Sequence record: SRR31156797_2095
Length of the DNA: 64,000 nucleotides
Reading direction: 5' to 3' (one strand)
Shown piece by piece: positions 1 through 64,000 of the stretch; within the stretch, counting starts at the first letter, position 1, and every line of letters begins with the position of its first letter. The notes below the pieces were generated by a model. The model did not search any database. It was not told where the DNA came from and saw only the letters and a program-made list of their open reading frames with translations. The translations under genes were made by a program, and so were the position numbers.

Positions 1-904
1 GTTTTGCGCTTCTGGAAGGCGGGTTCATCTCTATCTCGTCCTCTGCTGGTTCGAGAGGGCGTCTTGTTATAAGCCTGAAAGTACGTTCCTTATTACAATT
101 GCAGACCGGAAGCTCCGGCGGGCAGATGCACTCTTTCTCGTACTCTCTGAAAACTTCTTTAACTATCCTGTCTTCCAGTGAGTGGAAAGATATGAATGCT
201 ACCTTACCGCCCACACCAACATAGCTTTCGAGCTTGCCCAGCATATCTTCTATGCTGCCTAGCTCTCTGTTTACGTGTATACGCAGTGCCTGAAAAGTTT
301 TAGTCGCTGGGTTTATCCCAGGTTTCTGTGCCTTTCTAGGTACAGCCTTTGCAACTATATCAGCGAGCTGAGTAGTGGTTTCTATCCTCTCCTCCTCTCT
401 CGCTTTAACTATGGCTCCTGCTATATTCCATGCGAAGTTATCTTCGCCATATTTCTTTATGATATTGCTGAGATTCTCTCTGGTGTAAGTGTTTACCACT
501 TCGGCTGCATCAAGATGGTCTTCCTGATTCATCCTCATATCAAGTGGTCCTTCACTCCTGAAAGAGAAACCCCTTTCGGCATCTTTCAGGTGGTAAAGCG
601 ATACACCAAAGTCTGCTAGAACAGATGTTACGGTTAGAATACCGAGTTCGTCGAGAACACGGTCAAAATCGGAAAAGTTAGAATGAACAACAGTAACGTT
701 GGACTTGCCCTCAAAGCGTTTCTTCAGTCTTGCAACTGCATCAAGGTCTCTATCAAGGATAATTAGTTTACCCTTTACAGAAATCCTCTCAAGCATTGCC
801 GCTGAATGCCCGCCGCCTCCGCCTGTCATATCCAGAACTATGCCGTCTGGATCAGCTGGCAGATACTTCAGCACCTCCCTGATCATTACCGGTATGTGCT
901 TCAT
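1..904 (-). CDS. rsmH: 16S rRNA m4C1402 methyltransferase RsmH (MraW), 3' end runs off the window
   Basis: Manual translation from ATG at 904: MKHIPVMIREVLKYLP...DMTGGGGGHS (SAM motif), ending ...EMNPPSRSAK at the window edge. Lies downstream of mraZ. Not in the ORF track because it has no stop in the window. Confidence 0.95.
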   Translation of the reverse strand, partial: MKHIPVMIREVLKYLPADPDGIVLDMTGGGGGHSAAMLERISVKGKLIILDRDLDAVARLKKRFEGKSNVTVVHSNFSDFDRVLDELGILTVTSVLADFGVSLYHLKDAERGFSFRSEGPLDMRMNQEDHLDAAEVVNTYTRENLSNIIKKYGEDNFAWNIAGAIVKAREEERIETTTQLADIVAKAVPRKAQKPGINPATKTFQALRIHVNRELGSIEDMLGKLESYVGVGGKVAFISFHSLEDRIVKEVFREYEKECICPPELPVCNCNKERTFRLITRRPLEPAEDEIEMNPPSRSAK

Positions 905-1079
905 TCTTAACAACCGCCCCGGCTACCATGCCATCTGCGCTGAGTCTGACAAAGCTGCCTTTTTCCATAAACCTGTAACACTCTTCTGCAAGAGTCTCAC
1001 GCTTAAGGTTCTCCATGTCGAATACCGACAGGTCACAACCTGAATTTACCTTTCCGGCCAGCCAAGAAAACACTGACAT
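852..1079 (-). CDS. Small hypothetical protein (75 aa) between mraZ and rsmH
   Basis: Strong SD (TAAGGAG) upstream of the ATG. Fills the mraZ-rsmH gap and overlaps the rsmH start. Confidence 0.55.
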   Translation of the reverse strand: MSVFSWLAGKVNSGCDLSVFDMENLKRETLAEECYRFMEKGSFVRLSADGMVAGAVVKNEAHTGNDQGGAEVSAS

Positions 1080-1115
1080 ATTAATGCTCCTTATGTGTCT
1101 ACTAGCAGCCTGCCC

Positions 1116-1562
1116 TTATCTTATCTTTCCGGCGAACTTCTTATAAAGTTCCGCCTTCTTGTTGTCATCGGACTTCTTGTCCCAGACAGCGGCAGGCCAA
1201 ATTTCGAAATGGTTTCTAAGACCATTCACGATACATTCACCTCTAATGCCGCACCTCTCTCGTATTTCTCCGGAGATCATAGCCCTGCCGTTTTTGTCTA
1301 TGGAAAGCTCATCCATATCCGCATACAGCAGTCTTAAGAACTCCTGAAACTCTTCGTCGTCGCTCGACTGTTCTTCCAGCCTGGCTTCCTCTCTGTCCCA
1401 TTCGGCAGTTGGATAAAGCCTTAGATGATCCCCCATGGACAACAGCGTAAGCTCATCGCTGCCATATTTGACCTTAAGTATCTCGCGAAACTTCGAAGGA
1501 ACGGAGATACGTCCGGTGTCACTAATTTTATGTTGGTGGTGTCCTCTAAAACTTCCTGCCAT
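1116..1562 (-). CDS. mraZ: Division/cell-wall cluster transcriptional repressor MraZ
   Basis: Two AbrB-like repeats (SDTGRISVPSKFR; IDKNGRAMIS...FEIW), 148 aa, upstream of rsmH. Confidence 0.93.
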   Translation of the reverse strand: MAGSFRGHHQHKISDTGRISVPSKFREILKVKYGSDELTLLSMGDHLRLYPTAEWDREEARLEEQSSDDEEFQEFLRLLYADMDELSIDKNGRAMISGEIRERCGIRGECIVNGLRNHFEIWPAAVWDKKSDDNKKAELYKKFAGKIR

Positions 1563-1563
1563 A

Positions 1564-1613
1564 TTTATACCAATTTATACCTTCTAATGACAATATCGTA
1601 CAATTCATGCCAA
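1564..1613 (-). promoter_or_regulatory. Putative MraZ autoregulatory operator: five 10-bp phased repeats
   Basis: Minus strand reads TTGGCATGAA TTGTACGATA TTGTCATTAG AAGGTATAAA TTGGTATAAA directly before the mraZ ATG. Confidence 0.55.
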
Positions 1614-1816
1614 AGTTAACAAAAAAAAATTATTTATGCAAGTGATATTAGATCTGGTCAAAGAAGCATCAGTAGGGGATTTCGCGTAAATTACGCACTG
1701 GTATTAAGGTTTTATTAAGAATCAGCACTTTTTCGGCTAGTAAAAAAAAATAAAACTTTTTTTTAGTTAACCTATTTACTAGGCTTTAAGAGGTCTGTTT
1801 TTATGATTTCGGGCAG

Positions 1817-1851
1817 AAAAAAAGCCCCGCATTTTCATACAGGGCTTACTT
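1817..1851 (-). terminator. Rho-independent terminator of the MCP gene
   Basis: AAGCCC...GGGCTT stem with an A-tract on plus (U-tract on minus), just past the MCP stop. Confidence 0.55.
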
Positions 1852-1871
1852 AATTTATTAGTATTCCGGTA

Positions 1872-4154
1872 CTAGCATCTCGCTTTTTCAAACATCTTTT
1901 CGAGATATCCTATGAGAAACTCTACCTTCTCGTGCATTAGCATGAGATCGCTATAAGCACCGTCCATATTTCCGTTTCTAACCATATCAGCTACATGGTG
2001 TGAGAGAGCGTGTACTTCTTTATGTGGAGCTTCGATAGCCTTGAAATCAGCGTCGTTCTTATACTTCTCCTGAATCTCAGCAGAGAAGTACATTTTACCG
2101 AATGCACATTCATGGTCTGTTGTAAGCCCAGTAGGAATTGTTCCACGCATATAGCCGGTAAATACGTTTTTAAGGTACTTAACGTGCGCCATTTTCGCTT
2201 TTATGAAGATTATTCCATCACATGAGAGTTCGTACTGCACAAGGTCTCTCTCAAGGGTTGAGAGGTCCTCCATCAGCTTGTCAATCTGCTCAAGGAGAGC
2301 TATAACATTATCTCTTGATTCTCCCGAAGCTGCTGCAACCTTTTCGATACTGCTGGCAACTTCTGATGTTGCGCCAGCCTGCTGTTCAGCCGCAGTAGAA
2401 GTGTTTAAAAGAAGCCCGTTGAGCTCTTCTACAGCCTGAAGAATCTCTTGAAACTTTTCATTTGCTCCTTCGCTGGCTGCTACCTGTGATTCGATATTGC
2501 CAGAAACCTCAGAAGCATTTTTATCTGCCTTTGCCACGTTCTCCTGAATAACTTTAACCATCTTCTCAATTTCGTTTGTAGAGTCCAGAGTCTTCTCAGC
2601 AAGCTTACGTACCTCGTCAGCAACAACTGCGAAACCACGCCCAGCCTCACCAGCCCTAGCCGCCTCAATAGCAGCGTTAAGAGCAAGAAGGTTTGTCTGT
2701 TCTGAGATATCATTAATAACTTCTACAACCGAGCCGATATTCTGTGCATTCTCTGTGAGTGAATTGATGTCCTGAGCCAGATTATCAACCACAATCTTCA
2801 CTTCTTCAGACTTACTGCTCGCTTCCTGAACCATAGCAGAACCATCCTTAGCAAGATTAAGTGTATCCTCACCCTTTGATGCTACATCCGCAGTGTTTCT
2901 GGAAATCTCTTCAACAGTTATGCTCATCTGCTCACCGGCAGCAGCGACCGTAGCCGCAAGGTCAACATTCTCATTAGAAGACTTTCTAAGGTCTACAAGA
3001 GCGTAATATATAGGCATAATCTTACTCAGCAAATTACCAAGTGAATATGTTGTGCTGGCTATATTCCCATCAAGGGTAGCCATGAAATCATTCATTTTGC
3101 GAGAAACTGTTTCAAGTTCATTGCGTTCCTTCTTAACAGGGATTCGTTTAGAAAGATCACCTTTACCTTTTGTCACAGCCTCAATTATGCCGGACATAAC
3201 AACAAGAAGTTTAAGGTATGCCTGCATGAAATAGTAAAGAAATACTGCAAACATAGAAGCAAGCACAAAGCCCACAAAAAGCTTTTTAAGCGCATATATA
3301 CCTGAATCAGAAAGTCTGTCAGTGAGGTCTTTGAAAAACATAACCTCACCAATCTCATTACCTTGAAAATCCTTAAGGACAGTTTTTTTAGCCATTATTT
3401 TATGGTCGTCAAGATCAATAACTTCCCCATCTTTAAAAGCTTCAACCAACTCTCTCGAGTGTTCATTAGTATAGGAATAATATACTATACCATCCTTAAC
3501 TATATCTGTTTCTTTGGTATCGAAACGTCTCGCTTTTTGGAAAACTTCTTGTTTAATACCAATAATATAATCCAGTCCGAATGTTTCCTGAATATTAATA
3601 AGTGATTTCTTGATTGAGCCGCCGTACTCAACAGTACCTATATGTTTCCCCTCATAGGAGATAGGAAAGACTGCTCTCAGCCCTGGTCCCCCTCTTCCTA
3701 CTTCGAGCCCGACAATAGGCTTTTTCTGTCTATTACCTTCAATGACTGTTTGCCTGAAAGCAGAGAGGTCATCACCGAATTTACTCACCTTATGAAGCCT
3801 TAGAAAACTTGTCGCCGGCGGAAGATGGAACTGGAACTGGGCGATGCCATGTGTTCCTTTAACACCTTTATAAAATTCAAGATATTTATCCTGTAGCCCA
3901 GCCCTGTCACCTTCGGCAAACATCTTCGCCGTAGCTTTATCACTCGCAACAGTCTGAACAGAAAGAGAAAGATCCTGCAGCTTCTGCTTAAGATTACCAT
4001 CAAGAGACTTGGAAATATTCTCCATAGTAATCTTAGTATCTTCATACAGATTTGCTCTGTGGGAAATATAGTCGTAGCCTGCTAGGACAATAGTAATAAT
4101 CAAGATCCCCGCGTAAGCCGTAATTGAAACGACCTGTTTGATGCTCAATTTCAT
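1872..4154 (-). CDS. Methyl-accepting chemotaxis protein with periplasmic dCache-type sensor and C-terminal CZB zinc-binding domain
   Basis: Two TM segments, Cache motif [15 protein letters not shown]...GDDLS, MCP hairpin [39 protein letters not shown]...C.FG...H...H. Confidence 0.93.
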
Positions 4155-4260
4155 TTCCTACCTCGAAAAATAATTAAATTTTAACTTTACTTTGATAATA
4201 TTATACACATAAAATAGAATTAAATCTTTGTTATATAGTATTTTAACATTTTTAACGTAA

Positions 4261-5043
4261 GTGAACACTATGATTGAGAAATTTATACAATTAGTTGAAA
4301 TTGTTCGCACCCTAAGGAGCCCAGAAGGCTGCCCATGGGACAGGGAACAAGACCTACTTTCTATCAAAAACCATTTCCTTGAGGAAGCTTTCGAGCTTGT
4401 TGACGCTCTTGATAATGAAGATATACCTAATATCCGCGAAGAACTAGGCGACATAATATTCCATGTTATATTTCACGCTGTTATGGCTGAAGATGAAGGT
4501 CATTTTAACCTTGCAGATGTCCTTGACGAGGTTAATGAGAAACTCATTCGCAGACACCCGCATGTTTTTGGTGATATGGGTGAGATAAATACCGAGCAGG
4601 TGATCGTTAACTGGGAAAAGATCAAAGATCAGGAGAAGAAGAGCAAGCGTAAATCTGTTCTTGATGACATTCCCGGAAGTTTTCCTTCTATGCAGCGCAG
4701 CATGAAGATGCAGGAACGTGTCAGAAAGGTCGGCTTCGATTGGCCGGATATGGATGAATGTATGGAAAAGGTGAACGAAGAGATTTATGAGTTCAAAGAC
4801 GCCATCAGAACCGGTAACGTAAAAGATATCGAACATGAGCTCGGCGATGTTTTCTTCTCTCTGGTTAACCTTTCACGATTTCTCAAGATCAACCCGGACG
4901 AAGCACTCAGGAAAGCGAACAATAGATTTCAAAAGAGATTCACATACATCGAGCAAACCCTTATTGAAAGAGGATTAAGTTCTGAAGATGCAACACTCGA
5001 AGAGATGGAAGCTCTCTGGCAGGAAGCAAAAAAAATGGAATAA
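4261..5043 (+). CDS. mazG: Nucleoside triphosphate pyrophosphohydrolase MazG
   Basis: LRSPEGCPWDREQ, EELGD, KLIRRHPHVFG, second domain ELGDVFFSLVNLSR. Confidence 0.95.
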   Translation: MNTMIEKFIQLVEIVRTLRSPEGCPWDREQDLLSIKNHFLEEAFELVDALDNEDIPNIREELGDIIFHVIFHAVMAEDEGHFNLADVLDEVNEKLIRRHPHVFGDMGEINTEQVIVNWEKIKDQEKKSKRKSVLDDIPGSFPSMQRSMKMQERVRKVGFDWPDMDECMEKVNEEIYEFKDAIRTGNVKDIEHELGDVFFSLVNLSRFLKINPDEALRKANNRFQKRFTYIEQTLIERGLSSEDATLEEMEALWQEAKKME

Positions 5044-5135
5044 CCCTTGCAAATCTCCCCCCTCCGTACTAATATTTCCATAGACAGCTTTTTAATTATT
5101 TAATAAATTTCTTCAACGCTATAAACAGGTTACAC

Positions 5136-6218
5136 ATGAACAAAGAACTTAACACTTTTCACACAGGAAAATATCATTTCCTTGCTGATATTTGTATCGA
5201 TACAAGCATCATTAATGAGGCTATGAACGTTTTCTGCCGCATGCCTGTTTTCCCTGACAGTATCTCTCACCTTAAAGAAAATGCATTTGAAAAGACTGTA
5301 TTTTCTGAATCAAAAATTGAAGGAAACCCGGCAACTTACGAGCAGGTTTGCAGGATAACTTCTCACAACAGGGAGAATTTCTCTCAGGATATGTCAGCAA
5401 TCGAAGTTATCAACATATCAGAAGCGATCAAGCTGGTGGATTCAAGGCTTAACGTGGAGCTTTCAACTGAGCTTATTTCAGATATACACGAAGAGCTTAT
5501 CAGCTCACTGGCCAATATTCAGGACGTAAAAGGGAGCTATCGCAACGGCGGTCTTAAAGCTGATGCAAAATGGCTCACAACAGACTACACTCCGCCCTCT
5601 TCGAAAATTGACATTAATTTCCTCGTTAAGAATCTTATCGAGTGGCTTGAGAATGACCTCAAAGAGCACAACCCTATAGTGAAAGCGCTCCTCCTTCACC
5701 TTCATCTGAAAAAGATTCAGCCTTACTTTAATGCCAACGCCCACACAGCAAGGGTTATGGAGATATGGTATCTTAAAAAGAGCGGTATAAAAGTTCTCCC
5801 GTACATGCTCGCTCAGATTTACAAAGATAATAAAGACGAATATTATAAACATGTTTCGGAGTTTTATATATCCTCAGATGCTACACAATTTATAGGTTTT
5901 GTATGCGACAAAATTAAAGGTGATGTTATCACAATCAGAGATAAAAATTTCGAAGCTATCTCCGCTATGATTACAGAGAAGCACCTTGATAAGCTGTTAG
6001 AAAACAAAGCGATAATTAAGCGCCAGTACGAGCTTATAAAACTGATTAAAGATAATGATTTAAGTTTCCGACAGGAAGACCTTCAGCTAAAAACTGTATT
6101 CACAAAACTGTACGGAAAAGTGAGTAGAACCACAGTAGCAAGAGATGTAACAAAGTTGCTGAAACTCCGGCTCATAGTCGAAACTAAAGATGGCTTTTCC
6201 TTTAGCAGTGAGCTTTAG
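5136..6218 (+). CDS. Fic-domain protein with degenerate active site and C-terminal winged HTH
   Basis: SKIEGN, G.YR flap, motif IQPYFNANAHTAR in place of HPFxDGNGRxxR, C-terminal VSRTTVARDVTKL. Confidence 0.75.
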   Translation: MNKELNTFHTGKYHFLADICIDTSIINEAMNVFCRMPVFPDSISHLKENAFEKTVFSESKIEGNPATYEQVCRITSHNRENFSQDMSAIEVINISEAIKLVDSRLNVELSTELISDIHEELISSLANIQDVKGSYRNGGLKADAKWLTTDYTPPSSKIDINFLVKNLIEWLENDLKEHNPIVKALLLHLHLKKIQPYFNANAHTARVMEIWYLKKSGIKVLPYMLAQIYKDNKDEYYKHVSEFYISSDATQFIGFVCDKIKGDVITIRDKNFEAISAMITEKHLDKLLENKAIIKRQYELIKLIKDNDLSFRQEDLQLKTVFTKLYGKVSRTTVARDVTKLLKLRLIVETKDGFSFSSEL

Positions 6219-6220
6219 TT

Positions 6221-7654
6221 TTATACAAACTCAATAGAATCTGTCTCTTTATCGAAGCGAAATTCGCCCTTCCCCCGCTCTTTCCGCAGGAGTATATATT
6301 TACCTGCAACAGAGACCCTCACCTCTGGGAATACGCTTTTACCAACTGAGATAACTCCACTAACTGGTTGAGCAAGCCTCTTCTGCATAGACCTTATCTC
6401 ATTATTAACCAGTAGCAGTTCACGCCTGACATTATCACGTTTCTTTATAACTTTTCGGATTATGTCCTTCTTATCGCCCTCAATCTCTAACTTTTCGCGA
6501 CTGCCGCCTCCAAGGTAAGCATCAAGTTTACTTAACTCTTTGGAGAGAGCAAACCTCTTCGGAACAATTTTACGCATAATAAGGATATCTTTTACTGAGT
6601 GATATATAGCAACTTCTGTCTTAACGAAGCTATCAGAGCCGAAAACTTTTGCACTAATGTTATCCACAGCGAACAAGCTTCCTCCGATGATACTTCCCGG
6701 ATTGCTCTCAACAACAATAGATGCTTCCGAATATATCTCTGACATTACAATTGATTTTTTTATACTGACCACATCACCGGAAACTATGCGGGCATTCTGG
6801 ACAAATTTAGCGTAAACAGAGCCGTCAGCCTCAATATTTGCACGGTTTGTACCGCCAATAATCCCCTGTTTAGCGAGGACTGTACCTTCGGTGTAAACAT
6901 CACCTCTAATAGTTTCAGCGACAACATCTTTCTTAGCACGAACCTCAAAGCCAGCTTTGATAATCCCTTTAACTATCACCGACCCAGGAAATTCAATATT
7001 TCCTGTAGAGTAGTCTACATCTTCCTTAACGATATAAACCTCTGTAACATCTATATCTATCGTGTCGTCTCTATTCTTTTTATATTCAATAAGACCGTCG
7101 ATTTTACTTACTATCTTCCTTCCGTTCTGGTAAACATTCTGACCGAGTTTAATAACGACCTCTGCACCATCTTCACCCTCTAATGAGTTGCCCATGACAT
7201 CCATGCCGTTATGACCGTTAGTAGGCTGGATTATCATTGCAATAGGCTTCTCCTCTTCGCAAAGTGCAAGGAGCTTACGTTTGTAAGTTTTATAGTCAAC
7301 CTGCGCAAGATCTTCAGAGGATAGAATAACATCCTCCGGCTTACTTGTTCTGAGTATAAGCTCACCCGGCTGCCCCTTTACAGGTCTCTTACCCGTTGCG
7401 ACCTCATACCTATCCTTCAGCTTCATCCCTTCGTTCAGACCAAAGTTTATCTTACTCAAAAGATCATCGTCTATGCCGAATGTAACATCGTGGTCTTCAA
7501 GTATCTTATGCAGATCGGCAGGAGCAGGGTTCTCAGGTATGATCAAAAAAGCAGAAAGTTTATCATCTGAAATCTCAAAATAAGGCTTCTCCTTTGCTAG
7601 CGTAGCCTCGCCATCAGAAAACTCTGAGCCAATGATATCTTTGTCTTCACTCAT
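6221..7654 (-). CDS. FapA/DUF342 family protein
   Basis: VATGKRPVKG, VDYSTGNIEFPGSVIVKG, GIIGG repeats and C-terminal coiled coil typical of DUF342. Confidence 0.85.
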   Translation of the reverse strand: MSEDKDIIGSEFSDGEATLAKEKPYFEISDDKLSAFLIIPENPAPADLHKILEDHDVTFGIDDDLLSKINFGLNEGMKLKDRYEVATGKRPVKGQPGELILRTSKPEDVILSSEDLAQVDYKTYKRKLLALCEEEKPIAMIIQPTNGHNGMDVMGNSLEGEDGAEVVIKLGQNVYQNGRKIVSKIDGLIEYKKNRDDTIDIDVTEVYIVKEDVDYSTGNIEFPGSVIVKGIIKAGFEVRAKKDVVAETIRGDVYTEGTVLAKQGIIGGTNRANIEADGSVYAKFVQNARIVSGDVVSIKKSIVMSEIYSEASIVVESNPGSIIGGSLFAVDNISAKVFGSDSFVKTEVAIYHSVKDILIMRKIVPKRFALSKELSKLDAYLGGGSREKLEIEGDKKDIIRKVIKKRDNVRRELLLVNNEIRSMQKRLAQPVSGVISVGKSVFPEVRVSVAGKYILLRKERGKGEFRFDKETDSIEFV

Positions 7655-8508
7655 TTTATACTGTCCATAAGGATAAATGAAACTGCATAAGACGGAAGCT
7701 CGGAGACACTGATTACCGTAAGTGTAGCAACAGCTTCCACAGCTTTATCCTTTTTAACACCTAGAATCTTTACCTTAACGGAATTTCCGCCTGACTCTAT
7801 TAGTTTTTCAAAATCGCTATAACTGTCAAATAATTCTGTAATATCACGTCCGACATACTCAGAACCTATATCGAAAAATTGAACAGCAACATGGTTCATA
7901 TCTGAGATCATGTTAAAGCTATCAAAAATAACTCTCGGTCTTGGCGACTGCTCAAAGAGCGACTTATAAAAAGCCTCACCCTGCCAAGCTCTCTCCTCGC
8001 TCTCTTTATGCGGTGTTGCATCAAAAATGATTCCTAATATACCAGCAACAGTTCCTACTGATGTAGTAATCACTTTTTTATGGAGTATGTAATAGTTTCC
8101 ACCCATAGCTGAGAAATTACCTTTATGTTCAACAATTTCGCTTGCAGCTTCATTCATGAGAACAGTGTCACTGTGGGCAAACATCTCCGCTTCTTGCATG
8201 GTGAAGATATCAAAAACAGTTTTTCCGACTATATCCTTTTTCTCTCTGCTATAAAGTTTAGCTAAAGCCTCATTACAGCCGATATAAACACCATATATAT
8301 CTTTGTAATAGACAGGAACAGGGAGCATATCCAGAATCTTTTGAAAAAAGTAACTATTGTTTGTAATGCATGAAAGGTCACAAAACCCGTCACCAATTGT
8401 ACTTATTAATATATTGCTTAGCTCAGTACGGCTCACCCCTTCCTCTAAAAGGTTTAGAGCGATGCTAAGGTTCTCAATTGCCGAATTTTTATCATAACTT
8501 TCTTTCAT
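7651..8508 (-). CDS. PAS domain-containing protein (two PAS domains, no recognisable output domain)
   Basis: ILDMLPVPVYYKDIYGVYIGCNEA...IVGKTVFDIF and a second PAS (YKSLFEQSP...). Confidence 0.8.
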   Translation of the reverse strand: MKESYDKNSAIENLSIALNLLEEGVSRTELSNILISTIGDGFCDLSCITNNSYFFQKILDMLPVPVYYKDIYGVYIGCNEALAKLYSREKKDIVGKTVFDIFTMQEAEMFAHSDTVLMNEAASEIVEHKGNFSAMGGNYYILHKKVITTSVGTVAGILGIIFDATPHKESEERAWQGEAFYKSLFEQSPRPRVIFDSFNMISDMNHVAVQFFDIGSEYVGRDITELFDSYSDFEKLIESGGNSVKVKILGVKKDKAVEAVATLTVISVSELPSYAVSFILMDSIK

Positions 8509-8614
8509 AATACGCCTCTTAACAACTAATATACACCGAGTTTCAATTATTCACACCTGGAATCATACATCAATTTCACTTGTGATTTTACCAGTTTTGA
8601 AATAATAATATCTA

Positions 8615-11600
8615 ATGAAATTCAAATCTCTCGTAGTGCAGGGCTTCAAATCTTTTGTGGACAAGACCGTGATTGAGTTCCCAGGCGGTATCACAGCCGT
8701 CATCGGACCTAACGGCTCAGGCAAAAGTAATATTCTCGATGCCATCCGCTGGATTTTCGGTGAGCAGAGCGCGAAAGAGCTTCGTGGTGCTGACATGGAC
8801 GACGTTATCTTCTCCGGTTCCCAGCACCGTAAACCTACAGGATTTGCCGAGGTTTCTCTCACTCTATCAGAACTTCCGGAAAGCTTAACAGCGAAATGGG
8901 GCTCTTTCAGTGAGATTACCGTAAGCAGAAAACACTACCGAACAGGGGACAGAGAGTACCGCATCAACGGTAAAAAATGCCGCCTGAAAGATATACGTGA
9001 GATTTTTTACGATTCTGGTATCGGTGCAAGGAGCATCTCTATCATCGAGCAGGGGAAGGTTGAAAAGATAATCCAGTCCTCACCGGAGGATCTGCGTGCC
9101 TTCTTCGAAGAGACAGCAGGCGTTATGCGCTTCAAAGAGCGCAAGAAAGAAGCGGAGCGCAGGCTTAACCAGACTAAAGACAACCTTAGCCGTGTGACGG
9201 ACATCCTCGCAGAAATCCGTGGTCAGATGGAGACTCTCTCTGTTCAGACGGAAAGAGTTAAGAGATACAGAGACCTTAACATCAGACAATCTAAACTTTC
9301 AAAAGCGGTAATATTTCATAAATTCAGCAAATCATTCAGCGACCTGAGTGAAGTAAATGAAGCTGTAAACAAGCTGAAAATAGACCTTTCCGGTCACACA
9401 GATAAATTTTCAAAGATGACAAACGAAGAGACAGAGGTCGCTTCGAAACTCTCTGAAGCACGCAAAGAATTCAACAGCAGAAACGAGTTCATACTGAATG
9501 CAGAGCAGGAATCCGGTCGCACAGAAGCTGATATCAGACTTCTCGAACAGGAGATTGATGCAGCAGAAAAGAGTAAAGATTCACTCCACTCTGATATAGA
9601 GTTCCTCCAAAATAAACTTACAGAACTAACAGACAGGCGTGTAAACGTTCTCGAAAGCAAAACCGAACATCAGGAGAAGCTCGAAGAGGCAGAAAGCAAG
9701 ATCGAAGAATTTAATGAGCGAATAGCAGATTACGAAACCATGCGTGAGGATATTAAAGAGGAGATGTTCGCAGTAGATGACCAGTATCTTGAACTGGCGC
9801 AAAGAGCATCCGACACCAGAAACGCTATATTCGAAAACGAGACCCTCCTCACCCGCTCGGAAAAAGATAAAGAAAGACTCTACTCAGAGAGAGAAGAGAG
9901 CGTAAGAGACAGCGAATTCGCCAAAAAGAACATTGATGAACAGACGCAGGATGTTGAGAGATTAACGGCGGAGCTTGAAACTATCTCTGAAACTCTCGAA
10001 TACTACACTAATGAACACGAAGAACTTCGTGATGAAATATCTATCATAGAGACCGAGCTCGGCGACAAGCGCATAGAGCTTAAAAGCATCACAAGCCGCA
10101 TGGAGATGCTGAAACAGGCACTTGAGGCAGAATCAGCAGGTGATGACATCAAGCAGGCGATGGAATCCCTCGGCGGTACGCTCCTTTTACCTAAGCTTTC
10201 AGAAGAGCTTATGCGTGAGCTGGGTGACATTATAATTATTCCCCGCTCCTCAGAAGCTGACATACCAGACATACTTAAAGATGTGAAGCAAGCAGTGCGA
10301 TTTGTTTACAATGATCAGGTTGATGACTTATTGTCTTTCGCCAGTGAAAATATTGATGCATCAGGCGAAATAGTCAGGAATGGCTTTATCCACAGAAAAC
10401 CCGGTTCAGATGATAAGCGTGAAAACGTCCTCCGGCTGAAAAAACAGATAGAAGGGTATGAAGCTGACTTCGAAAAAGCTCAGACAGGCTGCCTTGAGCT
10501 TGAAGAGAAGCTTCCTGAAATGGTAGATAAACTCGAGGTTATCGCAGATAAAAAGGATGAACTACTCGACCAGAAGCAAACAGTCACACTGGATTTGAAA
10601 GATAGAGAGCGCAGCTTAGAAGACATCAGGTCAAAATATGAGCGACTCGCAAAGAGAGCATCCATAATCGATAGTGAAATAAATAATATCAACAATGAGA
10701 TAGATAGAGCAAAAGATAAGATAGAATACCTGAAAGAGCAAAACAAAGAGCTTTCTGTGCAGATAGCTGACAAAGAAGAAGAGAAAGAAGCTATGCAGAG
10801 CAAGCTTGAGGACATCGACAACATGTATGAGGATGTCCGTGACGAACTCTCTTCCTATCGTGTGGAGTTGAGGGGTATACAGGAGAAGCTTAACGCTGTC
10901 ACAAGTGAGCTTCGCTTCATCGACAAAGATTTAGACGAATCTTCAACTAAACTTACAGCTACCAAAAACAGGCTCTCACAACTGATAACAACTGACATAG
11001 TGAACCTTAAAGACAGCCTCAATAAACGTAAGTCTGATTTTCAGGATATCATCAAAAAACGTCAGTCACTAAACGATGAAAAGCTGAAACTCGACCACCA
11101 GATAGCTGAATATGAAAAGATACTCTCAGATCAGGGGAGCGAGATTGACAAGCTAAACCTACATATAAAATCTATCGAAGACGATATATTTGACGCTGAA
11201 AAGAAGATGGAGCGTTACCAGACAGAAGTCGCCGCTCAGTCGGAAGCCTTCTTTGAAAAATTCGAAGAAGATATACAGACATTTGAAATGGATTTAACTG
11301 ACTTCCAGCCGAATAAAGCAAAGAGTGAGTTATCCATTATCGACAGAGATATAGAAGCTCTCGGACCGCTCAATATGGCGGCTGAGAATGAATACCTCGA
11401 AGTCGTGGAACGTAATGAATTCCTCACAGCGCAGAAGGACGACCTCGAAGAAGCTGTAGCATCAATCTATGAGCTGATCCGCGAGATGGACGAAAATACT
11501 TCCGCACTCTTCCTCGAAACTTTCGAAGGGGTTAAAAAGAACTTTAACCGTGTATTTTCAATACTTTTCGGTAACGGTAATTGTGATCTTAAGCTCACCG

Positions 11601-11950
11601 ATCCGGAAGACGTTCTTAACAGCGGTGTTGAGATTTTTGTTCAGCCGCCCGGCAAAAAACTTCAGAATATGAACCTGCTCTCCGGTGGTGAAAAAGCTAT
11701 GAGTGCCTGCACACTGCTTTTCGCGCTCTTCCTTTATCGTCCGACACCATTCTGTTTCCTCGACGAAATAGATGCACCGCTCGATGATAACAACGTCGAT
11801 CGTTTCACCAAAATCGTCAAGACTTTATCGGCCGATACCCAGTTTGTCATAATCAGCCACAATCAGAAAACCATGGCTGAGGCGGACTCACTTTACGGTG
11901 TCACTATGCAGGAACCTGGCGTCTCACGTATCCTCTCAGTCACTATGTAA
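8615..11950 (+). CDS. smc: Chromosome segregation ATPase SMC
   Basis: GFKSF, Walker A GPNGSGKSN, IIEQG, long coiled coils, LSGGEK signature, FCFLDEIDAPLD Walker B. Confidence 0.96.
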   Translation: MKFKSLVVQGFKSFVDKTVIEFPGGITAVIGPNGSGKSNILDAIRWIFGEQSAKELRGADMDDVIFSGSQHRKPTGFAEVSLTLSELPESLTAKWGSFSEITVSRKHYRTGDREYRINGKKCRLKDIREIFYDSGIGARSISIIEQGKVEKIIQSSPEDLRAFFEETAGVMRFKERKKEAERRLNQTKDNLSRVTDILAEIRGQMETLSVQTERVKRYRDLNIRQSKLSKAVIFHKFSKSFSDLSEVNEAVNKLKIDLSGHTDKFSKMTNEETEVASKLSEARKEFNSRNEFILNAEQESGRTEADIRLLEQEIDAAEKSKDSLHSDIEFLQNKLTELTDRRVNVLESKTEHQEKLEEAESKIEEFNERIADYETMREDIKEEMFAVDDQYLELAQRASDTRNAIFENETLLTRSEKDKERLYSEREESVRDSEFAKKNIDEQTQDVERLTAELETISETLEYYTNEHEELRDEISIIETELGDKRIELKSITSRMEMLKQALEAESAGDDIKQAMESLGGTLLLPKLSEELMRELGDIIIIPRSSEADIPDILKDVKQAVRFVYNDQVDDLLSFASENIDASGEIVRNGFIHRKPGSDDKRENVLRLKKQIEGYEADFEKAQTGCLELEEKLPEMVDKLEVIADKKDELLDQKQTVTLDLKDRERSLEDIRSKYERLAKRASIIDSEINNINNEIDRAKDKIEYLKEQNKELSVQIADKEEEKEAMQSKLEDIDNMYEDVRDELSSYRVELRGIQEKLNAVTSELRFIDKDLDESSTKLTATKNRLSQLITTDIVNLKDSLNKRKSDFQDIIKKRQSLNDEKLKLDHQIAEYEKILSDQGSEIDKLNLHIKSIEDDIFDAEKKMERYQTEVAAQSEAFFEKFEEDIQTFEMDLTDFQPNKAKSELSIIDRDIEALGPLNMAAENEYLEVVERNEFLTAQKDDLEEAVASIYELIREMDENTSALFLETFEGVKKNFNRVFSILFGNGNCDLKLTDPEDVLNSGVEIFVQPPGKKLQNMNLLSGGEKAMSACTLLFALFLYRPTPFCFLDEIDAPLDDNNVDRFTKIVKTLSADTQFVIISHNQKTMAEADSLYGVTMQEPGVSRILSVTM

Positions 11951-12068
11951 CCATCTTAATTATTCCATATTTCCAAATCTATCAAATCTTTACGGGGACA
12001 TATTAGTTGTTGACATATGTTTAATTTGTTTTAGTATTTCACTATAAATTATTATTTTGAGGTCAGAA

Positions 12069-12542
12069 ATGAAAAAACTTATTATTCTCCTTTTAGCTGT
12101 GGTTGTTATCGCCGGCGGTGTATATTATTACATATCTAACCAGCCGACAAAAGTGTCAAATCCGCTCCCGATGCCTTCTAACGGCAAGATCACAGTGGAG
12201 CACGCAGCTCCTGTTTTTGCGGGTCAGCTTCCAGTAGATTACGCAATAGTTGACGTAAGAACTGTCGAAGAGTACGCCGATGTACATACTATCGGCACAG
12301 TAAATATTCCGGTAGCAATCTTTGAAGATGCTGACGAACCTTGCAAAGAGGTCATCTCAAAGCTTCCAAAAGATAAGAAGATCATATTTGTATGCCCTTA
12401 CGGTCCTAGATCTCAGGAGATGTACGAAAACCTTACAGCCTCTGTGGACGATCTCGGATGCGGTATCGAAAAAGAAGGTCTTTACCACCTCTGGGCTAAT
12501 ATCAAATACAAGCCTAATCACATTGTTGTTAAAGGTAAATAA
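12069..12542 (+). CDS. Membrane-anchored/exported rhodanese-domain protein
   Basis: N-terminal TM, IVDVRTVEEY...H..G.VNIP, active loop CPYGPRS. Upstream TTGACA (12010) and TAGTAT (12032). Confidence 0.8.
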   Translation: MKKLIILLLAVVVIAGGVYYYISNQPTKVSNPLPMPSNGKITVEHAAPVFAGQLPVDYAIVDVRTVEEYADVHTIGTVNIPVAIFEDADEPCKEVISKLPKDKKIIFVCPYGPRSQEMYENLTASVDDLGCGIEKEGLYHLWANIKYKPNHIVVKGK

Positions 12543-12549
12543 TCATATA

Positions 12550-12574
12550 GGGGACACTTAACCGTGTCCCTTTT
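12550..12574 (+). terminator. Hairpin terminator between convergent rhodanese and portal genes
   Basis: GGGACAC-TTAACC-GTGTCCC-TTTT. Confidence 0.7.
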
Positions 12575-13681
12575 CTAATCCACAGGTATACCAAACCTTT
12601 TAGCCACTTCATCCTTATCCACATCAAAGCCTAGCTCGATAGCATCCTTGATAACGTCCCACTCCGCTTCCGCTTTCACATCGAGAACAAACGCCGGAAC
12701 CCTTACATCAGAAAAGTTAAGCTCCACAATCCACTTAACAAGCGTCCTGCTGACTGTCTCAGCGAGTGCCTTTGCTACCTTATCACTCTTAACCTGAAGT
12801 GTCTCAAGGTGCTGTTTAGCTAATGAATAGGATCCATTGCTTGATGTGTCGCTGGTAAGGATTTCGCCCGTGATAGCCTTTGATATCTCGCTGTTGCATA
12901 TGTTTACCAGCTCAGAAAAGTCCTGTGATGTCCCTTTGGTTTCAAGAACCTGCACACTATCCACATTGGCGAGAGCCACCGCAGCATCTGACTGGATATT
13001 ATATAGATTATCAGCAAGTTCCTTCGCACGCTCCCTGCTGTCTGCATCATCGATGGAGTCAAAAAGCGCAAGAACAGTAGGCACGCCGTACTTCTCAGCC
13101 ACAGTAAGCCAGTAGCGAAAACCAGCCTTCTTAAACATCCAGGGCCAGTAACACTTTGAAAGAACTGGTGTACCATATGGATTTTCATTCTTAGGGCTGT
13201 TTCTATGAACTATGAATTTATACTCTTCATCAAGGGGGAGTGTCGCTACGCCATCAGCCAGAGCAAGCCCGCCGTCAGATTTAAAGCTGAACCTGTCCGG
13301 TCTGCGCCCTAGTGCCTGCTGTGGAAGCCAGACACCATCCTTCTCTTCCCAAACTATCTCAACCACGCTGAAACCATACTCCACAGCCATCATCATATCC
13401 TGAAGGAGCTGCTTAACCCCGATGCTCGACAAACAGCTTTTAACAAATGATGCTGTCCCTGCGGATTCTTCATCATTATCAGCAGGTCGAACGTCCCACT
13501 GCATACCAAACACCCTGTCTTTAAGCTGTTCCAGCTTTGCGTAGATGTGAGCATCCTGAAGCATCTCTTCGAAAATGCCCATATTCGCCCCTGTCTTACC
13601 GAAGAGCACATCCGGGTTGCTCATAGTTCCAAAAGTTGAGATATCACTGTTTTTAGTCAAAACACTTGTTAGTCTGCTCAT
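12575..13681 (-). CDS. Phage portal protein, Mu gp29/DUF935 family (short, 368 aa)
   Basis: FEEMLQDAHI, AVEYGFSVVEIVW, NPYGTPVLSKCYWPWMFK...W....EKYGVP, EISKAITGEILT, GSYSLAKQH are all hallmarks of DUF935. Confidence 0.9.
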   Translation of the reverse strand: MSRLTSVLTKNSDISTFGTMSNPDVLFGKTGANMGIFEEMLQDAHIYAKLEQLKDRVFGMQWDVRPADNDEESAGTASFVKSCLSSIGVKQLLQDMMMAVEYGFSVVEIVWEEKDGVWLPQQALGRRPDRFSFKSDGGLALADGVATLPLDEEYKFIVHRNSPKNENPYGTPVLSKCYWPWMFKKAGFRYWLTVAEKYGVPTVLALFDSIDDADSRERAKELADNLYNIQSDAAVALANVDSVQVLETKGTSQDFSELVNICNSEISKAITGEILTSDTSSNGSYSLAKQHLETLQVKSDKVAKALAETVSRTLVKWIVELNFSDVRVPAFVLDVKAEAEWDVIKDAIELGFDVDKDEVAKRFGIPVD

Positions 13682-13690
13682 ATATTTCTC

Positions 13691-15088
13691 CTAATATTTT
13701 TTGAATATCGAACCTGTCTGCCTGCTCGCACCTGAGAAAGATGCCGACGGTCGTACACGCTTCTCTGTCTGGCTGAGAGCCTGCGTCATAGCGTCCACCA
13801 TGTCGTCATTCTTTCCTGATGGAAAAAGTGCTGCCTCATCAATAAGTTCATTACTGAAAGAAGCTCGCTTAAGATAAACATTTCCAGCCTCAAGCATCGG
13901 CGTAATAGCTATCGCCCGTGAGACCTTGCTCCCTTTCGGGTTAACAGGGATAAGCCCCTGAATCTCGCTCTTAAGTGCAGAAATCACCGCTGGGCCGTTC
14001 GCCTTATCTTCGATATATTTCGCCTTCGCCTCCGGATACTTCTCTGTCATTTGCCGTATAGCCCTAACCGCCCCCATAAAGTCCATCCTGTTACGCACCT
14101 GATCTATGAGGTAGCGTTCTGCTCCTTTAACACCCCAAACCTGACCGACCACATAATCTGAGCCGTCACCGCCCGAAAATGTGAGATCCCAAGACTGAAT
14201 TAACTGCTCCATCTGTGGAAGTTGATCGTAATACTTAAACCATGATTTCTTGAAAACTGAGCCGTCATCCGGTGCAGGTCTCTGCTGATAAAGGGCGTTC
14301 CAAACACGTGTCCCGACTGCCGCTTTCATCTTCTCGAGTTCAAATAGATCATACTTCTCCTCCCAGAGCGGGTCGCCAATATCTCTGAATTCCTCCTTCT
14401 CTTCCGCAATAGCGGGGAAGCTGACAACATCCCATTTATCCGTTCCAGAACTCAATAATCTTCCGGCAAGGTCGTCCTCGTGCCATCTTGTAAGGATGAC
14501 AACAATCCGCCCACCCTTCTCTATGCGGGTGTATAAGGTTGACTGATACCAGTCCCACACTTTATCTCGATAGTTCTTAGAGTCTGCGTCCTCCTGATTT
14601 TTGAAAGGGTCATCTATGATCAGAAGATCACCGCCCATACCTGTTATCGAACCGCCCACACCAGCGGCTACATATCCACCACCGCATGTTGTCTCCCACC
14701 TGTCGGCAGCCTTTGACCTCGGGCTTAACCCTGTATCGAAAACAAGGTTAAACTTAGGGTCTGCGACTATATCACGCACCTTTCGACCGAAATTCTCCGC
14801 CAGTCTTGCGCTATATGACGTAGCTATCACCCTGCTCTCAGGATTACGCCCTAGAAACCATGCAGGAAACCGGACGGATGCAAGCTCACTCTTACCATGC
14901 CTCGGCGGCATTAGAACCATCAGCCTGCCCGACGTTCCAGCCTCAAGCTCCATCAGTTTTTCAGATAGAACTCTGTGATGCCAGTTCGGCTTATAGCTCC
15001 TGAAGGTCAGTTTAGAAAAAGGTATGAGCCCTTCCCTCGCAAGCCTTAGCGCATAAAGTTTTTTTAGGTGGTGATTACTCAGCTTCAT
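13691..15088 (-). CDS. Phage terminase large subunit (Terminase_6 type, psiM2 ORF9-like C-terminus)
   Basis: Walker A MPPRHGKSE, Walker B LLIIDDP, TRWHEDDLAG, ALYQQRP, nuclease acidic residues QSWD / DYVV / DDMVDAMTQAL intact. Confidence 0.93.
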   Translation of the reverse strand: MKLSNHHLKKLYALRLAREGLIPFSKLTFRSYKPNWHHRVLSEKLMELEAGTSGRLMVLMPPRHGKSELASVRFPAWFLGRNPESRVIATSYSARLAENFGRKVRDIVADPKFNLVFDTGLSPRSKAADRWETTCGGGYVAAGVGGSITGMGGDLLIIDDPFKNQEDADSKNYRDKVWDWYQSTLYTRIEKGGRIVVILTRWHEDDLAGRLLSSGTDKWDVVSFPAIAEEKEEFRDIGDPLWEEKYDLFELEKMKAAVGTRVWNALYQQRPAPDDGSVFKKSWFKYYDQLPQMEQLIQSWDLTFSGGDGSDYVVGQVWGVKGAERYLIDQVRNRMDFMGAVRAIRQMTEKYPEAKAKYIEDKANGPAVISALKSEIQGLIPVNPKGSKVSRAIAITPMLEAGNVYLKRASFSNELIDEAALFPSGKNDDMVDAMTQALSQTEKRVRPSASFSGASRQTGSIFKKY

Positions 15089-15527
15089 AAAGGATCGATT
15101 CGATATCCTCCTGACTTAGATTTTCAAGCTCAGCCTGAAACTCAGCTATGGCAGGAGAGGTTCCAATCTCTTCCCGCAAAAGCTCATCAGGGGATTTACC
15201 TATGCATATATCTTTGTAGTTTTTTACTGTTTTAGAATGAAGCTCCACATCTCTCAGGCAGTCGCACTCAAGTAAGAGAACGTCAGCCTTTTTAAGTCCC
15301 TCCATTGTGCTGTTACAAATAGCCTCTAATAACTGCACCCTGTGGTTCTTAAGTTTTCGCACTGTCCTGTCAGAATCAGGACGTTTCCACTTTTCAGAAT
15401 TCGCACGTTTCTTCACGGTATCTAGCTTCAGCTCCCACGAAACAGCCAGCTCGCCAAGGTCGTATAGCCCCTCCTCGTAATCTTTCCGCATTAAGAGCCA
15501 GACATCTTTTGTTATTCTGCCCATCAT
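15075..15527 (-). CDS. Putative terminase small subunit
   Basis: 150 aa, N-terminal HTH-like segment (W..MRKDYEEG...ELAVSW....DTVKKRANSEKW), overlaps the terL start, SD GGAGAGG. Confidence 0.65.
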   Translation of the reverse strand: MMGRITKDVWLLMRKDYEEGLYDLGELAVSWELKLDTVKKRANSEKWKRPDSDRTVRKLKNHRVQLLEAICNSTMEGLKKADVLLLECDCLRDVELHSKTVKNYKDICIGKSPDELLREEIGTSPAIAEFQAELENLSQEDIESILYEAE

Positions 15528-15542
15528 CCTCTCCGTTTTTTA

Positions 15543-15580
15543 TGAGGATTGTACGTAGATTTTGCGATCAATATGTTTAA
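15543..15580 (-). promoter_or_regulatory. Putative promoter of the packaging operon (shared motif, copy 1)
   Basis: Minus strand TTAAACATAT-TGATCGCAAAATCTAC-GTACAATCCTCA. TACAAT is -10-like. Palindrome ATGTTTAAACAT at 15573-15584. Confidence 0.6.
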
Positions 15581-15685
15581 ACATGATAGGGTTAGAAATA
15601 TGACCTACTGATTTCTAATACTTCCGTTTTCAAAAACAACGATCTGGTTTATACTGAATAAAGAGACATGGAGTGAGTAGAGATT

Positions 15686-16774
15686 ATGATAAGAAAAGTT
15701 ATTACGGATGTTTATGAAGATGTCCATTTCAGCGATAAATACGACGGAGAGCAAATCGGGCTCCTTATTAGAGAGCTTGATGTCCGACACGCCCATTTTA
15801 CTAATCTGCCTATAGTGCCGGAAGTCCGTGATTTCTTAAAAGGTGAGCTTCTCATAAGCTCAGTATTTTCAACATCAGCAATAGGTAAACCTGATATCGA
15901 GGAACAGGATGTGAGAGCTTTTCTCGCTGGCGGCGACCACGAGCTTGATAACACCAAGGCGAGAATTGTAAACAATATCCGTCGTACATTCGAGTTTGTA
16001 GAGAAAAATAGTAAAAACTTTGAGATGAACCCTGAAAACATGCGAAAGCTGCACATAATGCTCACCATAGACACCGGAGAGGGGCTTCCAGGTGTTTACC
16101 GTACTAAAGACAGGAGCGAGGTCAACCTTGACTATGCACCGCCTAGAGGTTCAATGGACGAACTCAGCAAAGAATTTTGCAGTTGGTTCAACAGTAAAGA
16201 TATGGAGAAACACCACCCAGTTGTACGTGCCTTCCTCGCCCACTATCACATAGGTATGCTCCAGCCTTTCACAAACGGTAACGGACGTGTCGCCCGTATG
16301 GTTGAGGCTATCATGTTAGAAAAAGCCGGAATGCCGTACATCACACACGTTCTGTCGCAATACTATCGCAGAAACCGTAAGGATTACATAAAAGCGTATA
16401 TTAAAAATGAAAAGACAGGCGGATTCGACATGACACCTTTCCTCGCATTCTGCCTTGAGGGTGCTGTTAGAGCTTATAAACTCACCACTGATATGGCTGT
16501 TACCGGACTTCGTGCGATCAGTGTGCGGGAATACATACGCAGGCTCCGTACGCTTAAAAAAGTTACTGAAAGACAGAAGGATCTGCTGGAGATCATTTAT
16601 CAGTATGATAAACCTTTCGACCTGAACGAACTTCTTACAAATCCTATATTTGCTGGGCTATACAAGAGTGTTACCGAAAACACTGCGAGAAACGACATTA
16701 AAAGATTAAAAGAGCTGAACCTAATTAAAACATCTGACAACAGCTACACATTCAATAGATTTGTACTGGGGTGA
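15686..16774 (+). CDS. Fic-domain protein (His->Gln motif) with C-terminal winged HTH
   Basis: PGVYRT flap, motif LQPFTNGNGRVAR, C-terminal VTENTARNDIKRLKELNLI. Confidence 0.85.
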   Translation: MIRKVITDVYEDVHFSDKYDGEQIGLLIRELDVRHAHFTNLPIVPEVRDFLKGELLISSVFSTSAIGKPDIEEQDVRAFLAGGDHELDNTKARIVNNIRRTFEFVEKNSKNFEMNPENMRKLHIMLTIDTGEGLPGVYRTKDRSEVNLDYAPPRGSMDELSKEFCSWFNSKDMEKHHPVVRAFLAHYHIGMLQPFTNGNGRVARMVEAIMLEKAGMPYITHVLSQYYRRNRKDYIKAYIKNEKTGGFDMTPFLAFCLEGAVRAYKLTTDMAVTGLRAISVREYIRRLRTLKKVTERQKDLLEIIYQYDKPFDLNELLTNPIFAGLYKSVTENTARNDIKRLKELNLIKTSDNSYTFNRFVLG

Positions 16775-16777
16775 TAA

Positions 16778-17665
16778 ATGTTTTTGTGTTTTGATATCGG
16801 CGGAACAAACATTAAATCCTGTGTTACAAACAGTGATGCGGATTGCCTCGACAAGCTCTCTCTGCCGACCCCTAACACTTATGAAGATATCTTAAGCCTC
16901 CTTGTGTCTGCTGCTGAGCGTTCTGGAGATTTTGAAGCCTGTACAGTAGCCGTACCTGGGACTTGTTCACCGAGGTCAGGAGAGATACTCTTCTGCCCTA
17001 ACCTCACCTGTCTGAACGGGCAAAATATCAAAAAAGACCTGCAAGCCAGAATCAATAAACCTGTTTACATAGAAAATGATGCAAATCTCGCCGCTCTTGG
17101 TGAATACCACTATGTCGAAAAAGAGGATATTGAGAACATGATATTCATCACCATCGGAACAGGGCTCGGCGGAGGAGCTGTACTCAACGGCGAACTGCTA
17201 ACGTCCGACATATCCCTGTTTGAGGCGGGGCACATAAACATAGACCCGGATGGGCGCACATGCGGATGCGGTAAAAGAGGATGCCTCGAAACTTATTGTA
17301 GTATAAACGGAATAATCAAGACCTACCATAAGCTTTCAAGCGAGAATAGAGCTGAGAACGTTAACGATATATATAACGCAATGAAGCGCGGCGACAAGGC
17401 TGCCACTCTCACTTTCGAAGTTTTCGGAGGAAACCTCGGCATAGGCTTGGCGACACTTGCTAACATACTTGTACCGCAAAAGATAAAGATAGGCGGCGGG
17501 ATATCTGAGATGTCTGACGCTTTCCTCTCTCACACAATAAAAATATTCGGAAAACATATCTATCCTGCCTATAAAAACAGAATATCCATCGAACTTTCCA
17601 CACTTAAAAACAGAGCCGGCTTATCAGGATGTACCGCTTACGCTATGCATAACCTGAAAAAGTAA
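16778..17665 (+). CDS. ROK family sugar kinase (glucokinase-like)
   Basis: FDIGGTNIK, IENDANLAALGE, GTGLGGG, EAGH, CGCGKRGCLE. Confidence 0.92.
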   Translation: MFLCFDIGGTNIKSCVTNSDADCLDKLSLPTPNTYEDILSLLVSAAERSGDFEACTVAVPGTCSPRSGEILFCPNLTCLNGQNIKKDLQARINKPVYIENDANLAALGEYHYVEKEDIENMIFITIGTGLGGGAVLNGELLTSDISLFEAGHINIDPDGRTCGCGKRGCLETYCSINGIIKTYHKLSSENRAENVNDIYNAMKRGDKAATLTFEVFGGNLGIGLATLANILVPQKIKIGGGISEMSDAFLSHTIKIFGKHIYPAYKNRISIELSTLKNRAGLSGCTAYAMHNLKK

Positions 17666-17760
17666 CAATCTCTTAGCTATTCGCCTAATGATATCCGACC
17701 GATACGCTATAAGCTGATAATTACACTTGTTTTTTTTCTCTAATATGAAATATTACTGAC

Positions 17761-18573
17761 ATGGAAAACAATATCATCACAGGCATCACACCTACCAAAT
17801 GCCTTAACTGGGTATATAGAAAAAACACTGAAAAACCAGTTTACCCACCCGCTGTAGCTGACGTTGATGGCGAATATTATCAGATAAACCTGTTCGAAGT
17901 TTACTCACAGAAATACTTTGTAGCTGAAGCTGATAGCATAGAAGACGCTATCAATATGTCTGTAAACCTCTATGGTATAACATCTTTAAATACTGTTGAG
18001 CTGGCTTATCTCACTGCTGTGTGTGAAAAAGTAGGCGCAGATACATCAAAGATTGAAGCTTTTGATCACTTTAAAATGAAAGGTAAGAAGAATTTCGAAA
18101 CTTTGAGAGCTATCACATACTTCTGTCCTGTTTTACAGAAATATCTCTCGATTAAGACTATCCCACTTAAAACCATTGCAGTTTTTGACAAACTCGAAAA
18201 AGAGTTCAGGCGTTTTGTAAAGAATACTGTTGATGATAAAGAGCTTTCTGTTCAGGATTTTCGCAAGATGGTAAACCTGCTTTTCGATATGCAGTCTCAG
18301 GCAACTCAGGATGATATGGGACCTGACCTTCTATCTAAGCTATCTGAAAAGAAAGATATTACAAGGCTGAGTTTCATGAAAGAGATGCAGAACCTCACAA
18401 AAGGGGTAAGCATTAATATCAATTCCGACAATAATTTCGAAACTGGTGAGCTCACTTTCAGCTTTAAAGCTTCGAGCATGAACGACGTTGAAAAGATCAT
18501 TGAAAGCGTGGGAAAAGACAGAGAAAAAATAAATAAAATTTATAGGTTTTTGGATGAGCAGGATATTTGTTGA
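17761..18573 (+). CDS. Hypothetical protein translationally coupled to the SPL-like gene
   Basis: 270-aa ORF overlapping the next gene. No confident family. Confidence 0.7.
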   Translation: MENNIITGITPTKCLNWVYRKNTEKPVYPPAVADVDGEYYQINLFEVYSQKYFVAEADSIEDAINMSVNLYGITSLNTVELAYLTAVCEKVGADTSKIEAFDHFKMKGKKNFETLRAITYFCPVLQKYLSIKTIPLKTIAVFDKLEKEFRRFVKNTVDDKELSVQDFRKMVNLLFDMQSQATQDDMGPDLLSKLSEKKDITRLSFMKEMQNLTKGVSININSDNNFETGELTFSFKASSMNDVEKIIESVGKDREKINKIYRFLDEQDIC

Positions 18574-19600
18574 TAAAGACTCAGCGGACAGCTGGGCGGC
18601 TACTCATGCCATGAAAACCTGTACTGACATAGAGTTCGTAGATAAGGGCGCTGTGATTCCTGACGACAAAAATATCATCCACATCACATCCGGTCCGAAT
18701 AGCTTTGTGCATCGATGCCCAGCGACAAAAATTTACCGCTGCTGTGATTATTACGTTGCCGATGTGGCGGAAGGCTGTCCATTCGACTGCACCTACTGTA
18801 TACTTCAATCATATTTAAACCACGAGCACATAAAGGTTTACTCTGATTTCGAAGGCGTAAAGAACGATATTCTGGACATGCCGAAAGATCGTTTTTTCAG
18901 ACTTGGAACTGGGGAACTCTCAGATAGTTTGGCGATTGACCATATCATAAACTTCAGCGGATACATCGCCGAAACAGTTAATAAGGCAGATAACCTTCTA
19001 TTTGAATTCAAAACAAAATCAGCAAATATAAAAAACCTGCTTAACATAAACCCGAAAAACATGATGGTCTCATGGAGTTTGAATCCGAAAGAGATTATTG
19101 AACAGGAAGAGCACGGCGCAGCGTCACTTGACAACAGGCTGAAAGCGGCAAAAATCTGCGCTGAATACGGGTATAAAATTGGATTTCACTTCGACCCCCT
19201 CATATATTATAAGGACTTTGAAAAGGGTTATGCTGAGGTTATCAAAAAGATGACTGAGGCTGTGCCTGAAAGCTCTATTGAATATATAAGTGTTTCAACT
19301 TTCCGTTTTATACCAGAGCTTTTAGACATCGTTCGAGGCAAGTTTGACCGGTCATTACTCCTTCAGAGCGAGTATGTAAAGACCCTCGACGGCAAGATGC
19401 GTTATTTTAAGCCGCTCCGTGTACAGATGCTCGATTTCTTTGTGAAAGAGGTTCGTAAGCACTGGAGTGATGCCTTTATATACTTCTGTATGGAGCACGA
19501 ATCTGTCTGGAAAAAGATCATGAAATATGATCCCGGTGAGCGTGAAGATTTTGAAATGTTTTTCCCTTGTCAGGCAGAAAAGAGCAATATTGAAGCCTAA
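18554..19600 (+). CDS. Spore photoproduct lyase (SplB)-like radical SAM protein
   Basis: GCPFDCTYCILQ (CxxxCxxC), GTGELSDSLA, FEFKTKS, SWSLNP, GFHFDP, DGKMRYF, YFCME. Confidence 0.85.
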   Translation: MSRIFVDKDSADSWAATHAMKTCTDIEFVDKGAVIPDDKNIIHITSGPNSFVHRCPATKIYRCCDYYVADVAEGCPFDCTYCILQSYLNHEHIKVYSDFEGVKNDILDMPKDRFFRLGTGELSDSLAIDHIINFSGYIAETVNKADNLLFEFKTKSANIKNLLNINPKNMMVSWSLNPKEIIEQEEHGAASLDNRLKAAKICAEYGYKIGFHFDPLIYYKDFEKGYAEVIKKMTEAVPESSIEYISVSTFRFIPELLDIVRGKFDRSLLLQSEYVKTLDGKMRYFKPLRVQMLDFFVKEVRKHWSDAFIYFCMEHESVWKKIMKYDPGEREDFEMFFPCQAEKSNIEA

Positions 19601-19665
19601 GTAATATTTCCCCTTTTATTAAGTGCGGATTCTGCTTATAATATGCCCGTTTCTATGGAGGATTC

Positions 19666-20850
19666 ATGGGTTTTTTCAGCATATTTAAAAAGAAGAAAGA
19701 AGAGGAAGTCGAAACCGAAGAACTGGTGGAAACTTCTGATGAAATAGAAGAAGAACAATCTGGTGAAGGTGAGGAGCAGGTAGTAACCGGGCAAGAACCT
19801 GAATCTGGCACAGATGAACCTGAGCCGGAGCAGATAGAAGAACCGAAAGATACGGAAGAAGAAATAGAGGCTGAAGTCGAAGCTGTAAAGCAAGACTACG
19901 CCGAAAAACCTGCTGTTAAACAGGGTTTTCTTTCAAGGCTCAAAAAAGGTCTTTCCAAGACATCCGGAAAGCTTGTGGGCGGTATGGAGTCTATCTTTAC
20001 CGGGCGCAAAGAGATCGACGAGGAACTTCTCGAAGAACTTGAAGAACTTTTCATCACTTCTGATGTTGGTGTTAACACCACGATGAAGATCATAGATTCT
20101 GTCCGTGACGAGCTCTCACGCAAAGCTCTGAAAAACCCTGAAGAACTAAAAGCCAGCCTCAAAAAGCACATTCTGGAGATTTTAAATATACCTAACGACC
20201 TTAACACTACTGAGGATAAACCATATGTAATTATGGTTCTCGGTGTTAATGGTGCAGGGAAAACCACAAGCATAGCTAAAATGGCGAAACGCTTTAAAGA
20301 GCAGGGGCTTTCGACTTGTCTCGCAGCGGGGGACACCTTCCGTGCGGCAGCTATCGACCAGCTCTGCGTATGGGCTGACAGAGTGGATGTGCCTGTTGTA
20401 AAGCAGTCAGAAGGTTCAGACAGTGCTGCTGTAATATTTGACGCTATACAGTCATGCAAATCGAAAGGTGTGGACGTGCTCATAGCTGATACAGCCGGAA
20501 GACTTCAGAATAAACTTAATCTAATGAAAGAGCTCGAAAAGATAACCAGAATCTGCAAAAGAGAACTCCCTGATGCGCCACATGAGGTGCTTCTTGTTCT
20601 TGATGCTACAAGCGGGCAAAATGCTCTCACACAAGCACAGAAGTTTAATGAGGATATAGGTTTGACCGGACTTGTACTTACTAAGCTTGACGGTACAGCA
20701 AAAGGCGGAGCGATAATCGGCATTGTAGACGAGCTCAAAATACCTGTTAAATTTATAGGTTTTGGCGAAGGTATTGATGACATGAAACCTTTCAGCGCAG
20801 AAGATTTTGTAAATGCGCTATTCGAAAATGAATCAGAGACGGAGAGTTAA
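19666..20850 (+). CDS. ftsY: Signal recognition particle receptor FtsY
   Basis: Acidic N-domain, GVNGAGKTT, DTFRAAA, DTAGR, TKLDGTAKGG. Confidence 0.97.
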   Translation: MGFFSIFKKKKEEEVETEELVETSDEIEEEQSGEGEEQVVTGQEPESGTDEPEPEQIEEPKDTEEEIEAEVEAVKQDYAEKPAVKQGFLSRLKKGLSKTSGKLVGGMESIFTGRKEIDEELLEELEELFITSDVGVNTTMKIIDSVRDELSRKALKNPEELKASLKKHILEILNIPNDLNTTEDKPYVIMVLGVNGAGKTTSIAKMAKRFKEQGLSTCLAAGDTFRAAAIDQLCVWADRVDVPVVKQSEGSDSAAVIFDAIQSCKSKGVDVLIADTAGRLQNKLNLMKELEKITRICKRELPDAPHEVLLVLDATSGQNALTQAQKFNEDIGLTGLVLTKLDGTAKGGAIIGIVDELKIPVKFIGFGEGIDDMKPFSAEDFVNALFENESETES

Positions 20851-20857
20851 TATATTG

Positions 20858-21199
20858 ATGCGTTACATTTATTTAATACTAATGGCGATAGCAATATTCG
20901 CTCCTGCTGTCGGGCATACAGAAGAAAACATCAGAGGTATATTTTTCGAAAATAAGTCGCCTCATATGTTAGGTGTGAGGCTAATAAATAGAAACAGCAG
21001 AGTCGAAGATCATTTTATTTTTGACGCAAACAGCAAAGAACATGTAGACACAAAAATAAACTCATTTACGCTAAGCGCTCAACTGATAACATCCAGCTTT
21101 CCTATCGACTGCTGTGAATGGACTAGAGTTTCCAGCGGCGACACAGTGGTAATTGAGTATATCGAAAAACGTAACCGCTGCTGGTGCAAAGTAAAATAA
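20858..21199 (+). CDS. Small exported hypothetical protein (Cys-containing)
   Basis: Signal-peptide-like MRYIYLILMAIAIFAPAVG, CC and CWC motifs. Start reassigned to ATG 20858. Confidence 0.55.
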   Translation: MRYIYLILMAIAIFAPAVGHTEENIRGIFFENKSPHMLGVRLINRNSRVEDHFIFDANSKEHVDTKINSFTLSAQLITSSFPIDCCEWTRVSSGDTVVIEYIEKRNRCWCKVK

Positions 21200-21451
21200 T
21201 CAGTCTATATTCATACAACTTCTCTCCTGTAGGAATTCCTCTAAGCTCTGCTTAGGAACCCTCCAACGCCCGTTACCATCGATACTCGTATTCCATGCAA
21301 TCAGCTTAGCACTTTTGATCCATCTACGTACTGTGATGTGACTAACCTGTAGAATTTTGGCTACCTGATAAATCGTTAAATTACTACCAGGCATACTTTC
21401 TACTTGCTTACTAATACTTTCTTCGTTCCACACTTTACATGGAGCAGCCAT
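21200..21451 (-). CDS. Excisionase-like/MerR-type HTH (HTH_17) DNA-binding protein, candidate activator or Cro-equivalent of the phage-derived system
   Basis: LTIYQVAKILQVSHITVRRWIKSAKL...GRWRVPKQSLEEFL. Perfect SD AAGGAGG before ATG 21451. Confidence 0.82.
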   Translation of the reverse strand: MAAPCKVWNEESISKQVESMPGSNLTIYQVAKILQVSHITVRRWIKSAKLIAWNTSIDGNGRWRVPKQSLEEFLQERSCMNID

Positions 21452-21487
21452 ACTTACCTCCTTGGACTTAACCAATGTGTAACTTAA

Positions 21488-21551
21488 TACACAATATGAA
21501 TGTATATTTCAACACATATTTTCTGTTTGTTTTTAACAGAATATATCTGTA
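21488..21551. promoter_or_regulatory. Three 17-bp operator-like inverted repeats between divergent regulators
   Basis: TACACAATATGAATGTA (21488-21504), AACACATATTTTCTGTT (21511-21527), AACAGAATATATCTGTA (21535-21551), with spacers of 6 and 7 bp. Confidence 0.7.
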
Positions 21552-21561
21552 TATAATAGAA

Positions 21562-21921
21562 ATGACTATTGGCCAAAGAATCAAAGAATTAAGAAAAGAA
21601 CTTAAAATCAGCCAGAAGGAACTGGGTAATCTTTTGAATGTTGCTCAGCAGGTTGTAAGCTATTATGAAAATGGTGATACTATTGATGCATCAAAACTCG
21701 CCATCATCTCAGAAAGATACAATATCGATATAAGATACTTCTTTGAACATAAACCGTTATGCAGATACCAGACAACTTACCTCGACTCGGCACATCATAA
21801 CGACCTCACAGTGCCAGTAGGGTGGACTGATCTTTTAGATAACATTAATCAGTTAGATTTAGAAAAGATAAAAATAATAGAGTGTGTCCTGAAAGCTTTA
21901 TTGCTTGAATTCAAAAAATAA
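21562..21921 (+). CDS. XRE-family (CI-like) HTH repressor, probably leaderless
   Basis: MTIGQRIKELRKELKISQKELGNLLNVAQQVVSYYENG. No SD, and TATAAT lies just upstream (21552-21557). Confidence 0.85.
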   Translation: MTIGQRIKELRKELKISQKELGNLLNVAQQVVSYYENGDTIDASKLAIISERYNIDIRYFFEHKPLCRYQTTYLDSAHHNDLTVPVGWTDLLDNINQLDLEKIKIIECVLKALLLEFKK

Positions 21922-22109
21922 GCACCCTCGTCATAATTGACACTTCCACCATTATAAATACTTATACAGGGCAGTCAGGTATCCAATGCATTAATAAGTT
22001 ATTTTTATAGCGAATTGTTCTAATTTTAATCAGTTCCTACTGAAACTCTTATCACTATTTAAGAAATATATATAAAACAGTTGTGGACATTTTCGGGACA
22101 CTACATTTT

Positions 22110-22276
22110 TGTGGAAAAACTGTGGAAAAAAAACACTGTAATAAGCCCCGATATTAATAATTTATAAAAATAAGTCCTCTTTCCTATATCTATTAACGAG
22201 TTACCAGCGAACCCTTTAAACACTGACTTACAATTGTCAAGCACTTTTTTTTCAACATAATTTGGGAAAACCTGTT
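22110..22276. promoter_or_regulatory. DnaA-box/IHF-like intergenic element, copy A
   Basis: Tandem TGTGGAAAA (DnaA-box variants) at 22110 and 22121, IHF-like TATTAACGAGTTA at 22191, and a TGTCAAG...CTGTT block at 22235. Confidence 0.5.
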
Positions 22277-22359
22277 AACAAACAGACCAAAAAACCCGCA
22301 GAATCACACCTTTAGCAAGTGTGATCAAAAAATAATCAATAAAAAAACATCAAAAAAAC

Positions 22360-23319
22360 TTACCAAACTCTAACTGGGCTCTCTGCTTCATAATTTTTTA
22401 TATCAAACCTGAAGTCTTCCTTCTGAACAAGATCCTCTGTGAGCCTTACTCCTTCCTCGAGTGTCTTAACCGCCATTTTGAAATTTCCTGTCTCAGCATA
22501 GGCGGCAGCCAACACCTCTATATACTCAATATCTTCATTAATTTCAAAGAGCTCTTTTGCAAGCTTAAGCGCTTTCGCACCGTTACGATATGTATCAAGA
22601 GGGTTAGTAGCATATATCCACGCCAGCATTCTTTTCGCATCCACATTAAACTTATTTATAGTCAGCGCCTTCTCAAGGTCAGAAATTGCCTGATGCGTAT
22701 CTTTCGCTTTATAAAACACTCTTGCACGAAGATAGTAGAGCTCGGCATTCATATCATCTTTGATTATAGCCTTCTGAATGTACGTTTTCGCCTGCTCATA
22801 CTTCCCCATTTTGAAATACAGCTCCCCCATCGCTACATCAAACTCGACACTGTCTCCGCCACGTTTTTCAGCTTTCTTAAGATCTTTCATCGCACGCTTA
22901 TAATCACCCTTACCGACAAATGCCATAGCACGTTCCAGGTATGCAATAGGCATTCTCGAACCTTTCGTTTCGATAACATTAGTAAAGTCGATGATAGCAT
23001 CACGATAAATATGAAGCTTCATGTATGCCCGCCCACGCTTAAGATTATACTCTACCTTGCCGCTGTTACGCAGTGCCCTTGTATAGTCATTTACCGCCTC
23101 TACATAATGACCGTAGCCAAAGTGTATATCAGCCAGTGCGGAGTAATATGTGTGTGAATGGATTAAAGTTTTGTTCGCCTTAGTAAAACTCTCTACAGCT
23201 TCTTTATGTGTAGCTGCCTTCATAGCTTGCTTCGCAGATATAGTGTGTGTAGCACTATTCTCTTTTGCACAACCAGCCAAAACAAAAATTATCGATAAAA
23301 TAAAAATAAAACTTCTCAT
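22360..23319 (-). CDS. TPR-repeat lipoprotein
   Basis: Lipobox VLAGC after MRSFIFILSIIF, multiple TPRs, LAWIYATNP...RNGAKALKLA...LAAAYAETGNF. Start reassigned to 23319 (SD GAGGTG). Confidence 0.85.
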   Translation of the reverse strand: MRSFIFILSIIFVLAGCAKENSATHTISAKQAMKAATHKEAVESFTKANKTLIHSHTYYSALADIHFGYGHYVEAVNDYTRALRNSGKVEYNLKRGRAYMKLHIYRDAIIDFTNVIETKGSRMPIAYLERAMAFVGKGDYKRAMKDLKKAEKRGGDSVEFDVAMGELYFKMGKYEQAKTYIQKAIIKDDMNAELYYLRARVFYKAKDTHQAISDLEKALTINKFNVDAKRMLAWIYATNPLDTYRNGAKALKLAKELFEINEDIEYIEVLAAAYAETGNFKMAVKTLEEGVRLTEDLVQKEDFRFDIKNYEAESPVRVW

Positions 23320-23404
23320 GTTTAACACCTCAGAAAACGCATATCTATATGACAACCATAACTCTTATTAGTTCTCATTGGAAGAGTAATCTAGCCTCTC
23401 ACAC

Positions 23405-23453
23405 TTAAACGGCATTAAACATATCCACATATCGCATAGAGTATTATCCCTCA
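23405..23453 (+). promoter_or_regulatory. Putative promoter of the head/tail operon (shared motif, copy 2)
   Basis: TTAAACATAT(23415)-CCACATATCGCATAGA-GTATTATCCCTCA, plus an extra TTAAAC 10 bp upstream (23405). Confidence 0.6.
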
Positions 23454-23477
23454 AAAGAAAACGAACAAGGAGGAGAC

Positions 23478-24173
23478 ATGAAACTGGAGCTGGCAAAAGC
23501 CGGAAACCACAACGACATCCTTATATCAGAAAAGGACATCCGTGATATGGCGGAAAACTTCGAAAGTGATGTACCTGTCACCATAGGTCACGAAATGGAT
23601 GACTCCATGCCTGCTTACGGATGGATCAAATCTGTTCAGGTATCCGCAGATGGAAAGACTCTAGTCGGCGAAATAGAGCTGGGGGAAGAGCTTGAAAATG
23701 CTATCACAGAAGGGAAATATAAAAACTGGAGCATAGGCGCAGGAAGAGATGCAGAAGGGAAGATGTACCTCCATCATCTCGCATTCCTCGGTGCAGTGCC
23801 CCCAATGATCAAAGACCTCCAGATTGTTGAGTTCAGTGATTATTCAAATGTTATCACCTTCACAATGGAGAATACACGTGCAGACCTCACACTCTCAGAT
23901 ATGCGCCTTGCAGAGCTTAAAAACCTGCGCAAAGAGAAGCGTAAAACAATGCTCACCCAGCTCTCTGACGTCACAGCGGGCAAGCTCCCTTTTGGTAAAA
24001 GAGAGGAGCTGATCAAATTTGCGGATTCTCAGCTCGCTGGCGAGAGGGAAAACATAGTAGAGATGCTCACAAGCATATTCGAATCAGTAAAACACCCAGT
24101 AAGACAAGGACTTTCCGAGTCGATCACAACAGCAAGAAAGGCGGAGATGCAAAGCATCTTCTCCAAAATCTAG
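23478..24173 (+). CDS. Phage prohead protease/scaffold (Mu gpI-like)
   Basis: PVTIGH, PAYGWI, GKYKNWS, LHHLAFLGAVPPMIKDL, then a helical scaffold-like tail. First gene of the head operon, SD AGGAGG. Confidence 0.8.
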   Translation: MKLELAKAGNHNDILISEKDIRDMAENFESDVPVTIGHEMDDSMPAYGWIKSVQVSADGKTLVGEIELGEELENAITEGKYKNWSIGAGRDAEGKMYLHHLAFLGAVPPMIKDLQIVEFSDYSNVITFTMENTRADLTLSDMRLAELKNLRKEKRKTMLTQLSDVTAGKLPFGKREELIKFADSQLAGERENIVEMLTSIFESVKHPVRQGLSESITTARKAEMQSIFSKI

Positions 24174-24182
24174 GAGGAATAA

Positions 24183-24545
24183 ATGGCTACAGTTAATGGA
24201 GTTATAGGTCAGCAGACCATCACAGACAAATCTGTCATAGACGACAGACACCCAGCCGTAATCCGCATGAAAAAGTTCAAAGCGGACAACGGCATCATCC
24301 CTTCCGGCGAAATAGTTGCGATAGATGCCAGCGGCGACATCGTATCCTACGACCCGGCATCCGGCACATCTGAAAACACACCTGTGGGCGTGTGCGCTAT
24401 TGAGACAGACACAGCAAAAGACACAATCGGCAACGTGATCGTACACGGTGCAGTTGTAAAGGCGAGCCTTCTCACACTCGGCGTCGCATCCGTCACAGCA
24501 GAAATTGAAGCTCTCGAAGCAAACACAATCATCTGGGCATTCTAG
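24183..24545 (+). CDS. Head decoration protein (lambda gpD-like)
   Basis: 120 aa between protease and capsid, G.IVA...YDPASGTSENTPVGV....DT....GNVIVHG.V pattern. Confidence 0.7.
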   Translation: MATVNGVIGQQTITDKSVIDDRHPAVIRMKKFKADNGIIPSGEIVAIDASGDIVSYDPASGTSENTPVGVCAIETDTAKDTIGNVIVHGAVVKASLLTLGVASVTAEIEALEANTIIWAF

Positions 24546-24557
24546 GAGGACTTTTAA

Positions 24558-25541
24558 ATGTTTCAACTCGATCTTAGCAGATACTTTACAACAGACTCTA
24601 TCATCAAAGCTCTCACCGCCATGCCTGAGCTTAAATCACCTGTAATGGACACTATTTACACAGAGGACAAGCGTAAAAACCACCCTCTTCCGACTGTTTC
24701 CGTAACAGACCTTCAGCAGGCAGTCAAAAACATCGCAATAACAAAAAGGGGCGGCGAACCTGTTCCTGTTTATGAAGATGCGATGAACATAACACACATC
24801 GAACCTCAACCTTTCAGACCTTCTGAGAGACTGAGCGGTGTAAGTGTAAACAACCTTAAGCTTCTTGATGACACTGGCGTTGAGCTACTTGTAAATAACA
24901 AGATAGACAGGCTCCGCCGAATCGTCAGAGCTTCCACTGAGGCTATGGCTGCCCAGTCGCTTAAAGGTTCCATAGCATACCCTATGGCTATGGACGGCGG
25001 TTTCGGAACCTACAGCGTAGATTTCGGTACTACACTCTCACACACAGTGGGAACAGCCTGGGGCGATGCAGGCATCACAATGGATGCTATCCTGGCTGAC
25101 CTCATCTCTATGGAAGCTTCTATCCAGTCAGAAACTCATTACGGTTCTGACATAAGATTCTGGGCTGGTCAGGACGCTTTCATGGCTCTTGCTAAAATTG
25201 TTCAGGATATAAATAACGCATCAATTTCCGGCGTTATCGACTCGAAAACAATCAACATAGCAGGCTTCAAAGTTGAGCTTATGAACAGTTCATACTCCGA
25301 CCTCGCAACTGGCTCACAGGTAAAAGTTATTGATACGGATAAGGTTATGGCATTCGCCGCTGATGCGCCTTTCGAGATGGTCTACACTGTTATCGACGAC
25401 CTCGACAGCAACCTCACAGCTATGCCTTTCTTCGTAAAACACGTAAAAGACCCGAGATCCTCGACAATCGAGATCATCGCAGAAAGCAAACCACTCCCTG
25501 TTCCTTATACAAAGGGAATCTGCTGGGCGACAGCTCTGTAG
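24558..25541 (+). CDS. Major capsid protein (lambda gpE / Phage_cap_E-like, HK97 fold)
   Basis: 327 aa, RASTEAMAAQSLKGSI, VDFG, C-terminal DPRSSTIEIIAESKPLPVP. Follows the decoration gene, SD AGGAGG. Confidence 0.85.
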   Translation: MFQLDLSRYFTTDSIIKALTAMPELKSPVMDTIYTEDKRKNHPLPTVSVTDLQQAVKNIAITKRGGEPVPVYEDAMNITHIEPQPFRPSERLSGVSVNNLKLLDDTGVELLVNNKIDRLRRIVRASTEAMAAQSLKGSIAYPMAMDGGFGTYSVDFGTTLSHTVGTAWGDAGITMDAILADLISMEASIQSETHYGSDIRFWAGQDAFMALAKIVQDINNASISGVIDSKTINIAGFKVELMNSSYSDLATGSQVKVIDTDKVMAFAADAPFEMVYTVIDDLDSNLTAMPFFVKHVKDPRSSTIEIIAESKPLPVPYTKGICWATAL

Positions 25542-25562
25542 AGCATACAACTCCCTCACAAT

Positions 25563-25587
25563 CGGGGCGCATTTTCTGTGCGCTCCG
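25563..25587 (+). other. GC-rich RNA hairpin after the capsid gene (mRNA stabiliser or attenuator, no U-tract)
   Basis: CGGGGCGCA-TTTTCTG-TGCGCTCCG. Confidence 0.55.
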
Positions 25588-25613
25588 GTAAATAAACAAG
25601 AAGAGGTTAGGAT

Positions 25614-25970
25614 ATGCTGATAGACATTTTTGAAATTCAGGAAATGATTCTCGCCGAAGATTACGATGCGATATGCCGTGGCGACGACTCAATCACAGAA
25701 GAGTCGATCGAATCAGCAAGGGCTTATGTCGCTCTTGTCGCAGAGAAATTCGGCATAGATTACGACGAGGACGACCCCGCACTCAGGCTGGCAGTAAAGA
25801 AATGGGCACTGGCACAGATGTATATATTCGCTGCGGAGTGGGAAACAGCAAAACAGTACAAAGACGAATGTAATGAGGTTCTATCACCACTCGCCCCTGC
25901 AAAAGAAACAAGCGGTAAGGTATTCTCAGCAAGTACAGGCGGCAGCTCTGAGTGGAAGGGGTATAGCTAA
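25614..25970 (+). CDS. Head-tail adaptor (Mu gp36/DUF1320-like)
   Basis: 118 aa directly after the capsid gene, helical I..A...V...P.LR......A...Y...YK pattern. Confidence 0.6.
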   Translation: MLIDIFEIQEMILAEDYDAICRGDDSITEESIESARAYVALVAEKFGIDYDEDDPALRLAVKKWALAQMYIFAAEWETAKQYKDECNEVLSPLAPAKETSGKVFSASTGGSSEWKGYS

Positions 25971-26341
25971 TGTTCTCCCCTCAGGAAATCAAGCAGAAGC
26001 TTGTCACAGCACTTGATAGCTCCGGTGTTTTCGACTCTGTGCTCACACCGCCAGACGACAGAAAAAACTCTGTGATCATGAACGAGCCGTCAGCCGCTGT
26101 TTACTATACAGGATGTAGTTTATCAGACGACAACAATGTACAGTTTATAAATGTAAACTACTCTGTCTATATGAAATTTCTGAAAACAGGGATAAACGAA
26201 ACAGTGGACGACATCACCCTTGCGATAGATGCTGTCAAAGCTCTCGAGCCGATTTCACTTAAACAATCGAAAGTCTCAGAAGGGAATAAAAGCCACAGCA
26301 TATACCTGCTGGATGTCTCTTTTAACGGGTGCTCAGTATGA
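25970..26341 (+). CDS. Putative neck/tail-completion protein
   Basis: 123 aa, TAATG coupling to the adaptor gene, P.AAVYY motif and position. Confidence 0.45.
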   Translation: MFSPQEIKQKLVTALDSSGVFDSVLTPPDDRKNSVIMNEPSAAVYYTGCSLSDDNNVQFINVNYSVYMKFLKTGINETVDDITLAIDAVKALEPISLKQSKVSEGNKSHSIYLLDVSFNGCSV

Positions 26342-26706
26342 TCAGCATCGCAGGGATAACCCTGCCGGAAACAGCGATATGGGAAAATGAGATAGCTCAT
26401 GGTCAGCCTAAATCGAGTGCAGAGCAGACAACTGACGGCAAAGAATTAATTTTCCATTGGGATATAGACTGCGACATAGATATCTACATCCCGAAGATAG
26501 CAGGAGAGCTAAGCAGAGCAACCGTAGACAGCATTAAGGCTCTCTCTGATTCAGGTCATCTTGTCGCACTGGACATCAACGGACAACTTATAAACGCAGT
26601 TTTCAGATACCAGGATACGGCTCTCGAGCTAAAACCTATAAATGCAAAACAACAGCAGTCTGAAGCTGACAGCTATTACGGATATATAAGGCTTTTGGAG
26701 GTATAA
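26338..26706 (+). CDS. Putative distal tail (Dit-like) protein of siphophage type
   Basis: I.IAGITLP....WENE...EQTTDG...LSRATVDSIKAL...VFRYQD.ALE..PI...YIRLLEV resembles a small siphophage tail-tip protein. ATGA overlap. Confidence 0.5.
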   Translation: MISIAGITLPETAIWENEIAHGQPKSSAEQTTDGKELIFHWDIDCDIDIYIPKIAGELSRATVDSIKALSDSGHLVALDINGQLINAVFRYQDTALELKPINAKQQQSEADSYYGYIRLLEV

Positions 26707-27675
26707 ATGAATCAGACAGACATAAAAATCATCAAACCTGAAAACATCATAGACGGAGATGCAAACGGCGGTCGAGCAGACTTCGCTACTGAGGTAATCT
26801 CGGGAATTAAGTTTAACTTATTACCCAGAGTTACATCATCAGAGAGAGATAGCGGAGTAACCAGATACCGTAAAGCATTTATCGCTAATGCAAATCAGCT
26901 CGGTGAAACAGCTTACGGTGCATCAGTTGGCATCAGCTCTCCAGGCAACGGAGAGGACAGATTTTATATCAAAGCGGGCACAGATAGTGACACTCAAGCG
27001 GAGCAAATCTCTTCCGGCTGGACCGGCTGTGGAACCCTCGCTGTAAATGCAACAGCAGGTGAGACATCAATTCAGGTAGTATTTAAGTCAAATGATTTTG
27101 AAATTAATGAAGATGTGCTCCTCATAATAAAGGATAACCTCGGAAATTCCTGCAATGTAAGAACATCTTCAACTGCTCCGTGTGCATCGTGGACAGGAAA
27201 TATAGCCGCAGTCGAACTAGCCGCACAACTACCTGATAATTTTACAGCTTTTAATACTAACGTAGGCATCATGCTCGAAGCGGGCGACCTTAAACCTTCG
27301 CTTACAGGTATGGCTGTCTCTAGTGTTGAAGGCGGATTCGACGAAACAGCTATGGCGCTCTATAACAGAGGGACAGAAGCGGATACATTTTCGCTCACAT
27401 TCGAAAGCTCATTCAGCTATCTGGCATCCGGTATAGAGGCTGGGACGCTCAGCTCCGGAACAACGGGTTCAGCCTTTGAGCCTATCAATCCTAAAACGAA
27501 CGTTCCTTACTTCTCAATACCTGCGGCTTGCTGGTCAGGAATCTTTGAGGCTGGCAATACTGTCACCTTTTCAACTAACCCAGCCTGCAAGGCTTTCTGG
27601 ATAAAGGAAGTTGTCCCTGCCGGATGCGCACATGAGCCGAACAACAGCTTTGACCTCGATTGGATGATAGATTAA
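26707..27675 (+). CDS. Virion tail-tip structural protein
   Basis: N-terminus TDIKIIKPE.I.D...NGGR....V.SG..FNLLP.V...ER..G...YRKAF resembles siphophage tail proteins. Confidence 0.55.
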   Translation: MNQTDIKIIKPENIIDGDANGGRADFATEVISGIKFNLLPRVTSSERDSGVTRYRKAFIANANQLGETAYGASVGISSPGNGEDRFYIKAGTDSDTQAEQISSGWTGCGTLAVNATAGETSIQVVFKSNDFEINEDVLLIIKDNLGNSCNVRTSSTAPCASWTGNIAAVELAAQLPDNFTAFNTNVGIMLEAGDLKPSLTGMAVSSVEGGFDETAMALYNRGTEADTFSLTFESSFSYLASGIEAGTLSSGTTGSAFEPINPKTNVPYFSIPAACWSGIFEAGNTVTFSTNPACKAFWIKEVVPAGCAHEPNNSFDLDWMID

Positions 27676-27685
27676 TAGGTGATAA

Positions 27686-28876
27686 ATGTCTGATATCATA
27701 AGATATTCAAATTTTGCACAGTCAACAATAACAAACCCTGTCAGCGGTGAAGATACGCTGATTAACCTTGAAAACGACGAAATATTCCCTGATGGCTACT
27801 TCACTTCTGTTATATGGAACGCATCTGAAGGTTCCCCTTTGGATGATTCAGATAGGGAATTAGTGCTTCTGAAGCGTGTTTCTGCCGGCGTTTTTGAAGC
27901 TGTGCGGGGGATAGAAGGGACAGCTCCGACTGCATGGGAGAGCGGCTCCAAGATTGCAAATATTGTAACCGCAGGCTCTATGGAGCTCTTACACGACGCC
28001 GCAAACTCAGCAACATCAATTACCGATGTACATGTCAACAGCTACAGTATGGAGCGTGGTGATACTAATATCATTTTCCACTTTGCTAACGAAGACGAAG
28101 AATCGAAAACTGTCACACTGCCGGAGCTTGCTCCTTGCGAAGGGCTTACTTTCAAAATTACCAGCAAGGCTTTTAACCTGTGGCAGAAAGTGAAGCTCAC
28201 ACCTTTCGCTGGCGACATCTTCACCCACACAGCAAACGCATATCTTGATGTTCAAAACGGGATGACAGTTATCCTGCTTGCAACTGCTTCCGGATGGGTG
28301 CTAATGGACTTTCATCAGTCAGATTTTAGCAGGGTAAAAACTGCGAACAACATGTTCAACGATGTTTCATTCACTGACAGGCTGATATTTGCTGATGGTT
28401 CATACGGCTATACAGATATAAATTTACCAACAGCTCCAGAGGTCTACGGTATACCGCTCACAATAATACGCATAGATGACACAAGCCAGACAGTAATGGT
28501 TAACGGTAATGAAATGGTTCAGTATGAATCGATGACATTTATCATGGAAAACGATGGCACAGTCAGCATGATTAACCACTACATTCCTGAACAGTCGGGA
28601 GTGCTTTCAGTGAGCACGGGCACTAACCTGAAAGGTCATGAAAAGCTTGTATTAACTGATGCCGCCAGTTCATCTGTGAACATTATCCTATCCTCTGCAA
28701 GTTCTGCAAAAGGCAGAGCTGTAACAGTAAAAAAGACTGATTCAACTGGTAACCCTGTCCTAATCATCCCTTCTAGCGGGACAATAGACGGAACAGGCGC
28801 ACCTCAGTTTATATACTCTCAGTGGGACTATGTAACTGTAGCATCGGACGGAACCAACTGGTTCAAAGTAGGCTAG
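27686..28876 (+). CDS. Putative tail/head fibre protein
   Basis: N-terminal SNFAQSTI...ELV...VRGIEGTAPTAWESGSKI...TAG attachment-type domain, followed by three repeated 'TVTLP...G....I' beta modules. Confidence 0.6.
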   Translation: MSDIIRYSNFAQSTITNPVSGEDTLINLENDEIFPDGYFTSVIWNASEGSPLDDSDRELVLLKRVSAGVFEAVRGIEGTAPTAWESGSKIANIVTAGSMELLHDAANSATSITDVHVNSYSMERGDTNIIFHFANEDEESKTVTLPELAPCEGLTFKITSKAFNLWQKVKLTPFAGDIFTHTANAYLDVQNGMTVILLATASGWVLMDFHQSDFSRVKTANNMFNDVSFTDRLIFADGSYGYTDINLPTAPEVYGIPLTIIRIDDTSQTVMVNGNEMVQYESMTFIMENDGTVSMINHYIPEQSGVLSVSTGTNLKGHEKLVLTDAASSSVNIILSSASSAKGRAVTVKKTDSTGNPVLIIPSSGTIDGTGAPQFIYSQWDYVTVASDGTNWFKVG

Positions 28877-28877
28877 C

Positions 28878-30518
28878 ATGAATATCTTATGCGGAGTAAC
28901 TCCGCTGGCAGTGCCGCTTTTAAATAAGAGAAAGCTGGCTGGTCGATTAAGAATCACAGCACCATTTGTAATTTCAGAAGGGGTAGAAATCATGTCTGAT
29001 CTTTCGCTTGGAGGGGTGGTCAGTATCCCCGCTGTACAAACAGAAAACGGCTTAATAACCTTAACCGCTGAGCACTCGGAAATCGTTAATAAGTCAGTAA
29101 ATATAAAAACATCCTTATCCGGAATGGAGAATAATACAGAGACACTCACCGTTCCAACTTCTTGCGGTATAGACAGCTTTTTAAATGTAGAAACTGAAAT
29201 GAATGAACTGCTGGAAGGTTCATCAGAGATATCAACGACAATTGGCGATTGCTCCATAAGTGGTGTTATTGAGATTAAAAATCCGTTGCAAACCACAGGA
29301 GAGAGAGGCTCCACATCAGTTAATCTTCCACAAACTACTGGTGTGGTCATCAATGATTCCTTAACTGTTTTTGCAGACGGTAAAGATGTCACAAAGCATC
29401 TGAAAAAAGCTGAGATTAAGCTTTTCGGAGGGAATGAACCACTCAGGCTAGCAGCAAGCTTCTCCTCACTGGTAAAGGTTCCTGAGAGTGTGCAGATCAA
29501 TATAAACAGTGAGCAATACACTTTTAGAGTCAGCTCATTCAGCCACTCTGACAACGCTTTAAGCTTATCAGCTATTCGACTTGAAGATGGTGCTAAAGTT
29601 ATAAGTGAGACCTATAAAAGAGCATCAAAAATATGCTCTAAAAACTCTTCGATAATATTCGCTGCTAACGATTTTATTGTCCGTGGTCTAGAAGAAAAGA
29701 TGACTGACTTTGAACTTGCAAAATCACTTGCGGAGATGTCCGGTGTGAGTGCCAGACAGATGCCTGACGGCAGGGCTATGATGTTTTGTGATAAGAAGTC
29801 CGTCTCAACTTATAAACCTGAAAATATCCTTGGCTGGGAAAAAGTTTCAAAAGAACCTGTCAGCTCGGTTGAGATCATTTACGGCAACTCAGGCAGTGAT
29901 TACATAAGCATTGAAGTTTCGGAGAAGAGACCAACAGCGAACTTCGTATATGTGAAAGTTTACGGCGAATCAACACCTGAGCTGCAAGCTGATAACGGCA
30001 TAATAGAACTAATAAGCCGGGGTAACAGAGAGGAGATCAGTGAGGATGTAATCCTAATTAATGGTGAAGGCAAGCTTAGTAATCCTGCAATCTCCGTTGC
30101 TACGGATGGGGTATCAGCAGATGGCAAGAACATTTATGCCGCTTCTGATTGCTATAGCGCAAACATCACATATGAAACGGTATATAGTGAATATAAGCTT
30201 GTTTCTGAACGGAAACAGAACGTGACCTTATGTGCCTATTTAGACAGCAGGGTAGTTATCATAACTGGCGAGACCGGTGAAAACATATCAATCAGCGTCC
30301 CTGAAATATGCGACAGAACCACTGCCCACAGAGTCGCAGAATCGATAATAAAAACAAAATCTGAACGCTCAGTAATCAGAACTACACATTCAAATACGAT
30401 TAACACTGCGAGCGGCTTAAAGGTGAAAACACCTTACTGTGAAGGATTTTTAGACTCAGCAAAAATAACAATCAACAACAACCCCATGAAAATTATAGAT
30501 GAACTGGAGGTCGTGTAA
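28878..30518 (+). CDS. Putative tail hub/baseplate-like protein
   Basis: 546 aa, beta-rich, inside the tightly coupled structural operon. Function inferred from position only. Confidence 0.45.
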   Translation: MNILCGVTPLAVPLLNKRKLAGRLRITAPFVISEGVEIMSDLSLGGVVSIPAVQTENGLITLTAEHSEIVNKSVNIKTSLSGMENNTETLTVPTSCGIDSFLNVETEMNELLEGSSEISTTIGDCSISGVIEIKNPLQTTGERGSTSVNLPQTTGVVINDSLTVFADGKDVTKHLKKAEIKLFGGNEPLRLAASFSSLVKVPESVQININSEQYTFRVSSFSHSDNALSLSAIRLEDGAKVISETYKRASKICSKNSSIIFAANDFIVRGLEEKMTDFELAKSLAEMSGVSARQMPDGRAMMFCDKKSVSTYKPENILGWEKVSKEPVSSVEIIYGNSGSDYISIEVSEKRPTANFVYVKVYGESTPELQADNGIIELISRGNREEISEDVILINGEGKLSNPAISVATDGVSADGKNIYAASDCYSANITYETVYSEYKLVSERKQNVTLCAYLDSRVVIITGETGENISISVPEICDRTTAHRVAESIIKTKSERSVIRTTHSNTINTASGLKVKTPYCEGFLDSAKITINNNPMKIIDELEVV

Positions 30519-30520
30519 TT

Positions 30521-31018
30521 ATGGCAAAGGTAACAGTTAGTTTCGTCACAAATGATGAGGAAGGAAAGCTCATAATCGAAAATGATGATGAGAGAAACAG
30601 AGACTATACAGGAAAAACAAAAACAAAATTCAGGTATGGGGATACAGCATATTTCAGAGTGTACAGCCACGAACCGGATAAAGTAACAGCCATAACAACA
30701 GACGGTCAGCTCTACGATAATGGATTCTTCACTGACAGCATAGAGGAAGAGGTTGCAACTTTTATAACAGAAAGAGAAGCAGAACCGGAAAAACCCGTTA
30801 AAACGCTGACATCCTATAAGTGGCTCGGAAATGAACTCGGAGAGATAAGTGTAACAGCACCCTACTCTCTTTCTGCATCGGAAAAACCCACTGCTGACAA
30901 GATTGCAGCTGCCTATATCAATTATCAGACAAGCTACAAACTATTCGGACTTAAGCTAGACATACGTGAAGACGAAGAGTATCCGGTAATGGTTTATGTG
31001 AGAAGCGGAAATGTCTGA
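30521..31018 (+). CDS. Phage-derived structural hypothetical protein
   Basis: 165 aa, coupled within the operon, SD GGAGG. Confidence 0.55.
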   Translation: MAKVTVSFVTNDEEGKLIIENDDERNRDYTGKTKTKFRYGDTAYFRVYSHEPDKVTAITTDGQLYDNGFFTDSIEEEVATFITEREAEPEKPVKTLTSYKWLGNELGEISVTAPYSLSASEKPTADKIAAAYINYQTSYKLFGLKLDIREDEEYPVMVYVRSGNV

Positions 31019-31736
31019 TAAACAAATAACATTCACAAGCTCCGACACAGGACTGAACAGCTTTAAACTTGTGCTTGATGCTTCGGAGAATGATGGAAAA
31101 ACGATTTTCTCTCCAGCACAATCTGCAAACATTAAACTCTATCCAGGGGGACAAGTTCCTAGTCTTTCAGCTACTTGCGGTACAGTGAAGAATGCCCTAA
31201 AAGAACTTAAAGAGACCTATACGGAATACATAGCATTTCGTGATTCAGAAACAGCAAACTGCAAATTTCATATTACAAAGCTGATCTCTGCAGTGTGGGA
31301 GGGTGCAGGCAAAGGTGCACCTAAAATATACGGAAGCAGGCTCGTTATTCCAGAAGCAACAACCGGGGTTCTAAAGATTAAATATGAGACAAGTTACGAT
31401 CTGCTCAACGTCAGGTGCGAAAAACCTACATATGTCCTGATCACTGCAAAATCAGAGGAGCTATCAGGTGATTACCTTGTCGATTTTACTGAAAATTTCA
31501 CCACTGAAACGTATCAGAAAGACGTTGTTCTAACTGTTCGGGATGCTTGCACAAGAGAGATTCTTGATAACGCCTCAATCTATATCAATGGCATATTCTC
31601 CGGTAAATCTGATGCAGAAGGTTTGGTCAGGCTGGGCAGTATGAAATCCGGCACATATAACCTTAAAATAACCAGAGAAGGCTATCTCAGCACTGACCTT
31701 GACACTATTAAGAATGACAGCTTTACGGTGGAATGA
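31011..31736 (+). CDS. Phage-derived structural protein with C-terminal PEGA/carboxypeptidase-regulatory-like domain
   Basis: LTVRD...ILDNASIYING...GKSDAEG.V.L....GTYNLKITREGY. Confidence 0.55.
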   Translation: MSDKQITFTSSDTGLNSFKLVLDASENDGKTIFSPAQSANIKLYPGGQVPSLSATCGTVKNALKELKETYTEYIAFRDSETANCKFHITKLISAVWEGAGKGAPKIYGSRLVIPEATTGVLKIKYETSYDLLNVRCEKPTYVLITAKSEELSGDYLVDFTENFTTETYQKDVVLTVRDACTREILDNASIYINGIFSGKSDAEGLVRLGSMKSGTYNLKITREGYLSTDLDTIKNDSFTVE

Positions 31737-32698
31737 TGAATATATATATCTGTAAGGAGAACTATGAGCCTAAAGGCGTTTGTTACGGCTACAGCTGTAC
31801 TCACAAGCCTATTACTGTTACAAAAAAAACTTTGAAAGAGCGTGTCTCTGTCTATCTCAGTGGCGGCATAAAGCTCGATTCTTCATATATCTCAGGAGTC
31901 AGGACTATCATTGACGCATACTTATCAAACGGTTCACCTGAGCAGATGGGTGCAGATATTTACATCCTGCCGGAGGGTGCAACAACATCGTGCATGGTGT
32001 CTGCTCCGCCTTGCGATAAGAACTACACCGACGAAGCGAAATGGTTTCGTAGCGGAGATTACATTTACGCAAAACTCCCACTTGTAAAGAACTCTCCACT
32101 TGAGTCTTTTGAAACTGTTTACGACTCTGACAGAACCACATACACCATCCCGGGAAATCTTGGTGAGGCTGATGGAACTCTCACATTTACATTTGATGAC
32201 GGTGGCTTCACCTACCATAAAACTAGTCTGAAAGACACACTGCTCACCCCGGGCAATAAGGTGAGTGTATCTTATAAAATGCGAGGACTAACAAACTATA
32301 ACTATCTATCTTTCATAGACTTTCAGACTGATTTATTTACATCCGGAACCTTTAGCGGATGTGGCTTGGTTAAGAAACTAAAAGTATATAACAACCCGCT
32401 TAAACCTGAAGACGGTTATACATATACCCTAACCCCTTATGAGGGCGGAGTTGGTTTTACTTTTAAAGATGAATGGTCTATGAGCACAGATTATCGTCTC
32501 CTCATAGAGTACCGTGGTGATACATATTGGCTTAAATCATTTGATTTCTACCCATACTCCATAGGTGACAAGGTTTCTATTCTCAAAAAAGGCGGCAGCC
32601 TACCGCTGACACCTGAGCCGCTAATCACAGATTCCTGCTCAAAAACCGAGCTCTCTGAAACCTATGATTACGCCATTCAGGAGTTGTTCTATGCATAA
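31733..32698 (+). CDS. Phage-derived hypothetical protein
   Basis: 321 aa, ATGA-coupled in the operon. Confidence 0.55.
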   Translation: MMNIYICKENYEPKGVCYGYSCTHKPITVTKKTLKERVSVYLSGGIKLDSSYISGVRTIIDAYLSNGSPEQMGADIYILPEGATTSCMVSAPPCDKNYTDEAKWFRSGDYIYAKLPLVKNSPLESFETVYDSDRTTYTIPGNLGEADGTLTFTFDDGGFTYHKTSLKDTLLTPGNKVSVSYKMRGLTNYNYLSFIDFQTDLFTSGTFSGCGLVKKLKVYNNPLKPEDGYTYTLTPYEGGVGFTFKDEWSMSTDYRLLIEYRGDTYWLKSFDFYPYSIGDKVSILKKGGSLPLTPEPLITDSCSKTELSETYDYAIQELFYA

Positions 32699-33761
32699 AA
32701 TACCCATTCAAAGCACACTGGACGCTGTTGATAACATAAGCTACATAACAGGTATAATACTCAGCGTGGACTATTCCACCGACACAGCAGATATATACTG
32801 TGGAGCAATTCATACAGCAGTACCGATCTTCTATAACTGCCCGAAAGCCGGTGAAGTAAAGGCAAATGGCTCACTTGAAAACACATCCCACGCTTTTGAA
32901 AGGGGGGACGAAGTTGTTGTAAGGATGTATAAAAATCTACCTTCTCACGTCATAGGATTCACTGATGATATGTGGCCTTGCATAAAAACTCCTGCGCTTA
33001 TTTTTGATAATTCATATATATATGACATTGAAACTTCTGAGTTTTCCCGGAAGCCGTCTGAGTTTGAAAGATATATAATGCTAGCTCAGTCACCCTGCTC
33101 CGCCGATCACACGCTATATATTAATGATGATAACGCTCCTCTTAGTGACGGGTTTACATCAATTGTCTCTGACGATAACTGGACAAGACACTCTGATTTC
33201 TACTTTAAAGATGAGCTGGTCTATTCGACTCATAACACCGAAACAACAAGCCATGTCTTTAACGGAACAAGGTCAAATGTGTTCGGCAGATATATCCACC
33301 CGCAAACGGAATGGGGCTGTATGGTCTATCAGATAAACACATTCTACGAATGGCTTCCGCAAGTTTCCGGTCATGTTGATTTTGATTACTACCTATACAC
33401 CTCCACAGGTCTCAACGAGAAGATAGCATCAGCGAGCGTGGATATAACAGGTGCGACATCTTATCCTACCGGTGATGTAGTCGCTTCACAAAGCTGTAAA
33501 AGCCTTGCTGACGAAAATTCAGGCGATATGCTTCTCATTAATATTCAGATTTCAGAAGCAGCTAGTTTTTTATCAGACGGAAGTACCAACGAAGTTTCGA
33601 CAGGTGACTTAAACAAAACCAAATATGCACTTGTTACAGAAGGCGCAGAGACACCTTTAAACAAGCAATTCACTATAAACACTGACTCCTTTGGACATAT
33701 CAACATAAACGGAGATGCATTTGACTCAGCCACACCAGAGATATATGTAAAAAACAGATAA
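32691..33761 (+). CDS. Phage-derived hypothetical protein (possible tail-tip/spike component)
   Basis: Start reassigned to ATG 32691 (SD AGGAG). N-terminal G.ILSVDY..DTADI...VPIFY.C...AFERGDEVVV resembles an OB-like tail-tip segment. Confidence 0.5.
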   Translation: MHKIPIQSTLDAVDNISYITGIILSVDYSTDTADIYCGAIHTAVPIFYNCPKAGEVKANGSLENTSHAFERGDEVVVRMYKNLPSHVIGFTDDMWPCIKTPALIFDNSYIYDIETSEFSRKPSEFERYIMLAQSPCSADHTLYINDDNAPLSDGFTSIVSDDNWTRHSDFYFKDELVYSTHNTETTSHVFNGTRSNVFGRYIHPQTEWGCMVYQINTFYEWLPQVSGHVDFDYYLYTSTGLNEKIASASVDITGATSYPTGDVVASQSCKSLADENSGDMLLINIQISEAASFLSDGSTNEVSTGDLNKTKYALVTEGAETPLNKQFTINTDSFGHININGDAFDSATPEIYVKNR

Positions 33762-33773
33762 ATGGAGAAAAAT

Positions 33774-34664
33774 ATGAGTTATAAGAGTGTTAAAGAGATT
33801 ATTAATGCTGTTTTCGACAGTGACAACAATTCGCTCAATACGGTTTATAAAACTGATGGTGAGGTCTTCAACCTTATATATGATGACTCAGGTAAGCCAG
33901 CACTCAGAGTCAACATCGAGGGCTTTGAAGGCGCTGCCGGAGGCGGCATAATAGACGGGGAAGCCTTAACATTTGCGGATCTCCCCCTCGCTTCTGAAAG
34001 CACCGGCGACATATATATTGTACAAACCACAACAGGCATCCCGCTTATTAACCGCAAACAGGCGGGACTTTACCTCTCTGACGGGCTCGCATGGACACTC
34101 ATCGACATCGACCTTCAGGCGGATAAGGTTTCCTACTCAGGCGACTTATCATCTGATAATGTCATGGATGCACTAAATGAACTGAAAGCAGCTCTTGACG
34201 GAAAACTATCTAGTTCAGGTGTTGGTAATGTCAAATTCAATAATATCGAATCGTCTGACACAAGCTCATTAGACTGGTACGAAGAAGGAACATGGACTCC
34301 AGTTCTTTCAGGACAATCCGTGGCGGGTGTTGCAACATACACCTCAAACCGCGCAGGCTTTTTCACACGCATAGGCAACCAGGTCAACATATATGCTACG
34401 ATAGAAATATCTAACCATACTGGTTCTGGCAACATTATAATAGACGGCTTGCCGTATAGCGTAAAATCTAACGACCAAAATGAAGGTGGATTTTCTATTG
34501 GGCTGGTTAGGAGACTTAACTTTAGCGGTTCTTTCATAACCTTGAGCGCACCTTCTGGTGGCACAGCAATAAGGGTATACCAAGCAGTTTCAGGTGGTGA
34601 GTTTTCTCAGGTATCACTCAGTAATAATCTATATATTTGCTTTAGTGGCACATACACAACATAA
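33774..34664 (+). CDS. Putative tail fibre / receptor-binding protein
   Basis: C-terminal YEEGTWTPVLSG...FTRIGNQVNI...IDGLPY module typical of phage fibre ends, plus ADKVSY...NVMDALNEL linker. Confidence 0.65.
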   Translation: MSYKSVKEIINAVFDSDNNSLNTVYKTDGEVFNLIYDDSGKPALRVNIEGFEGAAGGGIIDGEALTFADLPLASESTGDIYIVQTTTGIPLINRKQAGLYLSDGLAWTLIDIDLQADKVSYSGDLSSDNVMDALNELKAALDGKLSSSGVGNVKFNNIESSDTSSLDWYEEGTWTPVLSGQSVAGVATYTSNRAGFFTRIGNQVNIYATIEISNHTGSGNIIIDGLPYSVKSNDQNEGGFSIGLVRRLNFSGSFITLSAPSGGTAIRVYQAVSGGEFSQVSLSNNLYICFSGTYTT

Positions 34665-34676
34665 TGAGGAGAAGCT

Positions 34677-34907
34677 ATGATCATAGAAATTTCAGATATC
34701 CTTCAGACTCTAGGTAGCTTGGCGAGCCTTGTGCTCATACCTATATGGCGGTCGATCAATTCGCTCAGAGACAGCCAGAATAAAACTAACATCATCCTTG
34801 CAAGGGATTATGTAACAAAGAAAGAGTGCCGCAACATGCATAATCAGACCCACGCAGACATCATAAGGCTGCATGCCAGAGTTGACGAAACCACATCTAA
34901 AAAATAA
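34677..34907 (+). CDS. Small single-TM coiled-coil protein, holin-like candidate, last gene of the structural operon
   Basis: 76 aa, hydrophobic N-terminus, DYVTKKEC...IIRLHARVDE, SD GAGGAG. Confidence 0.5.
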   Translation: MIIEISDILQTLGSLASLVLIPIWRSINSLRDSQNKTNIILARDYVTKKECRNMHNQTHADIIRLHARVDETTSKK

Positions 34908-34939
34908 TAAACTCCTTACCACGGGCAGCTTCAGTCATT

Positions 34940-35087
34940 TGCTCAAAAACTGACTGCCCGCCTGAAGATAGCTGGTCACTTTTTAACCACCTCTGCGTAC
35001 AATTTATTCATTATTTAATTTTTAACTTATCAACTATCCCCTAAGCCCTTGTTAGCAAGGAAAGCATGAAATGGCACGCCTTTTGTT
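34940..35087 (+). promoter_or_regulatory. Sigma-54 promoter of glnK-amtB with candidate enhancer-binding-protein sites
   Basis: TGGCACG-CCTT-TTGT at 35072-35086 (-24/-12, TGT variant). Two related 17-mers, TGCTCAAAAACTGACTG (34940) and TGGTCACTTTTTAACCA (34973), lie 33 bp apart, followed by an AT-rich spacer. Confidence 0.6.
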
Positions 35088-35106
35088 ATATTTACATGTG
35101 AACTAA

Positions 35107-35466
<360 letters not shown>

Positions 35467-35480
35467 TAAGGAGGAACAGA

Positions 35481-36812
35481 ATGTTTAGAAAAACAGTAAC
35501 AACTCTTATGATTACAGGTCTCGCCGCTACAGCGTTTGCGGCAGACGAACCTGTTACTCTAGAATCACTCAGCACTGAGATTGCAGCGGTGCAGGCTAAT
35601 GCTGACTGGCTCTGGACTCTTATCGCAGCTTTTATGGTTTTCTTTATGCAGCTCGGTTTCGCTATGGTGGAATCAGGTTTCACCAGAGCAAAAAACGCTG
35701 TTAATATTATTATGAAAAACCTTATGGACTTCTCCATAGGTGCGCTTTCCTTCTGGGCAATCGGTTTTGCTCTGATGTTTGGTACTACTACTACAGGTTT
35801 TTTCGGTACAGAAGGCTTCTTCATCTCTAACTGGGATCCTGCTGATAACTGGACACTCTGCTTCTGGATCTTCCAGACTGTGTTCTGTGCTACAGCAGCT
35901 ACGATCGTTTCCGGTGCTGTCGCTGAAAGAGCCAACTTTAAAGCGTATATACTCTTCTCTGCTATAATGACCGCAGTCATCTACCCTATATACGGTAGCT
36001 GGGCTTGGGGTTCACTCTTCCACGGCGAAGGCTGGCTGGAGAAGGTCGGATTCATCGACTTCGCTGGTTCTACTGTTGTTCACTCTATCGGTGGGTGGGC
36101 GGCTCTCGCTGGTGCTATCGTTCTCGGACCTAGAATCGGCAAATACACTAAAGACGGTAAGCCTAGAGCTATCCCTGGACACAACATCCCTATCGCAACT
36201 ATCGGTGTTTTCATCCTCTGGTTCGGCTGGTACGGGTTCAACGTTGGCTCAGAGACTGCTGCTGACTCGCTCCTTCCGCTTATCGCAGTTAACACAACCC
36301 TTTCACCTGCTGCCGCTATAATGTCCGCTATGTGGCTCACTTACATCTTCTATAAGAAGTTCGATGCTGGTATGTCACTTAACGGTGCGCTCGCTGGTCT
36401 CGTAGGTATCACGGCTGGCTGTGCAAACGTTACACCTGGCTATGCAATCATCATAGGTCTCATATCCGGTGTAGTTGTTGTTCTCTCTGTTCAGTTCTTT
36501 GAGAAGATCAAAATTGACGACCCTGTTGGTGCTATCTCTGTACACGGTGTTTGTGGTGTATGGGGTACACTCGCTGCTGGTCTCTTTAATTATAACTTCG
36601 ACACTGGTGCTCTTGAGCCTGTTCTCATGTCTCAGATCATCGGTATCGCAGCTGCTTTCGCTTGGGCGTTCCCTGTATCATTCATAGTATTCAAGGTAGT
36701 TAACCTTATCGTAAGAGTACGTGTTACTGAGCAGGAAGAACTCGAAGGTCTCGACTTCCACGAACATGGAATCGACGCTTACCCAGAGTATTCAAGATCA
36801 TACATCAAATAG
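35481..36812 (+). CDS. amtB: Ammonium transporter
   Basis: FMQLGFAMVESG, DFAGSTVVH, LWFGWYGFN, DDPVGAISVHG. Confidence 0.96.
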   Translation: MFRKTVTTLMITGLAATAFAADEPVTLESLSTEIAAVQANADWLWTLIAAFMVFFMQLGFAMVESGFTRAKNAVNIIMKNLMDFSIGALSFWAIGFALMFGTTTTGFFGTEGFFISNWDPADNWTLCFWIFQTVFCATAATIVSGAVAERANFKAYILFSAIMTAVIYPIYGSWAWGSLFHGEGWLEKVGFIDFAGSTVVHSIGGWAALAGAIVLGPRIGKYTKDGKPRAIPGHNIPIATIGVFILWFGWYGFNVGSETAADSLLPLIAVNTTLSPAAAIMSAMWLTYIFYKKFDAGMSLNGALAGLVGITAGCANVTPGYAIIIGLISGVVVVLSVQFFEKIKIDDPVGAISVHGVCGVWGTLAAGLFNYNFDTGALEPVLMSQIIGIAAAFAWAFPVSFIVFKVVNLIVRVRVTEQEELEGLDFHEHGIDAYPEYSRSYIK

Positions 36813-36909
36813 CAGGGTTGCCCCCTGTAGCGAAACAATAAGCTGTAACCGTAGACTAAGTTCCACGCTTTACAGGTCTCTCTGTTCGTTTGATAAATAT
36901 AATTTAAAT

Positions 36910-36939
36910 AAAGGGCTGTCCTTCGGGGCGGCCTTTTTT
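36910..36939 (+). terminator. Rho-independent terminator of glnK-amtB
   Basis: AAGGGCTGTCC-TTCG-GGGCGGCCTTTTTT. Confidence 0.85.
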
Positions 36940-37004
36940 GATAATAAATGATAAGAGAGGTGATATTCAAAATGCTGTGATTGCAGAGTTCTCATAGCAC
37001 AACG

Positions 37005-37034
37005 AAAAAAAGGCCACTCAAATGAGTGACCTTT
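37005..37034 (-). terminator. Terminator of the XRE regulator gene
   Basis: A7-GGCCACTCA-AA-TGAGTGACC. Confidence 0.7.
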
Positions 37035-37064
37035 GAAAGATTATATAAGTTTATATCTTCACTT

Positions 37065-37880
37065 CTAGAGCTTTACTGCGTGCCAGCAAAGTCTATACGC
37101 TCTACAGCCAGTGGCAAGGTCTGCATTGTCACTATAAGTAACTGGTGCACCTGCGCCAACCTCTGGAGCCATAATGATGTTGCCCTCGTTAACGAAAGCT
37201 CTCATAAATTTTAATGAATCAGTATCAAAATAAAGCACTACATCTCTGTCTTCTAAATCGGATAGAGTCGCTTTTTCAATATATACGATATCTGTTTCAT
37301 TCACTTTCGGTGCAAATCTGCCGTCATTAACATAAACCCAGAAAGCACCCTTTTCCTTCTCGCATCTACCTTCCTCTACATCAGCAAGAGTAACATTGAC
37401 CTGCGGCTCAGATGGTTCGTAAACCACATCCTCTCGCTCGGCAGCTACTGCTGATCCGGCTTCGAAAGAATAGCCATCTTCTTCGCCTATAAGGTCCGTC
37501 ACACTACAGGTGAGACAAGTTGCAAGATTTTCGATTAAATCCCTTTCAAATTCCCCATATCCCAGCTCTAAACGGGTTAAAGCCTGAACATCTATTTTAG
37601 CCACAGCAGCCAGATCGCTTTTCGAGAAGCCCCTCTTCTCTCTCATGTTTTTAATGTTTTCACCGGTTTCTTTTGTGTTTTTGATATTGTCGCCGTAAGC
37701 GAAATAATCAAGCTTGACTTCCAAAAATCTGGCGATTCTGGATAAAGTCTCAAGATCCGGTTCTCTACTGCCACTAAGGTAATTCGAAAGCCTGGAAGGA
37801 GAAAGCCCTACAGCTCTACATACGTCGACCTGTTTTATCCCCTTGCGTTTAATCAATTTCCTAATTTTGTTTCCCAACAT
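37065..37880 (-). CDS. XRE regulator with two HTH domains and a degenerate S24 (LexA/CI-like) C-terminal domain
   Basis: HTH1 LGNKIRKL...LSPSRLSNYLSG.REPD, HTH2 GENIKNMREKRGFS...LTRLELG, C-terminus FWVYVNDGRFAPKVNETDIVYI. Confidence 0.78.
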   Translation of the reverse strand: MLGNKIRKLIKRKGIKQVDVCRAVGLSPSRLSNYLSGSREPDLETLSRIARFLEVKLDYFAYGDNIKNTKETGENIKNMREKRGFSKSDLAAVAKIDVQALTRLELGYGEFERDLIENLATCLTCSVTDLIGEEDGYSFEAGSAVAAEREDVVYEPSEPQVNVTLADVEEGRCEKEKGAFWVYVNDGRFAPKVNETDIVYIEKATLSDLEDRDVVLYFDTDSLKFMRAFVNEGNIIMAPEVGAGAPVTYSDNADLATGCRAYRLCWHAVKL

Positions 37881-38203
37881 GATTACATACTACCTCAATA
37901 TTTTTATTCAGTAAATCAACTATTTGCAAAAGAGAATTGCATACTATACACTGCGTGCAAGGGTTTTAAACCCTGTAGTTAGTTAACTGATAATTAAACA
38001 AGAGAAGCAGAAGTGTTCAGCAAGCTGAACGTATAAACACTCAAAAGCCCTTTGTTTGTTGATAATAATACCTATAATTCAAGATTTCACAATGGTTTTT
38101 TTTACAATTTTATAACACAAATCACAGTATATAATTTTTTAATTTTAGAGATGAGCATCTGCTCATATATTTTGTATATTGATAGAGACTTTTTCTTATT
38201 TTA

Positions 38204-38656
38204 ATGGTATTTAAAAACATGCTTGAGAGAATAAGAGTAAAAGTTAAAAAGATACTGCTGCTCGATTGCCCACCGAATAAAATTGCTGCAGCTGCTGCTG
38301 TAGGCGTATTTGTTGGATTCTCCCCTTATATCGGCTTTCACACAGTGATAGCCATAGGGTTGTCATTCGCATTTAACCTCCCCTTATACCCCCTTATTGT
38401 TGGGGCATACATAACCAATCCTCTGACTTTTATCCCGGTATACACTTTATGCTATAAATTTGGCGAACTAATCACGGGGCGGCATGCAGAAGTTCCTCTG
38501 GACTTTTCAGATATGACACTCACTTCAATTTTCACTACTGCTAAGACATTTATTGTCCCTTTTTTTGCAGGTGCGCATGTGCTTGGCTTGATTCTTGGTG
38601 GTTTTGCATATATCCTGACATATTACTTAATAAAAAAGTATAAGGATAGTATTTGA
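38204..38656 (+). CDS. DUF2062 family membrane protein
   Basis: PNKIAAAAAVGVFVGFSP..G.H...ITNPLT. Confidence 0.8.
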   Translation: MVFKNMLERIRVKVKKILLLDCPPNKIAAAAAVGVFVGFSPYIGFHTVIAIGLSFAFNLPLYPLIVGAYITNPLTFIPVYTLCYKFGELITGRHAEVPLDFSDMTLTSIFTTAKTFIVPFFAGAHVLGLILGGFAYILTYYLIKKYKDSI

Positions 38657-38658
38657 TT

Positions 38659-39543
38659 ATGGCAGAAATTCTTGCGGTGGCTAGCGGTAAAGGTGGAGTA
38701 GGAAAGAGCTTCTTCTCTTCAAATGTTTCTATGTCTCTTAAATATGCTGGCAATGACATTTTACTTGTTGATGCTGATCTTGGCGGGGCGAACCTTCACG
38801 ACTTTGTCGGGCTGAAAGTACCTGGACTCGGGCTTTATGAATTCCTTAAAGATAAGATAGACATAGAAAAAGTCATCACCGAATCACCTGCGGGTGTGGA
38901 TTTTATTGGTGGCTCAAGTGACGTCTTAGGTATCGCACACATCACAAACTTTGAAAAATTAAAAGTTTTAGGGAAATTAAAAAACCTAAACTATAAATAT
39001 GTTCTGCTAGACCTCGGAGCTGGAACAAGTTTTAATACTGTCGATTTTTTCAACTTCGCTGATAAAAAAATTATAATGATGAACTCTGAGCCGACTTCTA
39101 TCGAAAACTCCTACGGTTTTCTCAAAGTCGCTCTTTATAGAAAAATTGAACTCCATCTTAGAAAAAACCCTAATTTCTCAGAAGTATGCAAACGACTTCA
39201 AAGAAAAAGTATGCAGTACCCTAACATTAATAGTATCTTTAAAGAAGTCGAAGGGATAGACCCTGCCGCTCTTACAGAAATACGTGAAATAGTAGACAGT
39301 TACAAGGTAGGTATAGTATTAAACCTTATCAGAACAAGGAAAGAGTTAAACGTTTTCTACGGTTTTGAAAGTGTCACTAAAAAATATCTTGGTATTAATA
39401 TTGAAAAATTAGGTTTTATGCCATATGATAGAGGCGTAAGTGATAGTATAAAATTGATGAAACCATATTATATTAGTAATATGAAAAGCGATGTCTCGAA
39501 ATGTATTGATGATATCAGAAGTCATATTATAACAAAGCTATAA
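38659..39543 (+). CDS. MinD/FlhG(FleN)-like ATPase
   Basis: ASGKGGVGKS, DADLGGANLH, DLGAGTS, EPTSIENSY. Confidence 0.88.
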   Translation: MAEILAVASGKGGVGKSFFSSNVSMSLKYAGNDILLVDADLGGANLHDFVGLKVPGLGLYEFLKDKIDIEKVITESPAGVDFIGGSSDVLGIAHITNFEKLKVLGKLKNLNYKYVLLDLGAGTSFNTVDFFNFADKKIIMMNSEPTSIENSYGFLKVALYRKIELHLRKNPNFSEVCKRLQRKSMQYPNINSIFKEVEGIDPAALTEIREIVDSYKVGIVLNLIRTRKELNVFYGFESVTKKYLGINIEKLGFMPYDRGVSDSIKLMKPYYISNMKSDVSKCIDDIRSHIITKL

Positions 39544-39553
39544 GGGGTGCTCA

Positions 39554-40528
39554 ATGAGCAATCTGCAACCAATTGGCGAACTTGATTACGATGATTTAGA
39601 ACAGCACGAGGGGATGGAAGTTATCCAGCTTGTTGGACTTAAACTTGGCGAAGAAGAATACGCTATCGATGTTCTTAAAATCCAAGAAATCATCAGAACA
39701 GTCGAAATCACATCTGTACCTAGAACAGACTCTTTTGTACTCGGGGTTATGAACCTCAGAGGTAAAGTTATACCTGTGATAGACCTTCGTATTAGATTCT
39801 CTCTTGATAAAATGGACTTTGATAAAGAAACAAGAATTATTGTAGTCCGTTTTGAAACAGAGAACATCGGCTTTGTTGTTGACGAAGTTACAGAAGTTAT
39901 AAGAATTAATAAAAGCATGGTAGAACCAACACCACCTCTCGTAGGTTCTGTTGGTCAGGAATATATCCTCGGTATATGTAAATATGCTGAAAGACTTATT
40001 ATCCTCCTTGATATAGATTCAGTTGTTAACGATGACAAGACACTTGAAAGCGACCTTAAGAAAACTATCCTCGGTCAGATGGCACTCCCATCAGCTGAGC
40101 AAAACTATCAGGAGATCGCTTCTAATGTTGAGCAGGAGTACGCTGAGCCAGAGGCTAGCGAACCGGCTGCAATCACTGCTGAAGAATCCGTTGTTGAGGA
40201 AGGCTCCGCTGATGACGAAGTCGGTGCTTCCATAGACGACCTTATCGCACTAGAGCTCTCTAAAAGAGAGGCTGAAACAGACGAACTGAACGCCAAAAAG
40301 AAAGAAGAGTCCTCAGATAACGAGGATTCAAAAAAAAAATCTGAACCAGTAGAAGATGCTGGCGGTGATCTTGACGATATTCTGAATGACGCCCTTAACC
40401 AGTGCGGAAGCCAGATGGAGTCTGATGACGGTCACGTTGAGCAGTTAGAGCTCGATGACCTTATCGCTCTTGAGCTTGCTAAAAGAGAAGCTGAAACAGA
40501 CGAACTTAACAAAAAAAAAAAACAGTAA
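39554..40528 (+). CDS. cheW: CheW with acidic C-terminal extension (first part of a possible CheW-CheZ fusion)
   Basis: EEYAIDVLKIQEII...VPRT..FVLGVMNLRGKVIPVIDLR...GFVVDEV. Ends KKKKQ* at an A12 tract. Confidence 0.9.
   Translation: MSNLQPIGELDYDDLEQHEGMEVIQLVGLKLGEEEYAIDVLKIQEIIRTVEITSVPRTDSFVLGVMNLRGKVIPVIDLRIRFSLDKMDFDKETRIIVVRFETENIGFVVDEVTEVIRINKSMVEPTPPLVGSVGQEYILGICKYAERLIILLDIDSVVNDDKTLESDLKKTILGQMALPSAEQNYQEIASNVEQEYAEPEASEPAAITAEESVVEEGSADDEVGASIDDLIALELSKREAETDELNAKKKEESSDNEDSKKKSEPVEDAGGDLDDILNDALNQCGSQMESDDGHVEQLELDDLIALELAKREAETDELNKKKKQ
40235..40510 (+). repeat. 57-bp imperfect direct repeat in the CheW tail (DDLIALELxKREAETDELN x2)
   Basis: Copies at 40235-40291 and 40454-40510. 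Confidence 0.85.
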
Positions 40529-41862
40529 CTAATGAAACGGCTGAGGAATCTGTAGAGAAACCTCAGCCTGAACTTTCCCCTCAGCCTGCCGAAGAAGAGG
40601 CGGCTATCATAGAAGAAACTTCCGAAATTAAAGAACCGCAAGAAGAAGCGGTAACCGAAGAACCTGAAGAAACCCTTGAAACTAACGAAACAGAAGAAGA
40701 CACCATCGACAATGAAGTTGTGCTTGATGATATCGAAGATGTTTCAGAAGAGATCGAACTTGACGATGAACTCGAAGATATTGAACTCCCTGACGAGATA
40801 AGCTCAGAGCTGGATGATGCTGTCGCTAGCTTTGAAGAAGATGATATCTTACCAGAAGAAACTCCTGAGCCTGACGCAATTATCGAAGATGAAATAAGCC
40901 TCGATGATATAGAGTTAGACGATAGTATTGATGATATCAGTGTTGAAGAGCTACAGATTGAAGAAGTAGATGACTTACATGATGAACCGACAAGCCCTAT
41001 TGATAGACTCGTCGCAGAGGCTGAAGAGCTCATCGATGAGGAAGCGACTGACACTGTTGAGGAAATTGTTGACGAAGTTGAAGAGGTTACCGAAGAGGAC
41101 GAACCGGCTGCTGAAATCGAAGAAAATATCGAAGACATCCTCCCTGAAACAGAAGAGGAAGTTGCTGATGAGCCGGCTGACCCTATTGAGGATATCGTGG
41201 AAGAAGCTGATGAGGAAGACCCGATGGCTGACCTCAAAGCTATGTCTGCGGAAAGTACCGAATCAGCGGACGAATCTTTTGATAAACTCAAAACACTTTC
41301 TAAGAGAATTATCGACGGCGAAGCTATTGATCTAGGTATAGATATAAAAGGCGAGATCACTGAACTGCTCAAACTCATCAAAGACACCAAAGAGCGTGTC
41401 GATGAGATAGAGCCGGTGCTGGCGACTTCTAATGAGCAGATCCCAAGTGTGCTCAACACCCTCGCATCTGTAACTGAATCCACCGAAGATGCAACACTAA
41501 GCCTTATGGAGAATGCTGATGGGCTTAATAACTACTATCAGGAATTCATTGGCGAAATAAGCGACCTTGAAGATCTCATCTACAGAAAAGATGTAGCAGC
41601 TATCGTTAAAAAGATAGAACAGCTTGAAAACGACATAAATAATACTGACAAAATGGGATACAACATACTACACGCACTCGAGTTTCAGGATATCACCGAG
41701 CAGAAGCTAAACAAAGTTATAGGCTCAGTAAGTGATATCGGTGCTCGGCTAGGTGCGATTCTCGGCTTTATCAAACTTAAGCAGGAGCAGGATCCGACAT
41801 CTGTGGACGATGCATCACAGGATGATATCGATAAGCTTCTGGCAGACTTTGGTCTCGATTAA
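40522..41862 (+). CDS. cheZ: CheZ-like phosphatase with long acidic N-region, frame opens at the A12 tract
   Basis: TESTEDAT..LM, ALEFQDITEQKLNKVI, C-terminal ASQDDIDKLLADFGLD. The frame is open from 40510 with no start codon until an SD-less GTG at 40720. Confidence 0.75.
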   Translation, partial: TVTNETAEESVEKPQPELSPQPAEEEAAIIEETSEIKEPQEEAVTEEPEETLETNETEEDTIDNEVVLDDIEDVSEEIELDDELEDIELPDEISSELDDAVASFEEDDILPEETPEPDAIIEDEISLDDIELDDSIDDISVEELQIEEVDDLHDEPTSPIDRLVAEAEELIDEEATDTVEEIVDEVEEVTEEDEPAAEIEENIEDILPETEEEVADEPADPIEDIVEEADEEDPMADLKAMSAESTESADESFDKLKTLSKRIIDGEAIDLGIDIKGEITELLKLIKDTKERVDEIEPVLATSNEQIPSVLNTLASVTESTEDATLSLMENADGLNNYYQEFIGEISDLEDLIYRKDVAAIVKKIEQLENDINNTDKMGYNILHALEFQDITEQKLNKVIGSVSDIGARLGAILGFIKLKQEQDPTSVDDASQDDIDKLLADFGLD

Positions 41863-41881
41863 CAAATATTGATCGGAATTT

Positions 41882-41918
41882 AAGCACCTGTTTCATTGGA
41901 CTCAGGTGCTTTTTTTTT
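41882..41918 (+). terminator. Rho-independent terminator after the cheZ-like gene
   Basis: AAGCACCTG...CAGGTGCTTTTTTTTTT. Confidence 0.85.
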
Positions 41919-41974
41919 GCATAGCTTTAACTTTTCACTTGATTTTCAGTCTAACTTAATATCCCACCTTTCAT

Positions 41975-42141
41975 TGTGGAAAAACTGTTGAGAAAAAACT
42001 TTAAAAAATGGACATAGACACTGTATTTTTTATTGACATTGAATTTCCAGTTTATTATAAGTATCTTACATGAAACCATTGACAAACAAGCATTTGAGCT
42101 GTCAAGAACTATTTTATCCACAAAATTGTGGAATAACTGTT
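41975..42141. promoter_or_regulatory. DnaA-box/IHF-like intergenic element, copy B
   Basis: TGTGGAAAAACTGTTG at 41975, perfect TTATCCACA at 42114 facing TGTGGAATA at 42127. Same layout as 22110-22276. Confidence 0.55.
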
Positions 42142-42322
42142 TATTTTTTTCCGATGTCATAAAAAAAACAGAAGGTTTTTATAAACTTATGGCATCTGTT
42201 CATTTTTTGATCATAATTTATAATATAAATTATTTTTTGGATTTTCTGCTAAAGCAGTTCATTTTCATAATTATCTTGCACAGCAATACTGTTTTACATT
42301 ATAAAGTAGATTCAGGTGACAC

Positions 42323-44209
42323 ATGACAAACAATAATACTGTATTTAATATTTTTCTTAACGCTTGCGAACAATACAAAGACAAAACAGCGTACATATAC
42401 AGAGCCGGCGAAGAAGAGTTTGAGGTATCGTACAAAAAATTTCTCGAAGATGTTTTTATTCTGTCTAAGACATTCAAAAAACACGGCATACAAAAAGGTA
42501 CAAAAGTCCTCTTTATCTCTGACAACCGATATGCGTGGATAGTTACAGACATGGCTATCGCATCCCTAGGCGCTATCATAGTACCGAGAGGCAGCGACAC
42601 GCCTATGGAAGAGATGAGCTACATCGCAGACCACTCAGGGAGTGAATACGCTATCTTCGAAACTGAAGCCGTGCTTGAAGCGTCTAAAAAAGTCATCGAA
42701 AAACATAAGTTCAAAGAGATATTTCTTGTTGAAGGGGAGGATAAATCCCGCTTTTTCAGCAAAATACATACATACAATGAGATAATGGGTTCAAGAACCT
42801 ACACTGAGACGGAGCTCGAAGAGTTTAAAGCTAAATCTGACGGTAATAAAGACGACATATTCACCATTATATATACATCAGGAACAACTGGTCACCCGAA
42901 GGGAGTAATCCTAACCAACCAGAACCTAATACATAACCTTGACGTTATCCCTGATCTGATAGCGCTTACACCTGACGATAATTGGGTTTCTATCCTGCCT
43001 GCATGGCACATTTTCGAGCACGCAGTTGAGCTTGTCTGTATGGCTAACGGATGTAAGCTCGTATATTCCGGTGTTAAGACATTTGCAGGTGACCTTGAGC
43101 ACTATAAACCTACTATTGTAGCGACTGTCCCTCGTGTTTGGGAGTCTTTATACTCTAAGGTTATCTCAGCACTGGAAAAACAGAGCGAAAAGAAACTAGC
43201 AATGTTTATGCTACTCGTGAGGGCGTCATCTTCGTATAACAGACAGCTCCGCAGGATCAAAGGCGAGCTGCCGGTTTTTGAAAAACAGAACTTTCTTACA
43301 AAATATCTGCATAAACTCGGTTCACTTATAAAGCTGATAGCGCTCATACCGCTTAAAGCTCTCGCTACAAAGAAATTTAAAGCGGTACAGGACAAATTTG
43401 GCGGACAACTCAGGCTGGCGGTAAGCGGCGGCGGAAGCCTCCCTGCATACCTCGAAGACTGGCTGGATGCTATCGGACTTCGCATAGTAAATGCATACGG
43501 AATGACAGAGTGCGCACCGGCTATAGCAGGTCGTGCACTTAACTGCGAAATATTCGGCACTCTCGGCCCAGCCGTACCAGGTACTGAGATGCGGATATGC
43601 AGCGAAGAAGGTGATGTTCTCCCTGCCGGAGTCGAAGGAGAGATTCAGGTTAAAGGGCCGCAGGTTTTCCCAGGTTACTATAACCTGCCGGAAGAAAATG
43701 AGAAGTCTTTCACAAATGACGGTTTTTTCCGCACCGGAGACCTGGGTATGCTCACTATCACAGGCGAGCTGAAAATAACTGGTCGAATCAAAGACATCAT
43801 CGTCCTTGCTAACGGTGAAAATATCGACCCTACAAAGATCGAATCAGCTATAACAAAATTGCCGTTCATCAAAGATGCTGTCCTGGTCGGTCAAGATCAG
43901 AAGAGTCTCGCAGCACTTATCATACCTGACTTTGATAAGCTGAAAGAGCACCTCAGCAAAAAGATCGACGGGCTTGTTCACCACGATGACGAAAAGATGA
44001 ATGAGAAGAAAGTAGTTGATACAGTTAAGAAAGATATCAACAGACTGCTTACGAATAAAGCTGGTTTCAAATCACACGAAAAACTGACAAATATCTCTTT
44101 CCTCGAAAAAGACTTCAAGCTTGGCGAGGAACTCACTAACACTCTTAAGAAGCGGAGACACTTCATAGAGAAGAAGTATAAAGAGATCATTAGCTCACTA
44201 TTTAAATAA
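42323..44209 (+). CDS. Long-chain fatty acid-CoA ligase
   Basis: IIYTSGTTGHPKGV, AYGMTE, FRTGDLG, GRIKDIIVLANGENI. Confidence 0.92.
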   Translation: MTNNNTVFNIFLNACEQYKDKTAYIYRAGEEEFEVSYKKFLEDVFILSKTFKKHGIQKGTKVLFISDNRYAWIVTDMAIASLGAIIVPRGSDTPMEEMSYIADHSGSEYAIFETEAVLEASKKVIEKHKFKEIFLVEGEDKSRFFSKIHTYNEIMGSRTYTETELEEFKAKSDGNKDDIFTIIYTSGTTGHPKGVILTNQNLIHNLDVIPDLIALTPDDNWVSILPAWHIFEHAVELVCMANGCKLVYSGVKTFAGDLEHYKPTIVATVPRVWESLYSKVISALEKQSEKKLAMFMLLVRASSSYNRQLRRIKGELPVFEKQNFLTKYLHKLGSLIKLIALIPLKALATKKFKAVQDKFGGQLRLAVSGGGSLPAYLEDWLDAIGLRIVNAYGMTECAPAIAGRALNCEIFGTLGPAVPGTEMRICSEEGDVLPAGVEGEIQVKGPQVFPGYYNLPEENEKSFTNDGFFRTGDLGMLTITGELKITGRIKDIIVLANGENIDPTKIESAITKLPFIKDAVLVGQDQKSLAALIIPDFDKLKEHLSKKIDGLVHHDDEKMNEKKVVDTVKKDINRLLTNKAGFKSHEKLTNISFLEKDFKLGEELTNTLKKRRHFIEKKYKEIISSLFK

Positions 44210-44210
44210 A

Positions 44211-45995
44211 ATGAATAAATTCTTACCAACCACCAGAGAAGAGATCGATGCATTAGGCTGGGACAGACCAGACATTATCATCGTCTCCGGCGATACTTAC
44301 CTCGACAGCCCTTATAATGGAGCTGCACTCATCGGCAGGCTATTACAGTCGGAAGGTTATAACACCGCCATAATAGCTCAGCCGGATGTTGATACTGACG
44401 ATGTCGCAAAGCTTGGCGAACCTAAACTCTTTTGGGGAGTGACATCAGGCTGTGTGGATTCTATGGTGGCTAACTATACTGCTTCCAGAAAGCCGAGACG
44501 CTCGGACGACTTCACCCCGGGCGGTGAAAACACACGCAGACCGGACAGAGCAGTAATAGCATACACAAATCTCATTAGAAAACATTTCAAGGATACATCA
44601 CCTATTGTCATAGCGGGGATAGAAGCATCACTCAGACGACTGACCCACTACGACTTCTGGTCGGGCAAACTCCGCAGGTCGGTACTTTTCGATTCAAAAG
44701 CTGATTATCTGATATATGGAATGGGCGAGAAAGCTGTTCTCGAATTCGCAAAAGGGACTCAGCCGGAGAAGATAGACGGGCTCTGCTACGTTGCAAACGA
44801 GATACCGGAAGGCTATATAGAGCTTTCGTCACACGAAGAATGCAGTGACGACAAAGACGTATTCACAAAAATGTTCCACACATTTTATCAGAATAATGAC
44901 TATATAACCGCAAAAGGTCTCGCACAAAAGCAGGACACCAGATACCTCATACAAAACCCGCCAGCAGAAGACCCTACAAGGGTTGAGATGAACAGCTATT
45001 ACGAACTTCCGTATACCTATGAGGTACATCCGCACTATGCCAAGCATGGTCACGTGAAAGCCATGGAGACCATCAAAAACTCCATAACAACACACAGAGG
45101 ATGCTACGGCGAGTGTAATTTCTGCGCTATCGCTGTCCATCAGGGGACAAGGATTGTTGAGCGGACAGAAGCATCGGTTGAGAAAGAAGTTCAGCGCTTC
45201 ATAGATAAGAAAGGCTGGAACGGTATCATCAATGATGTCGGCGGTCCCACGGCAAATATGTACGGAATCGAGTGCCGTAAGAAGAAAGATAAAGGACGCT
45301 GTCCTGACAAGAGATGCATGTACCCTAAAATGTGCCCGTCACTCGGCGTAAATCATAAATTTATCAACTCCTTACTATCCCGCATACGCAAGATGGACGG
45401 GATAAAACGTGTCTTTATAGCATCCGGTATAAGGTACGACCTTATTATGGAAGATAAGAAATTCGGCCCGCAGTATCTTGAAAATCTTGTCCGCTTCTTC
45501 GTATCCGGTCAGCTAAAGATCGCACCGGAACACAGTGAGCAGGAAGTGCTTGATATGATGGGGAAACCGTCTGAAAAAGTGCTGAAAGAGTTCGTTGAGG
45601 CTTATTATAAAGAGAATAAAAAGCAGGGCAAAAAGCAGTTTCTTACATATTATATGATAGCGGCGCACCCGGGATGCGAGATGCATCACATGGAAAATCT
45701 GAAACGGTTCGCATCGAGAGAATTAAAGATAAATCCTGAGCAAGTACAGATATATACACCTCTACCATCGACCTACTCCGCACTTATGTACTACACAGGA
45801 AAAGACCCATTCACAGGGAAAGAGGTCTTTGTTGAACGTGACCAGACCAAAAAGGTTAAGCAGAAAGAGATTCTAACATCTGCCACCGGACGCCCGTCAG
45901 GGAAAGCTACGGCTAAAGCTAAAAGCAGCCACCGCCCTAAACCGAAATCGAGACCTAAACCTAAATGCTGCGCTACTCGAAGGAAACGGAGATAA
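44211..45995 (+). CDS. ygiQ: YgiQ family radical SAM protein
   Basis: FLPTT.EE...GWD, GIEASLRR..HYDFWS, HRGCYGECNFC, GGPTANMY, LKIAPEH. Confidence 0.9.
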   Translation: MNKFLPTTREEIDALGWDRPDIIIVSGDTYLDSPYNGAALIGRLLQSEGYNTAIIAQPDVDTDDVAKLGEPKLFWGVTSGCVDSMVANYTASRKPRRSDDFTPGGENTRRPDRAVIAYTNLIRKHFKDTSPIVIAGIEASLRRLTHYDFWSGKLRRSVLFDSKADYLIYGMGEKAVLEFAKGTQPEKIDGLCYVANEIPEGYIELSSHEECSDDKDVFTKMFHTFYQNNDYITAKGLAQKQDTRYLIQNPPAEDPTRVEMNSYYELPYTYEVHPHYAKHGHVKAMETIKNSITTHRGCYGECNFCAIAVHQGTRIVERTEASVEKEVQRFIDKKGWNGIINDVGGPTANMYGIECRKKKDKGRCPDKRCMYPKMCPSLGVNHKFINSLLSRIRKMDGIKRVFIASGIRYDLIMEDKKFGPQYLENLVRFFVSGQLKIAPEHSEQEVLDMMGKPSEKVLKEFVEAYYKENKKQGKKQFLTYYMIAAHPGCEMHHMENLKRFASRELKINPEQVQIYTPLPSTYSALMYYTGKDPFTGKEVFVERDQTKKVKQKEILTSATGRPSGKATAKAKSSHRPKPKSRPKPKCCATRRKRR

Positions 45996-48741
45996 TCACT
46001 TCTTTACCATCACGAAGCAGAGTCATCTTATATGTTTCACCCTCTTCTGCATAAAGAAGCGCTATCCTTATACCGGATAGATCGTCCACTCTGTATCCGT
46101 TGAACTCTATGATGTAATCACCTGCTTTAACACCTGATTTCGCTGCGATTTTATCTTCGATAACTTCTTTAACTAACAGACCATTATCTGTTTCATCCAC
46201 CAGAACACCTATCTTCGGAGATGGTGTATAAGCCATCTCATCTGGGTAAAGTATGTAATCAGCAATACCATCCTCAAAGTTTTCGTCCTGCAAAACTGTT
46301 ACATAATCATAGCCAGTACGCCTTTTAACTCTGTCCGCTATTCCATACCCAAACCTTACGTGTCCGTTTCCAGCTAGGATAACCATAGTCTTGTCGGGAT
46401 TAGCCTTTATGTAATTTGATGCTGTTTCAGCCATGGTCTCGTCCCACAGGAGCTGTGCTTCATAAAAATGCTCAAATTTACGTTTACCAGCGTGCATGTT
46501 GAAAATCTTTTCAAGAAAAGCTTTGTAACGCCCGCCAGTGTATTTTATGTCCTGCGGAATCATCTTACGCTCTGCATCTGACAAAGATAATATGCCGCCT
46601 GACGATATCTTCTTTGTTATCTCCTGCTCCAGATTAAGAGCAATCAACGGTATATTATTAGCCTTTGCGTAATCAATTATCCTTTTATACAGGCGGAAAT
46701 CAAAGCGCCACCTGTTGTAATATTCGGAATCACTAATCATCTCAGCCTGAGTGGAGGTTCCGTTAAGGTATTCATCAAGCTCCGCCTGAAAATGTCTCTG
46801 AAACATCTCAAGCCCTATTGCCACATCACGCCCTGACTCAGTTAGCCGACTAATAAACTCTAACTGATTCTCGTGGTGCGCAAACTGGTCATGGCTTTCA
46901 CCGATTAAAAAAACTTTCTTATCAGGATTCTGCTCTACTATATCTTTAATACTTAAAGATTTTGTCACCGCAACCCCCATCTTCTTATTGCTAAGTTTTA
47001 TAACCAGCCCCTTATCAGAGGGGTCTATCTCTTTCTCATACGACCTTCTGCCCTTTAGCGCAAGCGATGAATATTTGCCATAATGGCTTATACGTCTGAC
47101 ATTGCTGTTAGTCTGCTTCATATCAGTGCTTAAAACGAGATATGACATCCGGTCGCTTCCCATCGGATGCTTATAGCTTTTAAGAAGAAACTGTCCGTCA
47201 AACTCAGGAGCATCACCGTAAAGTTTTCTGAACGCTCTATTATTCTCACCAGCAAAGACCATTATCTTATCAGTATAAAGTGAAGGATTGGCATCATCAC
47301 TGACGACTTCGGCATATTTCAAGCTCATTATGAGTGGTGCGTAAACTCCCCTCTTCTCCGGATTTACAAAGACAACCTTCTTATATTTGCTGAAAAGGTG
47401 ATGCAGAACCGGTGTCATCTCCATATCTGTGAGAAATCTCGCAGCCTTATATTCAGGGTCGAAAACAAGCTCCACCGGCTTCGATTCGCTCTTTATCGTT
47501 GCTGATTTCTTCTTATCTTTCACATACAGATATTCGAAAAACTTCTTACCGTCTTCCGTTTTAACAAGCACTTCAAGAGGATACTCGAGCCACTCGTGTT
47601 TATTATTAATATCAAAGCTCACTTCATATCCGTTTAGCCCTGCTTTCACTTTCGGCTGTGTGATATTAAATTCTGCCAGCGCAGTTTCCGCCAGCCAGCC
47701 ATCGAGGAAATCTCTGAGGTGAACTCCGCTAACATCCTCGAAAGTAATAATAATGTCGTCCCAATTCGCTGTGCGGTTCATAAATCTATTAACAAATATT
47801 CTTATCCCTTTATCAAAATCTTCCTTACCTATCATAGCCTCAAGCATGGAGAATACCATCATACTCTTAGCATAACCTATTGCCTGAGCAGTCTTATCCT
47901 TATTATACTTAAACTCCATAAGGCAGGTTCCGTCCTCTTTCTGCCTCGAGTGAGCCATATAGCTTTTCAGTGCATTCTTGCGATATTCCGCACCTTCTCC
48001 CTTCATCTCAGCATATAGTCTGTCAGCTAAATATGTCGTCAGACCTTCCGCCCAGTTCCCATCTTCATAATCAGCCTTTACCCCTATACCCATCCACTGA
48101 TGAACAAGCTCGTGCCCTAGGGAAACATCTGTCAGGAAAGGCATTCCGATTATTCTGCTGGAGATAAAAGTCATAGACCTGAGGGCGTGCCCCGCAGGGT
48201 AAGGGACATCTATAACATTAAATGAACTGTAAGGGTACTTACCTAACTTTTTGGTATATATATCAAGAAGCTGTTTTAGACGCTCAAAATATGCTTTGCT
48301 GTGTTTGCTGTTCTTTTCAGTGAAAAAAGTGGATATATCAACGCCCTTATGTTCAACAGTCTCTTTAATCCACTTATCAGAAAAGGCAATTGTAACACCG
48401 CCGTCAGGGTTATCAAACTCAAGCCTCATGCCACCTGAAGTTACCTTAGCCCTGTCGCTCTCGGTGACATACATAAACTCATCAGGCAGAAAGACATACA
48501 TACGCAGCCCCATACCCTCGGGCAGTTCAGGCATCCACCTTTTATATATGACAAATGTATGCCCATCGTTATAATCAGCATCTTTCAGGTCGAAACGAAA
48601 CTCTGAGCTCTTCCCATTTAAATCGAGAACTCCAACAATATCACCCTCTTTAGGGTTTATCTTAACCGCCACATCGGCGTACTCTTTTGCAAAAATTGAG
48701 AAAGGTATTAGCAGAATTATAAGTATTAGAAGCTTGCGCAT
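45973..48741 (-). CDS. Exported M1-like metallopeptidase + ChaN-like + PDZ multidomain protein
   Basis: HELVHQW...NWAEGLTTY (HExxH..E), ChaN IGESHD...GLEMF...AQLLWDETMA...LAGNGH, C-terminal PDZ. Confidence 0.85.
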   Translation of the reverse strand: MRKLLILIILLIPFSIFAKEYADVAVKINPKEGDIVGVLDLNGKSSEFRFDLKDADYNDGHTFVIYKRWMPELPEGMGLRMYVFLPDEFMYVTESDRAKVTSGGMRLEFDNPDGGVTIAFSDKWIKETVEHKGVDISTFFTEKNSKHSKAYFERLKQLLDIYTKKLGKYPYSSFNVIDVPYPAGHALRSMTFISSRIIGMPFLTDVSLGHELVHQWMGIGVKADYEDGNWAEGLTTYLADRLYAEMKGEGAEYRKNALKSYMAHSRQKEDGTCLMEFKYNKDKTAQAIGYAKSMMVFSMLEAMIGKEDFDKGIRIFVNRFMNRTANWDDIIITFEDVSGVHLRDFLDGWLAETALAEFNITQPKVKAGLNGYEVSFDINNKHEWLEYPLEVLVKTEDGKKFFEYLYVKDKKKSATIKSESKPVELVFDPEYKAARFLTDMEMTPVLHHLFSKYKKVVFVNPEKRGVYAPLIMSLKYAEVVSDDANPSLYTDKIMVFAGENNRAFRKLYGDAPEFDGQFLLKSYKHPMGSDRMSYLVLSTDMKQTNSNVRRISHYGKYSSLALKGRRSYEKEIDPSDKGLVIKLSNKKMGVAVTKSLSIKDIVEQNPDKKVFLIGESHDQFAHHENQLEFISRLTESGRDVAIGLEMFQRHFQAELDEYLNGTSTQAEMISDSEYYNRWRFDFRLYKRIIDYAKANNIPLIALNLEQEITKKISSGGILSLSDAERKMIPQDIKYTGGRYKAFLEKIFNMHAGKRKFEHFYEAQLLWDETMAETASNYIKANPDKTMVILAGNGHVRFGYGIADRVKRRTGYDYVTVLQDENFEDGIADYILYPDEMAYTPSPKIGVLVDETDNGLLVKEVIEDKIAAKSGVKAGDYIIEFNGYRVDDLSGIRIALLYAEEGETYKMTLLRDGKEVIISVSFE

Positions 48742-48781
48742 ATTTGAACCTCGAGAAAATAAATTATGTAGTAATTATATG

Positions 48782-49732
48782 TTACTGATTTACAAACAGC
48801 CAGCGGTAAAAGAATTTTTCTGGAACAGAAGCTGTAAGACGCACGAGGAGCGCAACAAAAAGGACAGAGAATATTGTACGCAGGAAAAGTATACCGGATA
48901 TATCACCGCCGACAGCCATCATAAGGACAGTGTCCTCAACCATAGAGTGGCATATCCCCATGAAACCGAGGCTGAAGAATACGTCCCTATGAGGGATTTT
49001 ACCCGATTTAGCCTCTTTGATGATCAATCCGCCGCCGTAAGAAAGCCCCAAGGTGAAACCGACAACAGTTACATACGCCGCCTGCTCGCCTATCCCCATG
49101 ATCTTAAGGAGCGGTCTGCATAGCTTATTTATGAGGTCTATAGCTCCACTCTTCTCAAGAGCCTTCATCATCAGGACAAGTAGAAAAACTATAATAACGA
49201 TATAGCCGAGGTTTATAAACTCTCCGTAAGCCCAGCCTAGGATAGTGTCGTCAACTTTTGCCGGGGTGTATAAAATACTGACAGGCTCCTGTAACAGATT
49301 AAAGGAACTGTAGAAAACATTTAGGAGCATACCGAATATGAGCGCAGAGCCGAATCTGAAAGCGAACATACCGCGAAACCTTGCACCAGCTTTTTTAGAT
49401 ATCTGAAGTTCCACCGGAAAGCCATGTGCCATCAGCATCATAGAGGCCATAACGGTTGCCTGTGCGACGGTGAGGTCTAAATCCTTACCTAAAGCAGCCA
49501 TAGCTATCACACCACCGTAAAGGTTTGTCGCAAGCGTAGTCGCCCAAACAATCCCCATCTCGCCAGGAAGCCCGGTAAGAAACATCATAGGCTCAAGTAT
49601 CTTACCTAAGTATATTACAAGCCCGGTCTCCTGAAGGATTTTAATTACAATGATAGTGGGTATTAATATTTTAAAAAGGGTGGTACAAATCTCGTAAGTT
49701 TCTTTGAAAACAGATTTAATAAAAGCTATCAT
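48782..49732 (-). CDS. Nucleoside-recognition (Gate) domain membrane protein
   Basis: Hydrophobic duplicated Gate pattern, GLSYGGGLII, CHSMVEDT. Confidence 0.75.
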   Translation of the reverse strand: MIAFIKSVFKETYEICTTLFKILIPTIIVIKILQETGLVIYLGKILEPMMFLTGLPGEMGIVWATTLATNLYGGVIAMAALGKDLDLTVAQATVMASMMLMAHGFPVELQISKKAGARFRGMFAFRFGSALIFGMLLNVFYSSFNLLQEPVSILYTPAKVDDTILGWAYGEFINLGYIVIIVFLLVLMMKALEKSGAIDLINKLCRPLLKIMGIGEQAAYVTVVGFTLGLSYGGGLIIKEAKSGKIPHRDVFFSLGFMGICHSMVEDTVLMMAVGGDISGILFLRTIFSVLFVALLVRLTASVPEKFFYRWLFVNQ

Positions 49733-50925
49733 ACAAGCCTTTGAACCTGATAAATTTTGCTAAGGGTCTCCATCACTTTATCAATATGGTCATAACCTCT
49801 TGTCTCAAGAGAGATATTAACCCTTGAGAGCCCAACAGGGACATTCATATCATTACGAACATGAACTATCTCATGAATATTCGCCTGTAAGTCGCTGATA
49901 ACAGTGCTTAGTGATGTAAGTGCGCCCGGAACATCACGGAGGATTATCGATACGGTCATAAATCTGCCCGTAGCTGTCATGCCTCTGTTAATAACTCTAT
50001 TGATAGTGGTCACGTCTATGTTACCACCGGAAACCACAAGGACTGTGGTCTTATTTTCCACTTCTATCTTACCAGCTAAAACCGCCGCCAGAGGAGCAGC
50101 ACCTGCACCCTCCACAACCATCTTAGCCCGCTCCATATACTCTAAAACGCCGAAAGCAATCTCGCTCTCGCTGACCGTCACAAGCTCGTCAACACAGTCC
50201 TGACAGTGCCTTAGAGTCCGCTCGCCAACCTGCTTAACAGCTATCCCCTCTGCGAAAGTAGCAGATGTTGAAAGGCTTACAACCCTCCCCTCAGAAAGAG
50301 AGCTGACCATACCGGCAGCCTCGGAAGCCTGCACACCTATAACCTTTATTTTATTATCAAAACCTTTAACATATTCAGCAACACCGGAGATAAGACCGCC
50401 GCCGCCGACAGGGACAACTATCTGATCAATATCAGGATTCTCATTTAAAATCTCATAAGCCGTACTACCCTGCCCGGCAATCACATCAGGATCATCAAAT
50501 GGGTGTACAAAAAATAGATTTTCATTTTCAGCTATCTCAAGTGCGTGTTTATAAGCATCTTCGAAAGAATCACCGTGAAGAATAACCTCTGCGCCGTAGC
50601 TCTTAGTGTTGTTCACCTTCACCATTGGGGTGAAAGCCGGCATGACAATTACTGCACGGATATCGAGGGTTTTACAGCTGAAAGCCACACCCTGAGCATG
50701 GTTGCCTGCGGATGCCGCCACTACGCCATTTTTGCACTCAGCCTCATGCTTGAGTATGCAGTTGAGCGCACCTCTTATTTTAAATGAGCCTGTCCTCTGG
50801 AGGTTTTCCAGCTTGAAAAAGATATCTCCGCCTGTTCGCTCAGAAAAATTATTAGAATAATAGAGCGGAAGGTGTTTGATATGTTTACGAATTCTGAAAT
50901 AAGCTTTAGTTATATCTTCAAACAT
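49729..50925 (-). CDS. ilvA: Threonine ammonia-lyase with C-terminal ACT domain
   Basis: KLENLQRTGSFKIRGA (PLP Lys), SAGNHAQG, VGGGGL, SGGNID, ACT tail. Could be IlvA- or TdcB-type. Confidence 0.85.
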   Translation of the reverse strand: MFEDITKAYFRIRKHIKHLPLYYSNNFSERTGGDIFFKLENLQRTGSFKIRGALNCILKHEAECKNGVVAASAGNHAQGVAFSCKTLDIRAVIVMPAFTPMVKVNNTKSYGAEVILHGDSFEDAYKHALEIAENENLFFVHPFDDPDVIAGQGSTAYEILNENPDIDQIVVPVGGGGLISGVAEYVKGFDNKIKVIGVQASEAAGMVSSLSEGRVVSLSTSATFAEGIAVKQVGERTLRHCQDCVDELVTVSESEIAFGVLEYMERAKMVVEGAGAAPLAAVLAGKIEVENKTTVLVVSGGNIDVTTINRVINRGMTATGRFMTVSIILRDVPGALTSLSTVISDLQANIHEIVHVRNDMNVPVGLSRVNISLETRGYDHIDKVMETLSKIYQVQRLV

Positions 50926-51033
50926 GAGGTTATATTAGTACCCGTAAGGTATTTTTACAAGCATTCTTTATTCATTTCGTTTGTATAACAACCTAGTGTC
51001 GGGTATATTTATAAAAACTATCAGGGTGTATTT

Positions 51034-51675
51034 ATGAAAAAACTACAAATATTACTGTTCATACTAATAGCATCAGTCATGCTCTCCGGCTGTGCTTCTA
51101 CGGGCTCCAGCGAACCGGCAGAGATGAAGGCTGTTCAGCCTCTTGAGCTTGAAAAGAGGAAAAAGATGGCTGTCCTCCCTTACGATTTCAAAGATAAAAA
51201 CACTTCCTATGAGGGTCTTGAGACAGGGCTTGTGGATCTGACAATAAACAGTTTTTTTGAAACTAAACGTTTCCTACTCATAGAACGCTCTAAGCTGAAA
51301 GATGTTATCAACGAGCTTCAATATAATGCGAGCGGTATGGTCGGAAACGACAACGCTCTTAAGATTGGTAAACACGTCGGTGCTAAATATGTTTTCGCAG
51401 GTGTAGTTACGTCAATCAATCCGCTGAAAAATCATAAAAGTGTCGGCTTTGCAACCATCGACAAGAAGGGCTTTGAGGTCACACTCCAGGGGCGGATAAT
51501 CGATGTTGAGCAGTCTGTAGTGATCGCATCTGCCACAGCTAAAGGTAAAGAGCTTCAAACTAAAAAGATGGCTATAGGCGCAACAACAGGAAGCATAGCT
51601 CCGGATGACACCCTCATAAGGATGGCGTTTGAAAAGGCTGTTAAGGTTTTGGTTAACGACCTCGCTTCACAGTAG
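51034..51675 (+). CDS. CsgG/HfaB family lipoprotein
   Basis: Lipobox LSGC, RFLLIERSKLKDVINELQ, KIGKHVGAKY, GRIIDVE. Confidence 0.8.
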   Translation: MKKLQILLFILIASVMLSGCASTGSSEPAEMKAVQPLELEKRKKMAVLPYDFKDKNTSYEGLETGLVDLTINSFFETKRFLLIERSKLKDVINELQYNASGMVGNDNALKIGKHVGAKYVFAGVVTSINPLKNHKSVGFATIDKKGFEVTLQGRIIDVEQSVVIASATAKGKELQTKKMAIGATTGSIAPDDTLIRMAFEKAVKVLVNDLASQ

Positions 51676-51891
51676 CAGACTGAGCTCCCTACTGAGAATC
51701 AGCACGATGCTCCTTCTCGGCTGATATTTGTAAGAGTTAGATAATGTTTAAGAATATGGGCGTTGGATAAAACCTTCGCCCTTTTATTTGTGTTAAATTT
51801 GACTTATCATTTTATTAACAAATTTATATTTCGATAAGCGTGAAAATATTCTTGACTTATATTCAAAAACCAATATATTCATGTCTGTGAG

Positions 51892-53055
51892 GTGACAAAC
51901 ATGAGCGAATTAAAGAAGTTGATTTATCTGGTTGCGGTTTTTTGTTTTATATATTTTGTTTCATTCGACACACCAAAGATGACAAGCTCCATACTCGAAG
52001 GTTTTTATCTATTACAGGACTATGTACGTGAGCACACACTCACATGTCTTATCCCTGCGCTTTTCATAGCTGGTGCGATAAGTATCATGATATCTCAGGC
52101 GGCTGTTACGAAATACTTCGGAGCCGATGCAAACAGGGTTGTAGCCTATTCCGTCGCATCAGTATCAGGGAGCATACTCGCTGTCTGCTCATGCACAATC
52201 CTCCCTCTTTTTGCCGGAATATACCGCAGAGGAGCAGGGATAGGACCTGCGACAGCTTTTGTATACTCAGGTCCTGCGATAAACATACTTGCCATCATCC
52301 TGACAGCTAAAATACTCGGATGGGAGATGGGGGTAGCGAGAGCGGTGGGAGCTATTGTCTTCGCCGTTATCATAGGTCTCCTTATGGCACTTATCTACCG
52401 TAACGAAAAGCCGGCAGAACAGCCGAACAAAGCAGCTATGCAGGAATCAGCCAGATCGCCTTTCAGCGTTATCAGTTTTTTCCTCCTTATGACAGCTACA
52501 CTTATCTTTGCAACATGGGCGAGACCTGAAACTTCGGGAACACTTTTTGCAACGATATTCAGTCTTAAATGGATGCTCGCTGGAGCCGCACTAGCTGGTG
52601 TTATAGTCATAGCATTCATAATACTCAACAAAGATGAGCGTACTGACTGGATGTTTGAAACATGGGAATTTGCTAAGCAGATTATCCCTCTACTATTCGC
52701 TGGTGTACTATTTGCAGGGTTCTTCCTTGGCAGACCGGGGCATGAGGGTATTATCCCTGCGCACTGGATAGAGTCACTCGTTGGCGGAAATAGTCTGAGT
52801 GCTATATTCTTCTCTTCTGTGGTCGGCTCGCTTATGTATTTTGCTACACTTACAGAGATACCTATACTTCAGGGGCTTATCGGAGCTGGTATGGGTAAAG
52901 GTCCAGCCCTTGCGCTTCTTCTCGCCGGACCAGCACTAAGTCTGCCGAACATGCTTGTTATCAGAAGCGTAATAGGTACACAAAAAACAGTAGTTTATGT
53001 TACTCTCGTGGTTATTATGTCAACAACAGCCGGATTCATTTTCGGTAACATATAA
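51892..53055 (+). CDS. ArsP/DUF318 family permease
   Basis: EHTLTCLIPALFIAGAI, AVCSCTILPLF, YFATLTEIP, GPALSLPN. Confidence 0.88.
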   Translation: MTNMSELKKLIYLVAVFCFIYFVSFDTPKMTSSILEGFYLLQDYVREHTLTCLIPALFIAGAISIMISQAAVTKYFGADANRVVAYSVASVSGSILAVCSCTILPLFAGIYRRGAGIGPATAFVYSGPAINILAIILTAKILGWEMGVARAVGAIVFAVIIGLLMALIYRNEKPAEQPNKAAMQESARSPFSVISFFLLMTATLIFATWARPETSGTLFATIFSLKWMLAGAALAGVIVIAFIILNKDERTDWMFETWEFAKQIIPLLFAGVLFAGFFLGRPGHEGIIPAHWIESLVGGNSLSAIFFSSVVGSLMYFATLTEIPILQGLIGAGMGKGPALALLLAGPALSLPNMLVIRSVIGTQKTVVYVTLVVIMSTTAGFIFGNI

Positions 53056-53066
53056 AGGAGTTTATT

Positions 53067-53303
53067 ATGAGGATAAAAGTTTTAGGACCGGGATGCAGAA
53101 ATTGTAAAACAGTACATGAGATGGCTCTCGCCGCAGTTGAAGAGCTCCAGCTCACGGATGCAACCGTTGAATACGTCAAAGATATGGGCGAGATTACTAA
53201 ATATATTATGGCAACACCCGGATTAGTTATCGATGAGGTTGTTGTACACGAAGGTAAACCGCTTCCTAGCTATGAGCAGGTTAAGGTAATGTTCACAAAG
53301 TAA
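53067..53303 (+). CDS. Small thioredoxin-like redox-active disulfide protein
   Basis: IKVLGPGCRNC...TPGLVID, the usual partner of DUF318 permeases. Confidence 0.88.
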   Translation: MRIKVLGPGCRNCKTVHEMALAAVEELQLTDATVEYVKDMGEITKYIMATPGLVIDEVVVHEGKPLPSYEQVKVMFTK

Positions 53304-53374
53304 TCAGATAAAATTACTCGAAATATGCAAGCTTCTGTGTTAGTTTTTACTTAAACTAACATGGAGGCTCAGCT

Positions 53375-54184
53375 ATGGAAGACTCTGCAAGCATAGTAAA
53401 AGAATGGATAATGAATAATGGAACAGACATTATCTTTGCCATTCTTATATTTATCATAGGTCGCATGATCGCTAAGGCTATCTCAGCCGTGAGCAAAAAG
53501 GCATTGGACAAGGCGACATCGGATGCAACTCTATCAAATTTTCTTTCAAAACTTATTTACTACCTGCTTTTAGCTGCTGTCATAATCGCAGCGCTAAACA
53601 AGCTGGGGATCGAGACAACGTCTATCGTTGCTGTATTGGCAACCGCTGGTCTGGCTATAGGTCTGGCGCTGAAAGATTCACTCTCTAACTTCGCCGCCGG
53701 GGTGATGGTCATCCTGTTTAAACCGTTTGTCATCGGTGATTTTGTTGAAACAGCAGGTACGTCCGGTGTAGTAGAGGAGATCAGTATCTTTACAACAACG
53801 ATGAAAACACCTGACAACAAAACTATTATCGTGCCAAACTCCTCTGTTCTCGGCGGGAATATAACCAACTATTCAACAAAAGAGACCAGACGTGTAGACA
53901 TCACTGTCGGAGTAAGCTACGAAGCTGACATCAAGAAAGTAAAAGCTGTCCTGACAGATATTGTCAATACGACTGATACTATTATGAAAGATCCTGAACC
54001 ATTTGTAGGGCTTGTTAATCTGGGTGATTCCAGTGTGGACTTTGTGACAAGGTCATGGGTTAAATCAGCAGACTACTGGGGCACATATTTCGAGCTGATG
54101 GAAAAGATTAAAGTCAGGCTCGATGAGGAAGGGATCAGCATACCTTACCCACAGATGGATATACATATTTCTAAGGAAGATTAA
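53375..54184 (+). CDS. mscS: Small-conductance mechanosensitive channel
   Basis: GLAIGLALKDSLSNFAAG, KPF.IGDFVE, VPNS, ISIPYPQ. Confidence 0.92.
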   Translation: MEDSASIVKEWIMNNGTDIIFAILIFIIGRMIAKAISAVSKKALDKATSDATLSNFLSKLIYYLLLAAVIIAALNKLGIETTSIVAVLATAGLAIGLALKDSLSNFAAGVMVILFKPFVIGDFVETAGTSGVVEEISIFTTTMKTPDNKTIIVPNSSVLGGNITNYSTKETRRVDITVGVSYEADIKKVKAVLTDIVNTTDTIMKDPEPFVGLVNLGDSSVDFVTRSWVKSADYWGTYFELMEKIKVRLDEEGISIPYPQMDIHISKED

Positions 54185-55014
54185 CTCTTTCTGACATTAA
54201 CAAACCAGTAAGCGATAGCCACAAAAAGCGTACCTCCGGTGAGGTTGCCAAGTGTGACCGCTATCAGGTTATCAGACCAGATATTAAGCCAGTTGAGTTG
54301 TGAGAGAGCATCAGTCGAAAGCCCTGACAGCTCAACTGCTTTTGAATACCCCTTCGCAAATATACCAGCCGAAAGAAAGTACATATTAGCTATGCTGTGC
54401 TCGAACCCTGACGCTACAAAAGCCATGATAGGGAAAAATATCGCAAGTATCTTTCCGCTTATATCCGAAGCTGCGGCAGCCATAACAACTGCCAGACATA
54501 CCAGCCAGTTACACCCTATCGCACGGAAGAAAAACGAGACATTATGATTCATATTCTCAGGTGTAACGGAAACTTTTGCGTATGCTATTTTAAGCGCTGT
54601 AGCCCCGACCACACCGTCTAAAAGACCTGAGCCCCACGCTATAATAAAAGCGAGAAGAACTGCACCAGCGAAATTAGCTATAAAAACGTAAAACCAGTTA
54701 CGCAAAATCTGAGAAAAGGTTATCTTCTTTTCAAGCAGGGGGATAGCCATAAGGTTATTACCTGTCCAAAGCTCAGAGCCGGGGATAATGACAAGCATGA
54801 GCCCGAAGCTGAAAACTGCACCGGTAAGGAATTTTTTAGCGCCGTACCATTCAAATGCACCGGTAGAAATTGTTGTAGCAAGATGAGCAGCAAAACCTAT
54901 ATATGCACCAGCTAAAACTCCAAGAATTATAAGGTGAGATGCAGGCATTTTGACTTTTTTCTCGCCAGTTTTTATAAAAGTTTCATATAATTTATCTGGT
55001 GTTAAAAAAGACAC
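54181..55014 (-). CDS. Formate/nitrite transporter (FNT family)
   Basis: GSELWTGN, CNWLVCLA, FVASGFEHSIANM, VTLGN..GG. Confidence 0.92.
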   Translation of the reverse strand: MSFLTPDKLYETFIKTGEKKVKMPASHLIILGVLAGAYIGFAAHLATTISTGAFEWYGAKKFLTGAVFSFGLMLVIIPGSELWTGNNLMAIPLLEKKITFSQILRNWFYVFIANFAGAVLLAFIIAWGSGLLDGVVGATALKIAYAKVSVTPENMNHNVSFFFRAIGCNWLVCLAVVMAAAASDISGKILAIFFPIMAFVASGFEHSIANMYFLSAGIFAKGYSKAVELSGLSTDALSQLNWLNIWSDNLIAVTLGNLTGGTLFVAIAYWFVNVRKS

Positions 55015-55289
55015 AATTCTCCTCCTGAGTTACAATAATATCATATGCACCATATTCCCTTTCCCTGTCAAGGTGTTTCGTTAGTTAAAGCACTAAATTA
55101 AAGATAAAAAGTGATATTTACCACAAAATCTTGTAAATAAATGGTCTTAAACCCTTTTTAAACCAGCATTCATTTTAGTTTAATGTTATAATTATTAACA
55201 GCTGGAATAACTCCCGCACATATATCACATATACATATCTGAGCTGTTATTTATTTATAAAACTTAATAATACGAATAAGGACTGTAAA

Positions 55290-58200
55290 ATGGATAAGCT
55301 CTTAAACTTCGGCATAAAATGTCTCTCAGTATTAACCGTAGCAATAATGATAACTGCCTGCGGCGGTGGTGGTGGCGGAAGCTCGTCATCAGATACCACA
55401 GCGAAAATCAAAATTAAGATAGATCAGGACAACTTCCGCAGCACTGATGCCAGAATCAGTGTCGGTAACTCTGAGGTGGAGGAACTCTTTCTCAGTGTGA
55501 CTGGTGGAAAATCAGAAGATGTCTCAAGAGATATTCTACCCGAGGTAAACTCTACTGGATATGTGTCACTTGAGCTGATACTAAAAAGCGACTACACGTT
55601 TTCAATTACTGCAACGGACATAAATGGAACAAACCTTTGTACCGGCTCCACTACTCAGTACCTAGACAAGGATACAGAGAACGTAGCTATTTCGTGTATT
55701 TCAACACAAGTTAACGACGATACAGATGATACAGACGATCCTGTAGTTGTTGTTACCCTGACAGGTGTAGCAGCATCAGGTCTGCCTCTTCAGGGTATGG
55801 TTTACCTGAAAGATGCAAACGGTACGGTTGTCAGCACTGTGATAGCTGCCGATGGTTCCTATGAGATCCCCACAGACGGTCTTGTCCCGCCATTTCTCCT
55901 TAAAGCAGAGGGTATTGTAGGTACAACAAATAAAACCATGTACGCTTTCACAGATTCTGATAGCGGAACTATGCACATCAACCCATACGTTAACCTTGCG
56001 GCGGCGGCGGCTCTTAATGTTTCAGATATGGATGCAGTTTACGAGGCTCCGCAGACATATACAGAAAATATGACATATAATAACTTACGAACCTCGGCAA
56101 ACATAATCACTGAAATGTTCGCAGATGTTTTTGAGGCACTCGGCGCCACAGGTGTTGACCCACTCTCAGGGGTATACACCGCTGACAGTACCGGAATTGA
56201 CGGTGTTCTCGACCACCTTGACATAACCCTTTCAGACGAAGGCTTTAAGGTTGTAAACAAAAACTCCGGCGCCCCTGTGATCTCAGGTCAGGTTTCGACA
56301 CTTACCTCTGGACAATCACTCCCTGAAATGCCGACAGCTTTTGTAGAAGAAATCGCGGAATATGTTCAGCAGGGTCCGGCTCAGATATCTGAAGTGAATG
56401 ACTTCATTAACGATCTCTACTTCACCCGTTCAAGAGGCGACTTCAGCAATTACGTCACCTCGTTCTCATTCCATAACGGGAAAACCCACTCTGCAACCCT
56501 ATCAGAAGGGTTTGGAGAAGGTACTTACTCAGCTATAGAAAATTTCCAGATATATAAGAGAAGCAGCATCTCTGACGTTGTAGTTTACTATTACGAAGTG
56601 AAGGCTAACGGTGAGAGAGTACCCCAGTACAAATGGCTTACCAAGATAAACGGCACATGGTACATCGACGGCAATGAAAGAAAATTTAAGCGGAGAGCTA
56701 TTGTCTCTTCTATTAAAAAGATAAATGAAAGTGATGAAATCTCATATAAAACAGGACTCCAGTTATACGCAGAAGACTCTTCTTCCCAAGGCATTGAGCT
56801 AATCGTTGTTACAGGCGACGGGCTTCCAAGTGATGGCGTAAGGATGGTTAAGAACGACTACGGCTATCTTAAGATTTACTCAGACGACAGCTCATCCGGT
56901 ATGTACTACTGGATGAACTCAACAGAGAGGGCTGCAATGGTTTCTGCTATGCAGTCAAACGGTTACGCTGAATACGCCTTCACAGCTTATACAGCGAAAA
57001 CAACTAACTATGAACCATCAGGTAGTGCTCTTCAAACTATTAAGCAGAAGATATATCCTACTGTCCTCCCACTTACTAACACTGAAAGCGACATCGACCC
57101 GCACTTTCTGTCTGTATCCGGGATGCAAAGCCACAATATAAGCTCTCTCAGCTCCGGCGGAACACTTAACCTTGCCTATACTGCCGGAACTAACAATATA
57201 CTCTACGGCGATATTAAATTCGAATGCGAAGATGTTTCTGGCGGGTATCACGACACCTCAGACGATCTGCCTATAGGAACTACAGCTATCTCGGTCGCTC
57301 TTCCGACTGCTAACTACAGCCTGCTTCAAGAGTGCTACGCATACATATACTACTTCGACTATGCATTCACAAAGATGATCACAAGCTGGAAGTTTATCAC
57401 CAGCACATCTGAGATGAGTGACGAGGCACTCCTTATCAGCACTGTCAGTAATGTAGACATTAATAATCTGCTCGGAGGAAACTCCGGCTACAGCACTGTT
57501 ACCACTGATCTCTACCTCCCTGTATCATTAGGCAGTAATATCTCTCTGAGCTGGTCATCGAGCAACACATCTGCTATCTCAAACTCAGGTACTGTCTCAA
57601 GACCTTCCGCAAGTTCTGGAGCGATAGATGTCACTCTAACTGCTACTGCAACACTTAATCAGGAGAATTACTCACAGGATTTTACATTTACAGTCCTGCC
57701 TGAGGATGAAATATATAACTCGGCAAGAGTTTATGCTGGGGCTATAGCTGACGGAATTGTAGAAATATATAAAACATCAGATATGAGCTCACCAGTCATA
57801 ACCACCAACACAAGCTCTGACAGTGACGATGTCTCTCTGATAGGTCTGTTCCAGTATCCTACTTCATCAATCATTCCTGAAGAGCTATATATAGTTATGG
57901 TTTACGGCGGAACAGCATTTGACGCAAATTATCAAGGATCGGATCCAGACAGAGGTATGGAGCAGAACCCTGACGGACAGACGCCTGTAGTAACTTTAAA
58001 CAAAGGAAATGTATATGCTGTCCTTTCCGGCGAAGACCTTATTAACGGTAACTTCAGCGTAAATGTACTGACAGATATAGTTTACCGTAAAATATCCTAT
58101 ATGATCTCTGCGGGAATGCCGTATCAGAAGATCGTGGATAAGATAGATGAATATGCAAATATGCTCCTCGACGGCAATGATATTGAGATAGATGGACAGA

Positions 58201-61200
58201 TTAACAATGGAGATATTCTCCTTTTTAACCCGTATACTGATATCGACAGTACAGCTTTCAGTTCACTTTCTCAGTTCTCCAGCTATATGAATGAGATATA
58301 CAGCAACTCTATGAACTCGTCTTACAAGTACCTCAGTATGATGAATTTCTCTGAAGTACATAGTATGACAGCCTATGACACCGCCCACTCATTTATCGAA
58401 AATGACATTATATATGTCTCTGAATACGACTATGGTATAAAGATACTAGATGTTAGTGATCTTGCATCGCCAAGCTACCTGGGCGGAATAATGGAAGCAG
58501 GCGATTACGTTGTCAAATCAGTAAAGCATGGCGATTATCTCTATCTTGCTGACAGAGGAGAAGGCTTTATATCAGTAGATATATCCGACCCTGCATCACC
58601 AGCAAAGGCGGATACATTCACTGGTGACAGCTACTCATCTATATCGGACATAGCTATCCACTCTAACGGAAACTATGCATATGTAGCTTATTCAGCTTCG
58701 TCCTCTGTGAGAATAATAAATATTTCTGATCCGACTAATCTTGTCGATGTAGGAACCTATAACACTCCGATTGCTATCGGTGAGCTTTATATGGACACCA
58801 CAAATGACCTGCTCTATGCGGCGGACACATCTGGATATGCAGGGGCTGTCATTATCAACGTATCAAGTCCTGAATCTCTCTCTCTTCATAATGGTGAAAA
58901 TATCTTTTATCAGGATGAATATAATACAATATATGATATAGCCGCAAAAGATGACGGCACTAACAGGGCAGTTTACATCGCTGGGCAAAACTCCATTGAG
59001 ATTTTTGATGCTACAAACCTAAACACTGTCGCATTCGAAATGAATCTAGGTAACGCAATTGCAGTCTCCCTTAAAATAGATAATGACATGCTCTATGTAG
59101 GCACAAATCAGTCGGAGGTAACTGTCTTTGACATATCCGATGCACTTAGCCCGCAAAAACTATATGAATTAACTCCTGATATAACAGGAACAAATAATAT
59201 ATCCCTCTCTGACGGAATAATTCACTTTAACACCGCATATGGTGTTCAGATAATTGAAGACAGTGGAAACTTTGCATCAAGACTCGGTGCATATACAGAT
59301 ATGGGTTACGCTTTTAGCTCGATAAAAGGTACAGACTCAAGAGTTTACGGAGCTGGGTACAAAAACAACAGTAACTATATAGTAGTAATGGACAGCTCAA
59401 ATCCGGAAGACATCACAAGCCTTAGCAGTCAGGCGTACGGCGACTCAAATACAATACAGAGCCTCGCATATGATGAAACATACTTCTCCGACACAGTGTT
59501 TGCCACTACATGGGGTAAGACACTTCTGTTCGGTATAAAAGATACTGAAACAGTTGATCCGCCAACGCTTTACGCTCCGGGAAGTGGAATAGCCAGACTC
59601 GACCCTATAGAAATAGTGGGTGACGAAAACAAGATGATCGTAGGTAACAGAGGCAGCTTTGATGTTTTTGACATTTCAGGTGCTCCGGCTTCTGCGACAC
59701 TTTTAAACACCCATAGCCTCGGCACATCATCTGCACTGCTATACAGTGTTATTGAGCGTAACGGTTATGTATACGGTGCTCAGAACTATACAGGGCTTAC
59801 AGTTTCGCACATTGATACCGGATTTATGGGCGGAATAAACAGCAGCAACGCATACGGCTTAGCCATTTTTGAAGACAGATACCTTCTGGTTACTGGCTAC
59901 GAATACGGCGGCGGGATGAACATTTACGATCTGGACACCAGCCCGACCGACCCTATGCTGGTCGGCAGTATAAACCTCGGACTTGATGGTGATGATATTA
60001 TAAAAGTCAGCGTGAGTGACAATTTCGCATATGTTTACGATCCATACTTTATACACGTAATTGATATCAGCGACGTAAAATTACCTCGCATAATTGCAGC
60101 GATACCGACCACAGCAAACAGTGTTGACATCAATGAGGACACTGTATTCATATCACACTCAGGAGGAGGCGTAACAACTCTCCCTAAAGCCTCGGTATCA
60201 CTCCCATATAAAACATTTTCAATGGAGTTTCTCGCAACTGCACAGGATGAGCTTTCACTTGCAACAATACTCGGCTCTAATCCATCTTCAACAGCAATAG
60301 ATTTAGACCTAAACCTTCCGGACAGTCTCACAAGCGGAGCCTATGTGAGCTGGATTCTTGATGATAACGGCTATATCCTCTCAAACGGAACACTCGACCC
60401 TCCGACCTATCAGGACGGCGACACAACCGTATACATATACGCTAATGTATCATACGGAAATGAGTCATACATATTAGGCTACGAACTTACTGTGCTCTCA
60501 CTCCCTCCTACAGATGACGATCTTGCTGAAGAGGCGTTAAGTATGCTTACGATTGAGGACATACTCGCAGGAAACTCCGACGGAGATAACATCCTTACAG
60601 ACATGAACCTCCCTACTTCAATAAGCGATGGTATTTCCTTATCGTGGGATGTAGGAAATGCTCTCTCTATTAATAGCTCAGGTGTTGTAACCAGACCAGC
60701 TTTCGGCGTAGGGAACGAACCGGTGACTCTCTCAGCTTCTGCATGGTATGGCGGCTCTGACGTACACAACAGAACTTTTGACATAACCATCCTCGCTGAA
60801 GATGCTGTTAATATTAACGTAGACGTTGGTTATGGAGGATACATAGGGGACTACTCCATGTATGCAGGTGAATACTATCTTTATTACTACGACAAAGTAA
60901 ACGAGACGATGTCCGTAGACGCAAGTAGTTCAACCCCGAACTACAGTGGTCCAGATGTTGATGCTGGTGGTGACTTTACATTTATCGCTAACCAGAACAA
61001 CTCTGTTAGCTCTGGCGATATCTTTATCTTAAGCGTATTTGGAGGAACACTGCAAGACGTTGACTACAACGGAGAGATAGATGATCCGGTAACTGATAAC
61101 TTCGGAGCTTTACACGCTATACTCCCTGGTGATGCTATTGGTACTGACGGCAATACTGTCGGCGTAAACATAATAACCGACATCATCTTCCATAACGTCG

Positions 61201-63431
61201 AATATATGATCGAAGCTGGTATGACCTCAACTGAGATTATGGCGGCAGCAAACGCATATGCGCAAAAGCTTATAACCTCTGACATTAACTCTGACTATGT
61301 AATAGACTATAAAGATGCTCTGGCTATCAACGCTTACAGCGACTATGGCATTACAAATATAATTGACGGAAGCTCAACGAATAAGACAAGCCTAAGCACT
61401 GATTATATTCAGGCATACATTAATAAGCTAGCAAATCATATAATTATACCTACTGACTATACGGCACCATTTAATAATGTGCAGTTCTCAATAGGAAACT
61501 CAAGTGATGTAAATGAGTTTATAAGTGTAAAAAACGGCTACATATCTCTTATCTCTGATGAGGCAAAGGTTTCCTCATACGAAATCAACGATGGGTTACA
61601 CTCTCAATATGTAATTAATGACGTCATCCATGACTCATCACCTGCTATGATTACTGATGTTGCTGACATAGTAGTAACAGACTCTTACGCAGCTTTGGCG
61701 AAGCAGAGCGAGCCGTTCATACATATATTAGAAACCTTCACAGATTCAACAACACCGATAGGTAATAACTCAATATTTGAGCTAGGAAGTGATTTCATAT
61801 CAGAAAAGCTTCTTGCTGATGAAACAAACAACATACCTTATGAAATTTATACCGATACCGGATCTCTCTATCTGAATGCATATAATATGGCTGACCCTTC
61901 ATCACCTACTGATATGATAGCTGATTTATTAGTGGCAGCAGCGAGCACACTTAAAGACGCTGTAATCGACAGCAGTGGAGACTATATATATGTAGTCGTT
62001 GATGAAGGCTATATTTATCCGGTGGACATAAGCGCTGTAAGGGCGGCGGGTTCACCTTCTACACTCACATCCAAAAAGAGCTCATACGCTGGTTCATCAG
62101 TCTATGATGCTGATATCAAAGACAGCACACATCTCTATGTTGCAACTGATTCCGGAGTTGAGGTTTTTGATCTTTCGACACTGCCATCAGCGGCAGCTAC
62201 GGGTAGTATAGCTATCAGCTCAGCCTCAGATATCCGTAATCTGGAAGTTGCCAGCGGTTACTTGTACGCATTTAACTACGACCTATATGCGCCGCAGAAA
62301 TACTGCATAGATACTCCTCTCTCACCGAGCCTCGAAAAATCTATGACAGACAGAAAGCTAACTAGCTCTGTGGTTGACATGGAATACGGATATGATGGAA
62401 TCCTCTATGTAGCGAGTTCAACAGAACTGGTTGCTTATAACCCTGACATCACTCAAACCAGCTATTACGGTGAAACATTTTCTAACGGAAAATATGTAAG
62501 AGACGTCGCTGTGGATGGAGCAAAAGCTTATGTAGCTGTTAATGATACAGCGCTGAATGTGTACGACATTACGGATATAAAGAACATCTCAGTCGCTTCC
62601 GGCGGAACACCGGACACACCGGATAGCGGAACGTATGACGGTTATCTGGTAGATGTTTACGGCAGCCACGCAGTTGTTATGACTGCTGATTCACTGCTTA
62701 GATACACTACATCTAACCTTGCAGACAGCGTGAAAGTAAGCCCTGCTGACACAACAGTTTACACTGACATGTATATCGACAGCACAGGCGACATCTACGC
62801 ATCAGGTGCCCAGATGACAATGCCGGTAGACGTTGTTTTGATTGAGCCAATTATAGATATAGCATCTGTAGCAACTATGGATTCTACTGTAGACAGGATC
62901 ATACCTGGTGCATCAACCGTTACTATGGAAGCTCTGATAAAGGCGACTAACTTCGTGTTCTACTCTGATAAAACAGATACTTCTATCAACTATGTAGGAA
63001 ATCTTCCTGCTGGTGATATGACAGGAGTCGCTACAGATCCAACGGGTATTGGTGACCTTGGTATGATTAATGATACAATATTACTACTGGATTCTAATAA
63101 CTCAAATCTCGAGTTGTATTCGTACAATAGCTCAACAGGGGACGCAACCCAAATAACCTCCCTGTCAGTCTCTGATGATGTGAAAAAGGTGTATGCTGAT
63201 GAAAGCAACAGCTACATTTACATCACTCATTCTGCTGGTGTTTCAGTTGTTTACTGGGATGGCGGATCGACACTTGAGTATTCTGCCTTCCTCCCTTCGG
63301 CGGGCAATACGATGAACGTAGATGCTGATAATGACTATCTGTATATAGCTAGCGGGCTTGGCGGGCTGCACGTTGTTCCTCTGATAAAAGGTGACTACGT
63401 GATACCTGATAACGGACGCGACCCAAGTTAA
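55290..63431 (+). CDS. Giant surface lipoprotein (2713 aa) with Ig-like domains and LVIVD-type beta-propeller repeats
   Basis: Lipobox ITAC followed by GGGGGGSSSS, repeated YLYLAD.G...VDISDP.SP units, three DL.LP.....SW......I...G.V.RP Ig-like units. Confidence 0.85.
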   Translation: MDKLLNFGIKCLSVLTVAIMITACGGGGGGSSSSDTTAKIKIKIDQDNFRSTDARISVGNSEVEELFLSVTGGKSEDVSRDILPEVNSTGYVSLELILKSDYTFSITATDINGTNLCTGSTTQYLDKDTENVAISCISTQVNDDTDDTDDPVVVVTLTGVAASGLPLQGMVYLKDANGTVVSTVIAADGSYEIPTDGLVPPFLLKAEGIVGTTNKTMYAFTDSDSGTMHINPYVNLAAAAALNVSDMDAVYEAPQTYTENMTYNNLRTSANIITEMFADVFEALGATGVDPLSGVYTADSTGIDGVLDHLDITLSDEGFKVVNKNSGAPVISGQVSTLTSGQSLPEMPTAFVEEIAEYVQQGPAQISEVNDFINDLYFTRSRGDFSNYVTSFSFHNGKTHSATLSEGFGEGTYSAIENFQIYKRSSISDVVVYYYEVKANGERVPQYKWLTKINGTWYIDGNERKFKRRAIVSSIKKINESDEISYKTGLQLYAEDSSSQGIELIVVTGDGLPSDGVRMVKNDYGYLKIYSDDSSSGMYYWMNSTERAAMVSAMQSNGYAEYAFTAYTAKTTNYEPSGSALQTIKQKIYPTVLPLTNTESDIDPHFLSVSGMQSHNISSLSSGGTLNLAYTAGTNNILYGDIKFECEDVSGGYHDTSDDLPIGTTAISVALPTANYSLLQECYAYIYYFDYAFTKMITSWKFITSTSEMSDEALLISTVSNVDINNLLGGNSGYSTVTTDLYLPVSLGSNISLSWSSSNTSAISNSGTVSRPSASSGAIDVTLTATATLNQENYSQDFTFTVLPEDEIYNSARVYAGAIADGIVEIYKTSDMSSPVITTNTSSDSDDVSLIGLFQYPTSSIIPEELYIVMVYGGTAFDANYQGSDPDRGMEQNPDGQTPVVTLNKGNVYAVLSGEDLINGNFSVNVLTDIVYRKISYMISAGMPYQKIVDKIDEYANMLLDGNDIEIDGQINNGDILLFNPYTDIDSTAFSSLSQFSSYMNEIYSNSMNSSYKYLSMMNFSEVHSMTAYDTAHSFIENDIIYVSEYDYGIKILDVSDLASPSYLGGIMEAGDYVVKSVKHGDYLYLADRGEGFISVDISDPASPAKADTFTGDSYSSISDIAIHSNGNYAYVAYSASSSVRIINISDPTNLVDVGTYNTPIAIGELYMDTTNDLLYAADTSGYAGAVIINVSSPESLSLHNGENIFYQDEYNTIYDIAAKDDGTNRAVYIAGQNSIEIFDATNLNTVAFEMNLGNAIAVSLKIDNDMLYVGTNQSEVTVFDISDALSPQKLYELTPDITGTNNISLSDGIIHFNTAYGVQIIEDSGNFASRLGAYTDMGYAFSSIKGTDSRVYGAGYKNNSNYIVVMDSSNPEDITSLSSQAYGDSNTIQSLAYDETYFSDTVFATTWGKTLLFGIKDTETVDPPTLYAPGSGIARLDPIEIVGDENKMIVGNRGSFDVFDISGAPASATLLNTHSLGTSSALLYSVIERNGYVYGAQNYTGLTVSHIDTGFMGGINSSNAYGLAIFEDRYLLVTGYEYGGGMNIYDLDTSPTDPMLVGSINLGLDGDDIIKVSVSDNFAYVYDPYFIHVIDISDVKLPRIIAAIPTTANSVDINEDTVFISHSGGGVTTLPKASVSLPYKTFSMEFLATAQDELSLATILGSNPSSTAIDLDLNLPDSLTSGAYVSWILDDNGYILSNGTLDPPTYQDGDTTVYIYANVSYGNESYILGYELTVLSLPPTDDDLAEEALSMLTIEDILAGNSDGDNILTDMNLPTSISDGISLSWDVGNALSINSSGVVTRPAFGVGNEPVTLSASAWYGGSDVHNRTFDITILAEDAVNINVDVGYGGYIGDYSMYAGEYYLYYYDKVNETMSVDASSSTPNYSGPDVDAGGDFTFIANQNNSVSSGDIFILSVFGGTLQDVDYNGEIDDPVTDNFGALHAILPGDAIGTDGNTVGVNIITDIIFHNVEYMIEAGMTSTEIMAAANAYAQKLITSDINSDYVIDYKDALAINAYSDYGITNIIDGSSTNKTSLSTDYIQAYINKLANHIIIPTDYTAPFNNVQFSIGNSSDVNEFISVKNGYISLISDEAKVSSYEINDGLHSQYVINDVIHDSSPAMITDVADIVVTDSYAALAKQSEPFIHILETFTDSTTPIGNNSIFELGSDFISEKLLADETNNIPYEIYTDTGSLYLNAYNMADPSSPTDMIADLLVAAASTLKDAVIDSSGDYIYVVVDEGYIYPVDISAVRAAGSPSTLTSKKSSYAGSSVYDADIKDSTHLYVATDSGVEVFDLSTLPSAAATGSIAISSASDIRNLEVASGYLYAFNYDLYAPQKYCIDTPLSPSLEKSMTDRKLTSSVVDMEYGYDGILYVASSTELVAYNPDITQTSYYGETFSNGKYVRDVAVDGAKAYVAVNDTALNVYDITDIKNISVASGGTPDTPDSGTYDGYLVDVYGSHAVVMTADSLLRYTTSNLADSVKVSPADTTVYTDMYIDSTGDIYASGAQMTMPVDVVLIEPIIDIASVATMDSTVDRIIPGASTVTMEALIKATNFVFYSDKTDTSINYVGNLPAGDMTGVATDPTGIGDLGMINDTILLLDSNNSNLELYSYNSSTGDATQITSLSVSDDVKKVYADESNSYIYITHSAGVSVVYWDGGSTLEYSAFLPSAGNTMNVDADNDYLYIASGLGGLHVVPLIKGDYVIPDNGRDPS

Positions 63432-63454
63432 GCAGATGTCGCTTATTTACTAAC

Positions 63455-63488
63455 AAAAAAAGGGGAACCAAACGGTTCCCCTTACTAT
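63455..63488. terminator. Bidirectional terminator
   Basis: A7-GGGGAACC-AAAC-GGTTCCCC-TT between convergent genes. Confidence 0.8.
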
Positions 63489-63513
63489 TTTCGATATTTA
63501 ACTTTAATCAGGT

Positions 63514-64000
63514 TCATAACCTGTTGTGCGGTACTTCGCCTTTAAAAACTTGTATAAGCGAATCACAGCAAAGCCTTGCCATAGCCTCACGGGTTGCATA
63601 GCTTCCGCTTCCGATATGCGGAGCAAGCACGACATTATCAAGTTTGAAAAGTCCGTCATCAATCTTCGGCTCTTCCTCATAAACATCAAGCCCAGCGGAA
63701 AAGATAAGCTTGCTCTCAAGAGCACGCACAAGGTCTTTCTCTTTGATTATCTCGCCACGACCGATATTTACCAGGATAGCGGAAGACTTCATCTGTACAA
63801 AAGTCTCCAGAGTAAATTTATGCTTAGTCCCCTCATTAGCAGGGGCAGTAATTATCAGAAAGTCAGATTTGCGGATAAGCTCTTCAAAAGATACTTTTGT
63901 CGCTCCGGTGAGAAGCTCCGCCTGTGGTTTCTTAGAACGTGAGTTATAGATAATATCCATATTAAAACCGGATGCCATCTTAGCAACCGCCTGCCCTATC
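63514..64000 (-). CDS. D-isomer-specific 2-hydroxyacid dehydrogenase (glyoxylate reductase-like), 5' part outside the window
   Basis: LVNIGRGE, AGLDVYEEEP, LAPHIGS. Confidence 0.88.
   Translation of the reverse strand, partial: IGQAVAKMASGFNMDIIYNSRSKKPQAELLTGATKVSFEELIRKSDFLIITAPANEGTKHKFTLETFVQMKSSAILVNIGRGEIIKEKDLVRALESKLIFSAGLDVYEEEPKIDDGLFKLDNVVLAPHIGSGSYATREAMARLCCDSLIQVFKGEVPHNRL

Follow-up and report, generated by a model that had tools for sequence, protein, structure and literature searches.

A shared putative activator-dependent promoter element before the separate packaging, head/tail and lysozyme operons of a GTA-like gene set in Deferribacterota

Two phage-type operons located ~8 kb apart in the window (the whole 64-kb stretch of DNA analysed here), with cellular genes between them, are each preceded by a copy of one motif with fixed spacing; namely, one copy lies before terS-terL-portal on the minus strand and the other before the protease-decoration-capsid-tail genes on the plus strand (Table 1). 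In relatives, furthermore, a third copy was found 5' of a phage-lysozyme operon (PF00959) at a distant locus. We consider, with a probability of roughly 0.55, that these copies constitute an activator-dependent promoter regulon of a GTA-like, phage-derived system, in which an 83-aa protein with an HTH_17 domain would be the likeliest switch. Because the same promoter would stand before the packaging, head/tail and lysis genes, the scattered gene set is probably fired together by one small regulator. We infer from the sequence, in other words, that the motif copies are promoters, that they need an activator, that the HTH_17 protein binds them and that particles are produced.

Table 1. Positions of the motif copies, operons and candidate regulators in the window
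Feature	Position	Strand	Remarks
terS promoter copy	15580-15543	-	TTAAACATAT 15580-15571; 16-nt spacer; GTACAATCCTCA 15554-15543; terS ATG at 15527
Upstream degenerate repeat of terS promoter	15585..15590	-	CCTATC; ends in invariant C at 15585, -5 relative to 10-mer
-10-like hexamer of terS promoter	15548..15553	-	TACAAT; 17 nt after 10-mer, then CC
Protease promoter copy	23415-23453	+	TTAAACATAT 23415-23424; 16-nt spacer; GTATTATCCCTCA 23441-23453; ATG at 23478
Upstream repeat of head-operon promoter	23405..23410	+	TTAAAC; invariant C at 23410
-10-like hexamer of head/tail promoter	23442..23447	+	TATTAT; 17 nt after 10-mer, then CC
Packaging operon	12575..15527	-	terS-like (150 aa) 15075-15527; large terminase 13691-15088; Mu-type portal 12575-13681
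Intervening cellular genes	15686..21199	+	Fic, ROK, 270-aa unknown, SPL-like radical SAM, FtsY, 128-aa unknown
HTH_17 protein, 83 aa (candidate activator)	21200..21451	-	PF12728, 48.2 bits vs cut-off 27, E 1.3e-12
HTH_3 (cI/Cro-type) protein, 119 aa	21562..21921	+	PF01381, E 6e-13; divergent from HTH_17 gene
TPR lipoprotein-like gene	22360..23355	-	Pfam TPR; always divergent from protease gene
Head/tail operon	23478..34664	+	Protease/scaffold, gpD-like decoration, gpE-type major capsid, then 11 more genes

The packaging operon is recognized by Pfam matches to Terminase_6N/6C and Portal_Mu (PF06074, E 4e-89); terS matched no family and is named by its position. In the head/tail operon, the protease matches the Mu type weakly, the 11 genes after the capsid gene belong to phage-like, unnamed families in Pfam and PHROGs with the last one being tail-fibre-like, and the atlas neighbours of the encoded proteins are viral clusters. 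Since no tail gene matched a named family, a complete particle is not certain. The intervening genes, assigned by Pfam, are in unchanged order in relatives, and the TPR lipoprotein-like gene likewise lies at this place in the representatives of each of the three clades that we distinguish.

When both strands of the 64 kb were searched for the composite TTAAACATAT-N16-GTAYWATCC with up to three mismatches, exactly two matches were obtained, at 15546-15580(-) and 23415-23449(+), against an expectation of 0.06, and none of 100 shuffled sequences gave two or more. Both copies described in the initial annotation are real and read as it had claimed. The 10-mer TTAAACATAT alone is common (11 matches with at most one mismatch vs 7.3 expected; 11 of 100 shuffles reach 11), and its third exact copy, at 12015-12024(-), has no downstream half and faces no gene. 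A scan for the sigma-70 consensus (at least 9 of 12 matches, spacer of 16-18) listed neither motif site, in agreement with the earlier remark that a canonical -35 is absent. Indeed, ACATAT occupies the -35 position, as opposed to the TTGACA-like hexamer of a canonical sigma-70 promoter, so that of its two parts (a TTGACA-like -35 located 16-18 nt from a TATAAT-like -10) the -10 half is the one present. The hexanucleotide ATCGCA, which had been pointed out in the spacer, occurs in both window copies but in no other site among the 35 homologous ones examined, and it is therefore not conserved with the element.

These 35 promoters (12 of terS, 12 of protease and 11 of lysozyme) were taken from the window and 11 clade-1/clade-2 genomes, and they are related sites rather than independent ones. 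A variant of the 10-mer is present in all of them and is exact in 24; at the terS sites of the two clades it is kept in 12/12 (10 exact and 2 TTATACATAT), and likewise at the protease sites (10 exact and 2 TTACACATAT). A TAnnnT hexamer follows in 35/35 sites, 17 nt after the 10-mer in 31 and 18 nt in 4, and CC is conserved directly after it. In 12/12 of the genomes, both operons carry the motif at its fixed spacing, while their spacers and flanks have diverged. The TTAAAC that the initial annotation had noticed 10 bp 5' of the head-operon 10-mer was confirmed at 23405-23410 and represents a general feature; namely, a C located 5 nt 5' of the 10-mer is invariant (35/35), and the resemblance of the upstream hexamer to TTAAWC peaks at an offset of exactly 10 bp, so that a second repeat, in 10-bp phase with the 10-mer, can be recognized by this C. 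In terms of information content, the 10-mer scores 1.4-2.0 bits and the C at -5 scores 2.0 bits, with all other upstream and spacer positions at or below 0.9 bits.

The motif is, genome-wide, almost exclusive to the packaging, head/tail and lysozyme operons, and the earlier concern that it might be common 5' of unrelated genes is not borne out. In five genomes, TTAHACATAT-N16/17-KTANNAT gave 10 matches, of which 9 are at terS or protease and 1 is at lysozyme, with none for the reversed control; TTAWWCATWT-N17/18-TANNATYC, also in five genomes, gave 10 matches, all at the three operons, with 2 in the control. In the five genomes of clade 3, both promoters have an altered version, with a core of TAACAA/GAACAT located 19 nt before TATATT; the cis-element has therefore changed in step at the two operons. 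The lysozyme homologue together with the motif was found in 11/11 clade-1/clade-2 genomes, and the distance from its operon to the structural genes is 1.17 Mb in one single-contig genome; within the 64-kb window, the homologue was not found. The motif had been expected to mark missing tail and lysis modules, and a lysis module was indeed located in this way, but the tail genes turned out to follow the head genes in one operon. In clade 3, no lysis operon with the motif was found, a search with one query found a lysozyme homologue in 1/5 genomes, and a loose clade-3 pattern gave 24 matches vs 14 in the control.

The putative promoter would thus be composed of two 10-bp-phased direct repeats (a degenerate hexamer ending in C and then TTAAACATAT), a 17-nt spacer, TAnnnT and CC, and would lack the -35 hexamer of sigma-70 promoters. 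With TAnnnT placed at -12 to -7, the repeats would span about -49 to -30, a geometry like that of a class II type promoter. Class II activator-dependent promoters and the Mu late promoters (Mor/C) have a good -10 and no -35, and the activator site overlaps the -35 region. A good -10 without a -35 is seen here as well, but no Mor/C-family protein was found, and Mu C binds a dyad instead of direct repeats. BldC, Xis and Cox, in turn, assemble head to tail on phased direct repeats, and the two repeats located 10 bp apart would fit binding by a protein of this type. We propose that the HTH_17 protein would line up head to tail on the repeats and stand in for the absent -35 contact in the manner of a class-II-type activator, that one promoter type would serve three operons (terS-terL-portal, head/tail and, in relatives, the distant lysozyme), and that the HTH_17 protein itself would be under the control of the divergently encoded cI/Cro-type HTH_3 protein.

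The initial annotation had named the 83-aa protein as the one to be examined for binding and had likened the repeat to those bound by Xis/BldC-like proteins, and what we found of this protein is in keeping with both suggestions. It carries an HTH_17 domain, as do the winged-helix proteins Xis, BldC and Cox (PDB 4j2n, 6ama/6amk, 4lhf), and the best compact fold matches of its AF2 model (pLDDT 78) are Pukovnik Xis (TM by target 0.81, rmsd 1.6) and BldC (0.76, rmsd 1.8), followed by matches to RacA and a P2 DNA-binding protein. The Foldseek E values against 4j2n/6ama are 0.02-0.03, with no PDB match at E <=0.001, and the best BldC sequence match has an E of 0.23. An extra N-terminal helix (residues 10-19) is conserved in the HTH_17 protein, and neither PrtN nor AlpA was among the Pfam families that it matched at E <=0.1. 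Strong homologues (E <=4e-21) were found in exactly the 16 element-bearing genomes among 68, and 11 other genomes have weak matches only, at 32-39 % identity; the same phylogenetic profile would be expected for any gene of the element. The recognition helix reads VSHITVRRWIK in 12/12 clade-1/clade-2 sequences and VNPLTVKRWIW in 5/5 clade-3 sequences, and it thus differs in the one clade with the altered motif; this covariation is possibly a coincidence, since one lineage split is a single evolutionary event. The divergent intergenic layout of HTH_17 and HTH_3 is kept in 17/17 genomes and looks like a switch, and 5' of the HTH_17 gene, in the same lineage, is a canonical promoter (TTGAAA-17-TATTAA). 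A role in excision, as for excisionases, is implausible in an element without an integrase.

The element could also be read as the target of a dedicated alternative sigma or sigma-like late factor encoded elsewhere, with the 10-mer as its -35 and the HTH_17 protein as, say, a repressor or an excisionase relic. A gap of exactly 17 nt indeed separates the final six bases of the 10-mer from the -10 hexamer and places them where a -35 normally lies, the CC after the -10 is conserved, and the core AAC brings ECF-type -35 elements to mind. We regard this reading as unlikely, nonetheless, because the second 10-bp-phased repeat with its C in 35/35 sites suits an oligomerising DNA-binding protein and not sigma region 4, the -10 is sigma-70-like (TAnnnT), and no sigma gene adjoins any of the modules examined.

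Given the overlap of the site with the -35 region, a common position for operators, and the resemblance of the divergent HTH_3/HTH_17 pair to a phage immunity switch, the repeats might instead be an operator at which HTH_3 or HTH_17 as a repressor silences three weak sigma-70 promoters until induction. Having no recognisable -35 hexamer, nonetheless, these promoters would be very weak unaided, and direct repeats are ill-suited to a dimeric cI-type HTH_3 protein, the usual target of which is a palindrome; palindromes are present in the HTH_3/HTH_17 switch region and not at the motif sites. Repression at the repeats, therefore, appears quite improbable to us.

Slighter still is the chance that the element loads a processive antiterminator at the promoter for read-through of the long operons and of a structured lysozyme leader. 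Lambda Q, P. aeruginosa AlpA and Caulobacter GTA GafZ are antiterminators of this kind, and known regulators of GTAs and lysis cassettes act so (PMC11150451; PMC9371919). A conserved GC-rich hairpin is, in addition, located directly 5' of the lysozyme ribosome-binding site in 10/11 genomes, but it is not followed by a T-run, and the terS and protease leaders, with just 17-41 nt from hexamer to ATG, are too short to hold a pause site and a terminator. The AlpA and GafZ elements, moreover, lie between -35 and -10 (PMC11150451; PMC9371919) whereas the one here is at and upstream of -35, and AlpA consists of eight helices with residues past position 140 (PMC9371919), vs the 83-aa winged helix.

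Several known systems are comparable with such a regulon. As here, head, tail and lysis genes of phage origin occupy several chromosomal loci in RcGTA of Rhodobacter capsulatus and are inherited with the host; those of RcGTA are also co-expressed (PMC5026251). RcGTA belongs to another phylum, its structural genes are unrelated in sequence to the Mu-type portal and lambda gpE/gpD-type capsid genes found here, and its packaging genes are not split from the head genes as in the present system. The regulator of RcGTA is reportedly GafA, as opposed to the 83-aa HTH_17 candidate. For CcGTA of Caulobacter crescentus (GafY/GafZ), PMC11150451 describes a dedicated promoter element of the particle genes that recruits a specific regulator, and remote accessory genes that are coordinated with the main cluster; the GafZ element is a palindrome located between -35 and -10, and GafZ acts by anti-termination. 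Unlike that described arrangement, the element here is a direct-repeat pair at and upstream of -35, and one element is used at all three operons. In the Pseudomonas pyocins (PrtR/PrtN, P-box), scattered phage-derived clusters and lysis genes have one repeated promoter motif in common, through which a small activator encoded beside a cI-type repressor gene fires them, as is proposed here. Pyocins are, however, tails or soluble toxins without capsids and terminase, unlike the present gene set. To our knowledge, GTAs have been proven in just a handful of lineages, the coordination of scattered GTA genes is understood for just two alphaproteobacterial systems, and no GTA has been described in Deferribacterota. 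The locus offers, in a new phylum, a well-defined cis-element, a putative regulon of three operons and one strong candidate for the regulator, with which an experimental test would be simple, and an excisionase-type fold has possibly been re-used as a late-gene activator.

The gene set was found in 16/68 Deferribacterota genomes, with relatives labelled as Denitrovibrio and allied Deferribacterales, and the flanking host genes are identical in kind across the genomes looked at. The identity of the capsid to that of the window falls into tiers of 83-88, 76-79 and 61-62 %, in parallel with SMC (81-83, 65-68 and 47-49 %), and dN/dS values of 0.017-0.144 were obtained for every pair with dS <1 (5 genes, 8 genome pairs). 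Among sequencing runs, no RNA or virome run was found to contain the DNA of the window. The phage-derived gene set is chromosomal, vertically inherited and under purifying selection, and the earlier suggestion of one maintained system is supported by this distribution, the SMC-parallel divergence and the dN/dS values. Among 60 window ORFs scanned with Pfam (a set without the ORFs from 54 kb to the end, including one of 2713 aa), none encodes an integrase, a transposase or a replication protein. An ordinary Mu-like prophage, still mobile or recently decayed and with late promoters repeated by chance instead of domestication, is hence highly improbable in spite of the Mu-type portal and protease, the lambda-type capsid and decoration protein and a 15.9-kb metagenome contig with the head/tail module filed as viral in IMG/VR: no transposase accompanies the portal in the scanned ORFs, FtsY and other cellular genes split the modules, the chromosomal neighbours and the divergence are as given above, and the capsid protein has no match among 50,697 phage records. 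GTAs are recognized by chromosomal, vertically inherited phage-like head, packaging and tail genes, by an inability to transfer their own genes (dispersed loci, no replication or integration module) and by released particles that bring random host DNA to recipients. The first of these traits is seen here, three loci without a replication or integration gene among the 60 scanned ORFs agree with the second, and particle genes that appear chromosome-fixed and kept by purifying selection form a GTA-like genomic signature. The further proposal that this group of Deferribacterota keeps a functional GTA at up to three loci, which would be fired by an Xis/BldC-type activator on phased repeats under a cI/Cro-like switch, is put forward tentatively.

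The split of the modules also varies over the three clades: packaging and head/tail genes are on different contigs in 7/7 clade-2 genomes and 30-37 kb apart in 4/5 clade-3 genomes. An ancestral phage operon that was split and then moved apart by rearrangements, with its co-regulation kept, would thus be traceable through three clades. In one relative, terL has an internal stop.

Both copies of the motif in the window were recovered exactly with the coordinates and the sequence given in the initial annotation, namely a 10-mer, a 16-nt spacer, and a -10-like hexamer (TAnnnT) upstream of the terS-like gene and of the protease gene. The motif finding is real; when the window was searched for the composite pattern with three or fewer mismatches, matches were found at these two places only (0.06 expected), and none of 100 shuffles reached two matches. 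The 10-mer alone is ordinary, with 11 matches at one or fewer mismatches in the window versus 7.3 expected, and a third exact copy (12015-12024, minus strand) is without the downstream half and faces no gene. The absence of a canonical -35 was also confirmed: a scan with the sigma-70 consensus, which does list the divergent promoter of Fic (15627-15655), picked up neither motif site, and no TTGACA-like hexamer was found. The shared ATCGCA in the spacer is indeed common to the two sites of the window, but among 35 putative promoters (12 of terS, 12 of the protease, and 11 of lysozyme, from the window and 11 relatives in Deferribacterota) it occurs only in those two, and the spacer is unconserved.

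The window is a chromosomal stretch. From the order and the strands of its genes, the packaging and the head/tail genes, which belong to a single phage-like set, are therefore divergent and lie about 8 kb apart, with ftsY included in the interval. The ORFs scanned at 39.5-54.2 kb are cellular, and a scan of 60 ORFs, covering the window up to 54 kb, yielded no integrase, transposase, or replication gene; beyond this part, a 2713-aa ORF (55290-63431) occupies the right end. No name was obtained for the tail genes from Pfam, PHROGs, or NCBIfam; their neighbours in the atlas are unnamed viral clusters, and an AF2 model of a 322-aa protein in the tail region had a pLDDT of 41.7.

Features of the window and of the corresponding interval in relatives
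Feature	Coordinates	Strand	Remarks
terS motif copy	TTAAACATAT 15580-15571, N16, GTACAATCCTCA to 15543	minus	terS-like ATG at 15527
Protease motif copy	TTAAACATAT 23415-23424, N16, GTATTATCCCTCA to 23453	plus	ATG at 23478
mraW, mraZ, chemoreceptor, MazG, Fic, FapA, PAS protein, SMC, rhodanese			first block in gene order
Portal, terL, terS		minus	second block
Fic, ROK, 270-aa unknown, SPL-like radical-SAM enzyme, FtsY, 128-aa unknown			third block
83-aa HTH_17 gene	21200-21451	minus	divergent from 119-aa HTH_3 gene
TPR lipoprotein-like gene		minus	after HTH_17/HTH_3 pair
Protease, gpD-like decoration protein, gpE-type capsid protein, and eleven more phage-like genes	end 34664
glnB, amtB, and further cellular genes			beyond head/tail operon
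HTH_3-TPR interval in relatives	L001 5666-7561; L002 5386-7554; L003 5401-7548

The genomes bearing the element fall into three clades. In all 12 genomes of clades 1 and 2 (window included), a variant of the 10-mer followed by the TAnnnT hexamer is present upstream of both terS and the protease. When the genomes of relatives were scanned, the exact pattern gave 11 matches in three genomes (G001-G003) and one for the reversed control; terS or protease accounted for six of them and the promoter of a lysozyme for one (G002:C12), while the other four had neither an extended match nor a start codon nearby. With a degenerate pattern, 10 matches were found in five genomes, nine at terS or protease and one upstream of phage lysozyme (control, 0), and another degenerate pattern, likewise run on five genomes, also gave 10, all at the terS, protease, or lysozyme operons (control, 2). 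Outside these three operons, the motif is nearly absent. A lysozyme homologue with the motif is found in 11/11 relatives of clades 1 and 2 and is absent from the 64 kb of the window; in a genome that consists of one contig, the lysozyme operon is 1.17 Mb away from the structural genes. For the organism of the window, the single DNA run gave no alignment to the lysozyme locus of G001 at 80% likeness. The expectation that further matches would mark missing modules thus held for lysis but not for the tail, the genes of which form the distal part of the head operon.

Among the 35 sites, the 10-mer is exact in 24, with TTAATCATAT, TTACACATAT, TTATACATAT, TTAAACATTT, TTCATCATAT, and CTAATCATAT as variants; the hexamer comes after 17 nt in 31 sites and after 18 nt in four, and is usually followed by CC or TC. 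A C located 5 nt upstream of the 10-mer is invariant (35/35), and a TTAAWC-like hexamer fits best exactly 10 bp upstream, with a mean of 4.0 matches out of six versus about 2.1 for the remaining offsets. The element thus consists of two direct repeats spaced by one turn of the helix. Two nearly complete 10-mers stand in tandem at the protease promoter of two genomes. If the hexamer corresponds to -12 to -7, the repeats are at about -49 to -30. A dedicated sigma factor reading the element is the least improbable of the alternatives, yet we consider it unlikely in view of the second, upstream repeat. Ordinary promoters are also used in the lineage (e.g., TTGAAA-17-TATTAA upstream of the HTH_17 gene).

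In clade 3, both promoters have the same changed version of the element, in which a core of TAACAA or GAACAT is found 19 nt before TATATT, and in nine sites from four of the five genomes another hexamer, containing ACAC, lies about 10 bp upstream of this core. The distance from the AACA core to the hexamer is the same as that in clades 1 and 2. A search for the clade-3 regulon with KRACAW-N19/20-TATAWTYC was too loose (24 matches, nine of which were terS or protease sites, versus 14 for the control), and a clade-3 candidate for a lysis cassette, L131, was rejected as a lone small membrane ORF.

The candidate activator is the 83-aa protein with an HTH_17 domain. Strong homologues are found in exactly the 16 genomes with the element among 68 of the phylum, while eleven others gave weak matches only (32-39% identity). 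The identity to the window is 87-95, 72-80, and 47-50% in clades 1, 2, and 3, respectively. Furthermore, the predicted recognition helix is invariant in 12/12 sequences of clades 1 and 2 and is changed at five positions in 5/5 sequences of clade 3, the clade where the motif differs. For an AF2 model of the protein (pLDDT 78), no match reached E 0.001 in Foldseek, and the best compact fold matches were mycobacteriophage Xis, BldC, RacA, and a P2 DNA-binding protein; a sequence search of PDB gave non-significant matches only (BldC, E 0.23). Proteins with the Xis/BldC fold bind phased direct repeats head to tail. The HTH_17 gene is divergent from that of a cI/Cro-type HTH_3 protein, and the region between them (21452-21561 in the window; L082-L097 in relatives) is conserved in 17/17 genomes, contains palindromes, and looks like a switch. 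Within it, the HTH_17 gene is preceded by a canonical sigma-70 promoter; between the -10 and the ribosome-binding site, the 16 relatives have a palindrome, the half-site of which is different in clade 3, and the window has another sequence there.

We hence propose that some signal would flip the HTH_3/HTH_17 switch, after which HTH_17 would occupy both repeats at all three promoters and supply the contact otherwise made by a -35; the genes for packaging, head/tail, and lysis would then be transcribed together, presumably with production of particles. The comparative evidence appears to support the interpretation in the initial annotation, namely activator-dependent promoters keeping separated operons co-regulated. 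The element might instead be a repressor operator, to which the cI/Cro-type neighbour could point, but we regard this as improbable at promoters devoid of a -35. A promoter-loaded antiterminator would likewise act from these sites and is slightly less probable still; an AlpA-like mechanism is ranked low in light of what PMC9371919 describes.

Regarding the distribution, a search of genome contigs with the capsid protein led to three genomes labelled as Denitrovibrio and Deferribacterales MAGs, and a close homologue was found in 16 of the 68 genomes of the phylum: four in clade 1 (83-88% identity to the window), seven in clade 2 (76-79%), and five in clade 3 (61-62%). terL is present in 16/16, and the identities of SMC run in parallel with those of the capsid (81-83, 65-68, and 47-49%). 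The gene order in clade 1 is that of the window. In 7/7 genomes of clade 2, the order is interrupted after ROK, before the 270-aa gene, with the result that two blocks are found on different contigs, namely SMC to portal-terL-terS followed by Fic-ROK, and the 270-aa gene, SPL, FtsY, and HTH_17 to TPR followed by protease to tail and glnB-amtB; in four of five clade-3 genomes, both modules are on the same strand, 30-37 kb apart. In 40 comparisons (five structural genes in eight genome pairs; two saturated), dN/dS was 0.017-0.144 wherever dS was below 1, and 0.28 in one comparison involving terL with an internal stop. The capsid protein had no match among 50,697 phage records, and the sole match in IMG/VR was a 15.9-kb contig from a clade-1-like genome, on which the head/tail module is found together with the TPR gene. 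This pattern suggests a domesticated, vertically inherited element rather than a mobile prophage; an ordinary prophage, despite the phage-like genes, is very improbable. One internal stop each was noticed in G002 terL (TGA; L006) and G003 SMC (TAA), which could be assembly errors or decay.

The present system is similar to the PrtR/PrtN P-box regulon of pyocins. A further likeness is to CcGTA under the control of GafYZ, in which the promoter has specific regulator-binding elements (PMC11150451), and the architecture of the present system would work like the multilocus RcGTA 'genome' (PMC5026251). By sequence, nonetheless, it belongs to none of the three; it differs from them in the structural genes, in the fold of the regulator, and in an element that consists of direct repeats and is located elsewhere in the promoter. 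In the literature on gene transfer agents of Deferribacteres and Geovibrio and on prophages of Denitrovibrio, no description of this system in Deferribacterota was found. Judging from sequence comparison, we consider it to be a multilocus regulon of the GTA-like type, in which the cis-element is well defined and the candidate regulator is open to testing.

The lysozyme leader in relatives (L060-L070) spans about 80-118 nt from the -10 hexamer to the ATG, and 10 of 11 genomes share a conserved stem, ATGAAGA ... TCTTCAT, on the outside of hairpins, the last of which is GC-rich and ends right before the ribosome-binding site; in G037, the leader is 27 nt without stem or hairpins. Rfam gave nothing for the leader at E 0.1 or better, and RNAalifold on a MAFFT alignment recovered the 3' hairpin only, because two rows were misaligned. 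Such a structure might act on lysis as an attenuator or as a brake at the level of translation.

Two Fic-domain genes are located about 10 kb apart in the window (5136-6218 and 15686-16774) and cross-match at just 24-28% identity (versus the counterparts in G026 and G035); the second is divergent from terS and still adjoins it in clades 1 and 2. A block, CTCTTATTAGTTCTCATTGGAAGAGTAA (23362-23390), located after the TPR gene and before the motif, is kept in the clade-1 alignment and might serve as a promoter for TPR or as a further binding site. Between the HTH_3 and TPR genes, non-coding DNA of about 440 bp (21922-22359) is all that the window has, and the three nearest relatives have different large ORFs (631 aa; 478 and 216 aa; and 715 aa, respectively); this interval is a variable insertion spot within the conserved locus.
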